NCBI GenBank assembly: GCA_963804645.1 | Contig: CAWDRG010000017.1 | Span: forward strand, 480,001 to 544,000 | Length of the DNA stretch: 64,000 nucleotides | Direction: 5' to 3' | DNA from: an uncultured Bacillota bacterium | GTDB lineage: Bacteria; Sysuimicrobiota; Sysuimicrobiia; Sysuimicrobiales; Segetimicrobiaceae | Shown here: positions 1-64,000 of the stretch, one piece after another | Numbering within the stretch: position 1 is the stretch's first letter | Layout: each line of letters begins with the position of its first letter | Position numbers and translations under genes: made by a program | Notes under the pieces: model-generated | What the model saw: the letters and a program-made list of their open reading frames with translations, nothing else | Told to the model about the DNA's origin: nothing | Database searches by the model: none

Positions 1-1311
1 GTGACCCGAGATCCTGGCGGATGATGTTGCCGATCGCGACCCGGTCGGGATTGTCGGCGTTGGTCGAGATCACGAACTGGACCGGGTGCCCGTCAGCGTC
101 CCGCAGCGTCCCGTCCGCGCCCTTCTTGAACCCGGCCTCGGCCAGCACCTGGGCGGCCTTGTCGAGGTTGTACGGGTACTGCATGACGTGCGGGTCGAAG
201 AAGAACTTGTCCGACGGGCTCTCGGGCCCGTACTCGGGGACGGCGTGGCCGGCAAAGACCTGGTTGATGATCGCCTGCCGGTCGACGGCGTACGAGACCG
301 CCTGTCGGAACTTCTGGTTCTGAAACCACTTGAGCTTGTAGTCCGTCATCCCGGCGTGCGGATTCTGATTGAAGATCAGAAACTCCGAGCCGAAGCTCGG
401 CCCGCCGTCGTACACGGTGTAGTTGCCTGCCTTCTCGCCGCGCTTGAGGTCCGCGTACTCGGCCGGCCGGAGGCCGTAGCTCGCGGTCTGCCCCCCTGGA
501 ACAGGAGCCGCAGTGCGTTCTGGTTGGGCACGATTGCCAGCGAAATGTGGTCGATGTACGGCAGCCGCTGCCCGTGGGCGTCGACCTTCCAGTAGTGCGG
601 GTTCCGGTCGTAGGTGATCCGCTGGGCCGCCTGGTAGTTGGTCATGATGTATGGACCGGTGCCGACGATGTCCTTCGTCGACGTGTTGATCCCCCACGTC
701 TGGTTGAACTGCCCTGAATCGTACGCCGCTTCCAGCTTGTGCTGTGGGATCACCGTGGCGTTCCCGATCTCACGCAGGAAGGGGCCGAACGGCTCGACGG
801 TGGTAAACTGCACCGTCCGCGCGTCGATCTTCTTGACCGCAATCGGCTTGCCGGCCACGGTGAGCACGTCAGAGGCGCTATTCGGAATCCGCTTGTCGTA
901 GATCACCTTGAACGTGAACAGAATATCGTCCGCGGTCACTGGCGCGCCGTCATCCCACTGGAGGCCCTGGCGCAGCACGAACGTCCAGGTCCGCCCGTCC
1001 TTCGACACGGCCCAGGACTGCGCGAGCGCGGGCTCGATGTCGGTCGTCTTTCCGTTGGCTTCCACCAAGCCGTCGAAGACGTTCGCAAGCGGCCCGGTGG
1101 ACGTCGTCGAGTTGGCGAGGATCGGGTTAAACGTCGAGGGATCGGCCACCTGGGAGTCGAGGAACGTGCCCCCGAACGTGCCGATCTCCCCGCCCATCAC
1201 CTTGGGATCGGGCAGCCCCGGCAGGCTCGGATGCGGCGCGCCCGCCGCCCCGACACCCACGGGCAGCGACAGGCTCAAGGCGATCAGAACGGTCGTGCAC
1301 ACGGCTCGCAC
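1..1311 (-). CDS. ABC transporter substrate-binding protein, family 5 (peptide/nickel); runs off window start; frameshift at C-run ~491-496
   Basis: Signal peptide, then DPSTFNP..GLVE..IEPALAQSW..WTFVLR..WDDG.PVTADD and GTGPY motifs. The shifted frame continues with FRQAVSYAVDR..YPYNLDKAAQVLAEAG. Confidence 0.9.
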
Positions 1312-1707
1312 GGTCCGAATCCCTCCATCCAACTGCGCCGCAGGCGACCGGGCGCTCACCGAACTACGGGCGGGACATCCAATCGGTTCTGGCGTCCGGG
1401 GTATTCGCCCGCCCCGGCGGCGATTCCCGCCGGGGCGGCGAGCGCCGGACCGCCGGTCGACCGCGTCAAGTGCGGGGATGCCGGGACGCTGATCAGCGCG
1501 GCGTCCGGTCTCGACCGCCGCCTGACCGGTGCCTCGGGGCCCGGTCGCTAGTCACCCGCCAGACGCGAGGCCCCCCCTGTCTCCCCGGGGTTGCCGGAAC
1601 CGACCGCTGGGGTCCCGGGCACAGGACTGGGCCCGCGAGAGCACGAAAGCGGGCATACACCGCTGTGGTGGGGCGTCGGCGGCACCGCTCCCGGGGGGGA
1701 CACCAGA

Positions 1708-2373
1708 GTGAGGGGCACTAGCGACGCGCGACACGCGCACCGCGGGATCGCAACGACCGCCGCGCGGGCGGAAGGCCGCCCGTCCGAAGCCGGGCACCGC
1801 GGGGCGTTCCGCACCCGCCCGCGAGGTCCGCGCGCGTGGCGCATCGCCGCGTGCGGCGCACTGTGCTCGCTGGCGCTGTCGGGGGTGGCCAGCGCGCAGG
1901 CGCCGCTCACGCAGCGCTACACCGATCCGAGGGGCCGGTTCACCATCATGTTTCCAGACGACTGGACCCTGGTCACCGAGCGCGCGGGCGACACGGAGGT
2001 GACCGCGTTCGCCCCCGACAACACGAAGACCCGCAGAACCATCCTCCAAACCGGCGGCGTGATCACCGTGGCCGTGGACGAGCTGCCGTCCGCGATGTCC
2101 GCCCGCACCTACGGCGAGCTGATTGGCCGCGGCATGGCGTCGACGTTCGGCACCATCGGATTCGCGCTGCTTCAAGAGGGCCCGGCCAGAGTCGCGGGCC
2201 AGGACGCGTATTTCCAGTACTTCACGACCGCCAACCTCTACCAGCTGCAGACGTACGTGACCGTGGGCCGGTCGCTGTTTGTCATCAACGGGTCCTGCCC
2301 GAACGATCCGGAGATCACCAAGCGCGACGTCCCCGAGTTCGTGCGGATCACCGACACCTTTCGGGCTCGCTAG
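1708..2373 (+). CDS. Secreted PsbP/DcrB-like hypothetical protein (start uncertain)
   Basis: Signal-like segment ending ASA-Q, followed by the YTDPRGRFTIMFPDDW pattern typical of the PsbP-like fold. Confidence 0.55.
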   Translation: MRGTSDARHAHRGIATTAARAEGRPSEAGHRGAFRTRPRGPRAWRIAACGALCSLALSGVASAQAPLTQRYTDPRGRFTIMFPDDWTLVTERAGDTEVTAFAPDNTKTRRTILQTGGVITVAVDELPSAMSARTYGELIGRGMASTFGTIGFALLQEGPARVAGQDAYFQYFTTANLYQLQTYVTVGRSLFVINGSCPNDPEITKRDVPEFVRITDTFRAR

Positions 2374-2438
2374 CCGAGGTCTGCGCCCGCCGGCCGCGCG
2401 CTCCGCGCGTCCCGACCGCGGGAGCGGCCGCGGAAAGA

Positions 2439-4602
2439 CTACGCGGGGGCCGACGGCGCGATCCGCTCGAGCGGCGCGTAGCTGAGCGCAAGCCGCTTGG
2501 TCCCGACACCCTCAAACCGCACGGTGATGATGGCCTTCGGCCCGTCGCCGTCCACCTCGAGGACCCGGCCGGCTCCAAACGTCTTGTGCCGCACGGCATC
2601 GCCGACCGCGACCTCCGGCACGGGACGCTGGTCCGCCTCGGGCCAGTCGTCGGTCGCCGTGCGGGGCGTCTCGCCCCGGCTCACCACGCCCTCCGGCATC
2701 TCGGCGAGGAAGCGCGAGGGCAGGCTCGGGCGCGACGTGCCGTAGAGGGTGCGCTGGCGGGCGTAGGTCAGGAAGAGTCGCGCGCGCGCGCGGGTCATGC
2801 CGACGTAGCAGAGCCGTCGCTCCTCTTCCATGCCGCTCGGATCCTCCAGCGAGCGCATGTGCGGAAACAACCCTTCCTCGAGCCCGGCGAGCACCACGAC
2901 CGGAAACTCGAGCCCCTTCGCGCTGTGCAGCGTCATCAGCGTGACGCGATCCGCGCGGTCGTCGACCTGATCGGCATCGGTGACGAGCGCCAGATGCTGC
3001 AGCAGCATCTCGAGCGAGGCGTCGCCCGTCGTCTCCTCCACCTCCTGGGCGACCGCGGCGAGCTCGTCCAAGTTCTCCACGCGCGCGTACGCCTCGTCGG
3101 TGCGCTCCGCTTCGAGCGCGCGCCGGTAGCCGGTCAGCTCGAGCGCGCGGCCGAGCACCTCCCGGGCGGGGTGGTCGGCCGCGAAGGCCGCCAGCTGGTC
3201 CACGATCCCGACGTAGTCCTCGATCGCCTTCCGCGCCGGCCCGGCGACGCCCGCGTCCGCCGCGCGCCGCAGCGCGTCCCAGAACGAGATCCCCTCGGCG
3301 CGCGCCCAGGCGTCCAGCCGGCGCACGGTGGCGTCGCCGATGCCCCGCCGCGGCACGTTGAGCACGCGCCGGACGCTGGCTTCGTCCGCGGGATTGTACG
3401 CCGCCCGCAGGTACGCCAGCACGTCCTTGATCTCCGCGCGCTCGTAGAACCGCAGGCCTCCGACGATCCGGTAGGGCAGGCCGAGGCGGAGAAACATCTC
3501 CTCGAACTGCCGGGACTGCGCGTGCGTCCGGTACAGCACGGCCACATCGCCCGCGCGGCCCCCCGACGCGACGTAGCGCTTGACCGCCTCGCCGACGTAT
3601 CGCGCCTCGTCGTAGCCGTCCCACGCCTCGAACAGCGTGACCTCTTCCCCCTCCGGGTTCTCGGTCCACAGCGTCTTCGCGTGCCGGTGGGGGTTGTGCC
3701 GGATCACGGACGCGGCCGCGCGCAGGATCCGCTGCGTGGACCGATAGTTCTGCTCGAGGGTGACGACCTTCGCCTCCGGGTAGTCGCGCTCGAACTCAAG
3801 AATGTTGCGGACGTCGGCGCCGCGCCAGCGGTAGATCGCCTGATCGTCGTCGCCGACGACGCTCAGGTTCCGCCGGGTCCCGGCGAGCAGATTGACGAGC
3901 ACGTACTGGGAGTGGTTCGTGTCCTGGTACTCGTCGACCAAGACGTGGAGGAACCGCGCCTGGTACCGCGCGAGGACGTCGGGATGCTGCCGGAACAGCT
4001 CGACCGTGCGGACGAGCAGGTCGTCGAAGTCGAGCGCGTGGCACTCCTCGAGCCGGCGCTGGTACGCGGCGTACAGCCGCCCGATCACGGACTGCGCGGT
4101 GCGTCTCCGCACGCGCCGCGTACGCGACGTGGTCGATCAAGTCGTTCTTGGCCCGGCTGATCTCCGCGAGCACCGCCGCGGGCGGGTACTGGTGATCGTC
4201 GACGTTCTGGGCGCGGAGCACCTCCCGCATCAGCGCCCGCTGGTCGTCGCCGTCGTAAATGACAAACCGCGGGTCGAGCCCGAGGGCGGCGCCGGAGACG
4301 CGCAGGATCCGGCTCGCGATCGAGTGGAACGTGCCGATCCACAGCGCGCGGGCGACGCCGGGCCCGAGCAGATGCTCGAGCCGCTCCCGCATCTCCCCCG
4401 CCGCCTTGTTGGTAAACGTGACCGCCAGGATCTGGGACGGGGCGACGCCGCGGTCGTGGATGAGGCCGGCGATGCGGTAGGTCAGCACGCGCGTCTTCCC
4501 GGACCCGGCGCCGGCCAGCACGAGCAGCGGCCCATCCGGATGGCGCACGGCATCGAGCTGGGCGGGGTTCAACAGCGATTCGAGGTCGACGCTGGATGTC
4601 AT
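2439..4602 (-). CDS. pcrA: ATP-dependent DNA helicase PcrA/UvrD (frameshift ~4100)
   Basis: LNPAQ, AGAGSGKT, VDEYQDTN, VGDDDQAIY, QNYRS, TLHSAKGLEF, EERRLCYVGMTRA and a C-terminal Tudor-like domain, split across ORFs 3796..4635 and 2439..4112. Confidence 0.95.
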
Positions 4603-4733
4603 CACAGTGTGGTGGGACCGCTCCCGTGTCCTCAAAGATCGGGAGGCGCCGGCGCTCCCGTCACCGCGCCCTCAGGGGGTCCGCGGCGTGCTCCTCCGCT
4701 CACGCCGGCTCGCCGCGCGGGCCGGACGGACGG

Positions 4734-6350
4734 CTACTCCCACTCGATCGTGGCGGGCGGCTTGCTGCTGATGTCGTAGACGACGCGGCTGACGCCTTTG
4801 ACCTCGCCGGTGATCCGGTTGCTGATCGTCTCAAGCAGCTCCGCGGGCAGCCGGGCCCAATCGGCCGTCATCCCGTCCTCGCTCGTCACGGCCCGCACCG
4901 CGACGACGTGTCCGTACGTGCGGGCATCGCCGGCGACCCCGACGGTGTGCACCGGCAGCAGCACCGCGAACGCCTGCCAGACGTCACGGCCGAGGCCCGC
5001 GCGCCGGATCTCCCCGGTCACGATCGCGTCCGCCTCCCGAAGCGTCTCGAGACGATCCTCGGTCACCTCGCCGATGACCCGGATCGCGAGCCCCGGTCCC
5101 GGGAACGGATGGCGCCCGACCATCTCGTCGGGAAGCCCGAGCGTCCGCGCGACCACGCGCACCTCGTCCTTGAACAGCGTCCGGAACGGCTCGATCAGCC
5201 GAAACGGCATCACCTCGGGCAGACCGCCGACGTTGTGGTGCGTCTTGATCCGCGCCGCGGTGCGCGTGCCGCTCTCGATCACGTCGGGGTACAGCGTCCC
5301 CTGCACCAGGAACTCCGGCTTGCCGAGGCGCGCGGCCTCTTCCGCGAACACGCTGATGAACTCCTGGCCGATCAGGACACGCTTCCGCTCCGGATCGGTG
5401 ACGCCCCGCAGCCGGTCGAGAAACCGGCGCCGGGCGTCGACATGAATGAGCGACACGCCGAAGTGGTCGCGGAACACCTCGACGACGCGCTGCGCTTCGC
5501 CGAGCCGCAGCAGGCCGTGATCCACGAACACGCAGGTCAGCCGGTCGCCGATCGCTCGGAACACGAGGGCCGCGGCCGCGGTCGAGTCCACGCCCCCGCT
5601 CAGCGCACAGATCGCCCGCCCCGCGTCGACCCGGGTGCGGATCTCGCCGGCCGCCTGCTCGACAAACGAGGTCATCGTCCAGGACGGCGCGCAGCCGCAG
5701 ACGTTGTACACGAAGTTCCGCAGCACTTCCGTCCCCCACGGGGTGTGCGACACCTCGGGGTGGAACTGGAGACCGAAGAGGCCGCGGCGGCGGTCGGCCA
5801 CCGCGGCGTGCGGCGAGTGATCGGAGTGCGCGAGGCTCTCAAACCCGTCGGGCAGCCGGTGCACCGTGTCGCCGTGGCTCATCCAGCAGATCAGCCGGGG
5901 CTCCAGCCCGCGGAACAGTCCCTCGCTCCGGTCGGGCTCATCCACGAACAGCCGCGTCCGGCCGAACTCTTTCCGGGTCGCGGGGCCGGTCTCCCCGCCG
6001 AGCGTGTGCGCCATCAGTTGCATGCCGTAGCAGATGCCGAGCGTCGGCACGCCGGCGTCGAACAGCGCCGGGTCGCACTGGGGCGCGCCCGCGTCGTAGA
6101 CGCTCGCCGGCCCTCCGGAGAGGATGATCCCCTTCGGCTTGAGCGCGAGCAGCTCCGACAGCGGCGTGTCGAACGGCAGGATCAGGCTGTAGACGCGGAG
6201 TTCGCGGATCCGGCGCGCGATCAGCTGGCTGTACTGCGCGCCGAAGTCGAGCACCACGACCAAATCGTCGACCGGCGGGATCGCGTGCGCCTCGGCACGC
6301 TCCCGCGGCGTGGTCGCCGGGCGCTCCGCCCGCACCTGCGTCCGGGCCAT
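4734..6350 (-). CDS. guaA: GMP synthase (glutamine-hydrolysing)
   Basis: [53 protein letters not shown]. Confidence 0.97.
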
Positions 6351-7517
6351 CAGCGCCCCTGCCCGACGTGCTGGGCGATCTGCATCGTCTTCCCTTCCGT
6401 GACCAGAGACGGGGCGATGATCACCTCGGTCTGCTGCATCTCGCGGATCGTGCGGGCGCCGCACATCCCCATCGCGGTGCGGAGCGCCTCCATGAGGTTT
6501 TGAGACCCGTCGTCGACCCGGGCGGGGCCGTGCAGGATATCGCGCAGCGTGCCGGTCGTGCGCACGGCAATCCGCGTGCCCCGGGGCAGGGCCGCGTGCG
6601 GGGTCGCCATGCCCCAGTGGAACCCCCGCCCGGGCGCCTCCTCGGATCGCGCAAAGAGGGACCCCAGCATGACCGCGTCGGCGCCGCACGCGATCGACTT
6701 CGCGATCTCCCCGCCGACGCTGATCCCGCCGTCCGCGATGATCGGCACGTACCGTCCGGTCTGGCGGGCGTACTCGGAGCGCGCCGCCGCGACGTCCATG
6801 ATCGCGGTCGCCTGCGGGACACCGACACCGAGCACCTTCCGGCTGGTACACGCCGCCCCGGGCCCGACCCCCACGAACACGGCGGCGACCCCCGCCTCGC
6901 ACAACTGGAGGGCCGCCTCGTAGGACACGCAGTTGCCGGCCATCACGGGGATCCGGGTCGTCGCGGTGAGCTCGCGCAGCGACACGGTGCGCCCGCGCTC
7001 GCTGCGGTGGTGTTCCGTGATCACGGTCGACTGCACGAGCAGCAGCTCGGCGCCGGCGTCCGCCGCCAGCCGCCCCAGGCGGGCGGCCGCGCCCGGCGTC
7101 GTCGACACGACAGGCACTCCGCCGCCCTTGCGGATCTCCTCCACCCGCCGCCCGACCAACTCGTCCTTCACAGGTTCCCGGTAGACGTCCTGCATCACGC
7201 CGACGACCCGGTCCGGCGTCGCTTCGGCGAGCCGGTCCAGCACGTCCTGAGGGACGTTCGTATCGGGTTTGAATGCCCTCGAGGTTCAGGACGGCCATCC
7301 CGCCCAACTTGGAGAGCGCGATCGCGAAGCGGACGTCCACGACGCTGTCCATCGCGGACGCGATCACCGGGAGCGGAAACCGCCGGCCGGCGACCTCCCA
7401 CGAGAGATCCACGTCCTCCGGGTCGATCGTTCCCGACGCGGGCACGAGCGCGATCTCCTCGAATCCGTACGTCCGACGGGCCGGACGCCCCTTGCCGATA
7501 AACTCCACGCGGTTCAC
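6350..7517 (-). CDS. guaB: IMP dehydrogenase, CBS-less GuaB3-like type (frameshift ~7250)
   Basis: [17 protein letters not shown], catalytic [16 protein letters not shown] and GADAVMLGS; lies between hpt and guaA. Confidence 0.9.
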
Positions 7518-7589
7518 CTCCTTGCTGCGATCTCGACGATCATCCGCGTTGCGCCGCCGCCGCTCCCTGGCGGGGGCGGCGGCGGTGAC

Positions 7590-8132
7590 TCACGTATACA
7601 CCTCCGGCTTCAACACACAGATAAACGGTAAATTCCGGTAAATCCCTCCGTAGTCCAGCCCGTAGCCGACGACGAACTTGTCGGGAATCTCAAACCCGCG
7701 GTAGTCGATCGCCACCTGGCGCCGGCGCCGCGTGACCTTGTCGAGCAGCGCGCACACGCGCAGGCTCGCCGGATACCGCGCCTTCAACGTCTCCAGCAGA
7801 TAGTCCATCGTAAAGCCGGTATCGATGATGTCGTCCACGATCAGCACGTGGCGGCCTTCGATGGTCTGGTCGAGGTCTTTGAGGATGCGGACGATCCCGC
7901 TGTTCTCCGTTCCCGCGCCGTACGCGCTCGTGGCGATGAAGTCGAGCATGCACGGAATGGTCACCTGACGGATCAGATCGGCGAGGAAGATTGACGCGCC
8001 CTTCAGGATGCCGACGAGGAGGGGGGTCTTGCCTTCGTACTCACCGCTGATCTGCCGACCGAGACCCGCGATCCGAGCCCGCAGCTCGTCCTCGCGGATC
8101 AACACCTCTGACACATCATCGAGCAACGCCAC
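7590..8132 (-). CDS. hpt: Hypoxanthine phosphoribosyltransferase
   Basis: GILKGA, VLIVDDIIDTG, ALLDK, FVVGYGLDY..YRNLP. Confidence 0.96.
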   Translation of the reverse strand: MALLDDVSEVLIREDELRARIAGLGRQISGEYEGKTPLLVGILKGASIFLADLIRQVTIPCMLDFIATSAYGAGTENSGIVRILKDLDQTIEGRHVLIVDDIIDTGFTMDYLLETLKARYPASLRVCALLDKVTRRRRQVAIDYRGFEIPDKFVVGYGLDYGGIYRNLPFICVLKPEVYT

Positions 8133-8191
8133 GCGACGCGGGACCTCCGGGGGAACCCGGTCCGACCAAGGCCGTCCGGGTAATTAGACGC

Positions 8192-8220
8192 ATTATAGTA
8201 CTCACGTTCGCTAGTGTCAA
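8192..8220 (-). promoter_or_regulatory. Consensus sigma-70/SigA promoter of hpt-guaB-guaA-pcrA
   Basis: Minus strand reads TTGACA-17 bp-TATAAT, a perfect consensus, 60 bp upstream of hpt. Confidence 0.85.
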
Positions 8221-8403
8221 CGGGAACAGCACCGAGTCAACGGTGAGGAATAGGGCCCGACACGCAGGGCGTCCGGGAGCGGGTTGGGAACGCCGGAAAC
8301 AGCGTGATGGAGAGTGGGCTCGAAGCGATCGGCTTCGAGAGGGTGAAGAGCGCAGCGAGCACAGCGAGTGCGAGAGCCGGAGCAGCCACCAGCGCCCCGG
8401 TGT

Positions 8404-9740
8404 TTAGGAGGTATCGAAGCGGATTTGGATGGCGGGTCTCGACTCCTCGGGAAGCAGGTGATGGCGCAGGTCCTCGAGGAGCCGGCGGGCGATGTTTTTG
8501 AGACTGCCAAACAGTGCCAGCGGCGTTTTGCCGTGCCGCTGGGCCAGATGCTGAAGCAGACTCCCCGCTCCAGTAGTTGCAGCATCATGTGTGCGATCTG
8601 CAGGAGATAGTAGTAGGCCTTGATCAACTCCGGATCGGTGCTGTAGGGATGCTCCAAGTTCAGCTCGCTGTTTTTTTGGACATTGAATCCCGCCTCAATC
8701 GTCCAGCGACGTCGCCCCCCTTTCATCGCGATTTCCACGACCGTCTCCCGAGTCACCGGCAGGTTCGTCATCCACACGAACGTCGTCGTGGTGTCCTTGA
8801 CCGTCTCCTCGCACAACAAGGCGTTGAACCGGTACGGGCGCCGGTGCGCATCCTCCGCCGTCATCCCCGTCGCCCATCGGTACGCCTGCCGCGTGCCATT
8901 CGGCAGGGTCAGCCGCAGGACGTGCTCCGGGCACAACGCCAACACGGCCTGAAACTCGGTCCAAGCAGTCTGCGCGTTCCCCGCCTTGAACGTGAACACA
9001 TAGCTCCAGCCCTGGGCTTCGACCAACCGCACGGCCGGCGCACACGCATACAGCGCGTCACTCGTCACACACACGGCCGTCTGAGGATACGCCTGCCGCA
9101 GATCCGGGACCAGGCGGCGAAACGCGGCCAGCTCGCAGTCTTGCTTCCACGTCTCCGGGTCCCGGCCCACCGGAGATGGCCGATCGGCGTTCTCGATAAA
9201 CGCCGTCCCCATGGACAGCCCGAGGCCGCCGGGCCCGAGGAGTTTCGCCTCTTCGACCATGTGCAGATACACGTCGTGGGTCGCATGACGCCGCACCAAG
9301 CACTGGGGACAATGCGCCGTGCGAAAGTGGAGATGGCCCGTCCCGTCGATCGCGACCACCACGCGCCCCAGCAACCGCGCCGCATCCAGGACTTTCATCC
9401 GGAGGAGCCGCCGGATCATCTGCGTCCGCAGCGCCGCCAGCGGCGCGCTCCCCACATGCCCCAAGAAGTGATCCAACGTGTCGTGCACCGGCAAGGTCGC
9501 TTGCTGCGTGCCGGCGAGCCGATTGACATTGCCCAGCACCTGCGTCGTCGCATCGCGTAAGTCAAAGTCCAACTGGCGCCGGCTGCCCAGCTTGCAGCAG
9601 AACAGCAACACCCCCCACCAGGCCAGAAACTTCTTGTCGTACTCGATGAACGGCACATATCGGGTGTCCGGCAGCGCATCCAGCCACTGATTGAGCGCCG
9701 GCCAGAAGTGCTGGACCGTCCGCCGAAAGGCGGGGCTCAG
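8404..9740 (-). CDS. DDE transposase (start uncertain; frameshift in C-run ~8565; corrected C-terminus ..IQIRFDTS)
   Basis: N-terminal LPDTR...Y motif; catalytic-like VAIDGTG, VTSDALY and RWTIE; internal HCPQC. Confidence 0.85.
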
Positions 9741-10099
9741 CGTCCCGTGGATCGACCCGCCCGCTGCTTCCGGGCGCGGACGTGGCCCCGGATCCGCGCC
9801 AGCGCTAGCTCCGTGCTCTCCTGGATCACCTGGCGCAGCCGCTGGTATTCGTCGACCCATGCGCGAACCTCAGCCACCAGCTCGACCGGGACATAGGTGG
9901 TCTGGGTCTTGCCGTCGACCGAGCGCGTCAGGTAGTGCCCCACGTGGAGCGCCCCCTGCGCGCAGTGGCACCCCGGCCGGCCGCAGCGCCGCGCGATTTG
10001 CACCAAGCTCGCCGCCAGCACCGGCCCGCGGGCCTGTAATTGCTTGACCCGCGCGTCGAGCTGGCGACGCTGCAGCGTCGGGTGGTCCCGCATGCGCAT
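9737..10099 (-). CDS. Small basic IS accessory protein, DUF6788-like
   Basis: CGRPGCHCAQGALH..YLTRSVDGKTQTTYVP motif; lies directly upstream of the transposase and inside the IS ends. Confidence 0.75.
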   Translation of the reverse strand: MRMRDHPTLQRRQLDARVKQLQARGPVLAASLVQIARRCGRPGCHCAQGALHVGHYLTRSVDGKTQTTYVPVELVAEVRAWVDEYQRLRQVIQESTELALARIRGHVRARKQRAGRSTGR

Positions 10100-10415
10100 G
10101 GTTCATTCCCTTCGACACCATGCCCCTCGCCCCCACCTCGCGAGCCGTCGAGGATGCTGGTAAGCGATCCACTATTCAGTATTGACCCCGGATTCTCCTG
10201 CTGCGAAGAAAAAGATTTTGGCGAGGCACCGCCTGAGGAGGGCACCGTCGCGGGCGCGCGCTCCTACCCGCTTATCACGCGGGCGCGAGGTGCGACGAAT
10301 TCTTATTCTTCAGGGCTGGCACCGAGTCCGACGAGCCAAGATAAAGATAACGCCCGCCGCGCGATCACCGCGCGACGGGCCCGAACTTCGCTGCGTCGAG
10401 ACGTCGAAGCTGCCG

Positions 10416-10763
10416 CTAGTGCGCCGGGGAAGGTGGGGGAAGAACTGGAACGTTCCCGGGCGCCGGGTTCGCGGGTGGCGGATTCCCATACGAAGTGGGG
10501 GCAGCCTTCACGATCGTCCACCCTGTCCCGTCATACCGCACCAGGTCGCCGACCTGCACCACGTCGTAAAACGCCGCGGGCACGGTGAACGTATCGCTCG
10601 CAATCTGGAGCACGGACATGTCGTTGTCGCCGGTACCGCTGAACTTCGCCTGCACGACCCCGTACACGTACCCGCCGTTCGGCGTGCAGCCAGCACCAAA
10701 ATCGGCCGCCAGCGCCGACACGGCCAGCACGAACACGAGCACCGTCACTGTCCGAACCGACAT
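10416..10763 (-). CDS. Small secreted hypothetical protein with Pro-rich tail
   Basis: GGAGG RBS, hydrophobic signal (VTVLVFVLAVSALA), small beta-rich domain and its own promoter. Confidence 0.7.
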   Translation of the reverse strand: MSVRTVTVLVFVLAVSALAADFGAGCTPNGGYVYGVVQAKFSGTGDNDMSVLQIASDTFTVPAAFYDVVQVGDLVRYDGTGWTIVKAAPTSYGNPPPANPAPGNVPVLPPPSPAH

Positions 10764-10793
10764 ACACCCACACCTCCACCGCTTCCTACTGTT

Positions 10794-10822
10794 AGTATAC
10801 CGACGCAGCCGGTTATTGGCAA
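10794..10822 (-). promoter_or_regulatory. Sigma-70-type promoter of the 10416..10763 gene
   Basis: TTGCCA-17 bp-TATACT on the minus strand. Confidence 0.65.
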
Positions 10823-10838
10823 CAGAGGGAGAGCGGCC

Positions 10839-12132
10839 GGTAGTGTCAAGTGTTTTGTGTAAATTCCCGTGAGAGAGAGCGCCTCGCCTGCCGGACATTC
10901 AGAGCCTGAACGATCGCATAGATAATCCGATCACAGCTGGCCACGTTCGTGAAGCACGTCATGGGGCGCGTGCGCCGGCGGACTTCGCGAAACACCCGTT
11001 CAATCGCGTTCGTCGTGCGCACCCGGCGCCAGTCCGCCTCGTTGACGGCATAGAAGCTGAGCAGAGCGTCCTCCTCGCGCGTCAGACAGGCGACCGCCGC
11101 GGGGGCGGTGGCCTGCCAGGCCTGGACCCACTGGCGCAGGAGGCGGCGCGCGGCGTGGGCGGTCGGCGCCTGATAGATTCGGCGCGCCATGCGCAGACAC
11201 GCGTCCCGGTCCTTGACCCGCAGCCGATTGGCCACGTTGCGGAGGACATGGACCCAGCACGCTTGGCGCGGGACGTCCGAATAGACCAAATCGAGGGCGG
11301 CATGGAGGCCCCGCTGGCCGTCCGTCGTAATCAGCTGCAACTGCTTCCCGACTAACCCGCGGCAGGCCAGCGTCGTGAGAAAGGCTTCCCAGGTGGTTTG
11401 GGTCTCGTAGCGGGCCAGCCGGAAGTCGATCAGGTCCCGCTGCCCGGTCGGCCGAATGCCGTAGGCCACGAGAATCAAGCGGCGCTTGCTCCCCGCGAGC
11501 CCTTTCACCCGGAGGCTGACGGCGTCGAGGAACAGATACTGATAGTGATCGTCCAGCGTCCGGTGGTGGAAGGCCGCCGCGGCTTGATCCAAGGCCCGGG
11601 TGATCGTCGAGACGGTCGTGGGGCTCACGACATCGTCGAGGAGCTTGGCGAGGACGGGCCCGACCTGGCGGGTGGAGAGGCCGCCGAGGAAGACCGCGCG
11701 GACGAGCGCGTTGACGTCACTGGTGCGGCGCTGATAGCGGCCGAGCACCGAGGGCTGGAACCCACTCTGGCGGGCCCGGGGAATATGGAGATCGGGGATG
11801 GTGCCCCACGTCGTCACCAAGCGGCGGCGGTAGACGCCATTCCGATACCCCTGCCGGTCCGGATTCCGAGTGTACCGGCCGGCATTCAGATGGTTGATCA
11901 ACTCGTCATGCATCCGGTTCTCCAGCAAGAGCTTGACCGTGCGGAGCGTCTCTCGGGAGACATCCCCCCACAGGGTCGCTTCATCCTTGACCTCCTTCCA
12001 GAGATCGGCTACGGTGAGATCGGTCAGTGGTCGCACACTGGCCATGGGCGTATCCCTCCTTATGGTTGGTCAGGTCGGGGTACGCCCTCTCTTTTCGGGC
12101 TCCTGCTTTTACACACAATACCGTACACTACC
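10839..12132 (-). mobile_element. IS256-family insertion sequence (1294 bp)
   Basis: IRs GGTAGTGTCAAGTGTTTTGTGTAAA / GGTAGTGTACGGTATTGTGTGTAAA; 9-bp TSD AGAGCGGCC at 10830-10838 and 12133-12141. Confidence 0.95.
10846..12045 (-). CDS. IS256 family (Mutator-type) transposase
   Basis: YRNG.Y.R.L.T..G, GLSTR, YLFLDA, ITTDG..GL, QACWVH, RTTNAIER; frame is intact. Confidence 0.95.
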   Translation of the reverse strand: MASVRPLTDLTVADLWKEVKDEATLWGDVSRETLRTVKLLLENRMHDELINHLNAGRYTRNPDRQGYRNGVYRRRLVTTWGTIPDLHIPRARQSGFQPSVLGRYQRRTSDVNALVRAVFLGGLSTRQVGPVLAKLLDDVVSPTTVSTITRALDQAAAAFHHRTLDDHYQYLFLDAVSLRVKGLAGSKRRLILVAYGIRPTGQRDLIDFRLARYETQTTWEAFLTTLACRGLVGKQLQLITTDGQRGLHAALDLVYSDVPRQACWVHVLRNVANRLRVKDRDACLRMARRIYQAPTAHAARRLLRQWVQAWQATAPAAVACLTREEDALLSFYAVNEADWRRVRTTNAIERVFREVRRRTRPMTCFTNVASCDRIIYAIVQALNVRQARRSLSREFTQNT

Positions 12133-12160
12133 AGAGCGGCCTCGCGGCGGCGGGTGATGC

Positions 12161-12761
12161 CTAAGGGAGATGTGCCATCAGCCACGGGACCGTCGGAAGC
12201 AGCGCGTTGCGCAGCATCTCGAGGGTTCCCAGTGCCGCCACCGGCCCGCTGAGCGCCGACCCCGAGCTGTGGATCTCCCCGACGAGGCGTCCCTGACCGA
12301 CGTCGAAGATCTGGACCACCACGTCCGCGGTAATGAGTGCGGACCCGTTGCCGTCCTTCGCCCCTTGCGGCGGCTGCGTGCCCCCGCCCGCGGTGCCGAC
12401 GATGGGCAGCCACCCGACGACGAGCCGATCCGTCCCGGCCGCGCGACCGAGATCACCGAGCCTCGCAAACGACAGCACATCCTGGTTCTGCCAGCGCACC
12501 GCGGTCTCCGACCGCTCCATCATGGCGCGAGGCGCCACCGCGATGCCGTCGGCGCCGGCCGCGCTCGCGAGGAGCGTCGTGAGCTCGGCGGCCGCCGCGC
12601 GCGAGGGGACCACCGAGTTGATGTTCGCCTGCGGACCCGGCGCGTAAAATTCGACTACGCCCACCGAGACCGGCGCCGCGGCCGCGCCGGCAATCCATCC
12701 GGACCCCACGAGCCCCTGCGATGATCGTCGCACACGCGCCGATTCGCCACGCGATCCTCAT
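12161..12761 (-). CDS. Secreted hypothetical protein, CsgG/TolB-N-like alpha/beta domain (frameshift ~12715)
   Basis: Signal MRIAWRIGACATII.., then VGVVEF, LGRAAGTDRLVVG and VQIFDVGQGRLV patterns. Confidence 0.5.
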
Positions 12762-12935
12762 GCCCCGCCGCTCCGGTGTCATCTGTCTCACCCTCCCCGC
12801 GTCACCGCGGAACCCGCCTCAGGCTGCCCGTGCGGCACACCGTAGCACGGACGTGTCACGCCGAGGTCACCGCCTGGTCGCGATGACGTCCTCCCAAAAT
12901 GCACGCGTCGTTCGCGCCGCCCCGGACGTGCGCCC

Positions 12936-13667
12936 CTACGTGGAGGACAGGTCCGCCGCCCCTTCGATCTCCCGGAGCACCGCCTCGGCCGCACGCCGGG
13001 GATCTGACGCGTGGACGATCGGGCGCCCGACGACAAGCAGATCGGCGCCCGCCGCCACGGCGGCCCGCGGCGACAGCACCCGGCGCTGGTCGTCCTCCAC
13101 GGAGCCGGCCGGGCGAATGCCCGGGCACACCAGCAGAAAGTCCGGGCCGCATGCGGCCCGGACGGCGCGCACCTCGAGCGCCGAGGTGACCGCCCCGTCG
13201 AGACCCGCCGTCTTCGCGAGACGGGCGAGCCGGTCGACGACCTGCGCGGGATCGCCGTCGATGCCGGTCTCAGCAAGCGTCGCGTGGTCCATGCTCGTGA
13301 GCAGGGTCACGCCGAGCACGCGAAGCTGGGCGCCGGGCGCGGAGCGGGCCGCGGCGTCGGCCGCCTCCCGCGCCGCCCGCATCATCTCCGTGCCGCCGGA
13401 CGCGTGCACGGTGCAGAGGGCGATCCCCTGCCGCGCCGCCGCGCCCACCGCGGCGCCGACGACCGACGGGATATCGTGGAGCTTCGTGTCGAGGAATACC
13501 CGGCCGCGCCGCGCGACCGCCGCGACGGCGGCCGGGCCCGCGGCCGTAAACAGCTGGGACCCGATCTTGAACCACCGAACGGCCCCCGCGAGGCGGTCCG
13601 CCAGCGCTTCCGCCTCGGCCAGCGTGGGGACGTCGAGCGCGACGATCAGTCGGTCGCGCGGGTCCAT
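12936..13667 (-). CDS. pyrF: Orotidine-5'-phosphate decarboxylase
   Basis: LIVALD, FLDTKLHDIP, TVHASGG, VTLLTS, CPGIR, DDQRR, VVGRPI. Confidence 0.96.
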   Translation of the reverse strand: MDPRDRLIVALDVPTLAEAEALADRLAGAVRWFKIGSQLFTAAGPAAVAAVARRGRVFLDTKLHDIPSVVGAAVGAAARQGIALCTVHASGGTEMMRAAREAADAAARSAPGAQLRVLGVTLLTSMDHATLAETGIDGDPAQVVDRLARLAKTAGLDGAVTSALEVRAVRAACGPDFLLVCPGIRPAGSVEDDQRRVLSPRAAVAAGADLLVVGRPIVHASDPRRAAEAVLREIEGAADLSST

Positions 13668-13775
13668 GCACTCCCGTTCCCACGCTGCGGGTCTGGTCGC
13701 CGGAGGCCGCCGGGACCGAAGCACGGCGGCTCCCCGGTTTCCCGGGGAGCCGCCGCCATGTCCGTGCCCGAGCGT

Positions 13776-15847
13776 TTAGAAGCTGTAGTCAATCTGCGCC
13801 CGGTAGAGCAGGATCTGCTGCACACCTGCCACCTGCTCCTGTCGGATCTTGAACGTGATGGCGGCGTTCTGCGAGAATCCGTAGATGATGCCGGCTTCGT
13901 ACGCGGCCTCACCCACGCCGGTGTAGTTGGCGTTCCCGGTATAAAGGTTCAGGTAGACGGTCCAGCTGGTGATCGGCGTGGCCCGCATGGAGAACAGGAA
14001 CCCTTCGGCGTCACCGGGATACAGGAAGTCGTTCTCGTTGACGTCGATTTCGGCTTCGCCGTACGGAGCGTAGAAGTTCTGCCCGTAGTAGGCGTAGCCC
14101 GAGGTCCGTCGTCCAGTTGTGGCCCCAACCCGTCATGCTGCCGAGGTCGAGGTGGAAGTTAACCTGGTACCCCTGGTCGCTCGTGCCGAAGACGGAGTCG
14201 TTCCACTGGGCGTACTCGCCGTCGAAGTTCAGGCCAGGAATGATCGCCCAGTCCACGTACCCGTCGAAGCCGTTGCCGGCCGAGGGGCACGCGATGCCTG
14301 CGCCGGCGAACGAGCCGCTCGTGACCGAGACGCAGTGGAACCCGTTCGATTGCAGCGCCGAGTTACCCAACCCGGGGTTGATCGAACCGCCGCCAGGGCC
14401 GTAGACGTGCCACTGTGCCGCGTTCCCGAACCCACCGGGCCCGGACGTGTTGTTGGACGCGGTAATCGTGTTGCCGACGTAGTCGATGCCGGCGCGCAGG
14501 CCGGGGATGATCTGGAAGTTGATGTTGGCTCCGTACGCATCCTCGCCGTAGATGTAGGCGCTGGACGGCGGGAGGGGCGTCTCCGGGTTCAAGGCGCTGC
14601 CCGTGTTGCCCTGGATGCGCAGGACGACGAACTCGAAGTGCATGTCGGCGGCCTCAGGAATGTTCGAGTTGATCCGCAGACCGTCGGCCATGTTGAAGCC
14701 GGCGCTCGCGGTCGAATCTTCCCAAGTGTCGCCGTTGTCGTTCATGATCAGACCGAACGGACCCCACTGAATCGGATAGCACGTGGTGCCGCACGGCGTG
14801 TTGTTGCCGTACCGGCCGAGACGGATCTCGAGCGGCAGGCCCCACGCGTTCCGCCAGTCCAGGAACGCGCTGTCAACCGAGCTGAACGACCCGTTGCCGT
14901 CCTGAATGCTCGCCGCCTGCGTGCCGAATGCCGGCGCGGCGACCGCGGTGCCGATGTTGCCGCTGTTGAAGAACTGGTAGCCGCCCGTCGTCAGGACGCC
15001 GATGACGTAGTGCAGATCCGGCTGGACGGACCCATCGAACCCGAGCTTGAACTCGTAGCGCGGCCGGTTCGTCACCGCGGAGATCGTCGAGCTGATCTGC
15101 GAGCTGCGCGGGTTGCCGTCAACGCCGAACGGGCTCGATGACCCGTTCTGCAGGTACTGCCCCGTGCCGGCGCCGGTCCCGCTGCTGCTCGCGTTGACGC
15201 CAATGATCGTCCCGCCAACGAGCGCGGGGTTCTGGGGGTTGGACGTCCCGGGGATCTGACCGGGACCGTAGTTGAACGGCACGCCGCCGACCTGGTTCGG
15301 GGTGCCGCCCGAGATGTTCTGGGGGGTCCCGGTCAGGTTCTGGCCGTTCGCGCTGCCGTAGGTGACCTGCCCGGCGTCTTCACGGAACCGGAGTGCCGCC
15401 GGTGACCCTCACGTTGTCGAGCCGCGCCTTGATCGCGTTGAGCTCTTCCTCAATCGCGGTCGTCCGCACGCCCAACGCGGCGAGCTCGGCCCGAAACTCG
15501 TTCACGAGCCGGGTAATCGTGTCGAAGTTCGCTGCCGTCATGGCCTTCAGCGCGTTGAAATCCGCGACGCTGGGCGCCGGAACGGGCGCGGGAATCTGGA
15601 TGCTCTCAATCCGCGCCAGCAGCCGTGCCACGACCATGGCCATTTCGTACCGCGTCATCGCCCGATCGCCCTTGAAGGTCCCATCCGGGTACCCTTCGAT
15701 CAAGCCCTTCGCCGCCAGTTCCGCGATCGCATCGTACGCCCAGTGGTTCGTGGGCACGTCCGCGAACGGCTGCGCGAAGGCAGGAGCGACAGTGGCGAAC
15801 ATGAACGCGGCGGCACACAATACCGCGATAGCCTTCATGGCTCGCAT
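13776..15847 (-). CDS. SLH-domain outer-membrane porin, OmpM/SlpA-like (frameshifts ~15390 and ~14100)
   Basis: Signal peptide, SLH motif FADVP.NHWAY..GLIEGYPDGTFKG..MTRYEMA, coiled-coil EFRAELAALG, beta-rich body and C-terminal ..IDYSF barrel signal. Confidence 0.88.
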
Positions 15848-16077
15848 CTCATTCCCCCTTGCGTGTGATTCGGGGGACGGCAGGGACGGACCAGCCCGAG
15901 TGACCGTGTTTTCTCGCGCTTCCCGCAACCCCGCACGCTACCCCCGTGTGACACCTGTCCCGGGACCTCGCCCTGCGATGCCTCCCCCTCCCTCCGGGCA
16001 AGAGCTCCCGCTCGCGGCTCTGCGCCGCTCGAGCAGGTGGCAACTGGTTAGAAAGCCTCTGCAGATGATGACGTGTC

Positions 16078-16107
16078 ATGCTAGTCGACTACCTGTTCGA
16101 TTGTCAA
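16078..16107 (-). promoter_or_regulatory. Probable promoter of the SLH-porin gene, with a ~225-nt 5' UTR
   Basis: TTGACA-18 bp-TAGCAT in an AT-enriched stretch. Confidence 0.55.
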
Positions 16108-16169
16108 GGAAATGTCACAGGTCAGACTTTCCCGATGATCGATCTACGACGCCCTTATCATGATCTCCT

Positions 16170-16653
16170 TCAACGGAATATCACAATCCGACGCCAGAAG
16201 TCACGAACTGATGTTCGTATGATAGATCCGGCGCAGGCTGCTACCCGCTCGGATGCCCGTCGCCCCGCTTCGCCCGCCAAATAGGCTTCGCCGAGCACGA
16301 TCGCCGCGTAATCGTCGTACGGTTCCGCGGGCGTCAACAGCGATCGCGGCAGCAGGCGCCTCCACCCTCTGGGGGGATGGTCAACGAAGTAGCGGGCCCG
16401 CGCTGCCAGCGTCGTGCCCGCCTCATTGACCGCGAGCACCGGCACGGAGAGACCGGCCAGCGCTTCCAGGGCGCCGCGGGCGCCGGTCCCCGCGCCGATC
16501 ACTACGCGCTCGACCCGGAACGCCGCCGTCCACTGCTGCGGCCACGGACGCAAGGTCGGCGAGCGGCACCACCCGGTGGGCCAAGATCTCGCCCGGCGCG
16601 CACGCGGCGATCCCGCACTTCTGGCGTCCCGGATCAACCGCCAGCACCCTCAC
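16170..16653 (-). CDS. YqgF/RuvX-like RNase H-fold nuclease (frameshift ~16535; 3' end uncertain)
   Basis: VLAVDPGRQKCG, VVIG.GTG, VNE.GTTL.AR.RYF..HPPRGWRRLLP, DDYAA. Confidence 0.8.
16204..16217. promoter_or_regulatory. LexA (Cheo-type) SOS-box-like palindrome
   Basis: CGAAC-TGAT-GTTCG, an exact GAAC-N4-GTTC match. Confidence 0.5.
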
Positions 16654-17570
16654 CGGAACGTCAGCTGCACCGGCCCGACCGTGTACGCGTCCTCGAGCGC
16701 CACCGCGTGGACTTCGACCACCGCCTTGCTCGCCTCGACGCGGTCGAGCACCTGAAGAAACACCGCGGGGTCGATCCGGACGTCCGGCGGCGCCGAGGCC
16801 AGCGCAAACGGCGGCGAGATGATCCCGCGCACTCGTGCCTGGGCGGCCACGGTCGAGCCGAGGGCCAGCATGGCGTCCTCGACCCTCGCGCGCGGCGCGC
16901 GCCCGTCGATCCGCGTGGTCGCGATCGACTCCCCCTGCCGAAAGATGAGCGCGTTCGGGAACACGAGCAGCGAGGCCCGTAGCGGCAGCCCGCGGACCGT
17001 GTTTTCCGTGGCGATCAGGCGGACGACCATCGGCTGCGCGCGCTCGGCGATGTCCCGGGAGACGCTGTCGACGGTCACCCCCGCCGGATAGACCTGCACC
17101 AGCACGCCGTCGGGACCGGGGGCCAGCCCCTGCTGCCGCGCCGCCTGCGCGGCCAGGTCGAGGAACGTCTGCACACGGCGGCGGATGTCGGCCAGCGGCG
17201 CCTGCCCGTCGATGACGGTGCGGAGGACTTCCTGATCGTTCTGATAGATGACGTCGCGGTACTGGAGCGCCTGGACCTGCGCCCGCTCCTGCGCGATCTG
17301 CGCTTCGAGCGCGTGCGTCTGCTGCTGCAGTTCCTGCAGGTGGAAGAGCGCCTGGCGGGCGTCGTTGCTCACGAGCAGCACCACGCCCAGCGTGACGACC
17401 GTGATCAGCATCCCGGTCATGACCGTGATCAGCTCGGCGGTATGGCGCGGCCGCAGCCCGAGCACCGACAGGCGGCGCCGCCCGATGCTGCGCCCCACCA
17501 GGTTGCCGATAAACGCGACGAGGCCGCTGACGAGGATCAGGACGGGAATCAGGATCGCGGCGACGGTCAC
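16650..17570 (-). CDS. DUF3084-family membrane-anchored coiled-coil protein
   Basis: GLVAFIGNLVGRSIGRRRLSVLGLRPRHTA signature with two N-terminal TM helices. Confidence 0.8.
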   Translation of the reverse strand: MTVAAILIPVLILVSGLVAFIGNLVGRSIGRRRLSVLGLRPRHTAELITVMTGMLITVVTLGVVLLVSNDARQALFHLQELQQQTHALEAQIAQERAQVQALQYRDVIYQNDQEVLRTVIDGQAPLADIRRRVQTFLDLAAQAARQQGLAPGPDGVLVQVYPAGVTVDSVSRDIAERAQPMVVRLIATENTVRGLPLRASLLVFPNALIFRQGESIATTRIDGRAPRARVEDAMLALGSTVAAQARVRGIISPPFALASAPPDVRIDPAVFLQVLDRVEASKAVVEVHAVALEDAYTVGPVQLTFR

Positions 17571-18295
17571 GGCGCGGCGCCCTCCTGGCCGCGCGCGCGC
17601 CGCCGGCCCCAGAGGCGTCCGAGCAGGCGCACGTAGTTCACGATCTCCCCGCCGCCCAGCTTGCTGCTCCCGCCGGCGCGCTCCTCAAACCGGTACGGGA
17701 TCTCTTCGATCCTGGCACCGCGGTGCGCGACCAGGAGTTCGAGCAGGAGCTTGTAGCCGATGCCCTCAAACACGACGCCGTCAAACAGCGACCGGCGGCA
17801 CGCGAACAATCCGGACATCGGGTCCCGCACCCGAATCCCGAGGAGGGTGCGCGCCAGGCGCGTCGCCCCCCAACTGAGCGCGCGGCGCCACACGGGCCAC
17901 CTGGCGATGCTCCCGCCCGGAACATGACGGGACCCCACCGCGATGTCGGCGCCGCCGGCGATCGCGGCGAGCAGTGCCGGCACGACTTCCGGGGGATGCG
18001 ACAGATCGCTGTCCATGATCAGCAGCACGTCGCCCCGCGCACGCCGGGATCCATCCAGTACCGCGGACGCGAGTCCGGCCTTCCCGGGGCGGGTCAGCAC
18101 CACGACGGGCAGCACGTCACGTAGTTCGACGCCCACGGCGGCCGCCACCTCTCCGGTCCCGTCGGGCGACGAATCGTCGACCACCACGGCCTCGGCATCG
18201 AATCGCGGCCGCCCGATCACCGCGCCGAGCCGGCGCAGCAGCAGCGGCAGCGTGTCCCGCTCGTTGTACGTCGGCACGATCACGCTCACACGCAC
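17567..18295 (-). CDS. GT2 polyprenol-phosphate glycosyltransferase (Dpm1/ArnC-like)
   Basis: IVPTYNE, VDDSSPDGT, MDSDLSHPP, GSR, DPMSG, EEIPY.F.ER..G.SKL. Confidence 0.9.
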   Translation of the reverse strand: MRVSVIVPTYNERDTLPLLLRRLGAVIGRPRFDAEAVVVDDSSPDGTGEVAAAVGVELRDVLPVVVLTRPGKAGLASAVLDGSRRARGDVLLIMDSDLSHPPEVVPALLAAIAGGADIAVGSRHVPGGSIARWPVWRRALSWGATRLARTLLGIRVRDPMSGLFACRRSLFDGVVFEGIGYKLLLELLVAHRGARIEEIPYRFEERAGGSSKLGGGEIVNYVRLLGRLWGRRRARGQEGAAP

Positions 18296-19924
18296 TCAGA
18301 CCGCCCCCGGCACGCGGCCTCCGAGGGCTTCTCACGCACGACGAGATCGCCCCGGGCCGCGACCTCCACGAGGGGCGGGTCGAGCGCCGGGCTGCTCGCA
18401 GCCGGTTCCGCGCCCGTCGTCACGAGAAACATCCGTCCCGGCGCGCAGAGACGCTCCCGCAGGGTGGCGGGATCGTTGATCCAGATCACCGGGTGATCGC
18501 TGTAATAGATCAGCGACGTCGGCATCCCGATGCGGTAGCCGATCACCTGATCACCGGGGCGGAGACGCCGTCCGAGCTCGACCGCGAGCGGTTTCATCGG
18601 CCGCTGCTGGTCGACCACGGGCGCGGTCACCGTGTAGAGCACCGCCACGAACAGCGCCATCGTAGCCGGCAGGGCGAGGAACGCCCGCATGTAGCGCCCC
18701 GCGCTGAACAGCACCGCGGTGACCGCCGGCCCGACGACCAGCACGACCAGCGGCGCGATCAGCGCGGGCCGTACCGCGGCGAACTCCCGCGGGTACCGCA
18801 CGGTGGCGAACGTGGCGACCGCGAGCGCGAGCAGCGCCACCACGCCGATTTGGAGGAAGAACGACGTCATCAGCGTGCGCCCCGAGCCGCCCGGCCCCTT
18901 CGAACAGAAACTCCTCCCAGAGCCGGCCGATGGCGATCGCGGCGACCGGAAAGATCGGAAACACGTCGTCGGGGAGCCTCCCCCCGATGGCGAGGGCGCC
19001 GGCGAACACCACCCCGCACCACAAGAGACAGAGCAGGCTGCCGTCCTGCCAGCGCCGCAGGTAGTGGTACACGATCGCGCCCGGGAAGAACGCGGCCCAC
19101 GGGACCGCTCCCAGCACCAGCACCGGGACATCGTACCAGATCGAGTCGACCCTCGGCCCGGCCGGGCGCATCCACGGGCCGGTGAACGCCGCGGCGAGGA
19201 ACGCCGTGCCGCCCCGGCTCACTTCCACCACGTACCACGGGGCCGCGATCGCCAGATACACCGCGGCGCCCCACCCCCACGGAATCTCGCGCCAGCGCCG
19301 CAGCGCCCGCCGGTAGGCGAGAAACGGCAGCAGCACGGCGGCGAGGAGCACCAAGGTCACCGGACCGCGCGTCAGCGTGGCGAGCGCGGCGAAGGCGAAG
19401 CTGGCAAGGTAGTCGCCGCGGCTCCGATCCCGGTACCCCCGGTAGAACGTGTACAGGGCGAGCAGCAGGAAGGTCACCTCGGCGGAGTCCAGCACGGCCA
19501 GGTGGGACATCAGCAGGTACTCGAGCGTCGTCGCCAGGATCAGGCCGCTGAGGATGCCCGTCCGCGGACCGAACCACTCCCACCCGAGCAGGCAGGTGAC
19601 GCCGACGCCGGCGACCCCGAACAGCGCCGCCCAGATGCGCGCCGTGAACTCCGTGAACCCGAACGCCCACCCCGTCGCGGCCTGCAGCCAGAGCCACAGC
19701 GGCGGCGGTCCGAACCACGGCCGGCCGTCGAGGTGCATCGTCATCGGGTCGCCGGTCGCCAGAATTTCCCGGCCGGCCTGCGCGTACCGGGACTCATCCA
19801 CGTCCCACAGGCTGCCGGCGCCGATCCGGAACGTGAAGAGCGCCGCGGCGAAGAGCAGCACCAGCCCGAGCAGGATGAGTTCGCGACGCCGCCCGAGCGG
19901 CGAGGCGCCGCTCAGTGCGCTCAC
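18286..19924 (-). CDS. ArnT/GT39-family multi-pass glycosyltransferase (frameshift ~18880)
   Basis: LWDVDESRYAQAGRE, PPLWLW, EFTARI, ATLTRGP, PWY motifs and many TM helices. Confidence 0.85.
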
Positions 19925-21007
19925 CTGGCGGCCCGCACCAGCAGGATCGCGCCGGCGCCGCCGACGAGCACGTCGGGGAGCCAGGCGGCCAGTACGGGCG
20001 GGAGGAGGGCGCCGTCCGAGGCGAGCTGCGCGGGAATGGCCACCAGGTAGTACGCGACGAGCACGAGGATGCTGAGCCCGAAGCCCATGCTCGGGCCGGA
20101 GCGGTGCGGGCGCATGCTGAGCGGCAGCGCGATCAGCGCGAAGATCATGCAGCTGACGGCGCTCGCGATCCGCGTGTTGAGCTCCCCCACGTAGGCCCGC
20201 ACGTCCGCGCCCTCGCGGCGCAGCCTGACGAGCTGATGCACCAGCGTGTTCATGCTCATGTCCGACGGTTGCTCCGGTGGCACGGTGAACTCCTGCGGCG
20301 ACCGCGGCACCGTCACGTCGAGCGTGCTGAACTGGGTCGTGATGATGCTGCCGGCCTGAAACACGTACACGTGCCCCTTGCGGAACGTCCACTCCACCCC
20401 GCGGAGATACGCGGCGTCCTGGGCTTCGATCATCTGGAGCGGCTGTCCCCCCGTCAGGTACACGACCGTGACCCCCTCGAGGGTACGCGTGCGCGGGTCG
20501 TACCGGTGCGCGGTGTACAGCGCGTTGCCGCCGCTGGTCGGCGCCTGGAAAAACACGTTCTCCACCGGCCGGAACGCCGGGCCGTGCGCCATCACGTCGT
20601 TGAACACGGCTGCGGTACTGGTCGTCGCTGAGGCTGACGACGCCCTCCGAGAAGATGAGCACGCCCACGGTCGCGATCGCGCCGGCGATGACGAGCGGGA
20701 CCGCGATCCGGTACAAACTGATGCCGGAGACCCGCAGCGCGGCGACCTCGTTGTGGTCGGTCAGACGCCCGATGCCGAGCACGGTGGCAAGCAGCACCCC
20801 CATCGGCACGCTGAACGCGATGAAGTAGGGGATCTTGTAGGCCATCAGCACGAGCGCCGTTTCGAGGGCCACCCCCTGCCCGATCACCAGCCGGACGAGG
20901 TAGAACAGCTGGTTCATGATGAGCAGCACGCTGAACAGCCCGAGGCTGAACGGAAAGAACGACCCGACCTCGGTCCACACCAGGCGGTCGAGCAGCGTGC
21001 CGATCAC
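19921..21007 (-). CDS. lptF: LPS export permease LptF/LptG (frameshift ~20610)
   Basis: LLDR, P.GVLLATV..GRL..HNEVAALRVSGISL, PSDMS, ALPLS and LAAWLP; adjacent to lptB. Confidence 0.9.
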
Positions 21008-21759
21008 AGCCGGAACCCCTCGCCGAGATACAGCCGGCGGGCCTCCGGGTTCTCGAGGAGCTCCTCCGGCTGACCGCTCAGCAGAATCCGGCCGTCGTGA
21101 ATGATCTCGGCCCGGTCGGTGATCGCCAGCGTATCCCGGACGTTGTGGTCGCTGATGATCACCCCGAGCCCGCGCTCGCGCAGGTACCGGACGGTGTTCT
21201 GCAGCTCCTGGACCGATCGCGGATCGATGCCCGTGAACGGCTCGTCGAGCAGCAGGAACGCGGGGTTGAGCGCGAGCGCCCGGGCGATTTCCACGCGCCG
21301 GCGCTCACCGCCGGACAGCGTCCACGCGCGGTGATCCGACAGAGGCGTCAGCTCGAACTCGTCCAGGAGCTCCGTCACCCGCTCCCGCTGCGCGTCCGCC
21401 GGCATTTCCCGCTGCTGCTCGAGACACAGCCGCACGTTCTCGCGGACCGTGAGGCGCCGGAAGATCGACGGCTCCTGCGCGAGGTAGCCGAGCCCGTGCC
21501 GGACGCGCTGGTCGACCGGCTCGTGGGTGACGTCGTGGCTGCCGATCCACACCTCGCCCGCGTCCGGTTTGACGAGGCCGACCACCATGTAAAAGGTCGT
21601 CGTCTTCCCGGCGCCGTTCGGACCGAGCAGGCCGACGATCTCGCGCGGACGGACCGAGACCGACACGTCGTTCACGACCGTCCGCTCCTGGTAGCGCTTG
21701 ACCAGCCCGCTGGCCCGGAGCATTCCCCGCGAGCGCTCCAGCGGGATCACAGAGCTCAT
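21004..21759 (-). CDS. lptB: LPS export ABC ATPase
   Basis: GPNGAGKTTTFYMVVG, GYLAQEPSIFR, LSGGERRRVEIARAL, LLDEPF.GIDP, DHNVR. Confidence 0.96.
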   Translation of the reverse strand: MSSVIPLERSRGMLRASGLVKRYQERTVVNDVSVSVRPREIVGLLGPNGAGKTTTFYMVVGLVKPDAGEVWIGSHDVTHEPVDQRVRHGLGYLAQEPSIFRRLTVRENVRLCLEQQREMPADAQRERVTELLDEFELTPLSDHRAWTLSGGERRRVEIARALALNPAFLLLDEPFTGIDPRSVQELQNTVRYLRERGLGVIISDHNVRDTLAITDRAEIIHDGRILLSGQPEELLENPEARRLYLGEGFRL

Positions 21760-22721
21760 GGAGGCGACGACGGCCCCTCCTCACGCGGGTACGCGACGAT
21801 CGTCACGCTCCCGTCGGCCTGCGCCCGGTTCTGCGCGAGATCCATCGTGATCGTGTCGGCGTGCACGACGTCGCGGTCCCTGGTGAGCATCGCGTGACCC
21901 GAGAGCACCGCCGTGTCCGCGCCGCCGGCGTAGGTCGCCCGGTCGGCGACCGCGTGCACGTGCTGGCCGGCCCGGTCGAGCACGACGTGGCCGGTCGCCG
22001 TGGCATCGCGCGTGCCGAGGTTCGCCGAGATCGCGTCCGCCTGGATGTGATCCCCGCCGCGGGTCAGGGAGGCGTGGCCGTCCACCTGGGCGAGGCGCGT
22101 CGTCCGATCGTACGTGACGGCGTCGCCGCTGAGCGCTTCGTCGGCCCGGGTCCCCACGACGTGGCCGGTCGCGGTCACGTCGTGGTGGTCCGCATCGTCG
22201 CGCATCTCAATCCGGTCGGCCGACAGCTGCGTCCATTCCCCCTCGTCAAGCACGCGGCCTTGGGCGTGCCCGTCCGCGACGAGATGCCGCGCATTCAGCT
22301 CGGCGGTCAGGTGGTCCGCCGACAATTCCTCGGTCGGGCTGGAGATCGTGCCGCCCTCGGGCAGGTCCGCGGTGCGCGTCGTGCCGGTATAGAGCACGAC
22401 CGGGGCCACGAGACGCCGGACCCCCTGCGTGACCACGACCTGGGGGCCGCGAAATGCATACTGCTCCGTCGCGGCGTCGTATTGGATCTCGGTCGCGCCG
22501 ACGACGTCCACCGGCTCCGACGCCGCCGCGGCGGGCGCCGCTCCCGGTGCCGGGGCGGACGTGGCCGGCCCCGGGCTCTGCGCGAACGCCGGCGCCGACG
22601 CCGCGAGGACCACACACGCCCAGCCCGCAAGCGCCGCGTACGCGGCCGCGGTCCGCCGCGGGCGCGGACAGGCGCCCCGGCAACGGCGTGGCGATCCCCG
22701 ATCGGGCCGGCGGATCGTCAC
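21756..22721 (-). CDS. lptA: LptA/OstA-family periplasmic protein with repeated beta-jellyroll units
   Basis: Signal peptide and repeated 'L.AD.I....A.A.G.V' units; lies between lptC and lptB. Confidence 0.75.
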   Translation of the reverse strand: MTIRRPDRGSPRRCRGACPRPRRTAAAYAALAGWACVVLAASAPAFAQSPGPATSAPAPGAAPAAAASEPVDVVGATEIQYDAATEQYAFRGPQVVVTQGVRRLVAPVVLYTGTTRTADLPEGGTISSPTEELSADHLTAELNARHLVADGHAQGRVLDEGEWTQLSADRIEMRDDADHHDVTATGHVVGTRADEALSGDAVTYDRTTRLAQVDGHASLTRGGDHIQADAISANLGTRDATATGHVVLDRAGQHVHAVADRATYAGGADTAVLSGHAMLTRDRDVVHADTITMDLAQNRAQADGSVTIVAYPREEGPSSPP

Positions 22722-22722
22722 C

Positions 22723-23379
22723 TCATCGCACCGTCATGTGCACGTGCCCAAAGAACCGGGTTTCGCCGAGGCGGGTGTTCGAGGTCATGCGGTCGGCGTA
22801 CATGATCACCCGCTCCTCAAGCACCCGCACGTTTCCGACGCCGGTCACCATCTCGGAGGCGGGCGAATAGCTCAGCTTGTCGGCAAAGATTTCGCGCCCG
22901 TTGGTGCCGACGCCGTGCACGTCGCCGGCCAGTTCGACGTTCTTACTCTGGGTGTCGTAGGCGCCCGACCCGCCGGTCACCGTCATCGACGACCCGTCCG
23001 TGTTGTAGAACACCGCGTGCACGTTCTTGAGATGGACCTGCGTGCCATTCCTCGCCAACGACAGGTCGTCCGCGACGATCTGCCACCGCTTGCGGCCGGA
23101 GGCGTCGCGGCTCACGAGATTCCCGGCTCGGATCTCGCCGGTCGCGAGCGTGTCGGCCGACGGCTGCGTGCCGGCCGCGGTCGAGGCGGTCTGCGGCGGG
23201 GCGGCCTGCCCGTGGGGGGACGCCACGGGGGCACGCTCGGCCGTGGGGGCCGGCGCGGACGGCAATCCCGCCGAGCTCGTCCCGCCGCGGGGCATGAGGC
23301 TCCACGCGAGCGCGGCCACCAGCACCGCGGGCACACTCCAGATCATGATCCGTCGCAACACTGTCATGGCAGGCTCCAA
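22723..23379 (-). CDS. lptC: LPS export periplasmic protein LptC
   Basis: Single N-terminal TM, G.KRWQI.A, G.YD.....VEL.GDV and ADKLSY motifs; gene context. Confidence 0.85.
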   Translation of the reverse strand: MEPAMTVLRRIMIWSVPAVLVAALAWSLMPRGGTSSAGLPSAPAPTAERAPVASPHGQAAPPQTASTAAGTQPSADTLATGEIRAGNLVSRDASGRKRWQIVADDLSLARNGTQVHLKNVHAVFYNTDGSSMTVTGGSGAYDTQSKNVELAGDVHGVGTNGREIFADKLSYSPASEMVTGVGNVRVLEERVIMYADRMTSNTRLGETRFFGHVHMTVR

Positions 23380-23443
23380 GGGCGTTCACCCATACATATC
23401 CACGGCGCGGCACCCGTGTCACCGCACCGAAGACTCCACCACC

Positions 23444-24637
23444 CTATCGTATCGCGCGCCCCGCCCGCCTGTCCAGCGCTCGGAGGACTTCCTCGGCCGC
23501 CCGCATCATCACGCCCGGCGGACCAAGGCGGCGACGCACCTCCCGAAGATCCTCGCGGAGCGCCGCCCCGCCTCCGTCGAGCAGCCGGCGCACCTCGTCC
23601 TGGATCCGCGGGCCGGTCACCGCGCCCTGGACCAGTTCCGGCACGGCCGCGCGCCCGAGCACGATGTTCGGCACCGACCATCCGTGGCGGCCGGCGTCGG
23701 GGGTGAGGACGAACCGCCGCGCGATCCACTCGGTCAGGGGCGAGATACGGTAGACGACGACCATCGGCACTCCGATACACGCCGCCTGCACCGGCGCCGT
23801 TCCCGACGCGACCACGATCGCGTCCGAGGCGGCCATCACATCCAGCGCGCGCCCCTCGACGATCCGGACCGGCACGCCGCACCGCGCGGTCACGGACTCG
23901 ACGACCGGCCCGAGGTGGGCGGAGGCAAGCGGGAGCACGCACCGCAGGCGGCGGTCGGCCGCGAGCGCACGCGCGGCCGCAAGCATCGGCGGGAGCAGGG
24001 TGCGCACCTCCTGCGTGCGGCTCCCGGGCAGCAGCCCGAGCAGCGTCCCGTGCCCCGCGTCCCATTCCGCCCGCAGCGCGTCGCGCGACACGGTCCCGTC
24101 CGGCGCGTCCACGGCCGGATGCCCGACGTACTCGACGTCGGCCCCCGCGTTCCGGTACGCGTCCGCCTCAAACGGCAGCACCGCGAGCAGCCGGACGGCC
24201 GCGCGGGCCATGCGCGCCGCGGAGTGGCCGCGGCGGCCGTACGTCTGGGGGGGCACGAAGTACACGATCGGCAGCCGCCCGGAAAATGTCCGGACGAGCT
24301 CGCGGTTCACGCCGGGAAAATCGATCAGGAGCAGCACGTCGGGCCGGACGCGCTCGATCAGCCGCACGAGCCGCCAAAATCGGGCGGCGAACACCGGGAG
24401 GCGCACGTACGCCTCCACGTACCCGATCACCCCCCAGCGCGTGCTGTCGATCAGCACGTCCGCGCCGGCGCGCGCCATCGCGGGGCCGCCCACGCCGAGG
24501 ACGGTCAGGTCCGGCCGCAGGCCGCGGAGCGCCGCGATCAGCCCGCCGCCCTGGTGGTCCCCCGACACCTCGCCGGCGACCGCGAGGATGCGCGCGGGCC
24601 CGGGACCGCCGGATTCCGGGGGACTCGACCCGCCCAC
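23444..24637 (-). CDS. lpxB: Lipid A disaccharide synthase
   Basis: AGEVSGD, GVGGPAM, IDFPG.N, LPFE, YVGHP, LLPGSR, ASGTA. Confidence 0.93.
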   Translation of the reverse strand: MGGSSPPESGGPGPARILAVAGEVSGDHQGGGLIAALRGLRPDLTVLGVGGPAMARAGADVLIDSTRWGVIGYVEAYVRLPVFAARFWRLVRLIERVRPDVLLLIDFPGVNRELVRTFSGRLPIVYFVPPQTYGRRGHSAARMARAAVRLLAVLPFEADAYRNAGADVEYVGHPAVDAPDGTVSRDALRAEWDAGHGTLLGLLPGSRTQEVRTLLPPMLAAARALAADRRLRCVLPLASAHLGPVVESVTARCGVPVRIVEGRALDVMAASDAIVVASGTAPVQAACIGVPMVVVYRISPLTEWIARRFVLTPDAGRHGWSVPNIVLGRAAVPELVQGAVTGPRIQDEVRRLLDGGGAALREDLREVRRRLGPPGVMMRAAEEVLRALDRRAGRAIR

Positions 24638-24640
24638 CGC

Positions 24641-25483
24641 CTACCCGGCGCCCGGCATCTCCACCGCGGCGACCGCGATGCCCGCCGCGTCGGCCGCGGC
24701 GACGAGCGCGTCCCGGTCGAGCAAGATCGTGCGCCCAGCCTCGACGACGAGCGCCGTGCCGCGCGCCTCGGCGAGCGCGGCAACCGTGCCCGGCCCGATC
24801 ACCGGCAGATCGTACCGCGGATCCTGACGCGGCCGGCTGACCTTCACAATGACCACCCCGTCCGCGAGGCCGCCCGAGCGGCGGATCATCGCGTCGGTGC
24901 CCTCCGCCGCTTCGACGGCGACGACGACCCCGCGGCCCACGGCGACGGCCTGGCCGATGTCGAGGCCCGCGATCCCCCGCGCGATCCGGAGGCCGAGCGC
25001 CGCGTCCCGGGACTCGTCCGCGGTGAGCGCCCTCGCGCCGAGCGTTCCCACCGAGGGAACCAGGTCCTCGATATACCGGGTCTGGCTCGCCACCGCAAAC
25101 CCCGCCTCCTCGAGGACCGCCACCAACATCGAGAGGATGCTCGCGTCCCGCAAGTCGCCGAGCCCCGCGAGCCGGACCGCGGCCGCGGCGCCCTCGGCGT
25201 CGAAGCGCACGTCCCGCATCGCCGTCAGCTTGTCGACCTTGCCGGCGAGCACGATCTCACGCACGGCGTGGCGGCGGAGGGCGGCGATCATCGCGCCGAG
25301 CTCGCCGATCGACACGGCGTAGTACGCGTCCGCAATCTCACGGAGCGCAGGATCGCTGTCCACGGGGGACACGCAGATCACCGCCCGGCCCCGGCGGCGC
25401 GCGCCCTCGGCGATCTCAACAGGCAGCCGCCCTCCGGCGGCGATCAACCCGACTGGCTCGACCGGGGCGGCGTCCGCGATCAC
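24641..25483 (-). CDS. lpxI: UDP-2,3-diacylglucosamine pyrophosphatase LpxI
   Basis: GLIAAGGRLP, LAGKVDK, LDIGQAV, AVEAAEGTD.MI.R, KVSRPRQDPRYDLPVIG. Confidence 0.92.
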   Translation of the reverse strand: MIADAAPVEPVGLIAAGGRLPVEIAEGARRRGRAVICVSPVDSDPALREIADAYYAVSIGELGAMIAALRRHAVREIVLAGKVDKLTAMRDVRFDAEGAAAAVRLAGLGDLRDASILSMLVAVLEEAGFAVASQTRYIEDLVPSVGTLGARALTADESRDAALGLRIARGIAGLDIGQAVAVGRGVVVAVEAAEGTDAMIRRSGGLADGVVIVKVSRPRQDPRYDLPVIGPGTVAALAEARGTALVVEAGRTILLDRDALVAAADAAGIAVAAVEMPGAG

Positions 25484-26298
25484 CGTGCAAACCCCGCGCC
25501 CCGCGCTCGGCTGGCACGAATGAACTCGACGAGGTGCGTGATCTCCGGGCTGGGCTCGATCTCCGCTTCGATGCGCGCCAGCGCGTGCGCGAGGTCGAGC
25601 CCGGACCGCACGAGCAGCCGATGCGCGCGCCGCAAACTCTCCCGGGTGCTGCGCGGGATGCCCGCGCGCTCGAGCCCAACGCGGTTCGTCGCCACGGTCC
25701 GGATCGGATTCCCGGACACCAGCATATACGGCAGCACGTCCTGCACCACCCGGCTGAAGCCGGCGATCATCGCGAGGCTGCCCACGTGCGCTCGCTGGAT
25801 GATCCCGACCATCCCCCCGAGCACGGCCCGGTCCTCGATCACGACGTGCCCGGCGATCTGGCACATGTTGGTGATGAGCACGCCGCGGCCGATCCGGCAG
25901 TTGTGGCCGGCGTGCGAGTACGCGAGCATCTCCGTGTCGTCCCCCACGACCGTCTCTGCCCCGTCCCCGGTCGCGCGGCTCAACGACACGTACTCCCGCA
26001 GAATCACGCGGTCGCCGATCCGAAGACGGCTGCGCTCGCCCGAGAAGTGGCGGTCCTGAGGCGGACCGCCGAGAATGGCGCCGGCCGAGACGCGGCAGTC
26101 GCGCCCCAACTCCGTGTCCTGCTCGAGCAGCACGTGGGGCCCGATCCACGTGCCGTCGCCGATCCGCACGCGCGGGTGGATCACCGAGTAGGCGTCGATC
26201 CGCACCCCCGCGCCGAGTTCGGCCGTCGGGTCCACGAGCGCCGTCGGATGGATCTCCACGCCGGCGGCACGGGGCGACGACCGCTCAGCCGCGCTCAC
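25480..26298 (-). CDS. lpxA: UDP-N-acetylglucosamine O-acyltransferase
   Basis: IHPTA, hexapeptide repeats, [27 protein letters not shown]. Confidence 0.94.
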
Positions 26299-26806
26299 CC
26301 ACGGCCTCCTCGCGCTGCACCGGCGCCCCGCCGTCGGCCGGGTCCATCTCAGCCATGCTCATCAGCGAATACGTCAGCATCCCCTCGGCCACGACGACGC
26401 CGCCCACGCGTGAAATCGCGTGGGCCTTCCCGAAGCGGCCGCGCGTCCGCACCAGGACCGCCTCGGTGATCAATTGATCGCCCGGACGCACGGGCCGTCG
26501 GAACCGCACCCGGTCGATGCTGGCGAAGTACGGCACCCGCCCCTCGCTGCCCGGGGTCAGGGCCACGAGCACGCCCCCGACCTGGGCCATCGCTTCCACG
26601 ATCAGCACACCCGGCATCACGGGGTGCGACGGAAAGTGTCCCACGAAAAACGGCTCGTTGATCGACACGTTCTTCAGGCCGACGATCCGCTTGCCGGGGT
26701 CCACTTCGAGGATGCGGTCGACGAGGAGCAGCGGGTACCGGTGCGGCAGCTTCACCATGATCTGCAGGACGTCCATCGCGCCGAGCTTCCGATCGTCCAC
26801 GGTCAT
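26285..26806 (-). CDS. fabZ: 3-hydroxyacyl-ACP dehydratase
   Basis: [48 protein letters not shown]. Confidence 0.96.
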
Positions 26807-27645
26807 CCCCCCTGTTCGCCGAACCCGGCGCGCGGCGCAAGCGCGCGCGCGAGCGCCACGTGCAGCCGGTGGCCCCCGCGGACGACCACGACCCGTCCGC
26901 GGATCGGACGGCCGAGCAGCGCGAGATCCCCCACCAAGTCGAGCAGCTTGTGCCGCGCGGGCTCATTCGGGAACCGCGGCGGGTTGAGAAAGCCTCCCTC
27001 GCGGATCACCAGCGTGTTCTCGAGGCTGGCGCCGAGCGCCAGCCCTCGCGCGCGCAGCGCCTCCGCATCCCGCTCATACCCCCACGTTCGCGCCGGGGCG
27101 ATCGCTTCCTCGTACGCGGCCGGCCCCCCATCGTACGTGGCCGCCTGGTCCCCAAGACCCGCGGTCAGCGTGACGACGTACGCCGCGGAGAACTGCGGAG
27201 CGGGCAGCGCGACCGCCCAGGCGTCCCCGTCCGCCACCCAGACCGGCTCGCGCACCACGAACGGCCGGCGCGGCGCCCCGAGCACGCGCTCGCCGGCCCG
27301 GTGGAGCGCACGGACGATCGGCAGCGCGCTCCCGTCGAGCCCAGGGAACTCGGGGCCGTCAACGTCGACGGCGAGATTGTCCACGCCGAGCGAGACCGCG
27401 GCCGACAGCAGATGCTCGACGGTCGAGACGCCCTCGGCCCCCCCGAGCGTCACGCATCCGGCGGTCCCGGTCACGGAATCGAGCACCGCCGGAATCGGCG
27501 GGCCCGCCCGGTCGGTCCGGCGGAACACGATCCCCGCGCCGTCGGGCGCGGGCCGCAGGGTCGCCCTGACCGCGCGTCCCGTGTGGAGGCCGATCCCTTC
27601 AACTGTGACCGCGGACGCGATCGTGCCCTGACGCCCCGGCGTCAC
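26803..27645 (-). CDS. lpxC: UDP-3-O-acyl-GlcNAc deacetylase
   Basis: [34 protein letters not shown]. Confidence 0.95.
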
Positions 27646-27695
27646 CCCGCCACCGCATCCGGGGCCGCCGGTGGGCGTGAATCCGCGCGCCGCAT

Positions 27696-28709
27696 CTAGG
27701 AACGCCCCTCAAGCCGCGCGACCCGGCGCCGGAGCTCGGCAAGCTCCCGCATCAGCGCGGGCACCCGCCGCGCCGCGGCCTCGGCACGGCGCTGCTCCAT
27801 CCGCGGACGCGCCGGGCGCCCCGCCACCACGGCACCGGGCGGCACGCTGCGGGTCACCGCGGTATCGCCGAGCACGACCGCGTCGTCGCCGACGGTCAGG
27901 TGGTCCGCGACCCCGCTCATGCCCCCGATCAGCACCCGGTGACCGATCTGCGCGCTGCCGGCGATGAACACTGCGGCCGCCATCGCCACATCCTCGCCGA
28001 TCTGCACGTTGTGGCCGATGTGCACGTAGTTGTCGAGCTTCGTGCCCCGCCCGACGCGGGTGACCCCGAGCGTCGCCCGGTCCACCGCCGAGTTCGCGCC
28101 GATCTCGACGTCGTCCCCGAGGACGACCGTGCCGATCTGGGGAATCGCGACATGCCGTTTCCCGTCCTGGGCGTACCCAAACCCGTCGCTGCCGATCACG
28201 GTCCCGGTCTGGAGGACGACGCGGGCCCCGACCTGGCACCCGTGCCGGACTGTCACGTGGGGGTGCAGCACCGCATCGGGCCCGATGCGCACGCCGTCCT
28301 CGATCACGGCGTGCGCCTGCACCTGCGCGCGGTCTCCGATCTCCACGTCGTCCCCCACCACCACGTACGGGCCGAGGGAGACGCCGGCGCCGAGGCGGGC
28401 GCGCGCGCCGATCACAGCGGTCTCGTGCACCCCGGGCCGCGGGATCGCAGCCGGCGCGAGCGCGCGCAGGGCCAGCGCGAGCGCGAGCCTGGTGTTGCGG
28501 ACGCGGATGGCGGGCAGGCGTGTCTCGGGAGCGCCTTCGGGCAGGATCACCGCGGCGGCGGCCTCGATTCCGGACAGCAGGCGGGCATCCGACACGACGA
28601 CCACCGCGCCGGGGCCCGCCTCGTCGGGCGGCGCGACCGACGTGATCTCGACCGCGGGCTCGCCGACCGCCCGCCCGCCGACCGCCCGGGCCAGATCGTC
28701 GAGCCGCAT
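27696..28709 (-). CDS. lpxD: UDP-3-O-acylglucosamine N-acyltransferase
   Basis: IGSDGFGY, IPQIG.V, EIGANSAVDR, TKLDN.VHIGHN. Confidence 0.95.
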   Translation of the reverse strand: MRLDDLARAVGGRAVGEPAVEITSVAPPDEAGPGAVVVVSDARLLSGIEAAAAVILPEGAPETRLPAIRVRNTRLALALALRALAPAAIPRPGVHETAVIGARARLGAGVSLGPYVVVGDDVEIGDRAQVQAHAVIEDGVRIGPDAVLHPHVTVRHGCQVGARVVLQTGTVIGSDGFGYAQDGKRHVAIPQIGTVVLGDDVEIGANSAVDRATLGVTRVGRGTKLDNYVHIGHNVQIGEDVAMAAAVFIAGSAQIGHRVLIGGMSGVADHLTVGDDAVVLGDTAVTRSVPPGAVVAGRPARPRMEQRRAEAAARRVPALMRELAELRRRVARLEGRS

Positions 28710-28726
28710 CGCCGCCCCCCGGAACG

Positions 28727-29135
28727 CTACTTCGACAGCCGGTCGATGACCTGCTGGGTGATGTCCGTGCCGCCGACCTCGCGCCTGGCCCTTGACCAGC
28801 ACGATGCGCAGCCCGTCCTGGCGCGCCACCTGTCCCGCCGCGTCGTCCAGCTGGGCGTTGAGTTTGCCCTCGAGATCCACCTGCATCTGCTGCAGCTGCG
28901 TCGCCAGGCTCGCCCGGCGCGCGTTCAGTTCGGCCGGGCTGACCTGCCCCTGCAGGGCCGTGAGCTCGGCGACCATCTGCTTCTCCCGATCGTCGAGCTG
29001 CTTCTGATACTGCAGCCCGACGACGCTCTCGTTCAGCACGCGCTGCGTGTCCACGACGCCGATCGACGCTCCGCCGCACCCGCTGACGAGCCCCACGGCC
29101 GCCACGACCAGCAGCGCCCCCCAGAACCGCGACAT
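28727..29135 (-). CDS. OmpH/Skp-family lipoprotein (frameshift ~28790)
   Basis: Lipobox LVSGC, IGVVD..RVL and coiled coil; the shifted frame ends GGTDITQQVIDRLSK. Confidence 0.8.
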
Positions 29136-29148
29136 CAGACCCCTCCCG

Positions 29149-30353
29149 CTACCGCTTGATTCGCGCGATCAGTTCGTCGGTGATATCCGTCACGTCGACC
29201 GTGCCAACCGCCCGTGTCAGGATGACATCATAGCCCTGTTCCTGGGCCAGCGCCGTGGCCTCCACCCGCACGTCCGCGAGAATGCTGTCCAGGAGGCGCC
29301 CGCGCTCGTCCTGGGCCTCCTGGAGCTGGGCCCGCAGGGACTGAGCCTCGGCCTGGGCTCCGGCGATCGCCTGCTGCTGCGCGCGCGCCACCTGCGCGCG
29401 CGCCCCCGCGACCAGCGCCTGCTCGCGCGTCGTGAGCACGGCTTTGATCTGCGTGTTCATCTGCGCGTTGAGCTGCGCCTGTTTGGCGGTGAGCTGGGCG
29501 TGGAAGGTCTTTTCCAGCTCGGCCTGCTTTTGCGCGAGCTGCTTCTGGCCCTCCGCGGTCAGCTGCGCTTCCAGGTCCTTGATCTGCTGCTCGTACGCGT
29601 CCTGCTGCTGCTTCTGGAAGTCGGCCAGCGCCTGCTGATTGGCCTTCTCGTGCGCGGCGGTCTTGGCGTCCCGCTCCGCCGTCAGCGCCTGGATCTGCTG
29701 CGCGACGGCCTGCTGCTGCGCGCGGTCGGCGCCCTGCACCGCCGTCTGCTTGAGCTGAAGGTTCAGCAGCGGCAGCCGGTACTGGTCCAGCATCTGCTCC
29801 TGATACTGGGCGGTGTCCTGGTTCAGGGACTGCTGCTTGTCGTCGACCGCCTTCTGCACTTGGGCCTGCAGCGCTTTCTGCTGTGTGTCAAACTCCGTCT
29901 GCTGCTGCCGCGTGCACCTGCGCCGCGTAGGCTTCGAGCTCCTTTTGGGACGCAGCGCGCAGTGCCGTGGCCGTCTGCGTGAACTGCTGCTCGAACTGCG
30001 GCCGCGCCGCCGCGAGCTCCTGCTGCGCCGTGGCCTGGAACGCGGGCTCGAGGTTGATCTGCGGCACCTGCAGCTGCGGCGCGATCGCGTTGAGCTGCCC
30101 CTCGAGGTCGGCGATGCGGCGGTCCAGCGCGTCTACGTCGCCCCAGCGCGGGTGGGCGCGGATGACCTTCTCGAAATCCACGACCACGACCTTGGGGCCC
30201 GCCGACGCGGTCGCACTGACCGTCGGGGACGTCGTCCCCTGACTCGCCGGTCGCGTGTCCCTGGCACCCCGCGAGCAGGAACACGAGCGGGAGACCCGCC
30301 CACGCCAGCCACCCGCGGCGCCGCCGGCGCGCGTCCCCGTGAGATGCGGCCAT
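29149..30353 (-). CDS. Long OmpH/Skp-like lipoprotein with extended Gln-rich coiled coil (several frameshifts)
   Basis: Lipobox LLAGC, VVDFEKVIRAHP at the N-terminus and A.EQGYDVIL..DITDELI at the C-terminus. Confidence 0.7.
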
Positions 30354-30387
30354 CGTCACCCTGCGCACCGCGCCGCTCGCCCGCCGC

Positions 30388-30864
30388 TCACTTGGAGTTG
30401 AGGGCCTTGATCACTTGATCGGTCAGGTCCACGCCGCCGTACAGGACCGCGGTGCGGTCGAGCACGATGGAGACGCCCTGCTGCGTGGCGACTTTTTGGA
30501 TCGCCGCCCGAATGTCTTTGTCGAGGCCGCCGAGCAGCTCGGCGCGCTTGTTGAAGATCGTCTGATCGACCTGACGCTGCAGGTCCTGCTTCTGCGCCGG
30601 CGTCATCGTCTTCATTTTCGCCTGCGCGTCGGCGATCTGCGCCTGCGCAAAATCGCGCAGCGCGGACTCGGCCGCGGCCTTGTTCGGGTGCGCGTTGAGC
30701 GCCCGCGTCATGTCGACGAAGCCGATCGTGTTCGCCTGGCTTCCGAACGCCGGCGCCACCCCGCGCGTCGTCGCGACGTACCCGGCCCCTGCGAGCACGA
30801 CGATCACCGCGACTGCGATCCCGATCATCTTGGCGTTCCACGTGTTTGTGCCCCACCGCATCAT
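30388..30864 (-). CDS. skp: OmpH/Skp periplasmic chaperone
   Basis: IGFVDM.RAL.AHP..AIQKVA...GVSIVLD...VLYGGVDLTDQVIK. Confidence 0.88.
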   Translation of the reverse strand: MMRWGTNTWNAKMIGIAVAVIVVLAGAGYVATTRGVAPAFGSQANTIGFVDMTRALNAHPNKAAAESALRDFAQAQIADAQAKMKTMTPAQKQDLQRQVDQTIFNKRAELLGGLDKDIRAAIQKVATQQGVSIVLDRTAVLYGGVDLTDQVIKALNSK

Positions 30865-30997
30865 GCGCTGTCTCCCTCCCCTATGTCTCGTGTGGCGTCA
30901 TCCGGTCCCCACCACACCGTCGTGCCGCTCCGCCCCTCGCCGTGCCGGACCGAGTGCCTGGCGCCGTCCCGCGCGCTGACCCGGGACGGGCCCCGCC

Positions 30998-32879
30998 TCA
31001 GAACGTCGTCCCGGTGGAGATCCACAACTGTCCGCCCTCCGTGCTGATCCCGTAGTCGATGCGGAACAACCCCAGGGGGGTATGGGCCGCGATCCCAACC
31101 CCATAGTCGACATTCAGGTTGGTGGGCAGGGTGCCGAAGGGCTCGGTATCGCCGGCGTCCGCAAACACGATCCCGGTGAGCCCCGCGACCGACTTCAGGA
31201 ACGGGATCGAGCTGATCGGGAACCGGTACTCGCCGGTGAACAGCGACTCGTTGTCGCCCTGGAACCGGCCGTACACGTACCCCCGGAGCGTGTTCTGCCC
31301 GCCGAGGTAGAACTGCTCCTGAATCGGCAGCGGACCGCTCGCCGCCCCCAGGCTCATGCGTCCCACCACCACCGCGTCGCCGGCCGGCCAGTACTTGACG
31401 TAGTCGAACAGGATCTTCTCGAACGTAAAGTCTCCCCCGAGCGCGCTCTGCGTGTTGATCGAGATCTCGCTCCCCGACGTCGGGTTGAGCGGGTCGTTCC
31501 GCGTGTCCTTCTGCGCGCCGAGCAGGATCGCGTTGACCGTGCCGGGCGTGAAGACAAAATTGCTCGGGATCGTCGAGCTCGTGACGACGAGGTTGGACGC
31601 GGAGCCGAACTGCGTCGCGATGGACTTGACCCCGTACTGCCAGTTCTCGCCCGCGCTCGGAGGCCCGAACGGCGCCGTCCACGTGACCTGGCCGCCCTGC
31701 TGATACTCCGTGTATTGAAACCCGCCGTACAGCCCGCCGAACTGATAGTCCGTCGGAATCGTGGTCAGGTTGAACGCCTGGAAATCGAACGCGGTGTTGC
31801 GTCCCATCCAATACGGCTCGTGGAACGAGACGTTGAACTCGCTGCCGTTGAGGGAGGTCGTGTCGTACGCGACGGAGAGGCTCTGCCCGTTGCCGCCGAA
31901 GTCGCTGTCGCCCACGGAGACGAGCCCCTCGATGCCGTTGGTCGTGCTGTAGCCGGCGCCGAAGCTCAGCGTGGACGTCTTCTGCTCGGTCACGGTGATC
32001 GTCACGTCCACGGTGTCCGGCTGCGTGCCGGGCCCCGGATCGGCCTTCACGTCGGAGAAGTACTTGAGCGCGTACAGCTTCTTGAAGCTGGCGTTGATCT
32101 CGTTCGCGTTGAACACGTCCCCGACCTTGAACGTCAGGTTGCGGAGGACGACGTACTCCTTCGTCTTGTGCAGCCCCACGAACTTGATCGCCTCGATCTT
32201 GCCCTCGATGATCGTGACCGACAGCACGCCCTGGTCATCGACCGAGATATCCGAGACGCGCGCGAGCACGTAGCCGCGGTCCTGGTAGATCTTGTTCACC
32301 GCCTGCGCGCCCTGACCGCATCGTCACGGTGTTCAGCACCTGCCCCGGTCCGATGCCGATCGCTTTCTCGATGTCGGCGGTGCTCACCACGGTGTTGCCG
32401 TTGATCTTCACCGCGGTGACGACGGGATTCTCGGCCACGATGAACACCACCGTGACGCCGTCGGCCGTGGGCTCGAGGCGGACGGCGACGTCGGCGAACA
32501 GCCCGAGCCCGAGAATCGACTGCACGTCATTGCGCAGGGTCTCTTCGTTCAGCGGGTCGCCGGGCTTGGTCGCCACCGCGGCGAGCACCGTGGCGGTCGG
32601 CACGTGGTCGTTACCGCGCACCTGCACGTCGCTGATCTTCTGCGGCGGCAGCGTCTGCTGCGGCACCCCGGGGACCGGCGTGAACGGAGACGGCCCGGTG
32701 GGGGTAGGCGGCGGCGTCTGCGGCTGCCCGGGCTGGGGTGCCTGGCCGGGCTGCGGCGTCGTGATGTTGAACGGCTGCGCCGCGAGCGGACCCGCCCCGT
32801 ACCAGGCGAACAGCAGCACCCCGAGCAGGATGCCCGCCGCCGCGCGTACCGGTCCGATCCGTCTGAAGAATGCGCCCAC
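30998..32879 (-). CDS. bamA: Omp85/BamA outer-membrane assembly factor (frameshift ~32310)
   Basis: Signal peptide, Pro-rich linker, about three POTRA domains, barrel motifs FYLGG..LRGY, GEYRFP and TPLG.FR.DYG, terminal Phe. Confidence 0.9.
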
Positions 32880-33059
32880 GCTGACCTCCGCGATAGTGCA
32901 TGATATGCTGCCGCGCCGCCACCGAGGATCCCTCCCGCGCGCCCCCGTCAAAATGTGCCGGCCGGACGCCCGGCGTCGGGGGGCGAGAGCAGCGTGGCCG
33001 CTTCGCCGGACGCCGGCGCAAGCCACCTGGAGCGCAGCACCACGTCGTCGACGACTCGG

Positions 33060-33489
33060 TCACCGAACGTCCGCGCCGCAGCCGCCCACCGACACCTCGC
33101 GGGGCGGGAACGGCGGGAGCGTCAGCGCGCCGCCCGGGTCCAGCCGGATCACGTCCTCCGGCGCCGGTGCGGCGGATGCGGCCCGCGCCGCCGGCGTTGC
33201 CGCCGGTGCCGTCGCGCCGACGCCCAGGAACGCGGCGTATCCGACGGCGACGATCACGGCCGCAGCCCCGAGCGCCAGCGCGGCAGTCGGAACACGCCGC
33301 GCCCGCGGTGCGGGCGGCTCGGCCGCCAGCTGCATGCCGGCCTCGCGCGCACGGCGGACCTCCGCTTCGGCCAGCATCAGCCGGAGCACGGCCGCGCGGT
33401 GATCGCCGCGGCGGTGGTCACGCCGGGCACAGCGCCAGCCACTCCTCCGCGTGGCGCAGATGATCGAGCAGCGCGTCGGGCCGCCGCAT
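33060..33489 (-). CDS. Single-pass membrane hypothetical protein, candidate anti-sigma factor (frameshifted; both ends uncertain)
   Basis: MRRPDALLDHLRHAEEWL.. joins VLRLMLAEAEVRRARE after a shift, followed by one TM (ALALGAAAVIVAVGYAAFLGV); starts 4 bp after the sigma stop codon. Confidence 0.55.
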
Positions 33490-33493
33490 CGCG

Positions 33494-34151
33494 CTACTCG
33501 GGCACCCGCTGCGCCGAGAGCCCGGGTCCCGCCGGGGCGATCGCCTCTCGGAGCCGCTGGAGCGCGTGCTTCTGGAGCCGGTAGAAGTGGGACAGGCTGA
33601 TGCTGAGGTCCCGCGCGATCCGGCGCGGCTCCTCGGCCCGCAGAAACTGCCCGCGCAGGATGCGCCGTTCGCGCTCGTCCGGCAGGCGGTCGATCGCGGC
33701 CGCGATCTGATGCACGAGCACGCCGTCCTCGACGGACGCCAGCAGGTCGGCCGCCGCGGGATCCGGGAACTGCTCCAGCACGGCGTCTCCGGCGGCGTCA
33801 GCGGCGCCCGCCAGCCGCTCCGATCTCAGCGCGTTCAGGATCCGTCCCCGGATCCGATAGGTCGCGAACGTACTGAATCGCACCCCCCGCGCCGGATCGA
33901 ACCGCTCCACGGCCTGAATCAGCCCCACGGTCCCCTCCTGGATCATATCCATGAGGATCGCCTCGCGCAACCGCAGATGGGTCGCGATCTTGAACACGAG
34001 CGGCTGGTACGCCTCGATCAGGCGCGCCCGGCTGCGGCCGTCGCCCCGGCCTCGATACGCCGCCCAGAGCCGGGCCTCCTCGGCCGGCTTGAGCAGCGAC
34101 ACCGTTATGCAGTTCTCGCAGGTACTCCGCAAACAACGCTCCACGCTCCAT
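33494..34151 (-). CDS. Alternative sigma-70-family sigma factor (frameshift ~34100)
   Basis: YLREL..LLKPAEE (region 1.2), DMIQEG.VGLI.AVERFDP.RG.RFSTFA.YRIRG.I (region 2) and a region 4 HTH. Confidence 0.9.
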
Positions 34152-34220
34152 TTCTACAGTATCCACGCGCGCGGGCCGCGACTCTCCTCGAGCCGCCCCC
34201 GGCGCCGGGACCGGGCGTGC

Positions 34221-37200
34221 CTAAAACGGGATGCGGGCCAGCAGATAGAACACGTTGTCTCCCAAACTGTCCACATTATACGACGCGGACAGCGTGGGAC
34301 TGAGATTATACTGAATCCCGAGCACGGTATACGGCTGCCCGGTCGGGTTGAGGGGGGCGACGGTCCCGAAGCCCGGCCGCGTGTAGGCCGACGACCTCCC
34401 CAGGACCTCCCCGAGCGAGAGATACACGTTCGTCAGGATATACTTCCCGATCTGCACATTCAGCGGGCTCTGCGCATCGTACGAGATCGTCAGCGCGTCC
34501 AGGCCGAACGCCTGCTGCATCGACGACGAGATCGACCCGAACACCACCTGGCTCAGGAGGCCGCCCGGCGAGCTCTGCCCGCCGCTGGTGCCCGCGACCA
34601 GCGCGAGCACTTGGTCTTGGCTCATCGGCGGATCGGAGGTCCAGCTCAGCGTCGGCGTCGGCAGCACGCCGTCGACGTTCAAGAACACGCGCGTCGGGCC
34701 GTAGAGTCCCTGCGCGGTCACGGAGATGTGCGGAAAGAGCCCGGACCCCTCGGAAAACGTCAGGGCGCCCTGCGAGACCGTGTACGGCGTCCCCAGAATG
34801 TTGATCGTGCCGTTGACCGCCTGGATCTGCCCGGTGAGAACCGGCCTGCCGATCGTGCCGCCGATGTGCAGCCCGCCGGTGAGCCGGGCGCGCGCGGGGC
34901 CCTGCACGTAGTTCACGGCGTCGCCGAGCACGACCGAGGTGTCGAGCCGGATCGGCACGTCGCTGAGGGTGCCGGGGCCGGCCGCCTCGGTCACCGCGAC
35001 GGTGCCGTGCGAGAGGTTGATGGTCCCGGCCAGCGTCGGCCGCAGCGCGGGACCCGAGAGGCTGAGCGAGCCGTCGACCCCGCCGGAGTAGAGCCCGGGC
35101 ATCACGACGGTGATGTTCGTGCCGCTCAGGACGAGCGCGACGGTGTCCGGCCGCAGATCCTTCACGGAGACCGTCCCCTGTCCGGTCAGCGTGCCTCCGC
35201 CCATCGTGGCCGAGAGCTGCTGCAGCTCGATCTGCGACTGGGAGAAGTTGATGTTGATGTTGAGGTTCTCCACCGGGGTCGTGAGCGGCCCGATGAGGAA
35301 GCGTCCGCCGTGGGACTGGAGGACGCCCGTCATCTCGGGGTTCGCGGGGGTCCCCCCGATCGTGACGTCGCCGGCGATCGTGCCGCTGGCGTCGCGGATC
35401 GCGGGCGTAAACAGCGTCAAGAACGAGAGGTCGGTGTCGGCCAGCGACAGCCGCAGATCGAGCGGGCCGTTCGGCGTGAGGCCGAATGCGGACGGATCGA
35501 CCGGCAGCGTGCCCTCGAGCGCGAGCTCGTGGGTGCCTTTGTCGATCGTCCCATTTTCTACCGTGACGATGCCGTCCTTGTAGAACGCGAGCACGGCGAT
35601 CTGATCCACCGTGGCGTTGGGGAGCCCGGCGTTGGCCGCCTGGAACGACAGACCCGCGGTGGGGTCGCGGGTCGGCCCGCCGAACTGGACCGTGAAGTTC
35701 AGCGTCCCGGCCAAGACGTCCTTCGGGCCCATGCGAAACAGGGGACGCAGGAGGTTCGCGTCGAGATTCTGACCCGACAGCTCGACACTGCTGGTGCCCT
35801 CGAGCTCGACGCGGCCCTTCGCCGAGATCGAGCCCTGCTGCGGATGCAGCTCGAGGGTCTGGATGTCGACGACGCCGTGCGCGAGGACCAGGTCCGCGGT
35901 GCCGGTCCCGACGGGAATCCCGCTGACCTGGCCGTCCTGCATCGTGATCACCAGATGCGCCGTGGGATCCGCGAGCGCGCCGTCGAGCGCCACCGTGCCG
36001 TCGATCGTCCCGGCGACCGGCACCGGCGGCGCCGCGGACGTTGCGCGGAAGATCGTGGCGAGCTGCCCGTGCTGCACGGTGAAGTTGAGGTCCGCGGTCG
36101 GCTTCGACCCCATCTTGATCACGCCGGTCACGCCATAGCGCTGATCCTGCTGCGTCAGCGAGACCGGCGCCACGGTCAGGGCTTGGGCTCGATAGTCGAT
36201 CGCGCCCGACGCCTGGAAGGCCTGTCCGTTGATCGAGAGCCCGGGCGAGGCGACGGTCGCCTTGAGCTCAGGATCCTTCATCGTGCCCGTCACCTGGCCG
36301 GACAGCGAGACCGTGCCTGCCAGCGCGAGTCCCCACTGCCCGAGGGAGGGAATGTCCGACAGGTGGATCCGGTCGGCCGTGAACGCCAGGTCGACGGCGC
36401 CGCCGAAATCCACCAGGCCGGACGCGTCGAGCCGCGAGTCGTTGACCGCCGCGGAGAACGACTCGATCCGCACCTGCCCGCCGGTTCCGGCGAACTCGAT
36501 GGACGCCGCGTCGATGCGCTGGCCCGAGACCGTCCCCTGCGCGAACGCCACGGTTCCGGACACCGCCGGGTGCGCGAGCGGCCCGGCGACCGCGATGCGC
36601 CCCGCGAGCGTGCCCGAGACGTCGATCCCGGGCACGAGCGCGTGGGCGAGCGGGCCCGCCGGGACTCCCCGGGCCTGCACCGAGACGCCTTCGGCGAACA
36701 GCGGGTGCAGCCCGACCTCCCCGCTCACGTCGTAGGACGCCCCGCCGCGGACCAGGGCCAGCCCCGACGAGCCGATGCGCTGCGGCCCCGCGTCCACGTC
36801 GCCGGTGGCAAGGTCGAACGGCACGAGGCCCAGGCGCCCGTCCCACGCGGTGACCGCGCCGGAGACCACCGGCGCGGTCACCGTGCCCGTGAGCCGGCCT
36901 TCCAGATCGGCCTGCCCGGAGAGTCCGAGCATGGCGTCCTCCGCCTGCGGCGCGCCGAACCATCCCGGGATCTGCTCCAGCGGAACGTCGTAGACCGACA
37001 TCGCAAGATCCATGCCGCCCGCCGGGGTGATCCCGCCGAACCCGTACGCGACGGCGCCGCCGCGGCGCAGAGTGACAAAGTCGAGGGCCAACGCCCCCTG
37101 GTCGTCCCAAAACAGCGCGTGCAGATCATTGAACGACATGCCGCGCGCGGACCCGGCGGGCATCGTCACGGCGCCCAACAGGCGCGCCCGGTCACCGGTG

Positions 37201-38603
37201 CCCACCCCGGCGATGTCGCCCGACACCCGACCGCCGACGTCCGCCGGCACCGCGAGCCCGGTCTCACCCAGGGCCTGCAGATCCACGTCGTCGGCGGTGG
37301 TCGCAAACGCGTACGACCCCGAGGTCCCCGACACCCCGACCAGCCCGCTGCCCGCGACGTGTCCGCCCGCGACTCGCGCGGAGAGGTCGCTCACCGCGAA
37401 CAGACCCCCGCCGTACTGAAACCGGGTCCGCAGGCCCGAGAACGCGGCCGCGTTCACCCGGCCCGCCGCCGCGTCGACGGTCCCGTCCAGGTAGGGCGCG
37501 TCGATCGGTCCCGAGATCCACACGTTGCCGCTGGCCTGTCCCGCGAGCCGGATCCCGCCGCTCGCGAAGAACAGCCGGCGGACCATCCCAAGATCGACGC
37601 GCTGGGACGTGACGACGAGATCAAGCCATGTCTGGGCCCGCGCGGGAAAGTCCACGGTGCCCCGGACCTGGACCGGTTCGCCGTTCACGACCGCCGACAG
37701 GCGCGACGTGCCCGCGCGGTCGTCGCCCAGCACGATGGTGCCGGACAGGCTGCGGACGTTCAGGCGGCCCGGCAGGTACTCGATCGCGCCATCGCGGAGC
37801 CGGATCGTGGCCGAGTAGTCGAGCGTCGTCTCGCCGCCCTCGGGCGTGATGAGCATATGCGCCCGCGCGTCGAACCGCCCGCCGCCCCAGCGGATCTCCT
37901 GCAGGCGGACGAGATAGGCGCCCCAGCGCTTCGCGTCGCCGTCGTTCCAGGTCACGTCGAAATCGAAAATGCCGTCCGCCTCGAGGTACTCGCCCTGCAC
38001 GGCCGCCTGCTCCCCGTCCGTGCTTCGCCCCGAGAGCGCGAACGCGACCTGCCGGCCGGGGCGAAACTCGATCGTGCCGGCGATGCCGGAGAACCGCGTC
38101 GCAAACGGCGCGGACGCCGACTCCCAGCCGTCCGAGAAGCCCACGATCCCGCCCCGGACGACGACGCGGCCGTGCAGCTGCGGTCCAAGCGAGGTCTGGG
38201 TGCGGCTCAGATAGTCCTCGAAGTTCCACGCGCCCGCTGCGTCCCGCGCGACGGCGATCCGCGGGGTCACGAGGTCCACCTCGGCGACACTCTGCGTCAC
38301 GTCGCCGGGGTGGGTCAGCAGCGCACCCAGGTCGAGCCCGATGTGAATCTGATCCGCGGAAAACGCCACGCCCCGGCTGAACCCGCCGGGCTCGGCGATC
38401 ACGAGGTCGCGCAGATCAAAGCCCCGCCAGGGATCCCCGCCGACGCTGCCGAGGGCCACCGGCCGCCCGAGAGCCTGCCCGAGACGCGTGACCAGTTGCT
38501 GCCGGACCACCGCTGAGAGCCATCCGCTTGAGACAAACACCTCCCAGGCGGCGGTCGCGATCAGGACCACCATCGCGGCGGCGGCCAGTAGCCGCCAAGG
38601 CAC
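34221..38603 (-). CDS. tamB: TamB/AsmA-like translocation and assembly module protein (start uncertain, 38603-38651)
   Basis: N-terminal anchor, ~1450 aa of repeated 'GTL..P...G' beta-taco units and a C-terminal DUF490-like SDPPMSQDQVLAL..QIGKY segment. Confidence 0.85.
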   Translation of the reverse strand: MPWRLLAAAAMVVLIATAAWEVFVSSGWLSAVVRQQLVTRLGQALGRPVALGSVGGDPWRGFDLRDLVIAEPGGFSRGVAFSADQIHIGLDLGALLTHPGDVTQSVAEVDLVTPRIAVARDAAGAWNFEDYLSRTQTSLGPQLHGRVVVRGGIVGFSDGWESASAPFATRFSGIAGTIEFRPGRQVAFALSGRSTDGEQAAVQGEYLEADGIFDFDVTWNDGDAKRWGAYLVRLQEIRWGGGRFDARAHMLITPEGGETTLDYSATIRLRDGAIEYLPGRLNVRSLSGTIVLGDDRAGTSRLSAVVNGEPVQVRGTVDFPARAQTWLDLVVTSQRVDLGMVRRLFFASGGIRLAGQASGNVWISGPIDAPYLDGTVDAAAGRVNAAAFSGLRTRFQYGGGLFAVSDLSARVAGGHVAGSGLVGVSGTSGSYAFATTADDVDLQALGETGLAVPADVGGRVSGDIAGVGTGDRARLLGAVTMPAGSARGMSFNDLHALFWDDQGALALDFVTLRRGGAVAYGFGGITPAGGMDLAMSVYDVPLEQIPGWFGAPQAEDAMLGLSGQADLEGRLTGTVTAPVVSGAVTAWDGRLGLVPFDLATGDVDAGPQRIGSSGLALVRGGASYDVSGEVGLHPLFAEGVSVQARGVPAGPLAHALVPGIDVSGTLAGRIAVAGPLAHPAVSGTVAFAQGTVSGQRIDAASIEFAGTGGQVRIESFSAAVNDSRLDASGLVDFGGAVDLAFTADRIHLSDIPSLGQWGLALAGTVSLSGQVTGTMKDPELKATVASPGLSINGQAFQASGAIDYRAQALTVAPVSLTQQDQRYGVTGVIKMGSKPTADLNFTVQHGQLATIFRATSAAPPVPVAGTIDGTVALDGALADPTAHLVITMQDGQVSGIPVGTGTADLVLAHGVVDIQTLELHPQQGSISAKGRVELEGTSSVELSGQNLDANLLRPLFRMGPKDVLAGTLNFTVQFGGPTRDPTAGLSFQAANAGLPNATVDQIAVLAFYKDGIVTVENGTIDKGTHELALEGTLPVDPSAFGLTPNGPLDLRLSLADTDLSFLTLFTPAIRDASGTIAGDVTIGGTPANPEMTGVLQSHGGRFLIGPLTTPVENLNININFSQSQIELQQLSATMGGGTLTGQGTVSVKDLRPDTVALVLSGTNITVVMPGLYSGGVDGSLSLSGPALRPTLAGTINLSHGTVAVTEAAGPGTLSDVPIRLDTSVVLGDAVNYVQGPARARLTGGLHIGGTIGRPVLTGQIQAVNGTINILGTPYTVSQGALTFSEGSGLFPHISVTAQGLYGPTRVFLNVDGVLPTPTLSWTSDPPMSQDQVLALVAGTSGGQSSPGGLLSQVVFGSISSSMQQAFGLDALTISYDAQSPLNVQIGKYILTNVYLSLGEVLGRSSAYTRPGFGTVAPLNPTGQPYTVLGIQYNLSPTLSASYNVDSLGDNVFYLLARIPF

Positions 38604-38647
38604 CGCGCGCGTCCGGGAGGGCCGGGCCGGGCCCGGCGGGGCGCCTG

Positions 38648-40442
38648 TCAGTGCGCGCCGCCCCCGATCCGCAGCAGGATGGGAATACGTCCGTCCAGCA
38701 CCCAGGGCGTCGTCAGCGTCGACGAGATCCGCCCGGCCCCGGGGCCGGTCTGCGCGCCGGGGGGCACGGCGGTCGTCAGGATCTCCGCGACGATGTCGGT
38801 GTGCCGCTCCTGCTGCTCGAACAGGCGGATCGCCTCCGTCAGGCTGCCCGCCACGGGCGGCGTTTGCCCGGCGGCTGGGACGGTGCCGCCGTTCGGCAGC
38901 ACCGTCGTGGTCCCGGCCCGCACCACCAGCAGCGCCGGACCCGGGGGAAGATCGGCCGGGACGGTGACGGTGACGTCGCGGGTCTCGGGCTCGCCGCGGA
39001 ACGGCCGCACGGTGACGCGCACGTGCAGCAGTTCGCCGGGCGCGACGACGCGGGTGTCGACGTCCGCGGCGGTAATCAGCGCGGTCTCCTGGCGGCTGGT
39101 CACATGAATGTCCATCTCCATGTCGGTGGGCAGCACGTCGGTGAAGTCGTTGCTGAAGGCGAGGCGCAGCGCCGCCGGCACTTCCGAGAGCGCCTGCCCG
39201 GCGATGTCGCTCGCGCTGTAGAATCGGTTGTCGCGCGTGATCGCGTCCGGCAGACCGCGGCCCCGCACGGTCATCGTCACCTGCGGCCGTGCCGGCGCCG
39301 GAGCGGTTCAGCGCGCGCTCGATCGCCTCTCGGGCCCCGAGCGTGACGAGCGCCGGCGCCAGCGTCTTGTCGGGCAGCACTTGATACACGAAGCGGCGGG
39401 ACGCGCCCGAGTCGTCGTCGGTCACCCGGACCACGACGCCGAACAGCCGCGGCAGCACCCCGATCGTCCCGCCGACCGCCGCCGGACGGTCCTCCGTAAT
39501 GACGCCGACGACCGCGCCGGCCGCGCCGACTTTGATGTTCTGGGACAGCCCGCGCACCGTCTGTAAAATGGTCGCGTTCGTCAGCGCGTACGTCGCCGGC
39601 CCCAAGTTCATGAAGGGATGGCCGAAGGCCACCAGCCGGTTGCCGTCGCGGTACGTCAGCGTGCCGATCGCATACGCGCCGATGTCCCCGCGCAGCAGCG
39701 CGACCCCGATCGCGCTCCCCGGCTCCAGCGGCATCGACGGCGGCAGCGCGGCCGACGACCCGCCGGCCATCGGCTCGACCCCCATCGGCTCCAGCACTTG
39801 TGCGAGAGACGCCCGCGCGGCGTCGTCGAGCCCCGACAGAAACAGCGGCGTCGCCGCCGGCACCGCGACAAGCGTGCCGGGCGCCGTCCGCGCGACGGCG
39901 CGCCGGGACGCCGCGACCGTAATGTGTCGGATCACCTGGCCGCCGACGCGGAGCGGCGCGATCGCCACCGTCCGGGTGGACGGGACCGCCGCCGTTCGCG
40001 GCAGGTCGCGCAGCATGTACTCAATCGGCGTAAAGAGCCCGATGAACGGATCGGACGCCTGGAACGAGTAGCTGAACGCCCCCGCCAGCCGCCCGCCGAG
40101 ATAAATCGGGCTTCCGCTCATCCCGGCGGCCAGTCCCCCGGCGCTCTGCAGCGCCGGCCCGGACGCACGGAACAGCACGAGATCCCCGGCCGGTCCCGCG
40201 TTGCGCAGGATGCCGAGCACGCGCACCTGAAACTCCGAGAGGCGGGTGCCGACCAGCACCGTCCGACCCGTGCCGGTCATGCCGACGGTGATCGCCGACA
40301 CCGGCAGCACCGCGGGCCCCTGTGCGGAGCGCGCCGGAACGGCCGGGGCAGTCGTGCCGAGCACGACCACCGCCGCGATGGCCGCCCAGCGGGCCCGACC
40401 GACGTGCCGGTGCATCCATCGACCCGCCATCCGACCCGCCAT
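38648..40442 (-). CDS. SpoIVB/S55-family peptidase domain protein, paralog 2 (frameshift ~39285)
   Basis: Signal peptide, GMTG.G.TV..GT, AAGMSGSPIY, IGTLTYRDG..VAFGHP. Confidence 0.85.
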
Positions 40443-40447
40443 CGCCG

Positions 40448-42250
40448 CTACCTCACCGTCATCGGGATTTGGAACTTGCCGAGCACCACCCACTGGGTCG
40501 GCACCGTCGTGCCCGCCGGCGTCTCGATGTCGGGGTTCGCGTTGCTCCCGACCGCGGCGAGCACCGCCTCGGGCACCAGCTCGACGAGCACCTCAGTATT
40601 CTTGCCCGCGTCCTCGAATTGTGCGACCGCTTCCTCAAGCGACGCGGTCCCGGTCGGCGTTCCCTCCTGCCCGACGAGGGCCTGGAACACCTCGGCCGGA
40701 GACGCCCCGGTGCCGTTGTTCAACGTGCCCGCGGTGCCCACCAACAGGAACGCGGGGCCGGTCGGAAAGGTGCGGGGCACGGTAAACTGGACGATGCGGC
40801 TGAGGTCCTCAGACTCCCCGTACGGCCGCACCGCGACCGCGACCCGCATCGTGTCCCCGGGCCGCACCTCGCGCGTGCTGGGCCGCGCCGAGACGAGCAG
40901 GGCGGTGTCAGCGCGGCTCGTCACCGTGATGGTGATGGTCATGTCGATCGGGTCGATGCTCTGGAAAAAGTTGCCGAACAAGAGCTGCGTGGCGCCCGGC
41001 ACGTCGAGCGCGGAGGCGGTCGCGATATCGCCGATATCGTACGCGAGATCCTCGCGCACGATCGCGTCGGGGACGTCGCGGGCGCGCAGCGAGATGCTCA
41101 CCTGCGCGGACCCTCCCGCGACCTGATCCATCGCCCGCTGGATCAGGCTCAGCGCCGTGGTCGGCACGAACGCTTCGGCCAGGTCCGGCCGGCGCACGAC
41201 CTGCGCCCCGTACGACTGGGTCTTGCCGGTATCGGCATTCCGCACCTGCACCCGCACGCCGAACGTGCGGGGGAACTGCCCCACGGTCCCGGCGATCCCG
41301 ACCCCGCGGTCCTGCGAGATCATCCCCACGAGGCCGCCGATGCTGCCTTCCTTAAAAGGTTCGTTCAGCGAGCGGACGATCGTATCGATGTACGCGGTGG
41401 TCAGCATCATCGACGCCGAGCCCGCGTTCAGCATCGGGTGCCCGAACGCCAGAATCTGGTCCCCCCGGCGGTAGGTGACGGTGCCGATGCCCCCCATCTC
41501 GGCGTCCCCCCGCACCAGCTCCACGCCGAGCGAACTCCCGGGCTGCAGCGGCGGCGCCGCAAACGACGCCGACCCGGCGTACTGCTGGCGCGGGCTGACG
41601 TTGAACCGGCGGAGCGCCCGCGACAGAACCTGAAACGCCCCGGGCGTGACGCCGGACGCGAACAGCGACATCGCAGCCGGTGCGAACGCGGCGAGACCCG
41701 GCAGCGGGTGGGCGTTGTAGACCGCCGCGTCCGCGGCGGAGTTCATCACGAGCACGCGGGAGATCCGCCGCCCATCCGGCGCCGCGATCGGCCGGTCGGC
41801 CTGATACATCCCGGAGGCCGGCGACGCGCCCACGCCCGCGGGGGCCCCGAGGACTTTCAGCATCGCCTCGATCGGCGTCGCGAGGCTCAGGTCCGCGTCC
41901 GGCCCGGGAAACTCGTACCCGTAGCTGAGCGCGCCCAGCATGCGCCCGCCGATGTAGATCGGGCTCCCGCTCATCCCCGCCGCGTTGCCGCCGGCTTCCC
42001 GAATCGCGGGACCGCCGGCGCGGAACAGGACGAGGTCGGTCGGACCGCCGTGAAGAATGCCGAGGATCTTGACGTCGAACCGCTGGATCGTGGTACCGTG
42101 CAGTACCGTCAGGCCGTAGCCGGTCATGCCCGCCCGCACCGCGCTGATCGGCATCGTCGGCGGACCCGCCGGGCCCGCGGCCAGACCTTCGGACGCGGCG
42201 GCCCCGAGGCAGATCGCCAGGATGACCGCTATCGCTCCCACCCTCCGCAC
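40448..42250 (-). CDS. SpoIVB/S55-family peptidase domain protein, paralog 1
   Basis: Signal peptide, GMTGYGLTV.HGT, AAGMSGSPIY, IGTVTYRRG..LAFGHP. Confidence 0.88.
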   Translation of the reverse strand: MRRVGAIAVILAICLGAAASEGLAAGPAGPPTMPISAVRAGMTGYGLTVLHGTTIQRFDVKILGILHGGPTDLVLFRAGGPAIREAGGNAAGMSGSPIYIGGRMLGALSYGYEFPGPDADLSLATPIEAMLKVLGAPAGVGASPASGMYQADRPIAAPDGRRISRVLVMNSAADAAVYNAHPLPGLAAFAPAAMSLFASGVTPGAFQVLSRALRRFNVSPRQQYAGSASFAAPPLQPGSSLGVELVRGDAEMGGIGTVTYRRGDQILAFGHPMLNAGSASMMLTTAYIDTIVRSLNEPFKEGSIGGLVGMISQDRGVGIAGTVGQFPRTFGVRVQVRNADTGKTQSYGAQVVRRPDLAEAFVPTTALSLIQRAMDQVAGGSAQVSISLRARDVPDAIVREDLAYDIGDIATASALDVPGATQLLFGNFFQSIDPIDMTITITVTSRADTALLVSARPSTREVRPGDTMRVAVAVRPYGESEDLSRIVQFTVPRTFPTGPAFLLVGTAGTLNNGTGASPAEVFQALVGQEGTPTGTASLEEAVAQFEDAGKNTEVLVELVPEAVLAAVGSNANPDIETPAGTTVPTQWVVLGKFQIPMTVR

Positions 42251-42409
42251 GCTCGTCCCCCCTCGTGGCCTCATCGGTGTGACCCCGGCGCCGTCGCGCG
42301 ACGACCGTGTGCTCTCGGCGCCTTGGGCACCGCGGACATCCCCCGAAAACGGCACGAGGGGCACGCGCGCATGCCCCTCCTCACCGGCTGCTCCGGTCCC
42401 CGAGGACCG

Positions 42410-42727
42410 TCAGTGCGGCGTAATCGCGACGACCGGATCTCCGATATTGACGAAATCTCCCACCCCGACCATGACCTGGGACACCTGCCCGCCGACCGGC
42501 GCCACCGCGGCCGGGACCGCGCTGCCGGTGGTCGTCCGCACGAACACGAGCGGATCGCCCTGCTTCACCGTCTGGCCGTTCGTCGCGAGGCGAAGCGGGA
42601 GCACCTGACCGGAGATCGCCGAGCGGACCACCACGGCGGTCTGGGCGCTCCCCGTCAGCGGCAGCGCCGACACGAGCAACACCGCGGCGAGCACGATCGG
42701 GCCCAATGCCTGCCACCGACGCGTCAA
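42410..42727 (-). CDS. Secreted biotinyl/lipoyl-fold protein lacking the acceptor lysine
   Basis: Signal peptide, then SAISGQV..GQTVKQGDPL..AVAPVGGQV...V.VGDFV..GDPVV barrel-sandwich pattern; the turn reads RTTTGS instead of MKM/DKA. Confidence 0.75.
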   Translation of the reverse strand: MTRRWQALGPIVLAAVLLVSALPLTGSAQTAVVVRSAISGQVLPLRLATNGQTVKQGDPLVFVRTTTGSAVPAAVAPVGGQVSQVMVGVGDFVNIGDPVVAITPH

Positions 42728-42753
42728 ATCGCACCACCCACCTTATCAAGCAA

Positions 42754-42783
42754 ATTATAGGCACCGCCGCCTCATACTGTCAA
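42754..42783 (-). promoter_or_regulatory. Sigma-70-type promoter heading the outer-membrane cluster
   Basis: TTGACA-18 bp-TATAAT; the -35 overlaps the wecB stop codon. Confidence 0.75.
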
Positions 42784-43943
42784 ACGGCGAACTCCGATGG
42801 AAAGTTCTTGGTAAACCCGAAGTAGCGGCGCAGCGACGCGACGATCCGCTCGGCCGCGCGCCCGTCGCCGTACGGATTCCGCGCCTCGGCCATGCGCCGG
42901 TAGCTGACGTCGTCGGACAGCAGCAGTGAGGCGGCCGCGACGATCGCCGCTCGATCGGTGCCGACGAGTTTGGAGGTGCCGGCGTCCACCCCCTCGGGCC
43001 GCTCGGTCGTCTCGCGCAGCACGAGCACCGGCCGCCCGAGCGACGGCGCCTCCTCCTGGATGCCCCCGGAGTCGGTGAGGATCAGCGCGGCCGCCTTCAT
43101 GCACTGGACGAGCGAGGCGTAGTCCAGCGGCGCGACGAGGTGCGCCCGCGGGTGCCCGCCGAGGATCTCGTGCGCCGGGGCGGTCACCACGGGATTCGGG
43201 TGCACGGGAAAGATGAGCTCGAGGTCGGGCACCCGGTCGAGCAGCTCGCGCACCGCGAGAAAGATGCGGCGCTGAGGCTCGCCCCAGTTCTCACGGCGAT
43301 GCGTCGTCAGCAGAATCCGTCGGCCGGCCCCCGCGAGCAGCGCGGCCACGCGCGGATCCACGAGGCCGGCGTCCCGGCCGGCGATCTCAAGCAGGGCGTC
43401 GATCACCGTGTTGCCCGTCACCACGATGCGGTCGCGCGGCACGCCCTCGCGCTCGAGGTGCGCGCGCGCCGTCGCGGTCGGCGCGAAGTGCAGATCGGCG
43501 AGGACGGTGGTCATCCGCCGGTACATCTCCTCGGGGAACGGCTGATATTTGTCATCCGTCCGCAGCCCGGCTTCGACGTGCGCCACCGGCGTCTTGCGGT
43601 AGAACGCGGCGAGCGCGCCGACGAACGACGGCGCCGCGTCGCCCTGCACCAGGACGATCGCGGGATCGACGCGGGCGAGCGTCTCTTCGAGCCCGCGGAG
43701 GGTGCGGACGGTCACGTCCGCCAGGGTCTGCCGCTCGGTCATGATGTTGAGGTCCCAGTCGGGCTCGATCCCGAACAGCTGCAGCACCTGATCCAGCATC
43801 TCGCGGTGCTGCGCGGTCACGACGACCACGGGGCGGAGTTCCTCGGGATGCGCGCGCAGCGCGCGCACCACCGGCGCCATCTTCACCGCGTCGGGCCGCG
43901 TGCCGAACACCACCATCACGCGGCGCGGCGCGGCGGCGTTCAT
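42780..43943 (-). CDS. wecB: UDP-N-acetylglucosamine 2-epimerase (non-hydrolysing)
   Basis: FGTRP, TAQHREML, VQGD, HVEAGLRT, PFPEE, TGNTVID, HRREN, TDSGGIQEEAP, NPYGDG. Confidence 0.95.
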   Translation of the reverse strand: MNAAAPRRVMVVFGTRPDAVKMAPVVRALRAHPEELRPVVVVTAQHREMLDQVLQLFGIEPDWDLNIMTERQTLADVTVRTLRGLEETLARVDPAIVLVQGDAAPSFVGALAAFYRKTPVAHVEAGLRTDDKYQPFPEEMYRRMTTVLADLHFAPTATARAHLEREGVPRDRIVVTGNTVIDALLEIAGRDAGLVDPRVAALLAGAGRRILLTTHRRENWGEPQRRIFLAVRELLDRVPDLELIFPVHPNPVVTAPAHEILGGHPRAHLVAPLDYASLVQCMKAAALILTDSGGIQEEAPSLGRPVLVLRETTERPEGVDAGTSKLVGTDRAAIVAAASLLLSDDVSYRRMAEARNPYGDGRAAERIVASLRRYFGFTKNFPSEFAV

Positions 43944-45058
43944 CGCGGCACCTCGCCGGCCCCGCCGGACGGCCGCCGGCCAAGCAGCAGCCCCAGCCGG
44001 CGCGCGCCGACCACGAGGAGCGCCAGCAGCACGGCGAGCAGCGCCATCAGATCGAAGCGGTGGATGCCGCTGAGGACGAGCGCCCCCGCGCCGAGGACCG
44101 CCGTCACGAGGTAGAGGACCCCGACCGTCTGCCGCTGGCTCAGCCCGCGGCGCAGCAGCTGGTGGTGGAGGTGGCCGGTGTCGGCCTGAAAGATCGGCTG
44201 TCCGCTCCGCCAGCGCCGCGTGATCGCAAGCGCGGTGTCGGCGACCGGCACGCCGAGCGCCGCGAGCGGGATGAGCAGGGACAGCGCGGTATAGCTCTTG
44301 TACGTCCCGAGGACCGAGAGCCCCCCGAGCAGATAGCCGAGCAGCATCGAGCCCGTGTCCCCGAGAAAGATCCGCGCGGGGTTGAAGTTGTACGGCAGAA
44401 ATCCGAGCGTCGCGCCCACGAGCGCCGCGGTGAGGATCGCGGTGGCGACGTCTCCCCGCAGGAAGGACGCGATCAAGAGCGTGCCGCCCGCGATGGTGGC
44501 GATGCCAGCGGCCAACCCGTCGACGCCGTCGATCAGGTTCATCACGTTGCACAGCGCGACCAGCCAGACCACGGTGACGATCGCGCCGAGCGGGCCCACG
44601 AAGAACATGCCGCCGAGGGGATTGGTGAGCACGTCCATGCCCACCCCGAACGGCAGGAGCACGGCCGCCGCGAGCACCTGCCCCGCCAGCTTCACGAGCG
44701 GCGAGACGCCGTGGGCGTCGTCCACGGCGCCGAGCAGCGTGATCAGCGTGGCGCCGAGCAGCAGACCGAGGATCGGGTGATCAAGCGCCGGTGTGTACGG
44801 AATGGTCACGACCACCTGGTGGGACCGCACGGCGACGTTGATCGGGCGCCCCACCGGCAGGGCCACGACGACCGCCGCGACAAACGCGAGGTACACCGCG
44901 ACGCCGCCGAGCCGCGGCACCGGCCGCGTGTGGATGTGCCGGCCGCCCGGACGCGCCACCACGCCGAACTGGGTCGCGATCCAGGCGACGACCGGGGTGC
45001 ACAGGTACGCGACGAGCAGGCCGATCGCCGCGGCCACGAGGAGTGGCGAGATGGTCAT
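43940..45058 (-). CDS. wecA: Undecaprenyl-phosphate GlcNAc-1-phosphate transferase (WecA/TagO, MraY-like)
   Basis: R.IH..PVPRLGG, GAVDD, N..NLIDGVDGLA, YNFNPARIFLGDTGS, HLHH. Confidence 0.92.
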   Translation of the reverse strand: MTISPLLVAAAIGLLVAYLCTPVVAWIATQFGVVARPGGRHIHTRPVPRLGGVAVYLAFVAAVVVALPVGRPINVAVRSHQVVVTIPYTPALDHPILGLLLGATLITLLGAVDDAHGVSPLVKLAGQVLAAAVLLPFGVGMDVLTNPLGGMFFVGPLGAIVTVVWLVALCNVMNLIDGVDGLAAGIATIAGGTLLIASFLRGDVATAILTAALVGATLGFLPYNFNPARIFLGDTGSMLLGYLLGGLSVLGTYKSYTALSLLIPLAALGVPVADTALAITRRWRSGQPIFQADTGHLHHQLLRRGLSQRQTVGVLYLVTAVLGAGALVLSGIHRFDLMALLAVLLALLVVGARRLGLLLGRRPSGGAGEVPR

Positions 45059-45082
45059 GAGCCGCCCGGCCGCCGGGCCGGC

Positions 45083-46063
45083 CTACTGCCCCTCGTTGAC
45101 CGGCTGCATCACGCGGGGGGCGCTGAACAGCTCGCTCACGGACTGCTCCCCATGGATGCGCTGAATCGCCTCGCCGAGCAGGCTGGCGACCGAGATCACC
45201 GTGAGCTTGGGCGTCCGCTTCTCGGGGGGGACGGGGATGCTGTCCGTCACGACGAGCTGCTCGATCGGCGACCGCAGGACCCGCGCCGTCGCGGGCGGCG
45301 ACAGGATCGCGTGCGTGCAGCAGGCGTAGACGCCGAGCGCCCCCTTCTTCATCAGTGCCTCGGCGGCACTCGTCAGCGTCCCGCCGGTATCGATGATGTC
45401 GTCGACGAGGATCGCGGTCTTCCGGTAGACCTTGCCGATGACGTGGACGATCTCGGCGACCTGATTCGGACGGTCCCGCCGCTTGTCGATAATCGCAAGC
45501 GGCGCGTGGATGTACTCCGCGAATTCGCGCGCCCGCTTGACGCCCCCGATGTCGGGGGACACGACGACGGCGTTCTCCAGCCCGAGCGAGAGGAAGTGGT
45601 CGCCGAGGATCATCCGGCCCGGCAGATGGTCGAGCGGAATGTCGAAGAAACCCCACAGCTGCCCGGTGTGGAGATCGAGCGTGAGGATCCGGTCGGCCCC
45701 GGCGGTCGTCAGCAGATTGGCGACCAGCTTGGCGGTGATCGGCTCCCGCGGCTTGATCTTCCGGTCCTGGCGGGCGTAGCCGAAATACGGAATCACGGCG
45801 GTGACGCGCGCCGCGCTGGCGCGGCGGAGCGCGTCGATGATGATCAGCAACTCCATCAGCGTCTCGTTCGCCGGCGGACACGTGGGCTGCACGGCAAACG
45901 CGTCGAGGCCGCGCACGCTTTCGTCGATCCGCACCCCGATCTCACCGTCGGAGAACCGGAACACGTGCATCGCGCCGAGGGGCAGGTGCAGATACTCGGC
46001 GATGCCCCGCGCGAGGGTGGGGTTGCCGGTCCCGCTGAAGACCCGAACGCCCGCCCCCGCCAT
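45083..46063 (-). CDS. prs: Ribose-phosphate pyrophosphokinase
   Basis: FSDGE, PYFGYARQDRK, LDLH, VSPDIGGVKRA, LVDDIIDTGGT. Confidence 0.97.
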   Translation of the reverse strand: MAGAGVRVFSGTGNPTLARGIAEYLHLPLGAMHVFRFSDGEIGVRIDESVRGLDAFAVQPTCPPANETLMELLIIIDALRRASAARVTAVIPYFGYARQDRKIKPREPITAKLVANLLTTAGADRILTLDLHTGQLWGFFDIPLDHLPGRMILGDHFLSLGLENAVVVSPDIGGVKRAREFAEYIHAPLAIIDKRRDRPNQVAEIVHVIGKVYRKTAILVDDIIDTGGTLTSAAEALMKKGALGVYACCTHAILSPPATARVLRSPIEQLVVTDSIPVPPEKRTPKLTVISVASLLGEAIQRIHGEQSVSELFSAPRVMQPVNEGQ

Positions 46064-46076
46064 CGCTCTCTCCCGC

Positions 46077-47435
46077 CTAGCCTTCGCGGCTCAGCCGCCG
46101 GATCACTCGTGCCGGGACCCCGACCGCGACGCCGCGCGCCGGCACGCTCTTCGTGACCACGGACCCGGCGCCGGTGGCGGCCCCCGGTCCGATCCGGACC
46201 GGGGCGACCAGCATCGTGTCGCTCCCGATGTACGCGCCGCGCCCGATCTCGGTGCGGTGCTTGCGGCGGTCGAGGCCGTAGTTGCACGTGATCGTCCCCG
46301 CCCCGATGTTCACGTCCGACCCGATCACCGCGTCGCCGAGATAACTCTTGTGGTGCACCTTCGTCCGATCGCCGACGCGCACCTGCTTCATCTCCGCATA
46401 GTTTCCGATCTGGACGTCGCGTCCCACGATGGTGCCGGTCCGGAGATGCGCGTAGGGGCCGACGGTCGTCCCCGCGCCGAGGCGGCACTCTTCGAGCGTG
46501 GAGTCGCGCACCCGAACACCGCGGCCCAGCACCGCGCTGTCAATCCTGGCGCCGGGGCCGATCTCACATCCGGCGCCGATCACGGTGCGCCCCGTGAGGA
46601 TCGTCTGGGGATGCAGCACTGTATCGCGGCCGACGCGCACCTCGGCGTCCACGAACGTCGACGCGGGATCGACGACGGTCACGCCGCCCTGCATCAGGCG
46701 CCGGAGGATCCGCCCGCGCAGCGCCGCCTCGGCTTCCGCCAGTTCCTCGCGGGTGTTGATGCCGAGCATCTCCGCCGGGTCGCTCACGGGCACCGTCGTG
46801 ACCTCGCGGCCCGTGACGGCGAGCACGTTCATAGCGTCGGTCAAATAGTACTCACCCTGGCGATTGTTGGGACGAACCCGCGCGAGGGCCCGCCGGATCT
46901 CCGCCACGCGCATGACGTACATGCCGGCGTTGACCTCGCGGATCGCGGCCTCCTCGGGCGTCGCGTCCCGCTCCTCGACGATCCCGACGAAGCGGCCGGC
47001 CGGATCCCGCACGATCCGCCCGAATCGGTGGGTGTCCTCGACCACCCGGGTCGCGAGCGCCGCCCCGCCCGTCCGTCCGAGCGCACGGCGCAGTGCGCGC
47101 AGCGTAGCGGGGGACACAAACGGCATATCGCCGTGGACCACATAGGTCAGCCCGACACGACGGAGGTGGGGCAGTGCCTGCGCGAGCGCGTGGCCGGTCC
47201 CGCGGGCCGGATGCTGCACGACATAGTCGGCGCCGGCGCCGATCGCGTTCCGGATCGCCGCGCGGCCGTCGCGGCCGACGACAATCAGCACGCGGCCGAC
47301 CCCCGCCCGGCGCAGCGCCGCGACGACGTGCGCCAGCATCGGACGGCCGCAGAGGGGATGCAGAACCTTCGGCAGCGCCGAGTTCATCCGGGTGCCGCTG
47401 CCTGCGGCCAGAATCACAGCGGCCGGCTGTTCCAC
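46077..47435 (-). CDS. glmU: Bifunctional UDP-GlcNAc pyrophosphorylase/glucosamine-1-P acetyltransferase
   Basis: ILAAGSGTRM.S.LPKVLH, GTGHA, GEYYLTD, GPYAHLR, YLGDA, NIGAGTITCNY. Confidence 0.96.
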   Translation of the reverse strand: MEQPAAVILAAGSGTRMNSALPKVLHPLCGRPMLAHVVAALRRAGVGRVLIVVGRDGRAAIRNAIGAGADYVVQHPARGTGHALAQALPHLRRVGLTYVVHGDMPFVSPATLRALRRALGRTGGAALATRVVEDTHRFGRIVRDPAGRFVGIVEERDATPEEAAIREVNAGMYVMRVAEIRRALARVRPNNRQGEYYLTDAMNVLAVTGREVTTVPVSDPAEMLGINTREELAEAEAALRGRILRRLMQGGVTVVDPASTFVDAEVRVGRDTVLHPQTILTGRTVIGAGCEIGPGARIDSAVLGRGVRVRDSTLEECRLGAGTTVGPYAHLRTGTIVGRDVQIGNYAEMKQVRVGDRTKVHHKSYLGDAVIGSDVNIGAGTITCNYGLDRRKHRTEIGRGAYIGSDTMLVAPVRIGPGAATGAGSVVTKSVPARGVAVGVPARVIRRLSREG

Positions 47436-47535
47436 GGGCTGCCTCCGAAGACATACAGGTGGGATGCCCCAACGGGTTCGCGGCCAGCGGGGGCCGTCCC
47501 TGCGCCGGCGGATCTGCGCCCGGCCGACGTGGCGC

Positions 47536-48195
47536 TCATGCGCCGGCGAGCTCGGCGAACGCCCGCACCGGAAACGACGCGCCGCGCGCGACGCGCGGGG
47601 GCACCGCGTAAAATCGGAACCCGTCGGACGGAAGGGCATGTAGGTTGCACAGATTCTCGACGATCAGCACGCCGGCGGCGAGCAGGCGCGTGTGGGCGGG
47701 GCGGCTCGGATCCCCGACGTCGTCCACGTTCCAGGTGTCGATGCCCACCAGCGCCGGCGCCGCGTGGACGAGCCGCTCCACGGCGCGCTGAGAAAGGTGC
47801 GGGCACGGGCGCCAGTACTCGCCGTGTCCCCAGTGCGCGTCCCACCCGGTGCGGACGAGCACCGCCGCGCCGCGCATGCGCGCATCCGCGTCGACATCCA
47901 GCGCCGGCCCGTCCGCGGCGCTCGGGTCCAGGACCACGCCGCGCACCCCCGCGACCTGCTCGAGCGGGATGTGGCTGAGATCCGCCGCGGTGGGGAACCG
48001 ATGGAACGGGCTGTCCACATACGTGCCGATGTTGCACGGCATCTCGACCATCCCGAGATAGAACTCGGCCCGACCATCGTACTGGACCCGCGACGCGTGA
48101 TGATCCAGCACCGCGCCGATCCTCGGTCGGGGCAGCCCGGGAAACACCTCCATGCCGTCCGCGAGCGCATGGCTGAGGTCTACGAATCGGACCAC
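47536..48195 (-). CDS. Cyclase family protein (kynurenine formamidase-like)
   Basis: VDLSH, GTYVDSPFH, LVRTGW, VGID, H..LL..GVLIVENL, GASFPVRA. Confidence 0.85.
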   Translation of the reverse strand: MVRFVDLSHALADGMEVFPGLPRPRIGAVLDHHASRVQYDGRAEFYLGMVEMPCNIGTYVDSPFHRFPTAADLSHIPLEQVAGVRGVVLDPSAADGPALDVDADARMRGAAVLVRTGWDAHWGHGEYWRPCPHLSQRAVERLVHAAPALVGIDTWNVDDVGDPSRPAHTRLLAAGVLIVENLCNLHALPSDGFRFYAVPPRVARGASFPVRAFAELAGA

Positions 48196-48264
48196 GCGAC
48201 TCCCGCCTCGCGCGCGTCGGACACGCACGCGCCCCGGCGCCGCCTACGCAACGCGCCGGGCCGG

Positions 48265-48338
48265 TGGCTGGGGGGCCAGGATTCGAACCTGGACACTCAC
48301 ATCCAAAGTGTGATGGCCTACCGTTAGCCGACCCCCCA
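48265..48338 (-). tRNA. tRNA-Gln (TTG)
   Basis: TGGGGGGTCGGCTAACGGTAGGCCATCACAC-T-TTG-GATGTGAGTGTCCAGGTTCGAATCCTGGCCCCCCAGCCA: cloverleaf, T-loop GTTCGAATC and encoded CCA. Confidence 0.96.
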
Positions 48339-48386
48339 CCGCTCCACCGCGATCGTAGCGCACCCGGCGGAGGGCCGCAAGCGCCC

Positions 48387-48767
48387 TCACGCGAGCGCGA
48401 CCACCTCGATCTCGACCGCGGCCTCCCGCGGCAGCTTCGCGACCTGGACCGTGGAGCGCGCCGGAGGGCTCTCCTGAAAGTACTCGCCGTAGATCTCGTT
48501 CATCGTGCCGAAGTCGTTCAGGTCGCGGAGGAACACGGTGGTCTTCACGACTTTGTCGAACGAGGATCCCGACGCGGCGAGCACCGCCTTGAGATTCTCC
48601 ATGACGCGCTTCGTCTGCGCGCGGATGTCTCCGGACACGATCTGTCCGGTGTTGGGATCCAGCGGCACCTGCCCGGCCGCGAACACAAATCCGTTGGCGA
48701 CCACCGCCTGCGAGTAGGGTCCGATCGCGGCCGGCGCCGCGTCGGTCCGCACGATCCGCTTCTCCAT
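48387..48767 (-). CDS. ridA: RidA/YabJ enamine deaminase
   Basis: APAAIGPYSQAV, GQ.PLDP, VVKTTVFL, PPARS.VQV..LP...VEIE. Confidence 0.95.
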   Translation of the reverse strand: MEKRIVRTDAAPAAIGPYSQAVVANGFVFAAGQVPLDPNTGQIVSGDIRAQTKRVMENLKAVLAASGSSFDKVVKTTVFLRDLNDFGTMNEIYGEYFQESPPARSTVQVAKLPREAAVEIEVVALA

Positions 48768-48879
48768 TCCGCCACCTCCCGATCATCACCGCGACGCGCT
48801 CCGACGGACGTCCCGCTCCGCCTGACGCACTCGGCGCTCTTTGGGTTCGCGCACGACCGCGGCGCCGCCTGCCCTGCCG

Positions 48880-49386
48880 CTATCGGCTCCCGAGCGTCCG
48901 GTAGGCCCGGTGGTAGTACACGAGAGGGCGCCGCTCCGGCACCGCCCACGCGCGCTCGACCGCGCCGACGAAGATCGTGTGATCGCCGCCCGGATGGGAG
49001 GCCGCCACGCGGCACTCCACGTACGCGACGCAGCCGTCGAGGAGCGGCGCGCCCGTCCGTCCGGGCCGGTACGCGATCCCGCGAAACGCATCGGGCCCCT
49101 CGGGCCGCGCCGCGGCCGCAAAGAAGCGCGAGAGCTCCTCCTGCCCGGCCGCGAGCACGTTGACCGCGAACGCGCGGCTGCGGGCGAGGATGGCGTGCGA
49201 CAGATGGCTGCGCTCGATGCACACCAGAATGAGCTGCGGCTCGACGGAGACGGACGCGAACGCGTTGACCGTCACGCCGTGGGGTCCCGCCGGGCCGGCG
49301 GCGGTCACGACCGTGACGCCCGTGACAAAATGCGCGAGCGCCTCGCGAAAGTCCGCGTCGGTCACGCGGCCGTCGGGCCGATCCAC
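48880..49386 (-). CDS. Flavin reductase family protein
   Basis: FREAL..FVTGVTVVT, G.TVNAFASVS, FAVNVL, GGDHTIFVG, PLVY. Confidence 0.9.
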   Translation of the reverse strand: MDRPDGRVTDADFREALAHFVTGVTVVTAAGPAGPHGVTVNAFASVSVEPQLILVCIERSHLSHAILARSRAFAVNVLAAGQEELSRFFAAAARPEGPDAFRGIAYRPGRTGAPLLDGCVAYVECRVAASHPGGDHTIFVGAVERAWAVPERRPLVYYHRAYRTLGSR

Positions 49387-49426
49387 GAGCCCCCCAGCCC
49401 ACCCCGCGGGTCGCGCGGATCGCGGG

Positions 49427-50882
49427 CTAGAATCGGACCTGCGTGCCGGTCGCCTGGTCGATCTGGGCCAGCGCCAAGTTGTAGTTGTAGTAGGCCGTGA
49501 TCGTCGAGGTCTCGGCGGTCGCGAGCGTCTGCAGCGCGTTCGTCACGTCCAGCTCGGTCCCGACGCCGGCCTGCAGCCGCACCTGCGCGATCCGTAGCTG
49601 CTCCCGCGCGGACACGAGCCCGAGCTCCGCCGCCCGCAGCTGGTCGGCCGCCTGCTGCAGGTTGAGGTACGACGTGCGCACCTGGCTCTCGACCGCCTGC
49701 TGGGTCTGCTGCAGGCTCACCTGCGCCTGCTCCAGCTGCACGGTGGCCGCCTGCACCTTCGCCGCGGTCACCCCGCCGTCGAACACCGTCAAGGTGAGCG
49801 CGACCATCCCGGACCAGCTCACCGGGTTGTTCGTGAACGGCGAGTTCGTCTGGATCTGCGGACCGCCGGTGACCGTGATGTTCGGGCGCAGACCCGACTT
49901 CGCCAGATCAATCGCCGCCTGGAAGCTTTGGATCGCCGCCTGGCCTTCCTGGATCTCCGCGCGCTCGCTCAGCCCCGTCTGGATCAGCGCGTTCAGGTCC
50001 GGCGGCGGCTGCGGCAGTCCGAACGGCGTCGTCGGTGCCACCACCGTCGACAGCGGGAGGTTCAGCACCGCGTCGAGCGTGTACTCGGCGGAGACGGCCG
50101 CCGCTTTCGACTGCGTCAGTGTCTGCTGCGCCGCCGCGAGCTGGGACTGCGCCTGCAGCAGGTTGAACTGGGGCGCCGTCCCCACGTTGACCTGGGCCTG
50201 CGTCACGCGCACGTTCTCCTGGGACGCGTCCACCACGCCCTGCGAGGACGTGACCTGGGCCTCCAGCGCCTGCACGGCGTAGTACGCCTGCCGGGTCTGC
50301 AGCACGATCGCCGCCGCTTCCGCGGCGAACGCCGCCTGCGCCGAGGCCAAGTTCGCCTCGGCGATCGCGACTTGGTCCTGCAGGGCGTTGCCGCTGTAGA
50401 GCGGATACGTCAGCCCGAGGCTGAAGATCGTGGCGGGCGGGTTCGACGCCGGCAGCGTGATCGGGGTCGGGGTGCCGAGAATCGTCGGCACGATCGTGGT
50501 GGGCGTGCTCGCCGTCGCGGTCGAATAGGAGCCCCTGAACACGATGATCGGAATGAGCTCCGCCTGTGCCTGCGCGACGGAGGCACGATCGAGCGCCACC
50601 GTCAGCGCGGCCTGCTGGATGCTGAAGTTCTTCGTGAGCGCCATCTGGACGGCTTGCGTCAGCGTGAGCCCGACCCCCGGCGCCGACCGACGGCACGGGC
50701 GGCACCGGCGGAATCGCCGGCAGCGGCTGGTTGGTCGGAGGAATATACGGCAGCACCGGCGCGCCGGGGGTCGACGGCTGGGCGGGCATCGCGGGCGGCG
50801 GGGACGTCTGCGGCCACACCGGGCCGACGGCGACCCCGACGCAGAGGAGCGCGATCATACCAAGATGGTACCAGCGGGACAT
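49427..50882 (-). CDS. TolC-family outer-membrane channel (frameshift ~50680)
   Basis: Signal peptide, duplicated helical repeats, LTYPLYSG / LTVFDGG and ..LAQIDQATG. Confidence 0.85.
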
Positions 50883-50883
50883 G

Positions 50884-51555
50884 CTACCCCTCCTCAGCCC
50901 TAAGGGCGTCGCGCGGCACTGCGGCCTCGCGGCGCGCCGTGATCCCGTGCAGGATCAGCGAGACCATCATCGTGACACGCTCGGTCTCCGCGTGCCCCGT
51001 TGCCAGCGCATCGACTTCGAGCACGTGCTGCACCATGATGTGGCTCATCAACATGCGAAAACAAATCGCCGCCGTCAGCGCGGTGTCGACGGGACGGAAC
51101 GCGCCCTCAGTGATGCGCCGCTTCAAGTAGTCCTGGAAGCGTGCGACGAACGGCTCGCACAACCTCGGGAATAACTCCTGGCGGAGACTCTCGTGCAGAT
51201 CGGCTTCGTGCACGCTCAGCCGGAGAAACGCAGCGTGGCGCGACAAGCTGGTGATCCGGCTCTCGAGGAGACTCCGCAGGAACGCTTCGTCGTCGTCGGC
51301 CCGAAAGCCCTCCTCCGCGGGAGCCGCCGACGCCTCCTCGGCGATCATGGCGAAGACGCCCCGGAGCACTTCCTGTTTGCTCACAAAATAGAGGTAGATC
51401 GTCCCTTCCGCCAAGCCCGCGGCCGAGGCGATCTCACGAATCGTCGCGCCGTGGAAGCCCTTTTGGCTGAACACGGACAGCGCGGCGCGGAGGATCTGGG
51501 CCCGGCGTTCCTCCACCCGAACGTCCCGTGCCGCTTCGGTGAGTCTAACCATCAA
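50884..51555 (-). CDS. TetR/AcrR family transcriptional regulator
   Basis: RRAQILRAA..FSQKGFHGATIREIA..AGLAEGTIYLYF.SK HTH. Confidence 0.93.
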   Translation of the reverse strand: MMVRLTEAARDVRVEERRAQILRAALSVFSQKGFHGATIREIASAAGLAEGTIYLYFVSKQEVLRGVFAMIAEEASAAPAEEGFRADDDEAFLRSLLESRITSLSRHAAFLRLSVHEADLHESLRQELFPRLCEPFVARFQDYLKRRITEGAFRPVDTALTAAICFRMLMSHIMVQHVLEVDALATGHAETERVTMMVSLILHGITARREAAVPRDALRAEEG

Positions 51556-51579
51556 TGGGCATCAACCTGCCATCTTTGA

Positions 51580-51625
51580 TGAGCGTGCGCTCACCAAGAA
51601 TAGCGCCGCGCCGGTTGGGTGTCAA
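51580..51625 (-). promoter_or_regulatory. tetR-tolC promoter with a putative TetR operator
   Basis: TTGACA-17 bp-TATTCT (51597-51625), followed by the palindrome TGAGCG-N2-CGCTCA (51580-51593) over the expected TSS. Confidence 0.7.
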
Positions 51626-51696
51626 CGACAGACTCCGAGGAATGTTGCGACTGTCAGCGAACGGGTGCCGCTCCGCGGCGGCCCACAGAGGCACCG

Positions 51697-52548
51697 CTAC
51701 GGGTGCAGCGCCTCCACCGGCTGTCCGAGCGCCCACCGGCTCGGCTCGATCCGCACGGTGCCGTGGCTCTCATCGACGCCGTCGAACGCCAGTACCGAGA
51801 CGTACTGCTCGACCAGCTTCTCCTGCGGCTGCGTCGCTTCGATCAGCACGCCGACGCCCACGACCTCCGCCCGGCACTCGCGCATCAAGTCGTAGACCCC
51901 GCGCGCCGTCCCACCGCCGCGGAGGAAGTCGTCGATGAACAGCGCGCGCGCGCCGGCCGGGACCGCGCGGAGGGGCAGCGTCATCGACTGCACCGTTCGG
52001 GACGACCCGGACACATAGTTGACCGTGACGGACGATCCCTCGGTCACGCGCTCGCCCCTTCGAATCGTCACGAGCGGCACGTTGAAGGCCCGAGCGGTCA
52101 TGAGGGCGAGGGGAATGCCCTTCACCTCCATCGACAGGACGACGTCGGGGCGCCGGTCCTCGAAAAACGTCGCGAAGGTGTCTCCGAGCCGCTCCACCAG
52201 ACCGGGCAGCGACAGCAGATCGGTCGTGTAGAGAAACCCGCCGGGCAGGATTCGCGCGGGATCCCGCAGCCGCTCGGCGAGGCGCTCGGCGAGCGCGCGG
52301 ATCTGGCCCGGCGTGCAGTGGGGCGTGTACCGGACCCCGCCGCTCACGCCGGCGAGCGTGTCGATCCGCCCGAGCTCGAACATCTCGCACACGCGGCGCA
52401 GCGCGGCGATGTCCTCGCTGATCGTCGACTTGGCCGCATCGAGCCCGTCCGTGAACGTCCCCAGCGAGAAGACGGTATGCGGCTCCCGAAACAGCCGATG
52501 GGCGATCGCGAGCATGCGCTCGCCCCGCCGCAGCCGCCGCGCGCTCAT
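51697..52548 (-). CDS. purR: Pur operon repressor, Bacillus-type (wHTH + PRT domain)
   Basis: AAKSTISED, G..GGV.Y, RILPGGFLY, KGIPLA, VTEGS.V.VNYVSGSS, IDDFLRGGGT. Confidence 0.93.
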   Translation of the reverse strand: MSARRLRRGERMLAIAHRLFREPHTVFSLGTFTDGLDAAKSTISEDIAALRRVCEMFELGRIDTLAGVSGGVRYTPHCTPGQIRALAERLAERLRDPARILPGGFLYTTDLLSLPGLVERLGDTFATFFEDRRPDVVLSMEVKGIPLALMTARAFNVPLVTIRRGERVTEGSSVTVNYVSGSSRTVQSMTLPLRAVPAGARALFIDDFLRGGGTARGVYDLMRECRAEVVGVGVLIEATQPQEKLVEQYVSVLAFDGVDESHGTVRIEPSRWALGQPVEALHP

Positions 52549-53351
52549 CCGGGACCTCCGGCCAAGTATCGCGCCATCATGGCGAGATCCTCGGGCCTGT
52601 CCACGTCGATGCCGATCTCGGCGTTCCGGCAGATCACCGCCCGCGCGCGAATCCCAGCGATCCGCTCGACGCGCGCCTCAAGCGCGGCGATCCGAAGACG
52701 CCCCGTGGCAAGGCCGATCAGCGTCGACGTACCGAACAGGCCCGCGAGCCGCCACGGCGACTTGCGCGCGGCGATCGCCCGCTCGATCCCCGGCCGCGCT
52801 CGCGCGAACGCCAGCGGCGTGATCAAGAACGCGCTGCCTCCCGTAAACACGCCGTCCCGGAGCCGGACGAACGTCTTCCGCACGTCCGGATACGCCCGCT
52901 CCACGTCGGCCCGGGGCACGACCGCATACGTCAACTCCGCGTCCATGAAGAACGCCGCGTCCACGAACGCACCGATCGCCGCGGGCGTCAGCAGCGGCAG
53001 ATCGGCGGCGACGGCGAGGACGGGGGCGGTTGGGTCGAGCCCGACGAAGCCGGCGGCCAAGTTCTCGAGGAGGCTTCCCCGCTCGACGACCGGCGCGTCC
53101 ACGACTGCGGCGACGCTCGCCGGAAGGGCGCGGGGGCCGACCAAGATGATCCGGCCGACCTGGGGTGATCCGCGGAGCGCCGCGAGGACAAATTCGACCA
53201 TCAGCCGGCCCGCGAGCGGCGCAAAGGCTTTCGGGAGGGAGCCGCCCGTCATGCCGGGCTCTGGCCGGCCGCCGGCAAGCACCACCGCGGGCACACGCGC
53301 CGCCGAAGGAACCCGGAGATCGCCCGGCGTCGTGTGGACGTCAGGCATCAA
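52545..53351 (-). CDS. Nucleotidyltransferase family protein (MobA-like NTP transferase)
   Basis: AVVLAGG..PKA, ADLPLL, FTGG, DVDRPED. Confidence 0.8.
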   Translation of the reverse strand: MMPDVHTTPGDLRVPSAARVPAVVLAGGRPEPGMTGGSLPKAFAPLAGRLMVEFVLAALRGSPQVGRIILVGPRALPASVAAVVDAPVVERGSLLENLAAGFVGLDPTAPVLAVAADLPLLTPAAIGAFVDAAFFMDAELTYAVVPRADVERAYPDVRKTFVRLRDGVFTGGSAFLITPLAFARARPGIERAIAARKSPWRLAGLFGTSTLIGLATGRLRIAALEARVERIAGIRARAVICRNAEIGIDVDRPEDLAMMARYLAGGPG

Positions 53352-53357
53352 GCCCGG

Positions 53358-54224
53358 CTACCGTTCCTCCGCGAACGTACGGGTCACGATGACGTCGATA
53401 TCGGCGACGGCGGAGAGGCCCTTGGCGATCTCGCGCGCGGCGGCCTCGTTGGCGGCGAGGGCAAACAGGACGGGACCGGTCCCCGACAGGGACACCCCCA
53501 GCGGGTGGTACGCCAGCATACGGTCTCGAATCGCCGCCACCGACGGGTAGTGGGCCGTCACCACGTCCTCGAACACGTTGCACAGCGACCGACCGACGCC
53601 GGCCGCGTTTTCGGCCTCGATCGCCCGCACGACGCCGCCGGTATCGGGCCGGCGCCGAATCGACTCGTGATTCAAGATCCGATACGCCCATTCGGTCGAG
53701 ACCTGCACCGGCGGCCGCGCCAGCACGACCCACGTCGTCGGAAGCGGGCGCAGCGGCCGAATCCGCTCGCCGCGGCCCATCGCCAGCGCCGCCCCGCCCG
53801 CGAGGAAGAACGGCACGTCGGATCCGATCTTGCTCGCGAGATCGGCCAGCTGCCACTCCGAGAGCCGCAATTTCCACATTTGGGCGAGCCCGAGCAGCGT
53901 GACCGCCGCGTCGCTCGACCCGCCGCCGAGCCCCGAGGCGATCGGAATGCACTTGGTCAGCTCGACTTCCACGCCTCGTGGGATCCTGAACGTCTCCTTG
54001 AGAAACTGCGCGGTGCGGTACACGATATTCTGCGTGTCCGGCGGCACGTCGGGGCTGGCGCAGCGGATCGTGATGCCGCTTTCGTTCTCGCGGAGGACGA
54101 TCGAGTCGTGCAGCTCGATCGTGTGCATCACGGTTTCGATGTCGTGGTATCCGTCGTCGCGATCGGCGAGCACGTCGAGCGTCAGATTGATCTTTGCGTA
54201 GGCGTTCAGGTGCAGCTCTTTCAA
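53358..54224 (-). CDS. ispE: 4-diphosphocytidyl-2-C-methyl-D-erythritol kinase
   Basis: AKINLTL, DGYHD, IP.ASGLGGGSSDAA, GSDVPFF, LSGTGP; AGGAGG RBS before a TTG start. Confidence 0.95.
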   Translation of the reverse strand: MKELHLNAYAKINLTLDVLADRDDGYHDIETVMHTIELHDSIVLRENESGITIRCASPDVPPDTQNIVYRTAQFLKETFRIPRGVEVELTKCIPIASGLGGGSSDAAVTLLGLAQMWKLRLSEWQLADLASKIGSDVPFFLAGGAALAMGRGERIRPLRPLPTTWVVLARPPVQVSTEWAYRILNHESIRRRPDTGGVVRAIEAENAAGVGRSLCNVFEDVVTAHYPSVAAIRDRMLAYHPLGVSLSGTGPVLFALAANEAAAREIAKGLSAVADIDVIVTRTFAEER

Positions 54225-54424
54225 CGCCGCAACCTCCTTCTCAAAAACACAACCCGCGGCGCCACCCTCAGGCGGCCTCCGCGGGACGACTCGCGGGCGG
54301 CACAACGATCGTCGGCATCGGTGCTACACACGACCGGCGCATCAGTCCTCCTGCCGGCACGACTTGCTGCGGGGTCCACTTCTCGCACGCCGCACCGTTT
54401 CCTTCCTCGCACTTCCGCGGCGCC

Positions 54425-54452
54425 TTGACACGGATTCGAATCCGCCTATGAT
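54425..54452 (+). promoter_or_regulatory. Promoter of the LCP gene with a palindromic spacer
   Basis: TTGACA-16 bp-TATGAT; the spacer contains the perfect palindrome CGGATTCGAATCCG. Confidence 0.6.
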
Positions 54453-54459
54453 GTGGGGT

Positions 54460-55710
54460 GTGGGCCCGACCCCCGAACTGACGTCCGCTCCTCTCCCCCG
54501 CCCCCCGCTGTGGCCGCGCGTCGCTCGCTGGATGCTGCTCGGCGTGGCCGCCCTCCTCGCCGTCGCGCTCCTCGCGGTCACCGCGTCGCTCGGCGTGCGC
54601 GCGACGCCGCCGGGTCCGACGTTTGGATGGCCGTACCGGGTGACCGGCCGCACGAACATCTTGATCATGGGACTCGATCGCACGGTCAGCGACCAGAACC
54701 CCAACGTGGTGTACGCGATCAGCCGCACCGACACCCTGATCGCCGCGAGCATCGACCCGGCGGCGCACCGCGTCTATCTGCTGAGCATCCCGCGGGACAC
54801 CCGCGCGCCGATCCCGGGCCACGGGATCGACAAGATCAACGCCGCGCACGCCTACGGCGGCGCGCCCCTGACGCTCCGCACCGTGCAGAATTTCCTCGGC
54901 GTGCCGTTCCCCTACTACATCGAGCTCCACGTCCGCGGGTTGGTCGATCTTGTCGACGCGGTCGGCGGGATCACCATCCGGATCCCGAAGGATCTCAACT
55001 ACGACGACAACTGGGACGGGCTGCACATCCACCTGAAGAAAGGCAACCGCCGGTTGGGCGGGCAGGCGGCGATGGAGTTCACGCGGTTTCGCCACGATCC
55101 CCTCGGCGACATCGGGCGGATCGCGCGGCAGCAGCAGGTGATGAACGCGCTGCTCCTCGAGCTGCGGCAGCCGCGGGTCATCCTGCGGGCCGACCGGGTG
55201 CTCGCGGCGCTGCGCAAGGATACGACGACGAACCTCGACGACACCCAGCTGATCGCGCTGGCGCTCTTCGGCGCCAGGCTGCCGCACGGAGGGCTCGCGC
55301 TGACGACGCTGCCCGGCCGCTTCGAACAGGGCGGCGCCGGGTACTGGCTGCCGGATGCGGCGGCGGATCGAGCCGCCGTCGTGCGGCTCTTCTACGGCAT
55401 TGATCCGGCGACGCTCGAAGGAACGACGGTGGAGATCGCCAACGGCAGCGGCGCCCGAGCGGCCGCCGCCGATCCGCTCGCTCGGCTCACCGCGCTCGGC
55501 GTCCACATCGGAGCGGTCACCGCGGCGGCCGACGCCGCCGAAACCGTCGTGATCGTCCACCGGGGGGACCCCGAGGCGGCCCGCGTCATCGCCGCCGCGA
55601 TCGGCGCGCACCGCATCATCCGCGCCGCCGCCGGATCCGGGCCGGACGTGTCGGTGGTGCTGGGAAGCGACTCGATCGCCCCGGCGCTCACGGACTCGGC
55701 GGGACACTAG
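54460..55710 (+). CDS. LCP (LytR-CpsA-Psr) family protein with C-terminal LytR_C domain (start uncertain)
   Basis: One TM, NILIMGLD, RTDT, LSIPRDT, KINAA, VDAVGG, RFRHD..GD.GR..RQQ, VEIANGSG. Confidence 0.92.
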   Translation: MGPTPELTSAPLPRPPLWPRVARWMLLGVAALLAVALLAVTASLGVRATPPGPTFGWPYRVTGRTNILIMGLDRTVSDQNPNVVYAISRTDTLIAASIDPAAHRVYLLSIPRDTRAPIPGHGIDKINAAHAYGGAPLTLRTVQNFLGVPFPYYIELHVRGLVDLVDAVGGITIRIPKDLNYDDNWDGLHIHLKKGNRRLGGQAAMEFTRFRHDPLGDIGRIARQQQVMNALLLELRQPRVILRADRVLAALRKDTTTNLDDTQLIALALFGARLPHGGLALTTLPGRFEQGGAGYWLPDAAADRAAVVRLFYGIDPATLEGTTVEIANGSGARAAAADPLARLTALGVHIGAVTAAADAAETVVIVHRGDPEAARVIAAAIGAHRIIRAAAGSGPDVSVVLGSDSIAPALTDSAGH

Positions 55711-55769
55711 CCCCGCCTCATCCGTCCTCGGTCGGCCACCCCCGCGCCCGGGCAAACGGCGCCCCGCCG

Positions 55770-56651
55770 TCAGGCGGGAGGAAGCGGATGCAGCGCGCGC
55801 GCGAGCGCTCCGAACGCCTCGAGCCCGAGCGTCTCGGCGCGTGCGCGAGGGTCGACGGCGCAGACCGCACACGCCGCCGCGACCGCCGGAACCGGCAGCC
55901 CCAGTCCATGCGCGAGCGCGTTGAGGAGGGTCTTGCGGCGCTGGCCGAACCCCGCGGCCACGATCCGGACGAACTCACCCTCGTCGGGCACACAGACCGC
56001 CGGCTCGTCCCGCGGCACGATCTCCAGAACGGCGGACTCCACTTCGGGCGGCGGAAGAAACGCGCCCGGCGGAATCCGAAGCACAATGCGCGCACGCGCC
56101 CGAAACTGAACGGCCACGGACAGCCGGCCGTAGGCCGCCGTTCCGGGGAGCGCCACGATCCGCTCCGCCACCTCCCGCTGGACCGTGACCACGATCCGCG
56201 AGACGCGCAGCGCGGGATCGAGGAACCGCAGCAGCACCGGGGCGGCGATATTGTACGGAAGATTCGCGACGAGCTTCCGCGTGGCATCCGGGGGTCCGTC
56301 GAACAGGGCGTCCGGAACGGCCTCCAGCACATCGCCGGCGACGATCCGAACGTTGGGACTGGCGGCGACGCCGGCGGCCAGCGCGGGGAGCAGCCGCCGA
56401 TCCAGCTCCACCGCGGTGACGCGTCCGGCCAGGCGGGCGAGGGCCTGCGTCAGCGTGCCCAGCCCGGCGCCGACCTCCAGCACGCTGTCGGCCGCCGACA
56501 GGCTCGCGGCCGAGACGATCGCGTCGAGGGCCCGGCTGCTGACGAGAAAGTGCTGCCCAAACCGGCGAAGCGGACGGACGCCAAACCGGTGCAAGACCGC
56601 CCTCGCGCCGGCCGGCGTTGCCAGGTCATCCAGGGGGACAGGACCGTTCAT
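55770..56651 (-). CDS. rsmA: 16S rRNA dimethyladenosine transferase
   Basis: FGQHFL, LEVGAGLG, VELD, ANLPYNI, QREVAERI, YGRLSV, PPPEVES, RRKTL. Confidence 0.96.
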   Translation of the reverse strand: MNGPVPLDDLATPAGARAVLHRFGVRPLRRFGQHFLVSSRALDAIVSAASLSAADSVLEVGAGLGTLTQALARLAGRVTAVELDRRLLPALAAGVAASPNVRIVAGDVLEAVPDALFDGPPDATRKLVANLPYNIAAPVLLRFLDPALRVSRIVVTVQREVAERIVALPGTAAYGRLSVAVQFRARARIVLRIPPGAFLPPPEVESAVLEIVPRDEPAVCVPDEGEFVRIVAAGFGQRRKTLLNALAHGLGLPVPAVAAACAVCAVDPRARAETLGLEAFGALARALHPLPPA

Positions 56652-56743
56652 CTCGGGAGTTCCTTCGGACGGGCGCCGCGCCCGGCCGCCGGGCGCACGA
56701 TCGGAGTCGGCCCGTGAGCAGGCCGACCCCCCGGAAACCACAC

Positions 56744-57814
56744 TCAGTGGGAATCGAGGATGAAGACCCGCACCGGCTGACGGCCGAAGCGTATCGCCTC
56801 GTCGTAGGTATTGTAGCAGAGGTCGACGCGCCGGCCCCGGATGTTTCCCCCGGTATCCCCGGCGACCGCGTACCCGTAGCCCTCGACGTAGAGGTGCGTC
56901 CCGAGGGGGATGACGGAGGGGTCGACGGCCACGACGCCCCGGCCCGCGATCATGCCGATCGCGGTGCGGGGTCCGACGCCACCGCCGAAGTTGTTCGGTC
57001 CCGGGTAGTACGCGGTCGCCTCGAACACCATGTATTCACGCCCCGCGAACGCCCCGCGCGACGCGATCATGGCCCGCGTGCCGACCGCCACAACTTTCGG
57101 GGCGGGCGGGACCGTCACCGCCCACGGGCCGGGCACCATCATGGCCGGCCTGTCGTCGGCGTAGAGGACCTTCACGGTACGCTGCTGCAGCCCGGGGCGC
57201 CCGGCGCTGCGGACCGTCTCGTTCCCCTTGAAGAGCGCGGCGTCGTTGACCACCTGCGACGTAAATGGAACCGGGCGCGACTCGACCCACGCATGCCATT
57301 GGCGCCGCTCCACGGTCACCCGCATCGCCGGGGTGAGGGCGGCGCCCAGGCTCGGGTAGACACGATCCGCGGATTCGAGGCTCACGTGGAGCGCCCTGAG
57401 CGCCTCGCCGACGGTCTTGGCGGCCAGGTGGACCTGGCGGCGCTGGCCGCCGATCCGGACCTCAATCGGCACCGCTCGGACGACCTCGATCTCCATCCCG
57501 GACCAGACCGGGGTGTCGGGACCCGGGGTCAGCCGGTCGCCGGTGTGAAGGAGCACCTTTGAAGCGGCCAGGACGTCCCCGACGTTCTGCCCGAACAGCC
57601 GCTGGTTCCGGGTCGTCCCGTCCGCGCTGATGTGCACGTTGTGGGGGACCGGGATCCCCAACCCGGTGGCAAGGACCCCGACGGGCAGGAGCAGGGCGAA
57701 GCTCGCATAGATCCAGCCGGCCAGGCGCTGCTTGCGGCCCCGGAAAGAAGTAGAGGATCCGAGCGGGTTGTTCGGCGTGCCCGACAGGAAGATCCCCCCT
57801 TTTCGGCTGCCCAT
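56744..57814 (-). CDS. YabE-like cell-wall remodelling protein (DUF348 x2, G5, 3D domain)
   Basis: TM, two 'VG..L...V.L...DR..P' repeats, a G5 segment and the 3D motif ATAY..VAVDP.VIPLGT..YG.AVAGDTGG..RVDL; upstream of rsmA. Confidence 0.88.
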   Translation of the reverse strand: MGSRKGGIFLSGTPNNPLGSSTSFRGRKQRLAGWIYASFALLLPVGVLATGLGIPVPHNVHISADGTTRNQRLFGQNVGDVLAASKVLLHTGDRLTPGPDTPVWSGMEIEVVRAVPIEVRIGGQRRQVHLAAKTVGEALRALHVSLESADRVYPSLGAALTPAMRVTVERRQWHAWVESRPVPFTSQVVNDAALFKGNETVRSAGRPGLQQRTVKVLYADDRPAMMVPGPWAVTVPPAPKVVAVGTRAMIASRGAFAGREYMVFEATAYYPGPNNFGGGVGPRTAIGMIAGRGVVAVDPSVIPLGTHLYVEGYGYAVAGDTGGNIRGRRVDLCYNTYDEAIRFGRQPVRVFILDSH

Positions 57815-57950
57815 GATCCGCCCAGACGGCCGACGGCAGCCGCGCTCGCTCTGGAAAAACTCCTAGGATCTGCGGCGGTCGATGGGGTGTGGGAGCTGGT
57901 GTGATCGCTGGTGAGGTGTCTTGAGTTATAGACTACGTTCTACTGTGGGA

Positions 57951-57979
57951 ATTATACCTATAGACGAATTTCAATGCAA
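57951..57979 (-). promoter_or_regulatory. Sigma-70-type promoter of the yabE-like gene and rsmA
   Basis: TTGCAT-17 bp-TATAAT in an AT-rich intergenic stretch. Confidence 0.65.
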
Positions 57980-58060
57980 GTGTCCAGACCCCGAGGTTAG
58001 TCCGTCAAAAGGTCCCGCTCACTTCGGCGTGACGGGGCGATGCCTAGGCGTGTGCGATGA

Positions 58061-59014
58061 TCAGGACCCGACGGTCGGGCCGAGCCCCGCGAGTCTCACG
58101 AGGGAGTCGGCCGCCGAGTAGGGGTCCAACTCTCCAGCTGCGACCCGCGCGGCCAGCGTGTCCAGCGCTAGCGGGCCGACCACGTCGAGCAGCCGGCGCC
58201 GCACCTGCGACTCCGCGATCATGAGGATCTCCTGACGCCTCCGCTCCTTGCGCCGCTGGTCGAGTAGGGCGTGGGCCTCCTGGTACGCGCGGTGCCGGGC
58301 GATCTCTTCCAGGACCGCCGGGACCCCGGTTCCCTCCACGGCGGACGCCAGAAGCACGGGCGGCCGCCAACCGTGGCGGTCGGGCGCCAGGCCGAGCATC
58401 ATCTTGATCTCGGTCGCGGTACGGTCGGCGTCGCCTTGGTCGGCTTTGTTCACGACGAACAGGTCTCCGATCTCCATGACCCCGGCCTTGAGCGCCTGCA
58501 CCCCGTCCCCGAGGTGGGGGACCGTCACGACGGCGACCGTGTCCGCGAGCCTGACGATGTCCACTTCCGCCTGCCCGGTGCCGACGGTTTCGACCAGGAT
58601 CAGGTCGCAGCCATAGGCGTCGAGGACTTCAACCGCACCCGATGCGGCCAGGGCCAAGCCGCCGAGGTACCCCCTAGTGGCCATACTGCGGACGAACACC
58701 CCGGGATCGGTGGCATGGTCCTGCATCCGGACCCGGTCGCCCAGAATGGCGCCCCCGGTGAAGGGGCTGGTCGGATCGACCGCCACCACCCCCACCCGGC
58801 GCCCGTCGCGGCGGGCCAGGCGCACCAGCGCGTCGATCAGGGTGCTCTTTCCGGCCCCGGGCGGACCCGTGATGCCGGCGATGTGGCCGCGCCCCGTATG
58901 AGCATGAAGCTCGCGGAGCAGCGGCACCGCGTCGGCGGGGCGGTTCTCGACGACGGAGATGAGGCGGGCCACCGCGAGCGGCGACCCCCGAAGTACCTCC
59001 GCCGCCAGCGTCAC
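58061..59014 (-). CDS. meaB: Methylmalonyl-CoA mutase-associated GTPase
   Basis: GITGPPGAGKST, AVDPTSPFTGGAILGDRVRM, ETVG.GQ, KAGVME, VNKAD. Confidence 0.95.
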   Translation of the reverse strand: MTLAAEVLRGSPLAVARLISVVENRPADAVPLLRELHAHTGRGHIAGITGPPGAGKSTLIDALVRLARRDGRRVGVVAVDPTSPFTGGAILGDRVRMQDHATDPGVFVRSMATRGYLGGLALAASGAVEVLDAYGCDLILVETVGTGQAEVDIVRLADTVAVVTVPHLGDGVQALKAGVMEIGDLFVVNKADQGDADRTATEIKMMLGLAPDRHGWRPPVLLASAVEGTGVPAVLEEIARHRAYQEAHALLDQRRKERRRQEILMIAESQVRRRLLDVVGPLALDTLAARVAAGELDPYSAADSLVRLAGLGPTVGS

Positions 59015-59018
59015 CGGG

Positions 59019-60698
<1,680 letters not shown>

Positions 60699-60723
60699 CG
60701 CTGTCGCCTCGCTTCCTCGATCC

Positions 60724-61263
60724 CTACCCGATCGTGACCAGCACCTGCCCGCCGGACACCTCGGCGCCGGACGTGACGTGCACCTTCCGCACCACCCCCG
60801 CGGCGGGCGCGCACAGCTCCATCTGCATCTTCATGGCTTCCACGGTCACGAGGGATTGACCCGCGGCGACGGGCGCCCCTTCGGCGGCGAGCACGGCCAC
60901 GACCAGCCCCGGCATGGGAGCCCGCACCTCAAGGCCCCGGGCCGCGCGCCCCGCCCCGCCCGGTCCCGCGCGCCGCCGCCCGCCCCGCGCGACGGCCACG
61001 TCATACGTATACCCGTCGAGCACCATCGTCCAGCGCCGCTGCCCGCCGGCCTCCTCCGTGCTCGCGCCCGGCGCCGCGACGCGGGGCAGCGTGCCGAGGT
61101 CGTGCGGCGCCTGATCGACGACGAGCGAGTACCATCCGGGCAGCACGGCGGCCGCGTCGACATCCCGGGTGCGCCCGTCGACCGAGACGCGCAGCGCGTC
61201 TCCAACGGGCTCGACCGCGACCTCGATCTCGTCGGCGCCGACGCGCACCAGGTACTTGGTCAC
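60724..61263 (-). CDS. Biotin carboxyl carrier protein
   Basis: [14 protein letters not shown] biotinylation motif. Confidence 0.92.
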
Positions 61264-62740
61264 GACAGCGCCTCGCGCCGGGCAGCCGCTTTCCAGGCGC
61301 CGGAGGCCTGGGGGGGAGCAGCGGGACGCGGTGGTCATCGCGGTACGCGAGCACCGCCGCGGCGACCGCGGCGAGGGGAAGGTCGCGGGGCGCGCGGCGC
61401 GGCCACTCGAGGTCCACGAACCGTGTGCTGTAGGCCCCGTCCACAAACCAGGGATGCCTGAGCGCCCACCGATGGAACGGGATCGTCGTGGGCACCCCGG
61501 TCACGATCATCTCGGACAGCGCCGCCGACATCCTGGCGATCGCTTCCGGGCGCGTCGGCGCCCAGGCGATCACCTTCGCCATCAGCGGGTCGTAGAACCG
61601 GGTGACCTCGAGGCCCGGGTCCAGCGCCCCGTCGAATCGGATCCCGGGGCCCCCAGGCAGGACCACGGCCTCGACGCGACCCGCCCACGGCACGAACCCG
61701 GCGCTTGGGTCCTCGGCGGAGATCCGGCACTCGATCGCGTGGCCCCGGAGCGCGATCTGGTGTTGACCGAGCGGCAGGGGCGCGCCCGAGGCGATCGCGA
61801 TCTGCCACGCCACCAGGTCGACGCCCGTCACCAGCTCAGTCACCGGGTGCTCCACCTGCAGCCTGGCGTTGATCTCGAGGAAGTAAAACGCGTCCCCGTC
61901 GACGAGAAACTCCACGGTCCCCACGTTGCGATAGCCCACCGCACGGGCGGCCGCGATCGCCGCGCGACCCATCGCATCCCGCAGTGGCGCGGTGAGGGCC
62001 GGAGACGGCGCCTCCTCGATGATCTTCTGGTGACGGCGCTGGACCGAGCACTCGCGCTCGCCGAGATGCACGATCTCGCCCCGCCCGTCGGCGGCGATCT
62101 GGACTTCGACGTGCCGGGGATCGTCGACCCAGCGTTCCAAGTACACGCGGTCGTCGCCAAACGACGCGCGGGCCTCTCCGCGGGCCAGCCGCAGCGCGGC
62201 GAGAAGATCCTCCGGCCTCGGCACGCGGTGGATCCCCTTCCCGCCCCCGCCGGCCGCGGCTTTGATCAACACGGGGTACCCGAGCCGCAGCGCCTCGGCC
62301 GCCGCACCCACGTCGTCCAGCGACTCCGTGCCGGGCAGCACCGGCACGCCGGCCCCGCGGGCGGCGCGCCGGGTCTCGGCCTTGTCGCCGCATCGCGCGA
62401 GCACCTCCGCCGGAGGGCCGATGAAGCGGATCCCCTCCTCCGCGCAGGCCGCCGCAAACTCCGGATTCTCCGCGAGGAACCCATAGCCGGGGTGCACGGC
62501 GTCCGCGCCGGACCGGCGGGCCGCGTCGACGACCGCGGGAATGCGGAGATACGACTCGACGGCCGGGCCGGGGCCGATCCGATACGCTTCGTCCGCGGCG
62601 CGCACGTGGGGGGCGGCGCGATCCGCGTCGCTGTAGATGGCCACCGCGCCGAGCCCCAGCGCGCGGCACGCGCGGATCACGCGCAGTGCGATCTCGCCGC
62701 GATTGGCGACGAGCACCTTGCGGATCTCGGCCTCAGGCAT
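61260..62740 (-). CDS. accC: Biotin carboxylase subunit of acyl-CoA carboxylase (frameshift in G-run ~61310)
   Basis: ANRGEIA, HPGYGFLAEN, GGGGKG, ERECSVQRRHQK, RLQVEHPVTE; the corrected end is ..[12 protein letters not shown]. Confidence 0.92.
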
Positions 62741-62743
62741 GCG

Positions 62744-64000
<1,257 letters not shown>

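Follow-up and report, generated by a model that had tools for sequence, protein, structure and literature searches.

The window analyzed here, a 64,000-nucleotide stretch of contig CAWDRG010000017.1 from a soil bacterium, carries genes for a sigma factor and for a small membrane protein inside an outer-membrane (OM) cluster, with two S55-like proteases encoded nearby. Do the sigma factor and the membrane protein form a switch that responds to the state of the envelope, and do the proteases operate it? The first-pass annotation had suggested both, as a possible analogue of DegS-RseA-RpoE made from different protein families.

Gene order, corrected frames and promoter-like elements

On the minus strand, a promoter is followed by genes for a lipoyl-like protein, two S55-like secreted proteases, TamB, a sigma factor and a single-pass membrane protein, and then by the BamA, Skp, Lpx and Lpt genes; every element that the first-pass annotation had listed was recovered on this strand. 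The lipoyl/HlyD-like protein (42410-42727, 105 aa) has a hydrophobic N-terminus and lies above the Pfam cut-offs for HlyD_3 (29.3 bits) and Biotin_lipoyl (24.7 bits), and in most of the phylum's loci tblastn places a match to it ahead of S55. AsmA-like TamB (34221-38603, likely starting at GTG 38603) was recognized by its C-terminal domain (PF04357, 150.4 bits), and BamA (30998-32879) by POTRA domains (59.5 and 57.6 bits) and an Omp85 barrel (108.2 bits). Pfam also placed Skp/OmpH-like ORFs, LpxD, LpxC, FabZ, LpxA and LpxB and, further downstream, LptC, LptA, an LptB-like ABC ATPase and LptF/G within 19921-30864.

All five broken frames in the cluster are one-base insertions of assembly GCA_963804645.1, since the contigs of four independent public runs lack the bases in question: at 32315 in bamA, at 33079 and 33430 in the small membrane protein gene, at 34102/34105 in the sigma gene and at 39283/39284 in the second S55 gene (S55b). 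In a genome of the same genus, BamA is one 695-aa ORF and S55b is intact at 598 aa. An apparent 2090-aa ORF running from S55b into TamB is an artefact of the frameshift at about 39283, and an S55-TamB fusion protein was rejected, as independent short-read contigs lack the extra base; S55b and tamB are separate genes. The membrane protein, which had been assigned to 33060-33489 after correction, is real, but its extent is 32948-33489 once both insertions are removed.

The consensus sigma-70-type promoter noted in the first pass (42754-42783, minus strand) matches TTGACA-18-TATAAT at 12/12 positions; 3 promoter-like sites were found between 30000 and 46000 against 0.5 expected from shuffles, the scanned DNA being 65-74% G+C. 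Of the 57 related loci examined, 13, all of the window's clade, have the same 12/12 site ahead of their lipoyl-like gene. Upstream of the sigma gene lies a conserved promoter-like element, GAGGAGAG-N18-GATACT (34158-34189, minus strand), whose conservation suggests a function: it recurs at the same position within the clade, in 5 related loci, and a related element of CAGGA(C/G) type is present in other families of the phylum. Because this element separates tamB from the sigma gene, the cluster probably comprises more than one operon. Searched genome-wide in 5 genomes, the promoter-like pattern gave 2-4 matches per genome versus 0-1 in controls (one G223 repeat excluded), and no OM-specific gene set emerged from that search. 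In Negativicutes, the gap of 100-250 bases between the sigma and small-protein genes contains a promoter-like region, so the two genes appear not always to be co-transcribed there.

The order TamB-sigma-small protein-BamA recurs in 12/12 Negativicutes loci and 2/2 Halanaerobiales loci inspected, as well as in one Phascolarctobacterium-like genome, bearing out the first-pass statement that such clusters occur in diderm Firmicutes. We regard the region, with better than even confidence, as the conserved core of an OM biogenesis cluster of diderm Terrabacteria that runs S55 - TamB - sigma - small membrane protein - BamA - Skp - Lpx/Lpt.

The sigma factor and its candidate membrane partner

The sigma gene (33494-34151, minus strand; start at ATG 34151 or TTG 34136) encodes an alternative sigma factor of about 215 aa with regions 1.2, 2 and 4. 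For the frameshifted ORF of the window, Pfam returned 72.8 bits for Sigma70_r2 and 21.2 bits, versus a cut-off of 24.1, for r4, and TIGR02937 was matched at 89.7 bits versus a cut-off of 42.9. Region 1.2 is taken in by the N-terminal match to RpoS/RpoH models, and precomputed annotation places it (PF00140) on many Negativicutes orthologues. The best solved relatives are WhiG-type (6pfv, 105.9 bits), RpoS, FliA and SigA. By domain content (regions 2, 4 and 1.2, which mark group 3-like members of the sigma-70 family) and by these relatives, the protein is WhiG/FliA/RpoS-like and group 3-like. An ECF (group 4) identity was rejected, as region 1.2 is present and the nearest relatives are WhiG, RpoS and FliA; no ECF-named sigma stands among the best 60 structure matches listed. 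We found no discussion of this gene of the cluster in the full-text literature searched.

A developmental, sporulation-type sigma factor that lies in the cluster by chance is a very improbable reading. One source labels a homologue a 'sporulation-specific sigma factor', and SigK and SigF/G models give weak, full-length matches, but all of these fall far below the family cut-offs (60.7 versus 298.65 bits for SigK), and among relatives of solved structure WhiG, RpoS and FliA score best. In addition, according to the available text of PMC13018214, the presence of SonA and SonB, encoded beside bamA in Negativicutes, does not track sporulation ability.

The ATG of the small protein (32948-33489, minus strand), our candidate anti-sigma factor, lies 4 bases past the sigma stop codon. 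The protein is predicted to have an N-terminal two-helix domain in the cytoplasm, followed by one transmembrane helix and a Pro/Ala-rich periplasmic tail. A single hydrophobic 19-mer occurs at about residues 63-113 in 28 of 29 family members, and in most of the 29 Lys and Arg are richer before it than after, a positive-inside pattern that would make the conserved hydrophilic N-terminal domain cytoplasmic. Neither an N-terminal signal peptide, among the members checked, nor a conserved lipobox was found in the family. The N-terminal domain aligns across Sysuimicrobiota, Negativicutes and Halanaerobiales and defines a family of 848 clusters (50% identity, E ≤ 0.001); the best 150 of the 848 are nearly all 64-245 aa long, with the domain at the N-terminus. 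Conservation is low along the tail. Most lineages share a short conserved helix at its C-terminal end, one that is absent from the window's clade and from the Halanaerobiales copies. Among 35 members, none reached any Pfam cut-off (best E-value 0.025); the curated anti-sigma domains of Pfam (zf-HC2/RsiW-type, RskA, RseA_N and others) were not found in the small protein, and NCBIfam gave no match for the window fragment. The automatic name of a Sporomusa homologue in one source is 'Anti-sigma-W factor'.

We judge it fairly probable that the two proteins constitute a sigma/anti-sigma pair inside the OM cluster, because their genes are adjacent and jointly lost and because their predicted complex passes its controls. 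Adjacency holds in three lineages: Sysuimicrobiota, Negativicutes and some Halanaerobiales. TamB is followed by sigma in 47 of 72 related loci; a small ORF starts between -38 and +137 bases from the sigma stop in 37 of these, and in the other 10 the sequence runs out no more than about 530 bases from the stop. Across 94 genomes of the phylum, sigma is found in 86 and the small protein in 83, each in single copy. None of the 8 sigma-less genomes keeps the small protein, and in the 3 genomes with sigma alone the sigma gene is cut by a contig end. Two genera have lost both genes together (3/3 and 2/2 genomes, completeness 86-99%).

Structure prediction of the sigma factor together with the small protein, in line with a check that the first-pass annotation had proposed, came out in favor of binding, with ipSAE values of 0.74, 0.73 and 0.77 against 0.00 for the best of 3 controls. 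In a benchmark, the ipSAE mark was reached by 116/157 solved complexes and by 2/215 mismatched pairs, counts that hold roughly for the alignments of our own used here. The runs share at least 76% of contacts, with a partner pLDDT of at least 76. The predicted interface involves residues 33-44 and 65-74 of sigma, including invariant R36, E41, Q44, Q66, L72 and I73, and residues 12-17 and 35-49 of the small protein, including invariant W17, L39, A42 and E43; on sigma, the predicted contact falls on region 2.2.

By gene order only, the small protein is probably the SonB (F7NM24) of a 2026 study of Acetonema longum (PMC13018214). In the available text of that study, SonB has a predicted transmembrane helix and is described as a putative OM lipoprotein; it is co-expressed with BamA and is encoded in a sonB-bamA-sonA-skp1 cluster. 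Like the window protein, it is small, has one predicted transmembrane helix and is encoded directly upstream of bamA in Negativicutes, most but not all of which conserve it. The neighboring sigma gene is unmentioned there (0 occurrences of 'sigma' in the available text). If the two proteins are the same, the lipoprotein prediction would put SonB in the wrong membrane for an anti-sigma role.

The small protein might instead be a structural accessory of BamA/TamB, a lipoprotein or anchor that does not bind sigma, with the sigma factor regulating the cluster under some other control. The co-expression and synteny of SonB with BamA (PMC13018214, available text) speak for such a role, as does the fact that in Negativicutes the small-protein gene shares its promoter-like region with bamA and not with sigma. 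We nevertheless consider it quite unlikely: the small protein is strictly present or lost together with sigma, its conserved part is the putatively cytoplasmic hydrophilic domain, which is preceded by no signal peptide or conserved lipobox, and the predicted complex with sigma passes controls.

S55 proteases and their distribution

Upstream of tamB, S55a (40448-42250, 600 aa) and its tandem paralogue S55b (38648-40442, about 40% identical, with its frame broken at 39283/39284 and two matches in the S55 search) lie on the minus strand. Pfam PF05580 matches the window proteins at 33.8 and 29.9 bits versus a cut-off of 25, over profile positions 126-210 only, and matches Negativicutes and Halanaerobiales homologues at 56.2 and 46.6 bits. 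In S55a, the stretch matching profile positions 126-192 is close to the N-terminus and the one matching positions 12-112 at about residues 251-351, the latter a weak match (18.6 bits, E 0.0021). The S55a model (pLDDT 83.7) has fold matches among HtrA/Deg/SpoIVB barrels, residues 30-138 resembling the C-terminal barrels of HtrA-type proteases (Z 5.0-6.8) and residues 191-325 SplE/Glu endopeptidase (Z 6.0). The Ser barrel (residues 47-110) precedes the His barrel, in place of the SpoIVB order of PDZ, His barrel and Ser barrel; read from this order of profile matches, the S55 proteins are circularly permuted relative to SpoIVB. Ser94 of the GMSGSP motif, His271 of GHP, D249, D314 and D356 of S55a are invariant in 27 sequences. 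GMSGSP, which has the G-x-S-G-S-P form of the catalytic Ser motif, is also invariant in 13 sequences across the three lineages and lines up with the catalytic Ser that was mutated in the S378A crystal form (9lnf). Both proteins are probably active secreted serine proteases.

In Bacillus subtilis sporulation, SpoIVB acts on SpoIVFA, freeing the protease that processes pro-sigmaK, and not on an anti-sigma factor. Its Ser-bearing barrel (9lnf) is homologous to that of the window S55 (profile E-value 1.4e-8), and both proteins are secreted into the space between two membranes. Unlike SpoIVB, the window S55 places profile positions 126-210 first and positions 12-112 about 150 residues later, has about 270 extra C-terminal residues that include an Ig-like sandwich, and gave no Pfam PDZ match at E ≤ 0.01 in either window ORF.

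Sigma is present in 86/94 genomes of the phylum, 104/121 Negativicutes and 8/41 Halanaerobiales genomes sampled, and S55 in 92/94, 117/121 and 39/41. The distribution is nested, since sigma occurs without S55 in only 2/198 sigma-bearing genomes (0/86, 2/104 and 0/8), in both of which the contig stops short of where S55 would be expected; this is compatible with S55 acting upstream of the pair. In the other direction, 52 of 58 sigma-less genomes keep S55 (6/8 in the phylum, 15/17 in Negativicutes and 31/33 in Halanaerobiales). The Ser and His motifs are kept in sigma-less lineages (L017, L025, L068, L070 and L073). Because their range is thus wider than that of the pair and their catalytic motifs stay intact without it, the S55 proteases are not dedicated to the sigma pair, and their main role therefore does not need it. 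The protease step of the first-pass annotation, which tied S55 to the sigma switch, finds no support in this evidence. Independent phyletic distributions, which it had named as refuting its scheme, are seen in part, for S55 without sigma and not for sigma without S55.

These counts bear on a cascade in which, under envelope stress, one or both S55 proteases would cleave the small protein on its periplasmic side (site-1) and so release sigma, in analogy to DegS-RseA-sigmaE. The S55 proteins are secreted and have kept both motifs, Ser and His, in each of the three lineages, their genes share the cluster with the pair, the nested distribution fits, and SpoIVB, the founding S55 member, is a signaling protease according to the available text of PMC5491611. 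Given the retention of S55 with catalytic motifs in sigma-less genomes, the lack of a PDZ match and a supposed substrate whose periplasmic part is highly variable while S55 is conserved, we hold this cascade to be rather unlikely.

A possible OM-defect sensor and its known counterparts

In Escherichia coli, rseP adjoins bamA-skp-lpxD-fabZ-lpxA-lpxB, and sigmaE drives these genes. The window module likewise lies beside this gene row and, as in sigmaE-RseA-DegS-RseP, a single-pass inner-membrane protein with a cytoplasmic N-terminus predicted to hold sigma is encoded next to it. In contrast, the window sigma has region 1.2 and is not ECF, its relatives being WhiG, RpoS and FliA; the anti-sigma domain, compared with RseA, is a hairpin of about 55 residues from no known family; and the neighboring protease, compared with DegS, is S55-like rather than HtrA with PDZ. 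No RseB-like gene was seen. What stands of the proposed DegS-RseA-RpoE analogue is the sigma/anti-sigma pair, with its adjacency, joint loss and predicted complex; the S55 link, ECF membership and a known anti-sigma family do not. The likeness is possibly one of function and not of family membership, given a non-ECF sigma and an anti-sigma domain without a match to any known family.

A two-helix element suffices to hold a sigma factor in CnrY (class II) and in RsiG-WhiG, WhiG (6pfv/6pfj) being the best solved relative of the window sigma. RsiG is soluble and requires c-di-GMP, CnrY partners an ECF sigma, and both are without sequence similarity to the small protein. For the sigma/anti-sigma pair, we propose that the cytoplasmic hairpin would cover region 2.2, the main core RNA polymerase-binding surface, and so keep sigma at the membrane, while the Pro/Ala-rich tail would report the envelope state. 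Once released, sigma would act at the promoter-like element that precedes its own gene and the anti-sigma, bamA, skp and lpx genes, raising transcription from it, and the two S55 proteins would belong to the OM machinery itself.

Outside Proteobacteria, we know of no way in which bacteria with two membranes sense or correct OM defects, and a pair that three deep lineages encode between tamB and bamA is a concrete candidate for such a sensor. A bolder version, which we put forward as doubtful, is an ancestral envelope-stress pathway of diderm Terrabacteria, predating the split between Firmicutes and CSP1-3/Sysuimicrobiota, in which a SonB-type anti-sigma factor would be cut by a permuted S55 associated with BamA/TamB, releasing a group 3-like sigma. 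If true, a sigmaE-like circuit would have arisen from entirely different protein families and be wired directly to the OM assembly machines. The pair also offers a new reading of SonB, which is left without a function in the available text of PMC13018214.

Of separate interest is the circularly permuted SpoIVB-type protease itself, which is almost universal in these OM clusters. As in the window, S55-domain proteins are encoded in the OM clusters of Veillonella parvula and A. longum: Vpar_0521 was found in OM fractions (PMC5491611, available text), and F7NM31 co-eluted with BamA in a pull-down, with 3 peptides (PMC13018214, available text); both findings speak for S55 as a component of the OM machinery. 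The window has two tandem S55 copies directly upstream of tamB, whereas the S55 gene of Negativicutes is separated from tamB by mlaEFD and tolC.

Gene order and gene models of the outer-membrane cluster

Nearly all genes of the window lie on the minus strand, where the first-pass annotation had listed a lipoyl-fold protein, two S55 peptidases, tamB, a sigma factor and a single-pass membrane protein ahead of bamA and the skp, lpx and lpt genes. This gene list was correct, with all elements present on that strand, and the gene models were corrected. Read 5' to 3', the order is a promoter, a lipoyl/HlyD-like protein (105 aa, minus strand, between the consensus promoter and S55a), two tandem S55-like proteases (S55a, 40448..42250; S55b, 38648..40442), TamB (34221..38603), the alternative sigma factor (33494..34151), the small membrane protein (32948..33489), BamA (30998..32879) and Skp-like ORFs; LpxD, LpxC, FabZ, LpxA and LpxB follow, and then LptC, LptA, an ABC ATPase and LptF/G. 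The window (C17:480001-544000) has a G+C content of 65-74% and belongs to an assembly of 5.3 Mb in 22 contigs (96.8% complete, 4.2% contaminated). We refer to the 94 genomes grouped with the window's genome as the phylum; the labels on the closest loci ('Bacillati bacterium ANGP1', 'Armatimonadetes bacterium CSP1-3', 'Candidatus Sysuimicrobiota' and soil MAGs) appear to denote one lineage.

Reading frames are broken in five genes of the cluster. The break in S55b produces an apparent fusion to TamB (a 2090-aa ORF), that in the sigma gene places the first ~15 codons in another frame, the small protein is spread over three frames, and BamA is spread over two. Comparison with the DNA of a same-genus genome aligned one 1.1-kb stretch alone, at 76%, and the frameshifts were not placeable in that way; they were instead located by aligning contigs from four public runs (X1, X2, X4, X5), which are 95-99+% alike. 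Each run contig lacks a single base at 39283/39284, 34102/34105, 33430, 33079 and 32315, sites that coincide with the frame breaks. Because the run contigs lack those bases and the genes of the same-genus genome are intact (S55b, 598 aa; TamB, 1496 aa; sigma, 214 aa; BamA, 695 aa), the breaks are 1-base insertions of the window's assembly and not biology. All five insertions fall inside genes of one 9.5-kb stretch. The assembly seems indel-prone, and other broken or fused ORFs call for care, as the same type of error may affect other genes in it.

Downstream, a 479-aa ORF (27696-29135, minus strand) combines an OmpH/Skp-like start (residues 25-64) with LpxD from residue 162, and three more OmpH fragments lie at 29149-30864; the long ORF may be a real fusion or may reflect further frame errors. 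Where the run of Lpt genes ends (16650-17684, minus strand), a DUF3084 protein (88.6 bits) is encoded together with a family-2 glycosyltransferase, and both may be part of the same envelope cluster. A terminator scan returned 5 sites against 4.7 expected, and terminators therefore gave no operon boundaries.

We also examined the cluster beyond the phylum. Among 121 genomes of the class of one Negativicutes MAG, 104 carry exactly one sigma orthologue, scoring 188-279 bits compared with ~80 bits for other sigmas, and the order TamB-sigma-small protein-BamA is found in 12/12 of the best Negativicutes loci. A Phascolarctobacterium-like genome has the same order, with S55-mlaE-mlaF-mlaD-tolC upstream of tamB, which matches the mlaEFD-tolC-tamB operon described in PMC10665443. 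The sigma factor is present in 8/41 Halanaerobiales genomes, and the two loci inspected there read S55-TamB-sigma-small protein (129-130 aa)-BamA-Skp. Because this order recurs in Negativicutes and Halanaerobiales loci, a five-gene core is common to three deep lineages, which bears out the earlier statement that outer-membrane clusters with S55 and sigma genes occur in diderm Firmicutes. At one locus (L129, 15584-16855), a 423-aa ORF with no Pfam match directly follows bamA, where one would expect SonA, described in the literature as a small barrel that bears POTRA.

The sigma factor and its candidate anti-sigma partner

Comparative data and a predicted complex lend good support to the view that a non-ECF sigma factor is held by a new anti-sigma family within this outer-membrane assembly cluster. 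Pfam detects regions 2 and 4 in the sigma protein, the only NCBIfam model above its cut-off is the generic sigma-70 model, and partial NCBIfam matches to RpoS, RpoH, SigB/F/G, WhiG and FliA start in region 1.2. When a profile of 33 orthologues was compared with solved structures, the nearest were a WhiG-type sigma (6pfv, 105.9 bits), RpoS and FliA, and no ECF-named sigma was found among the best 60 rows. The protein is thus a compact, group-3-like factor rather than an ECF one. Its conservation is high (mean column identity 57%), with 43% identity to a Negativicutes orthologue.

In the window, the ATG of the small protein is 4 bases past the sigma stop. Across 72 related loci, TamB is followed by sigma in 47, 20 end too early to tell, TamB is followed directly by BamA in four (L017, L068, L070, L073), and one (L025) is a separate S55 copy. 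A homologous small ORF is found in 37 of the 47 sigma loci, starting between -38 and +137 bases from the sigma stop, and the remaining 10 loci end no more than ~530 bases from that stop. The N-terminal domain is hydrophilic, with invariant Trp17, Leu18, Ala21, Gly28, Ala40, Ala42, Glu43 and Ala47, and 28/29 members have one hydrophobic segment (approximately residues 63-113), with Lys/Arg usually richer before it than after. A Pro/Ala-rich stretch is common to the family, and most members, in both the phylum and Negativicutes, end in a short C-terminal helix (LSxxE..L..AA..SLR) that is missing from the window's clade, one further group and the Halanaerobiales copies.

Pfam matched no member of this family at any cut-off, and a protein atlas queried with a Sporomusa homologue returned only Bacillota clusters without names. 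Searching with a profile built from the first 80 residues gave 848 clusters at 50% identity, of which 473 had E <= 1e-10; nearly all of the top 150 are 64-245 aa long with the domain at the extreme N-terminus. The top match of the small-protein representative search (1158 aa, 21 stretches) was set aside as a repeat protein with a low-complexity helix match.

Within the phylum, 86 of the 94 genomes have the sigma gene and 83 the small protein, each in single copy, and the small protein is absent from 8/8 sigma-less genomes. These 94 include two genomes flagged unpublished (G022 and G030), without which the counts are 84 for sigma, 90 for S55 and 81 for the small protein, of 92. Three phylum genomes have sigma without the small protein, and in each the sigma gene is cut by a contig end. 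Both genes have been lost in two genera (3/3 and 2/2 genomes, 86-99% complete); at L017, a phylum member lacking the pair, TamB abuts BamA.

The complex was predicted for the L014 sigma with partner residues 1-60, using our own alignments A3 and A2, each of which holds one row from a genome flagged unpublished (G221). The prediction passed its controls, scoring 0.74, 0.73 and 0.77 where the highest of three controls scored 0.00; this mark was reached by 116/157 solved complexes and 2/215 mismatched pairs, figures that with own alignments hold only roughly. The runs share at least 76% of contacts, with a partner pLDDT of at least 76. As the partner belongs to no family on record, recall of a solved complex by the predictor is an unlikely source of the pass. 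The predicted interface brings together invariant residues of both proteins, with the block D63-Q66-E67-G68-G71-L72-I73 on the sigma side; this is the region 2.2 motif, which in other sigmas contacts the RNA polymerase clamp helices. Bound there, the small protein would block core binding. On this model, binding of the two proteins is quite likely, and the sigma/anti-sigma explanation as a whole, resting on comparative and predicted evidence, is the one towards which we lean.

PMC13018214 gives the name SonB to the gene upstream of bamA and describes its product as a putative outer-membrane lipoprotein for which one transmembrane helix is predicted. According to that paper, SonB is co-expressed with BamA and keeps its synteny in Negativicutes, but V. 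parvula and A. fermentans lack it. By gene order alone, SonB very probably belongs to the small-protein family. The word 'sigma' is absent from PMC13018214 and from PMC5007114, concerns only rpoS in PMC5491611 and is only a supplier's name in PMC10665443. Within the set of papers covered, full-text searching turned up none that deals with a sigma factor of this outer-membrane cluster.

Permuted S55 proteases and their distribution

The permuted S55 proteases are of interest in their own right. S55a has 1869 homologues at E <= 1e-5 among 8000 candidates scored, and its model reached a pLDDT of 83.7 and a pTM of 0.81. The S55 Pfam profile splits in two with its order swapped: profile positions 126-192 fall at S55a residues 47-110, and positions 12-112 (18.6 bits, E 0.0021) at approximately residues 251-351, for which no other family was listed. 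Compared with SpoIVB, the outer-membrane-cluster proteins (S55a and its homologues at L127, L128 and L129) are thus circularly permuted, with the Ser-bearing half first; this half is also N-terminal in Negativicutes and Halanaerobiales homologues, and the His-bearing half follows ~150 residues later in all three lineages. Modest fold matches link residues 30-138 to the C-terminal barrel of Deg5, DegQ, DegS and SpoIVB (Z 5.0-6.8) and residues 191-325 to SplE and Glu endopeptidase (Z 6.0), while residues 448-600 resemble Ig-like sandwiches. The family profile matches SpoIVB (9lnf) at E 1.4e-8. Foldseek with the whole 600-residue model against the PDB gave scattered multi-domain matches, with high probability only for 9lnf (121 columns) and the Rv3671c protease, and phmmer with the His-barrel fragment found nothing at E <= 10 among PDB sequences. 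All lineages, sigma-less ones included, keep GMSGSP, GH(P) and two Asp residues; because of this conservation and the swapped profile order, these are probably active, circularly permuted S55 proteases.

Their range is wider than that of the sigma factor. S55 is present in 92/94 phylum, 117/121 Negativicutes-class and 39/41 Halanaerobiales genomes and is retained in 6/8, 15/17 and 31/33 of the respective sigma-less genomes. Sigma without S55 occurs in 0/86, 2/104 and 0/8 genomes, and the two Negativicutes cases were discarded as counter-examples, as both contigs stop before the expected S55 position. The distribution is nested, which shows that S55 has a role independent of the pair and is silent on whether the pair needs S55.

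The first-pass annotation had proposed a candidate envelope-sensing proteolytic cascade made up of the two S55 peptidases, the sigma factor and its anti-sigma-like membrane partner. Of its four genes, sigma and the small protein do co-occur, and the S55 genes reach further. Co-loss and the predicted complex support its sigma/anti-sigma pair well; a proteolytic link to S55 seems to us improbable and, given these distributions, would hardly be what the proteases mainly do. It was right that S55 proteins of this cluster were already known but uncharacterised, and published work puts homologues at the outer membrane: Vpar_0521, conserved in diderm Firmicutes and of unknown function, is in all three V. 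parvula outer-membrane preparations (PMC5491611), and F7NM31 is one of two proteins co-eluting with BamA in A. longum (PMC13018214).

Promoter-like elements in the cluster

A perfect consensus promoter, TTGACA-18-TATAAT, lies upstream of the lipoyl-like gene (42783-42754, minus strand), and a promoter scan gave 3 promoter-like sites in 16 kb where 0.5 were expected. The consensus is kept at 12/12 positions in 13/57 loci, every one of which belongs to the clade of the window; a fourteenth locus has 11/12, and the others have 9 or fewer. A second conserved element, GAGGAGAG-N18-GATACT, occupies the tamB-sigma spacer in the window and 5 relatives, and ~18 loci of other families have CAGGA(C/G)(T/A)T-N12-13-(T/G)CGAA there; both counts were made with a regular expression of our own that passes over certain variants recognisable on inspection. 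We infer that the spacer element is the promoter of a unit of sigma, anti-sigma and bamA, and the sigma factor itself may recognise it.

Genome-wide in 5 genomes, CAGGASWT-N12-13-KCGAA had 3, 4, 4, 2 and 17 matches versus 1, 1, 0, 0 and 2 for controls. Eleven of the 17, all in G223, are one repeated element, and the remaining extra sites in the 5 genomes are partly intragenic, with no outer-membrane theme. With so few matches and no such theme, the pattern allows no claim of a regulon. The G223 copies are an identical 26-base string, CAGGACTTTAGTGCGCTAAAGTCGAA, present 11 times and several times at contig ends (e.g. L097, L107, L111); the string probably marks one end of a mobile element present in several copies, its match to the sigma promoter-like motif being coincidental. 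The hexamer CAGGAC is common to promoter-like regions of both phyla; as a shared sigma signal it is weak, being a 6-mer in 100-200 bases, and the Negativicutes copies overlap a plain TTCCCA-N17-TATAAT sigma-70-like site.

Negativicutes loci L085-L095 have a strongly conserved block just 5' of the small-protein start codon, consisting of a near-palindrome, CCAGAATCTGG, then TTCCCAGGA(C/T)TATA and then a TATAAT box; the whole resembles an operator-bearing promoter. In two hot-spring MAGs, the tamB-sigma spacers (L038, 16285-16458; L044, 16360-16550) contain long purine-rich repeats (AAGGGAAAAGGG...) followed by their pyrimidine complement, and the two might pair into a large hairpin in this spacer.
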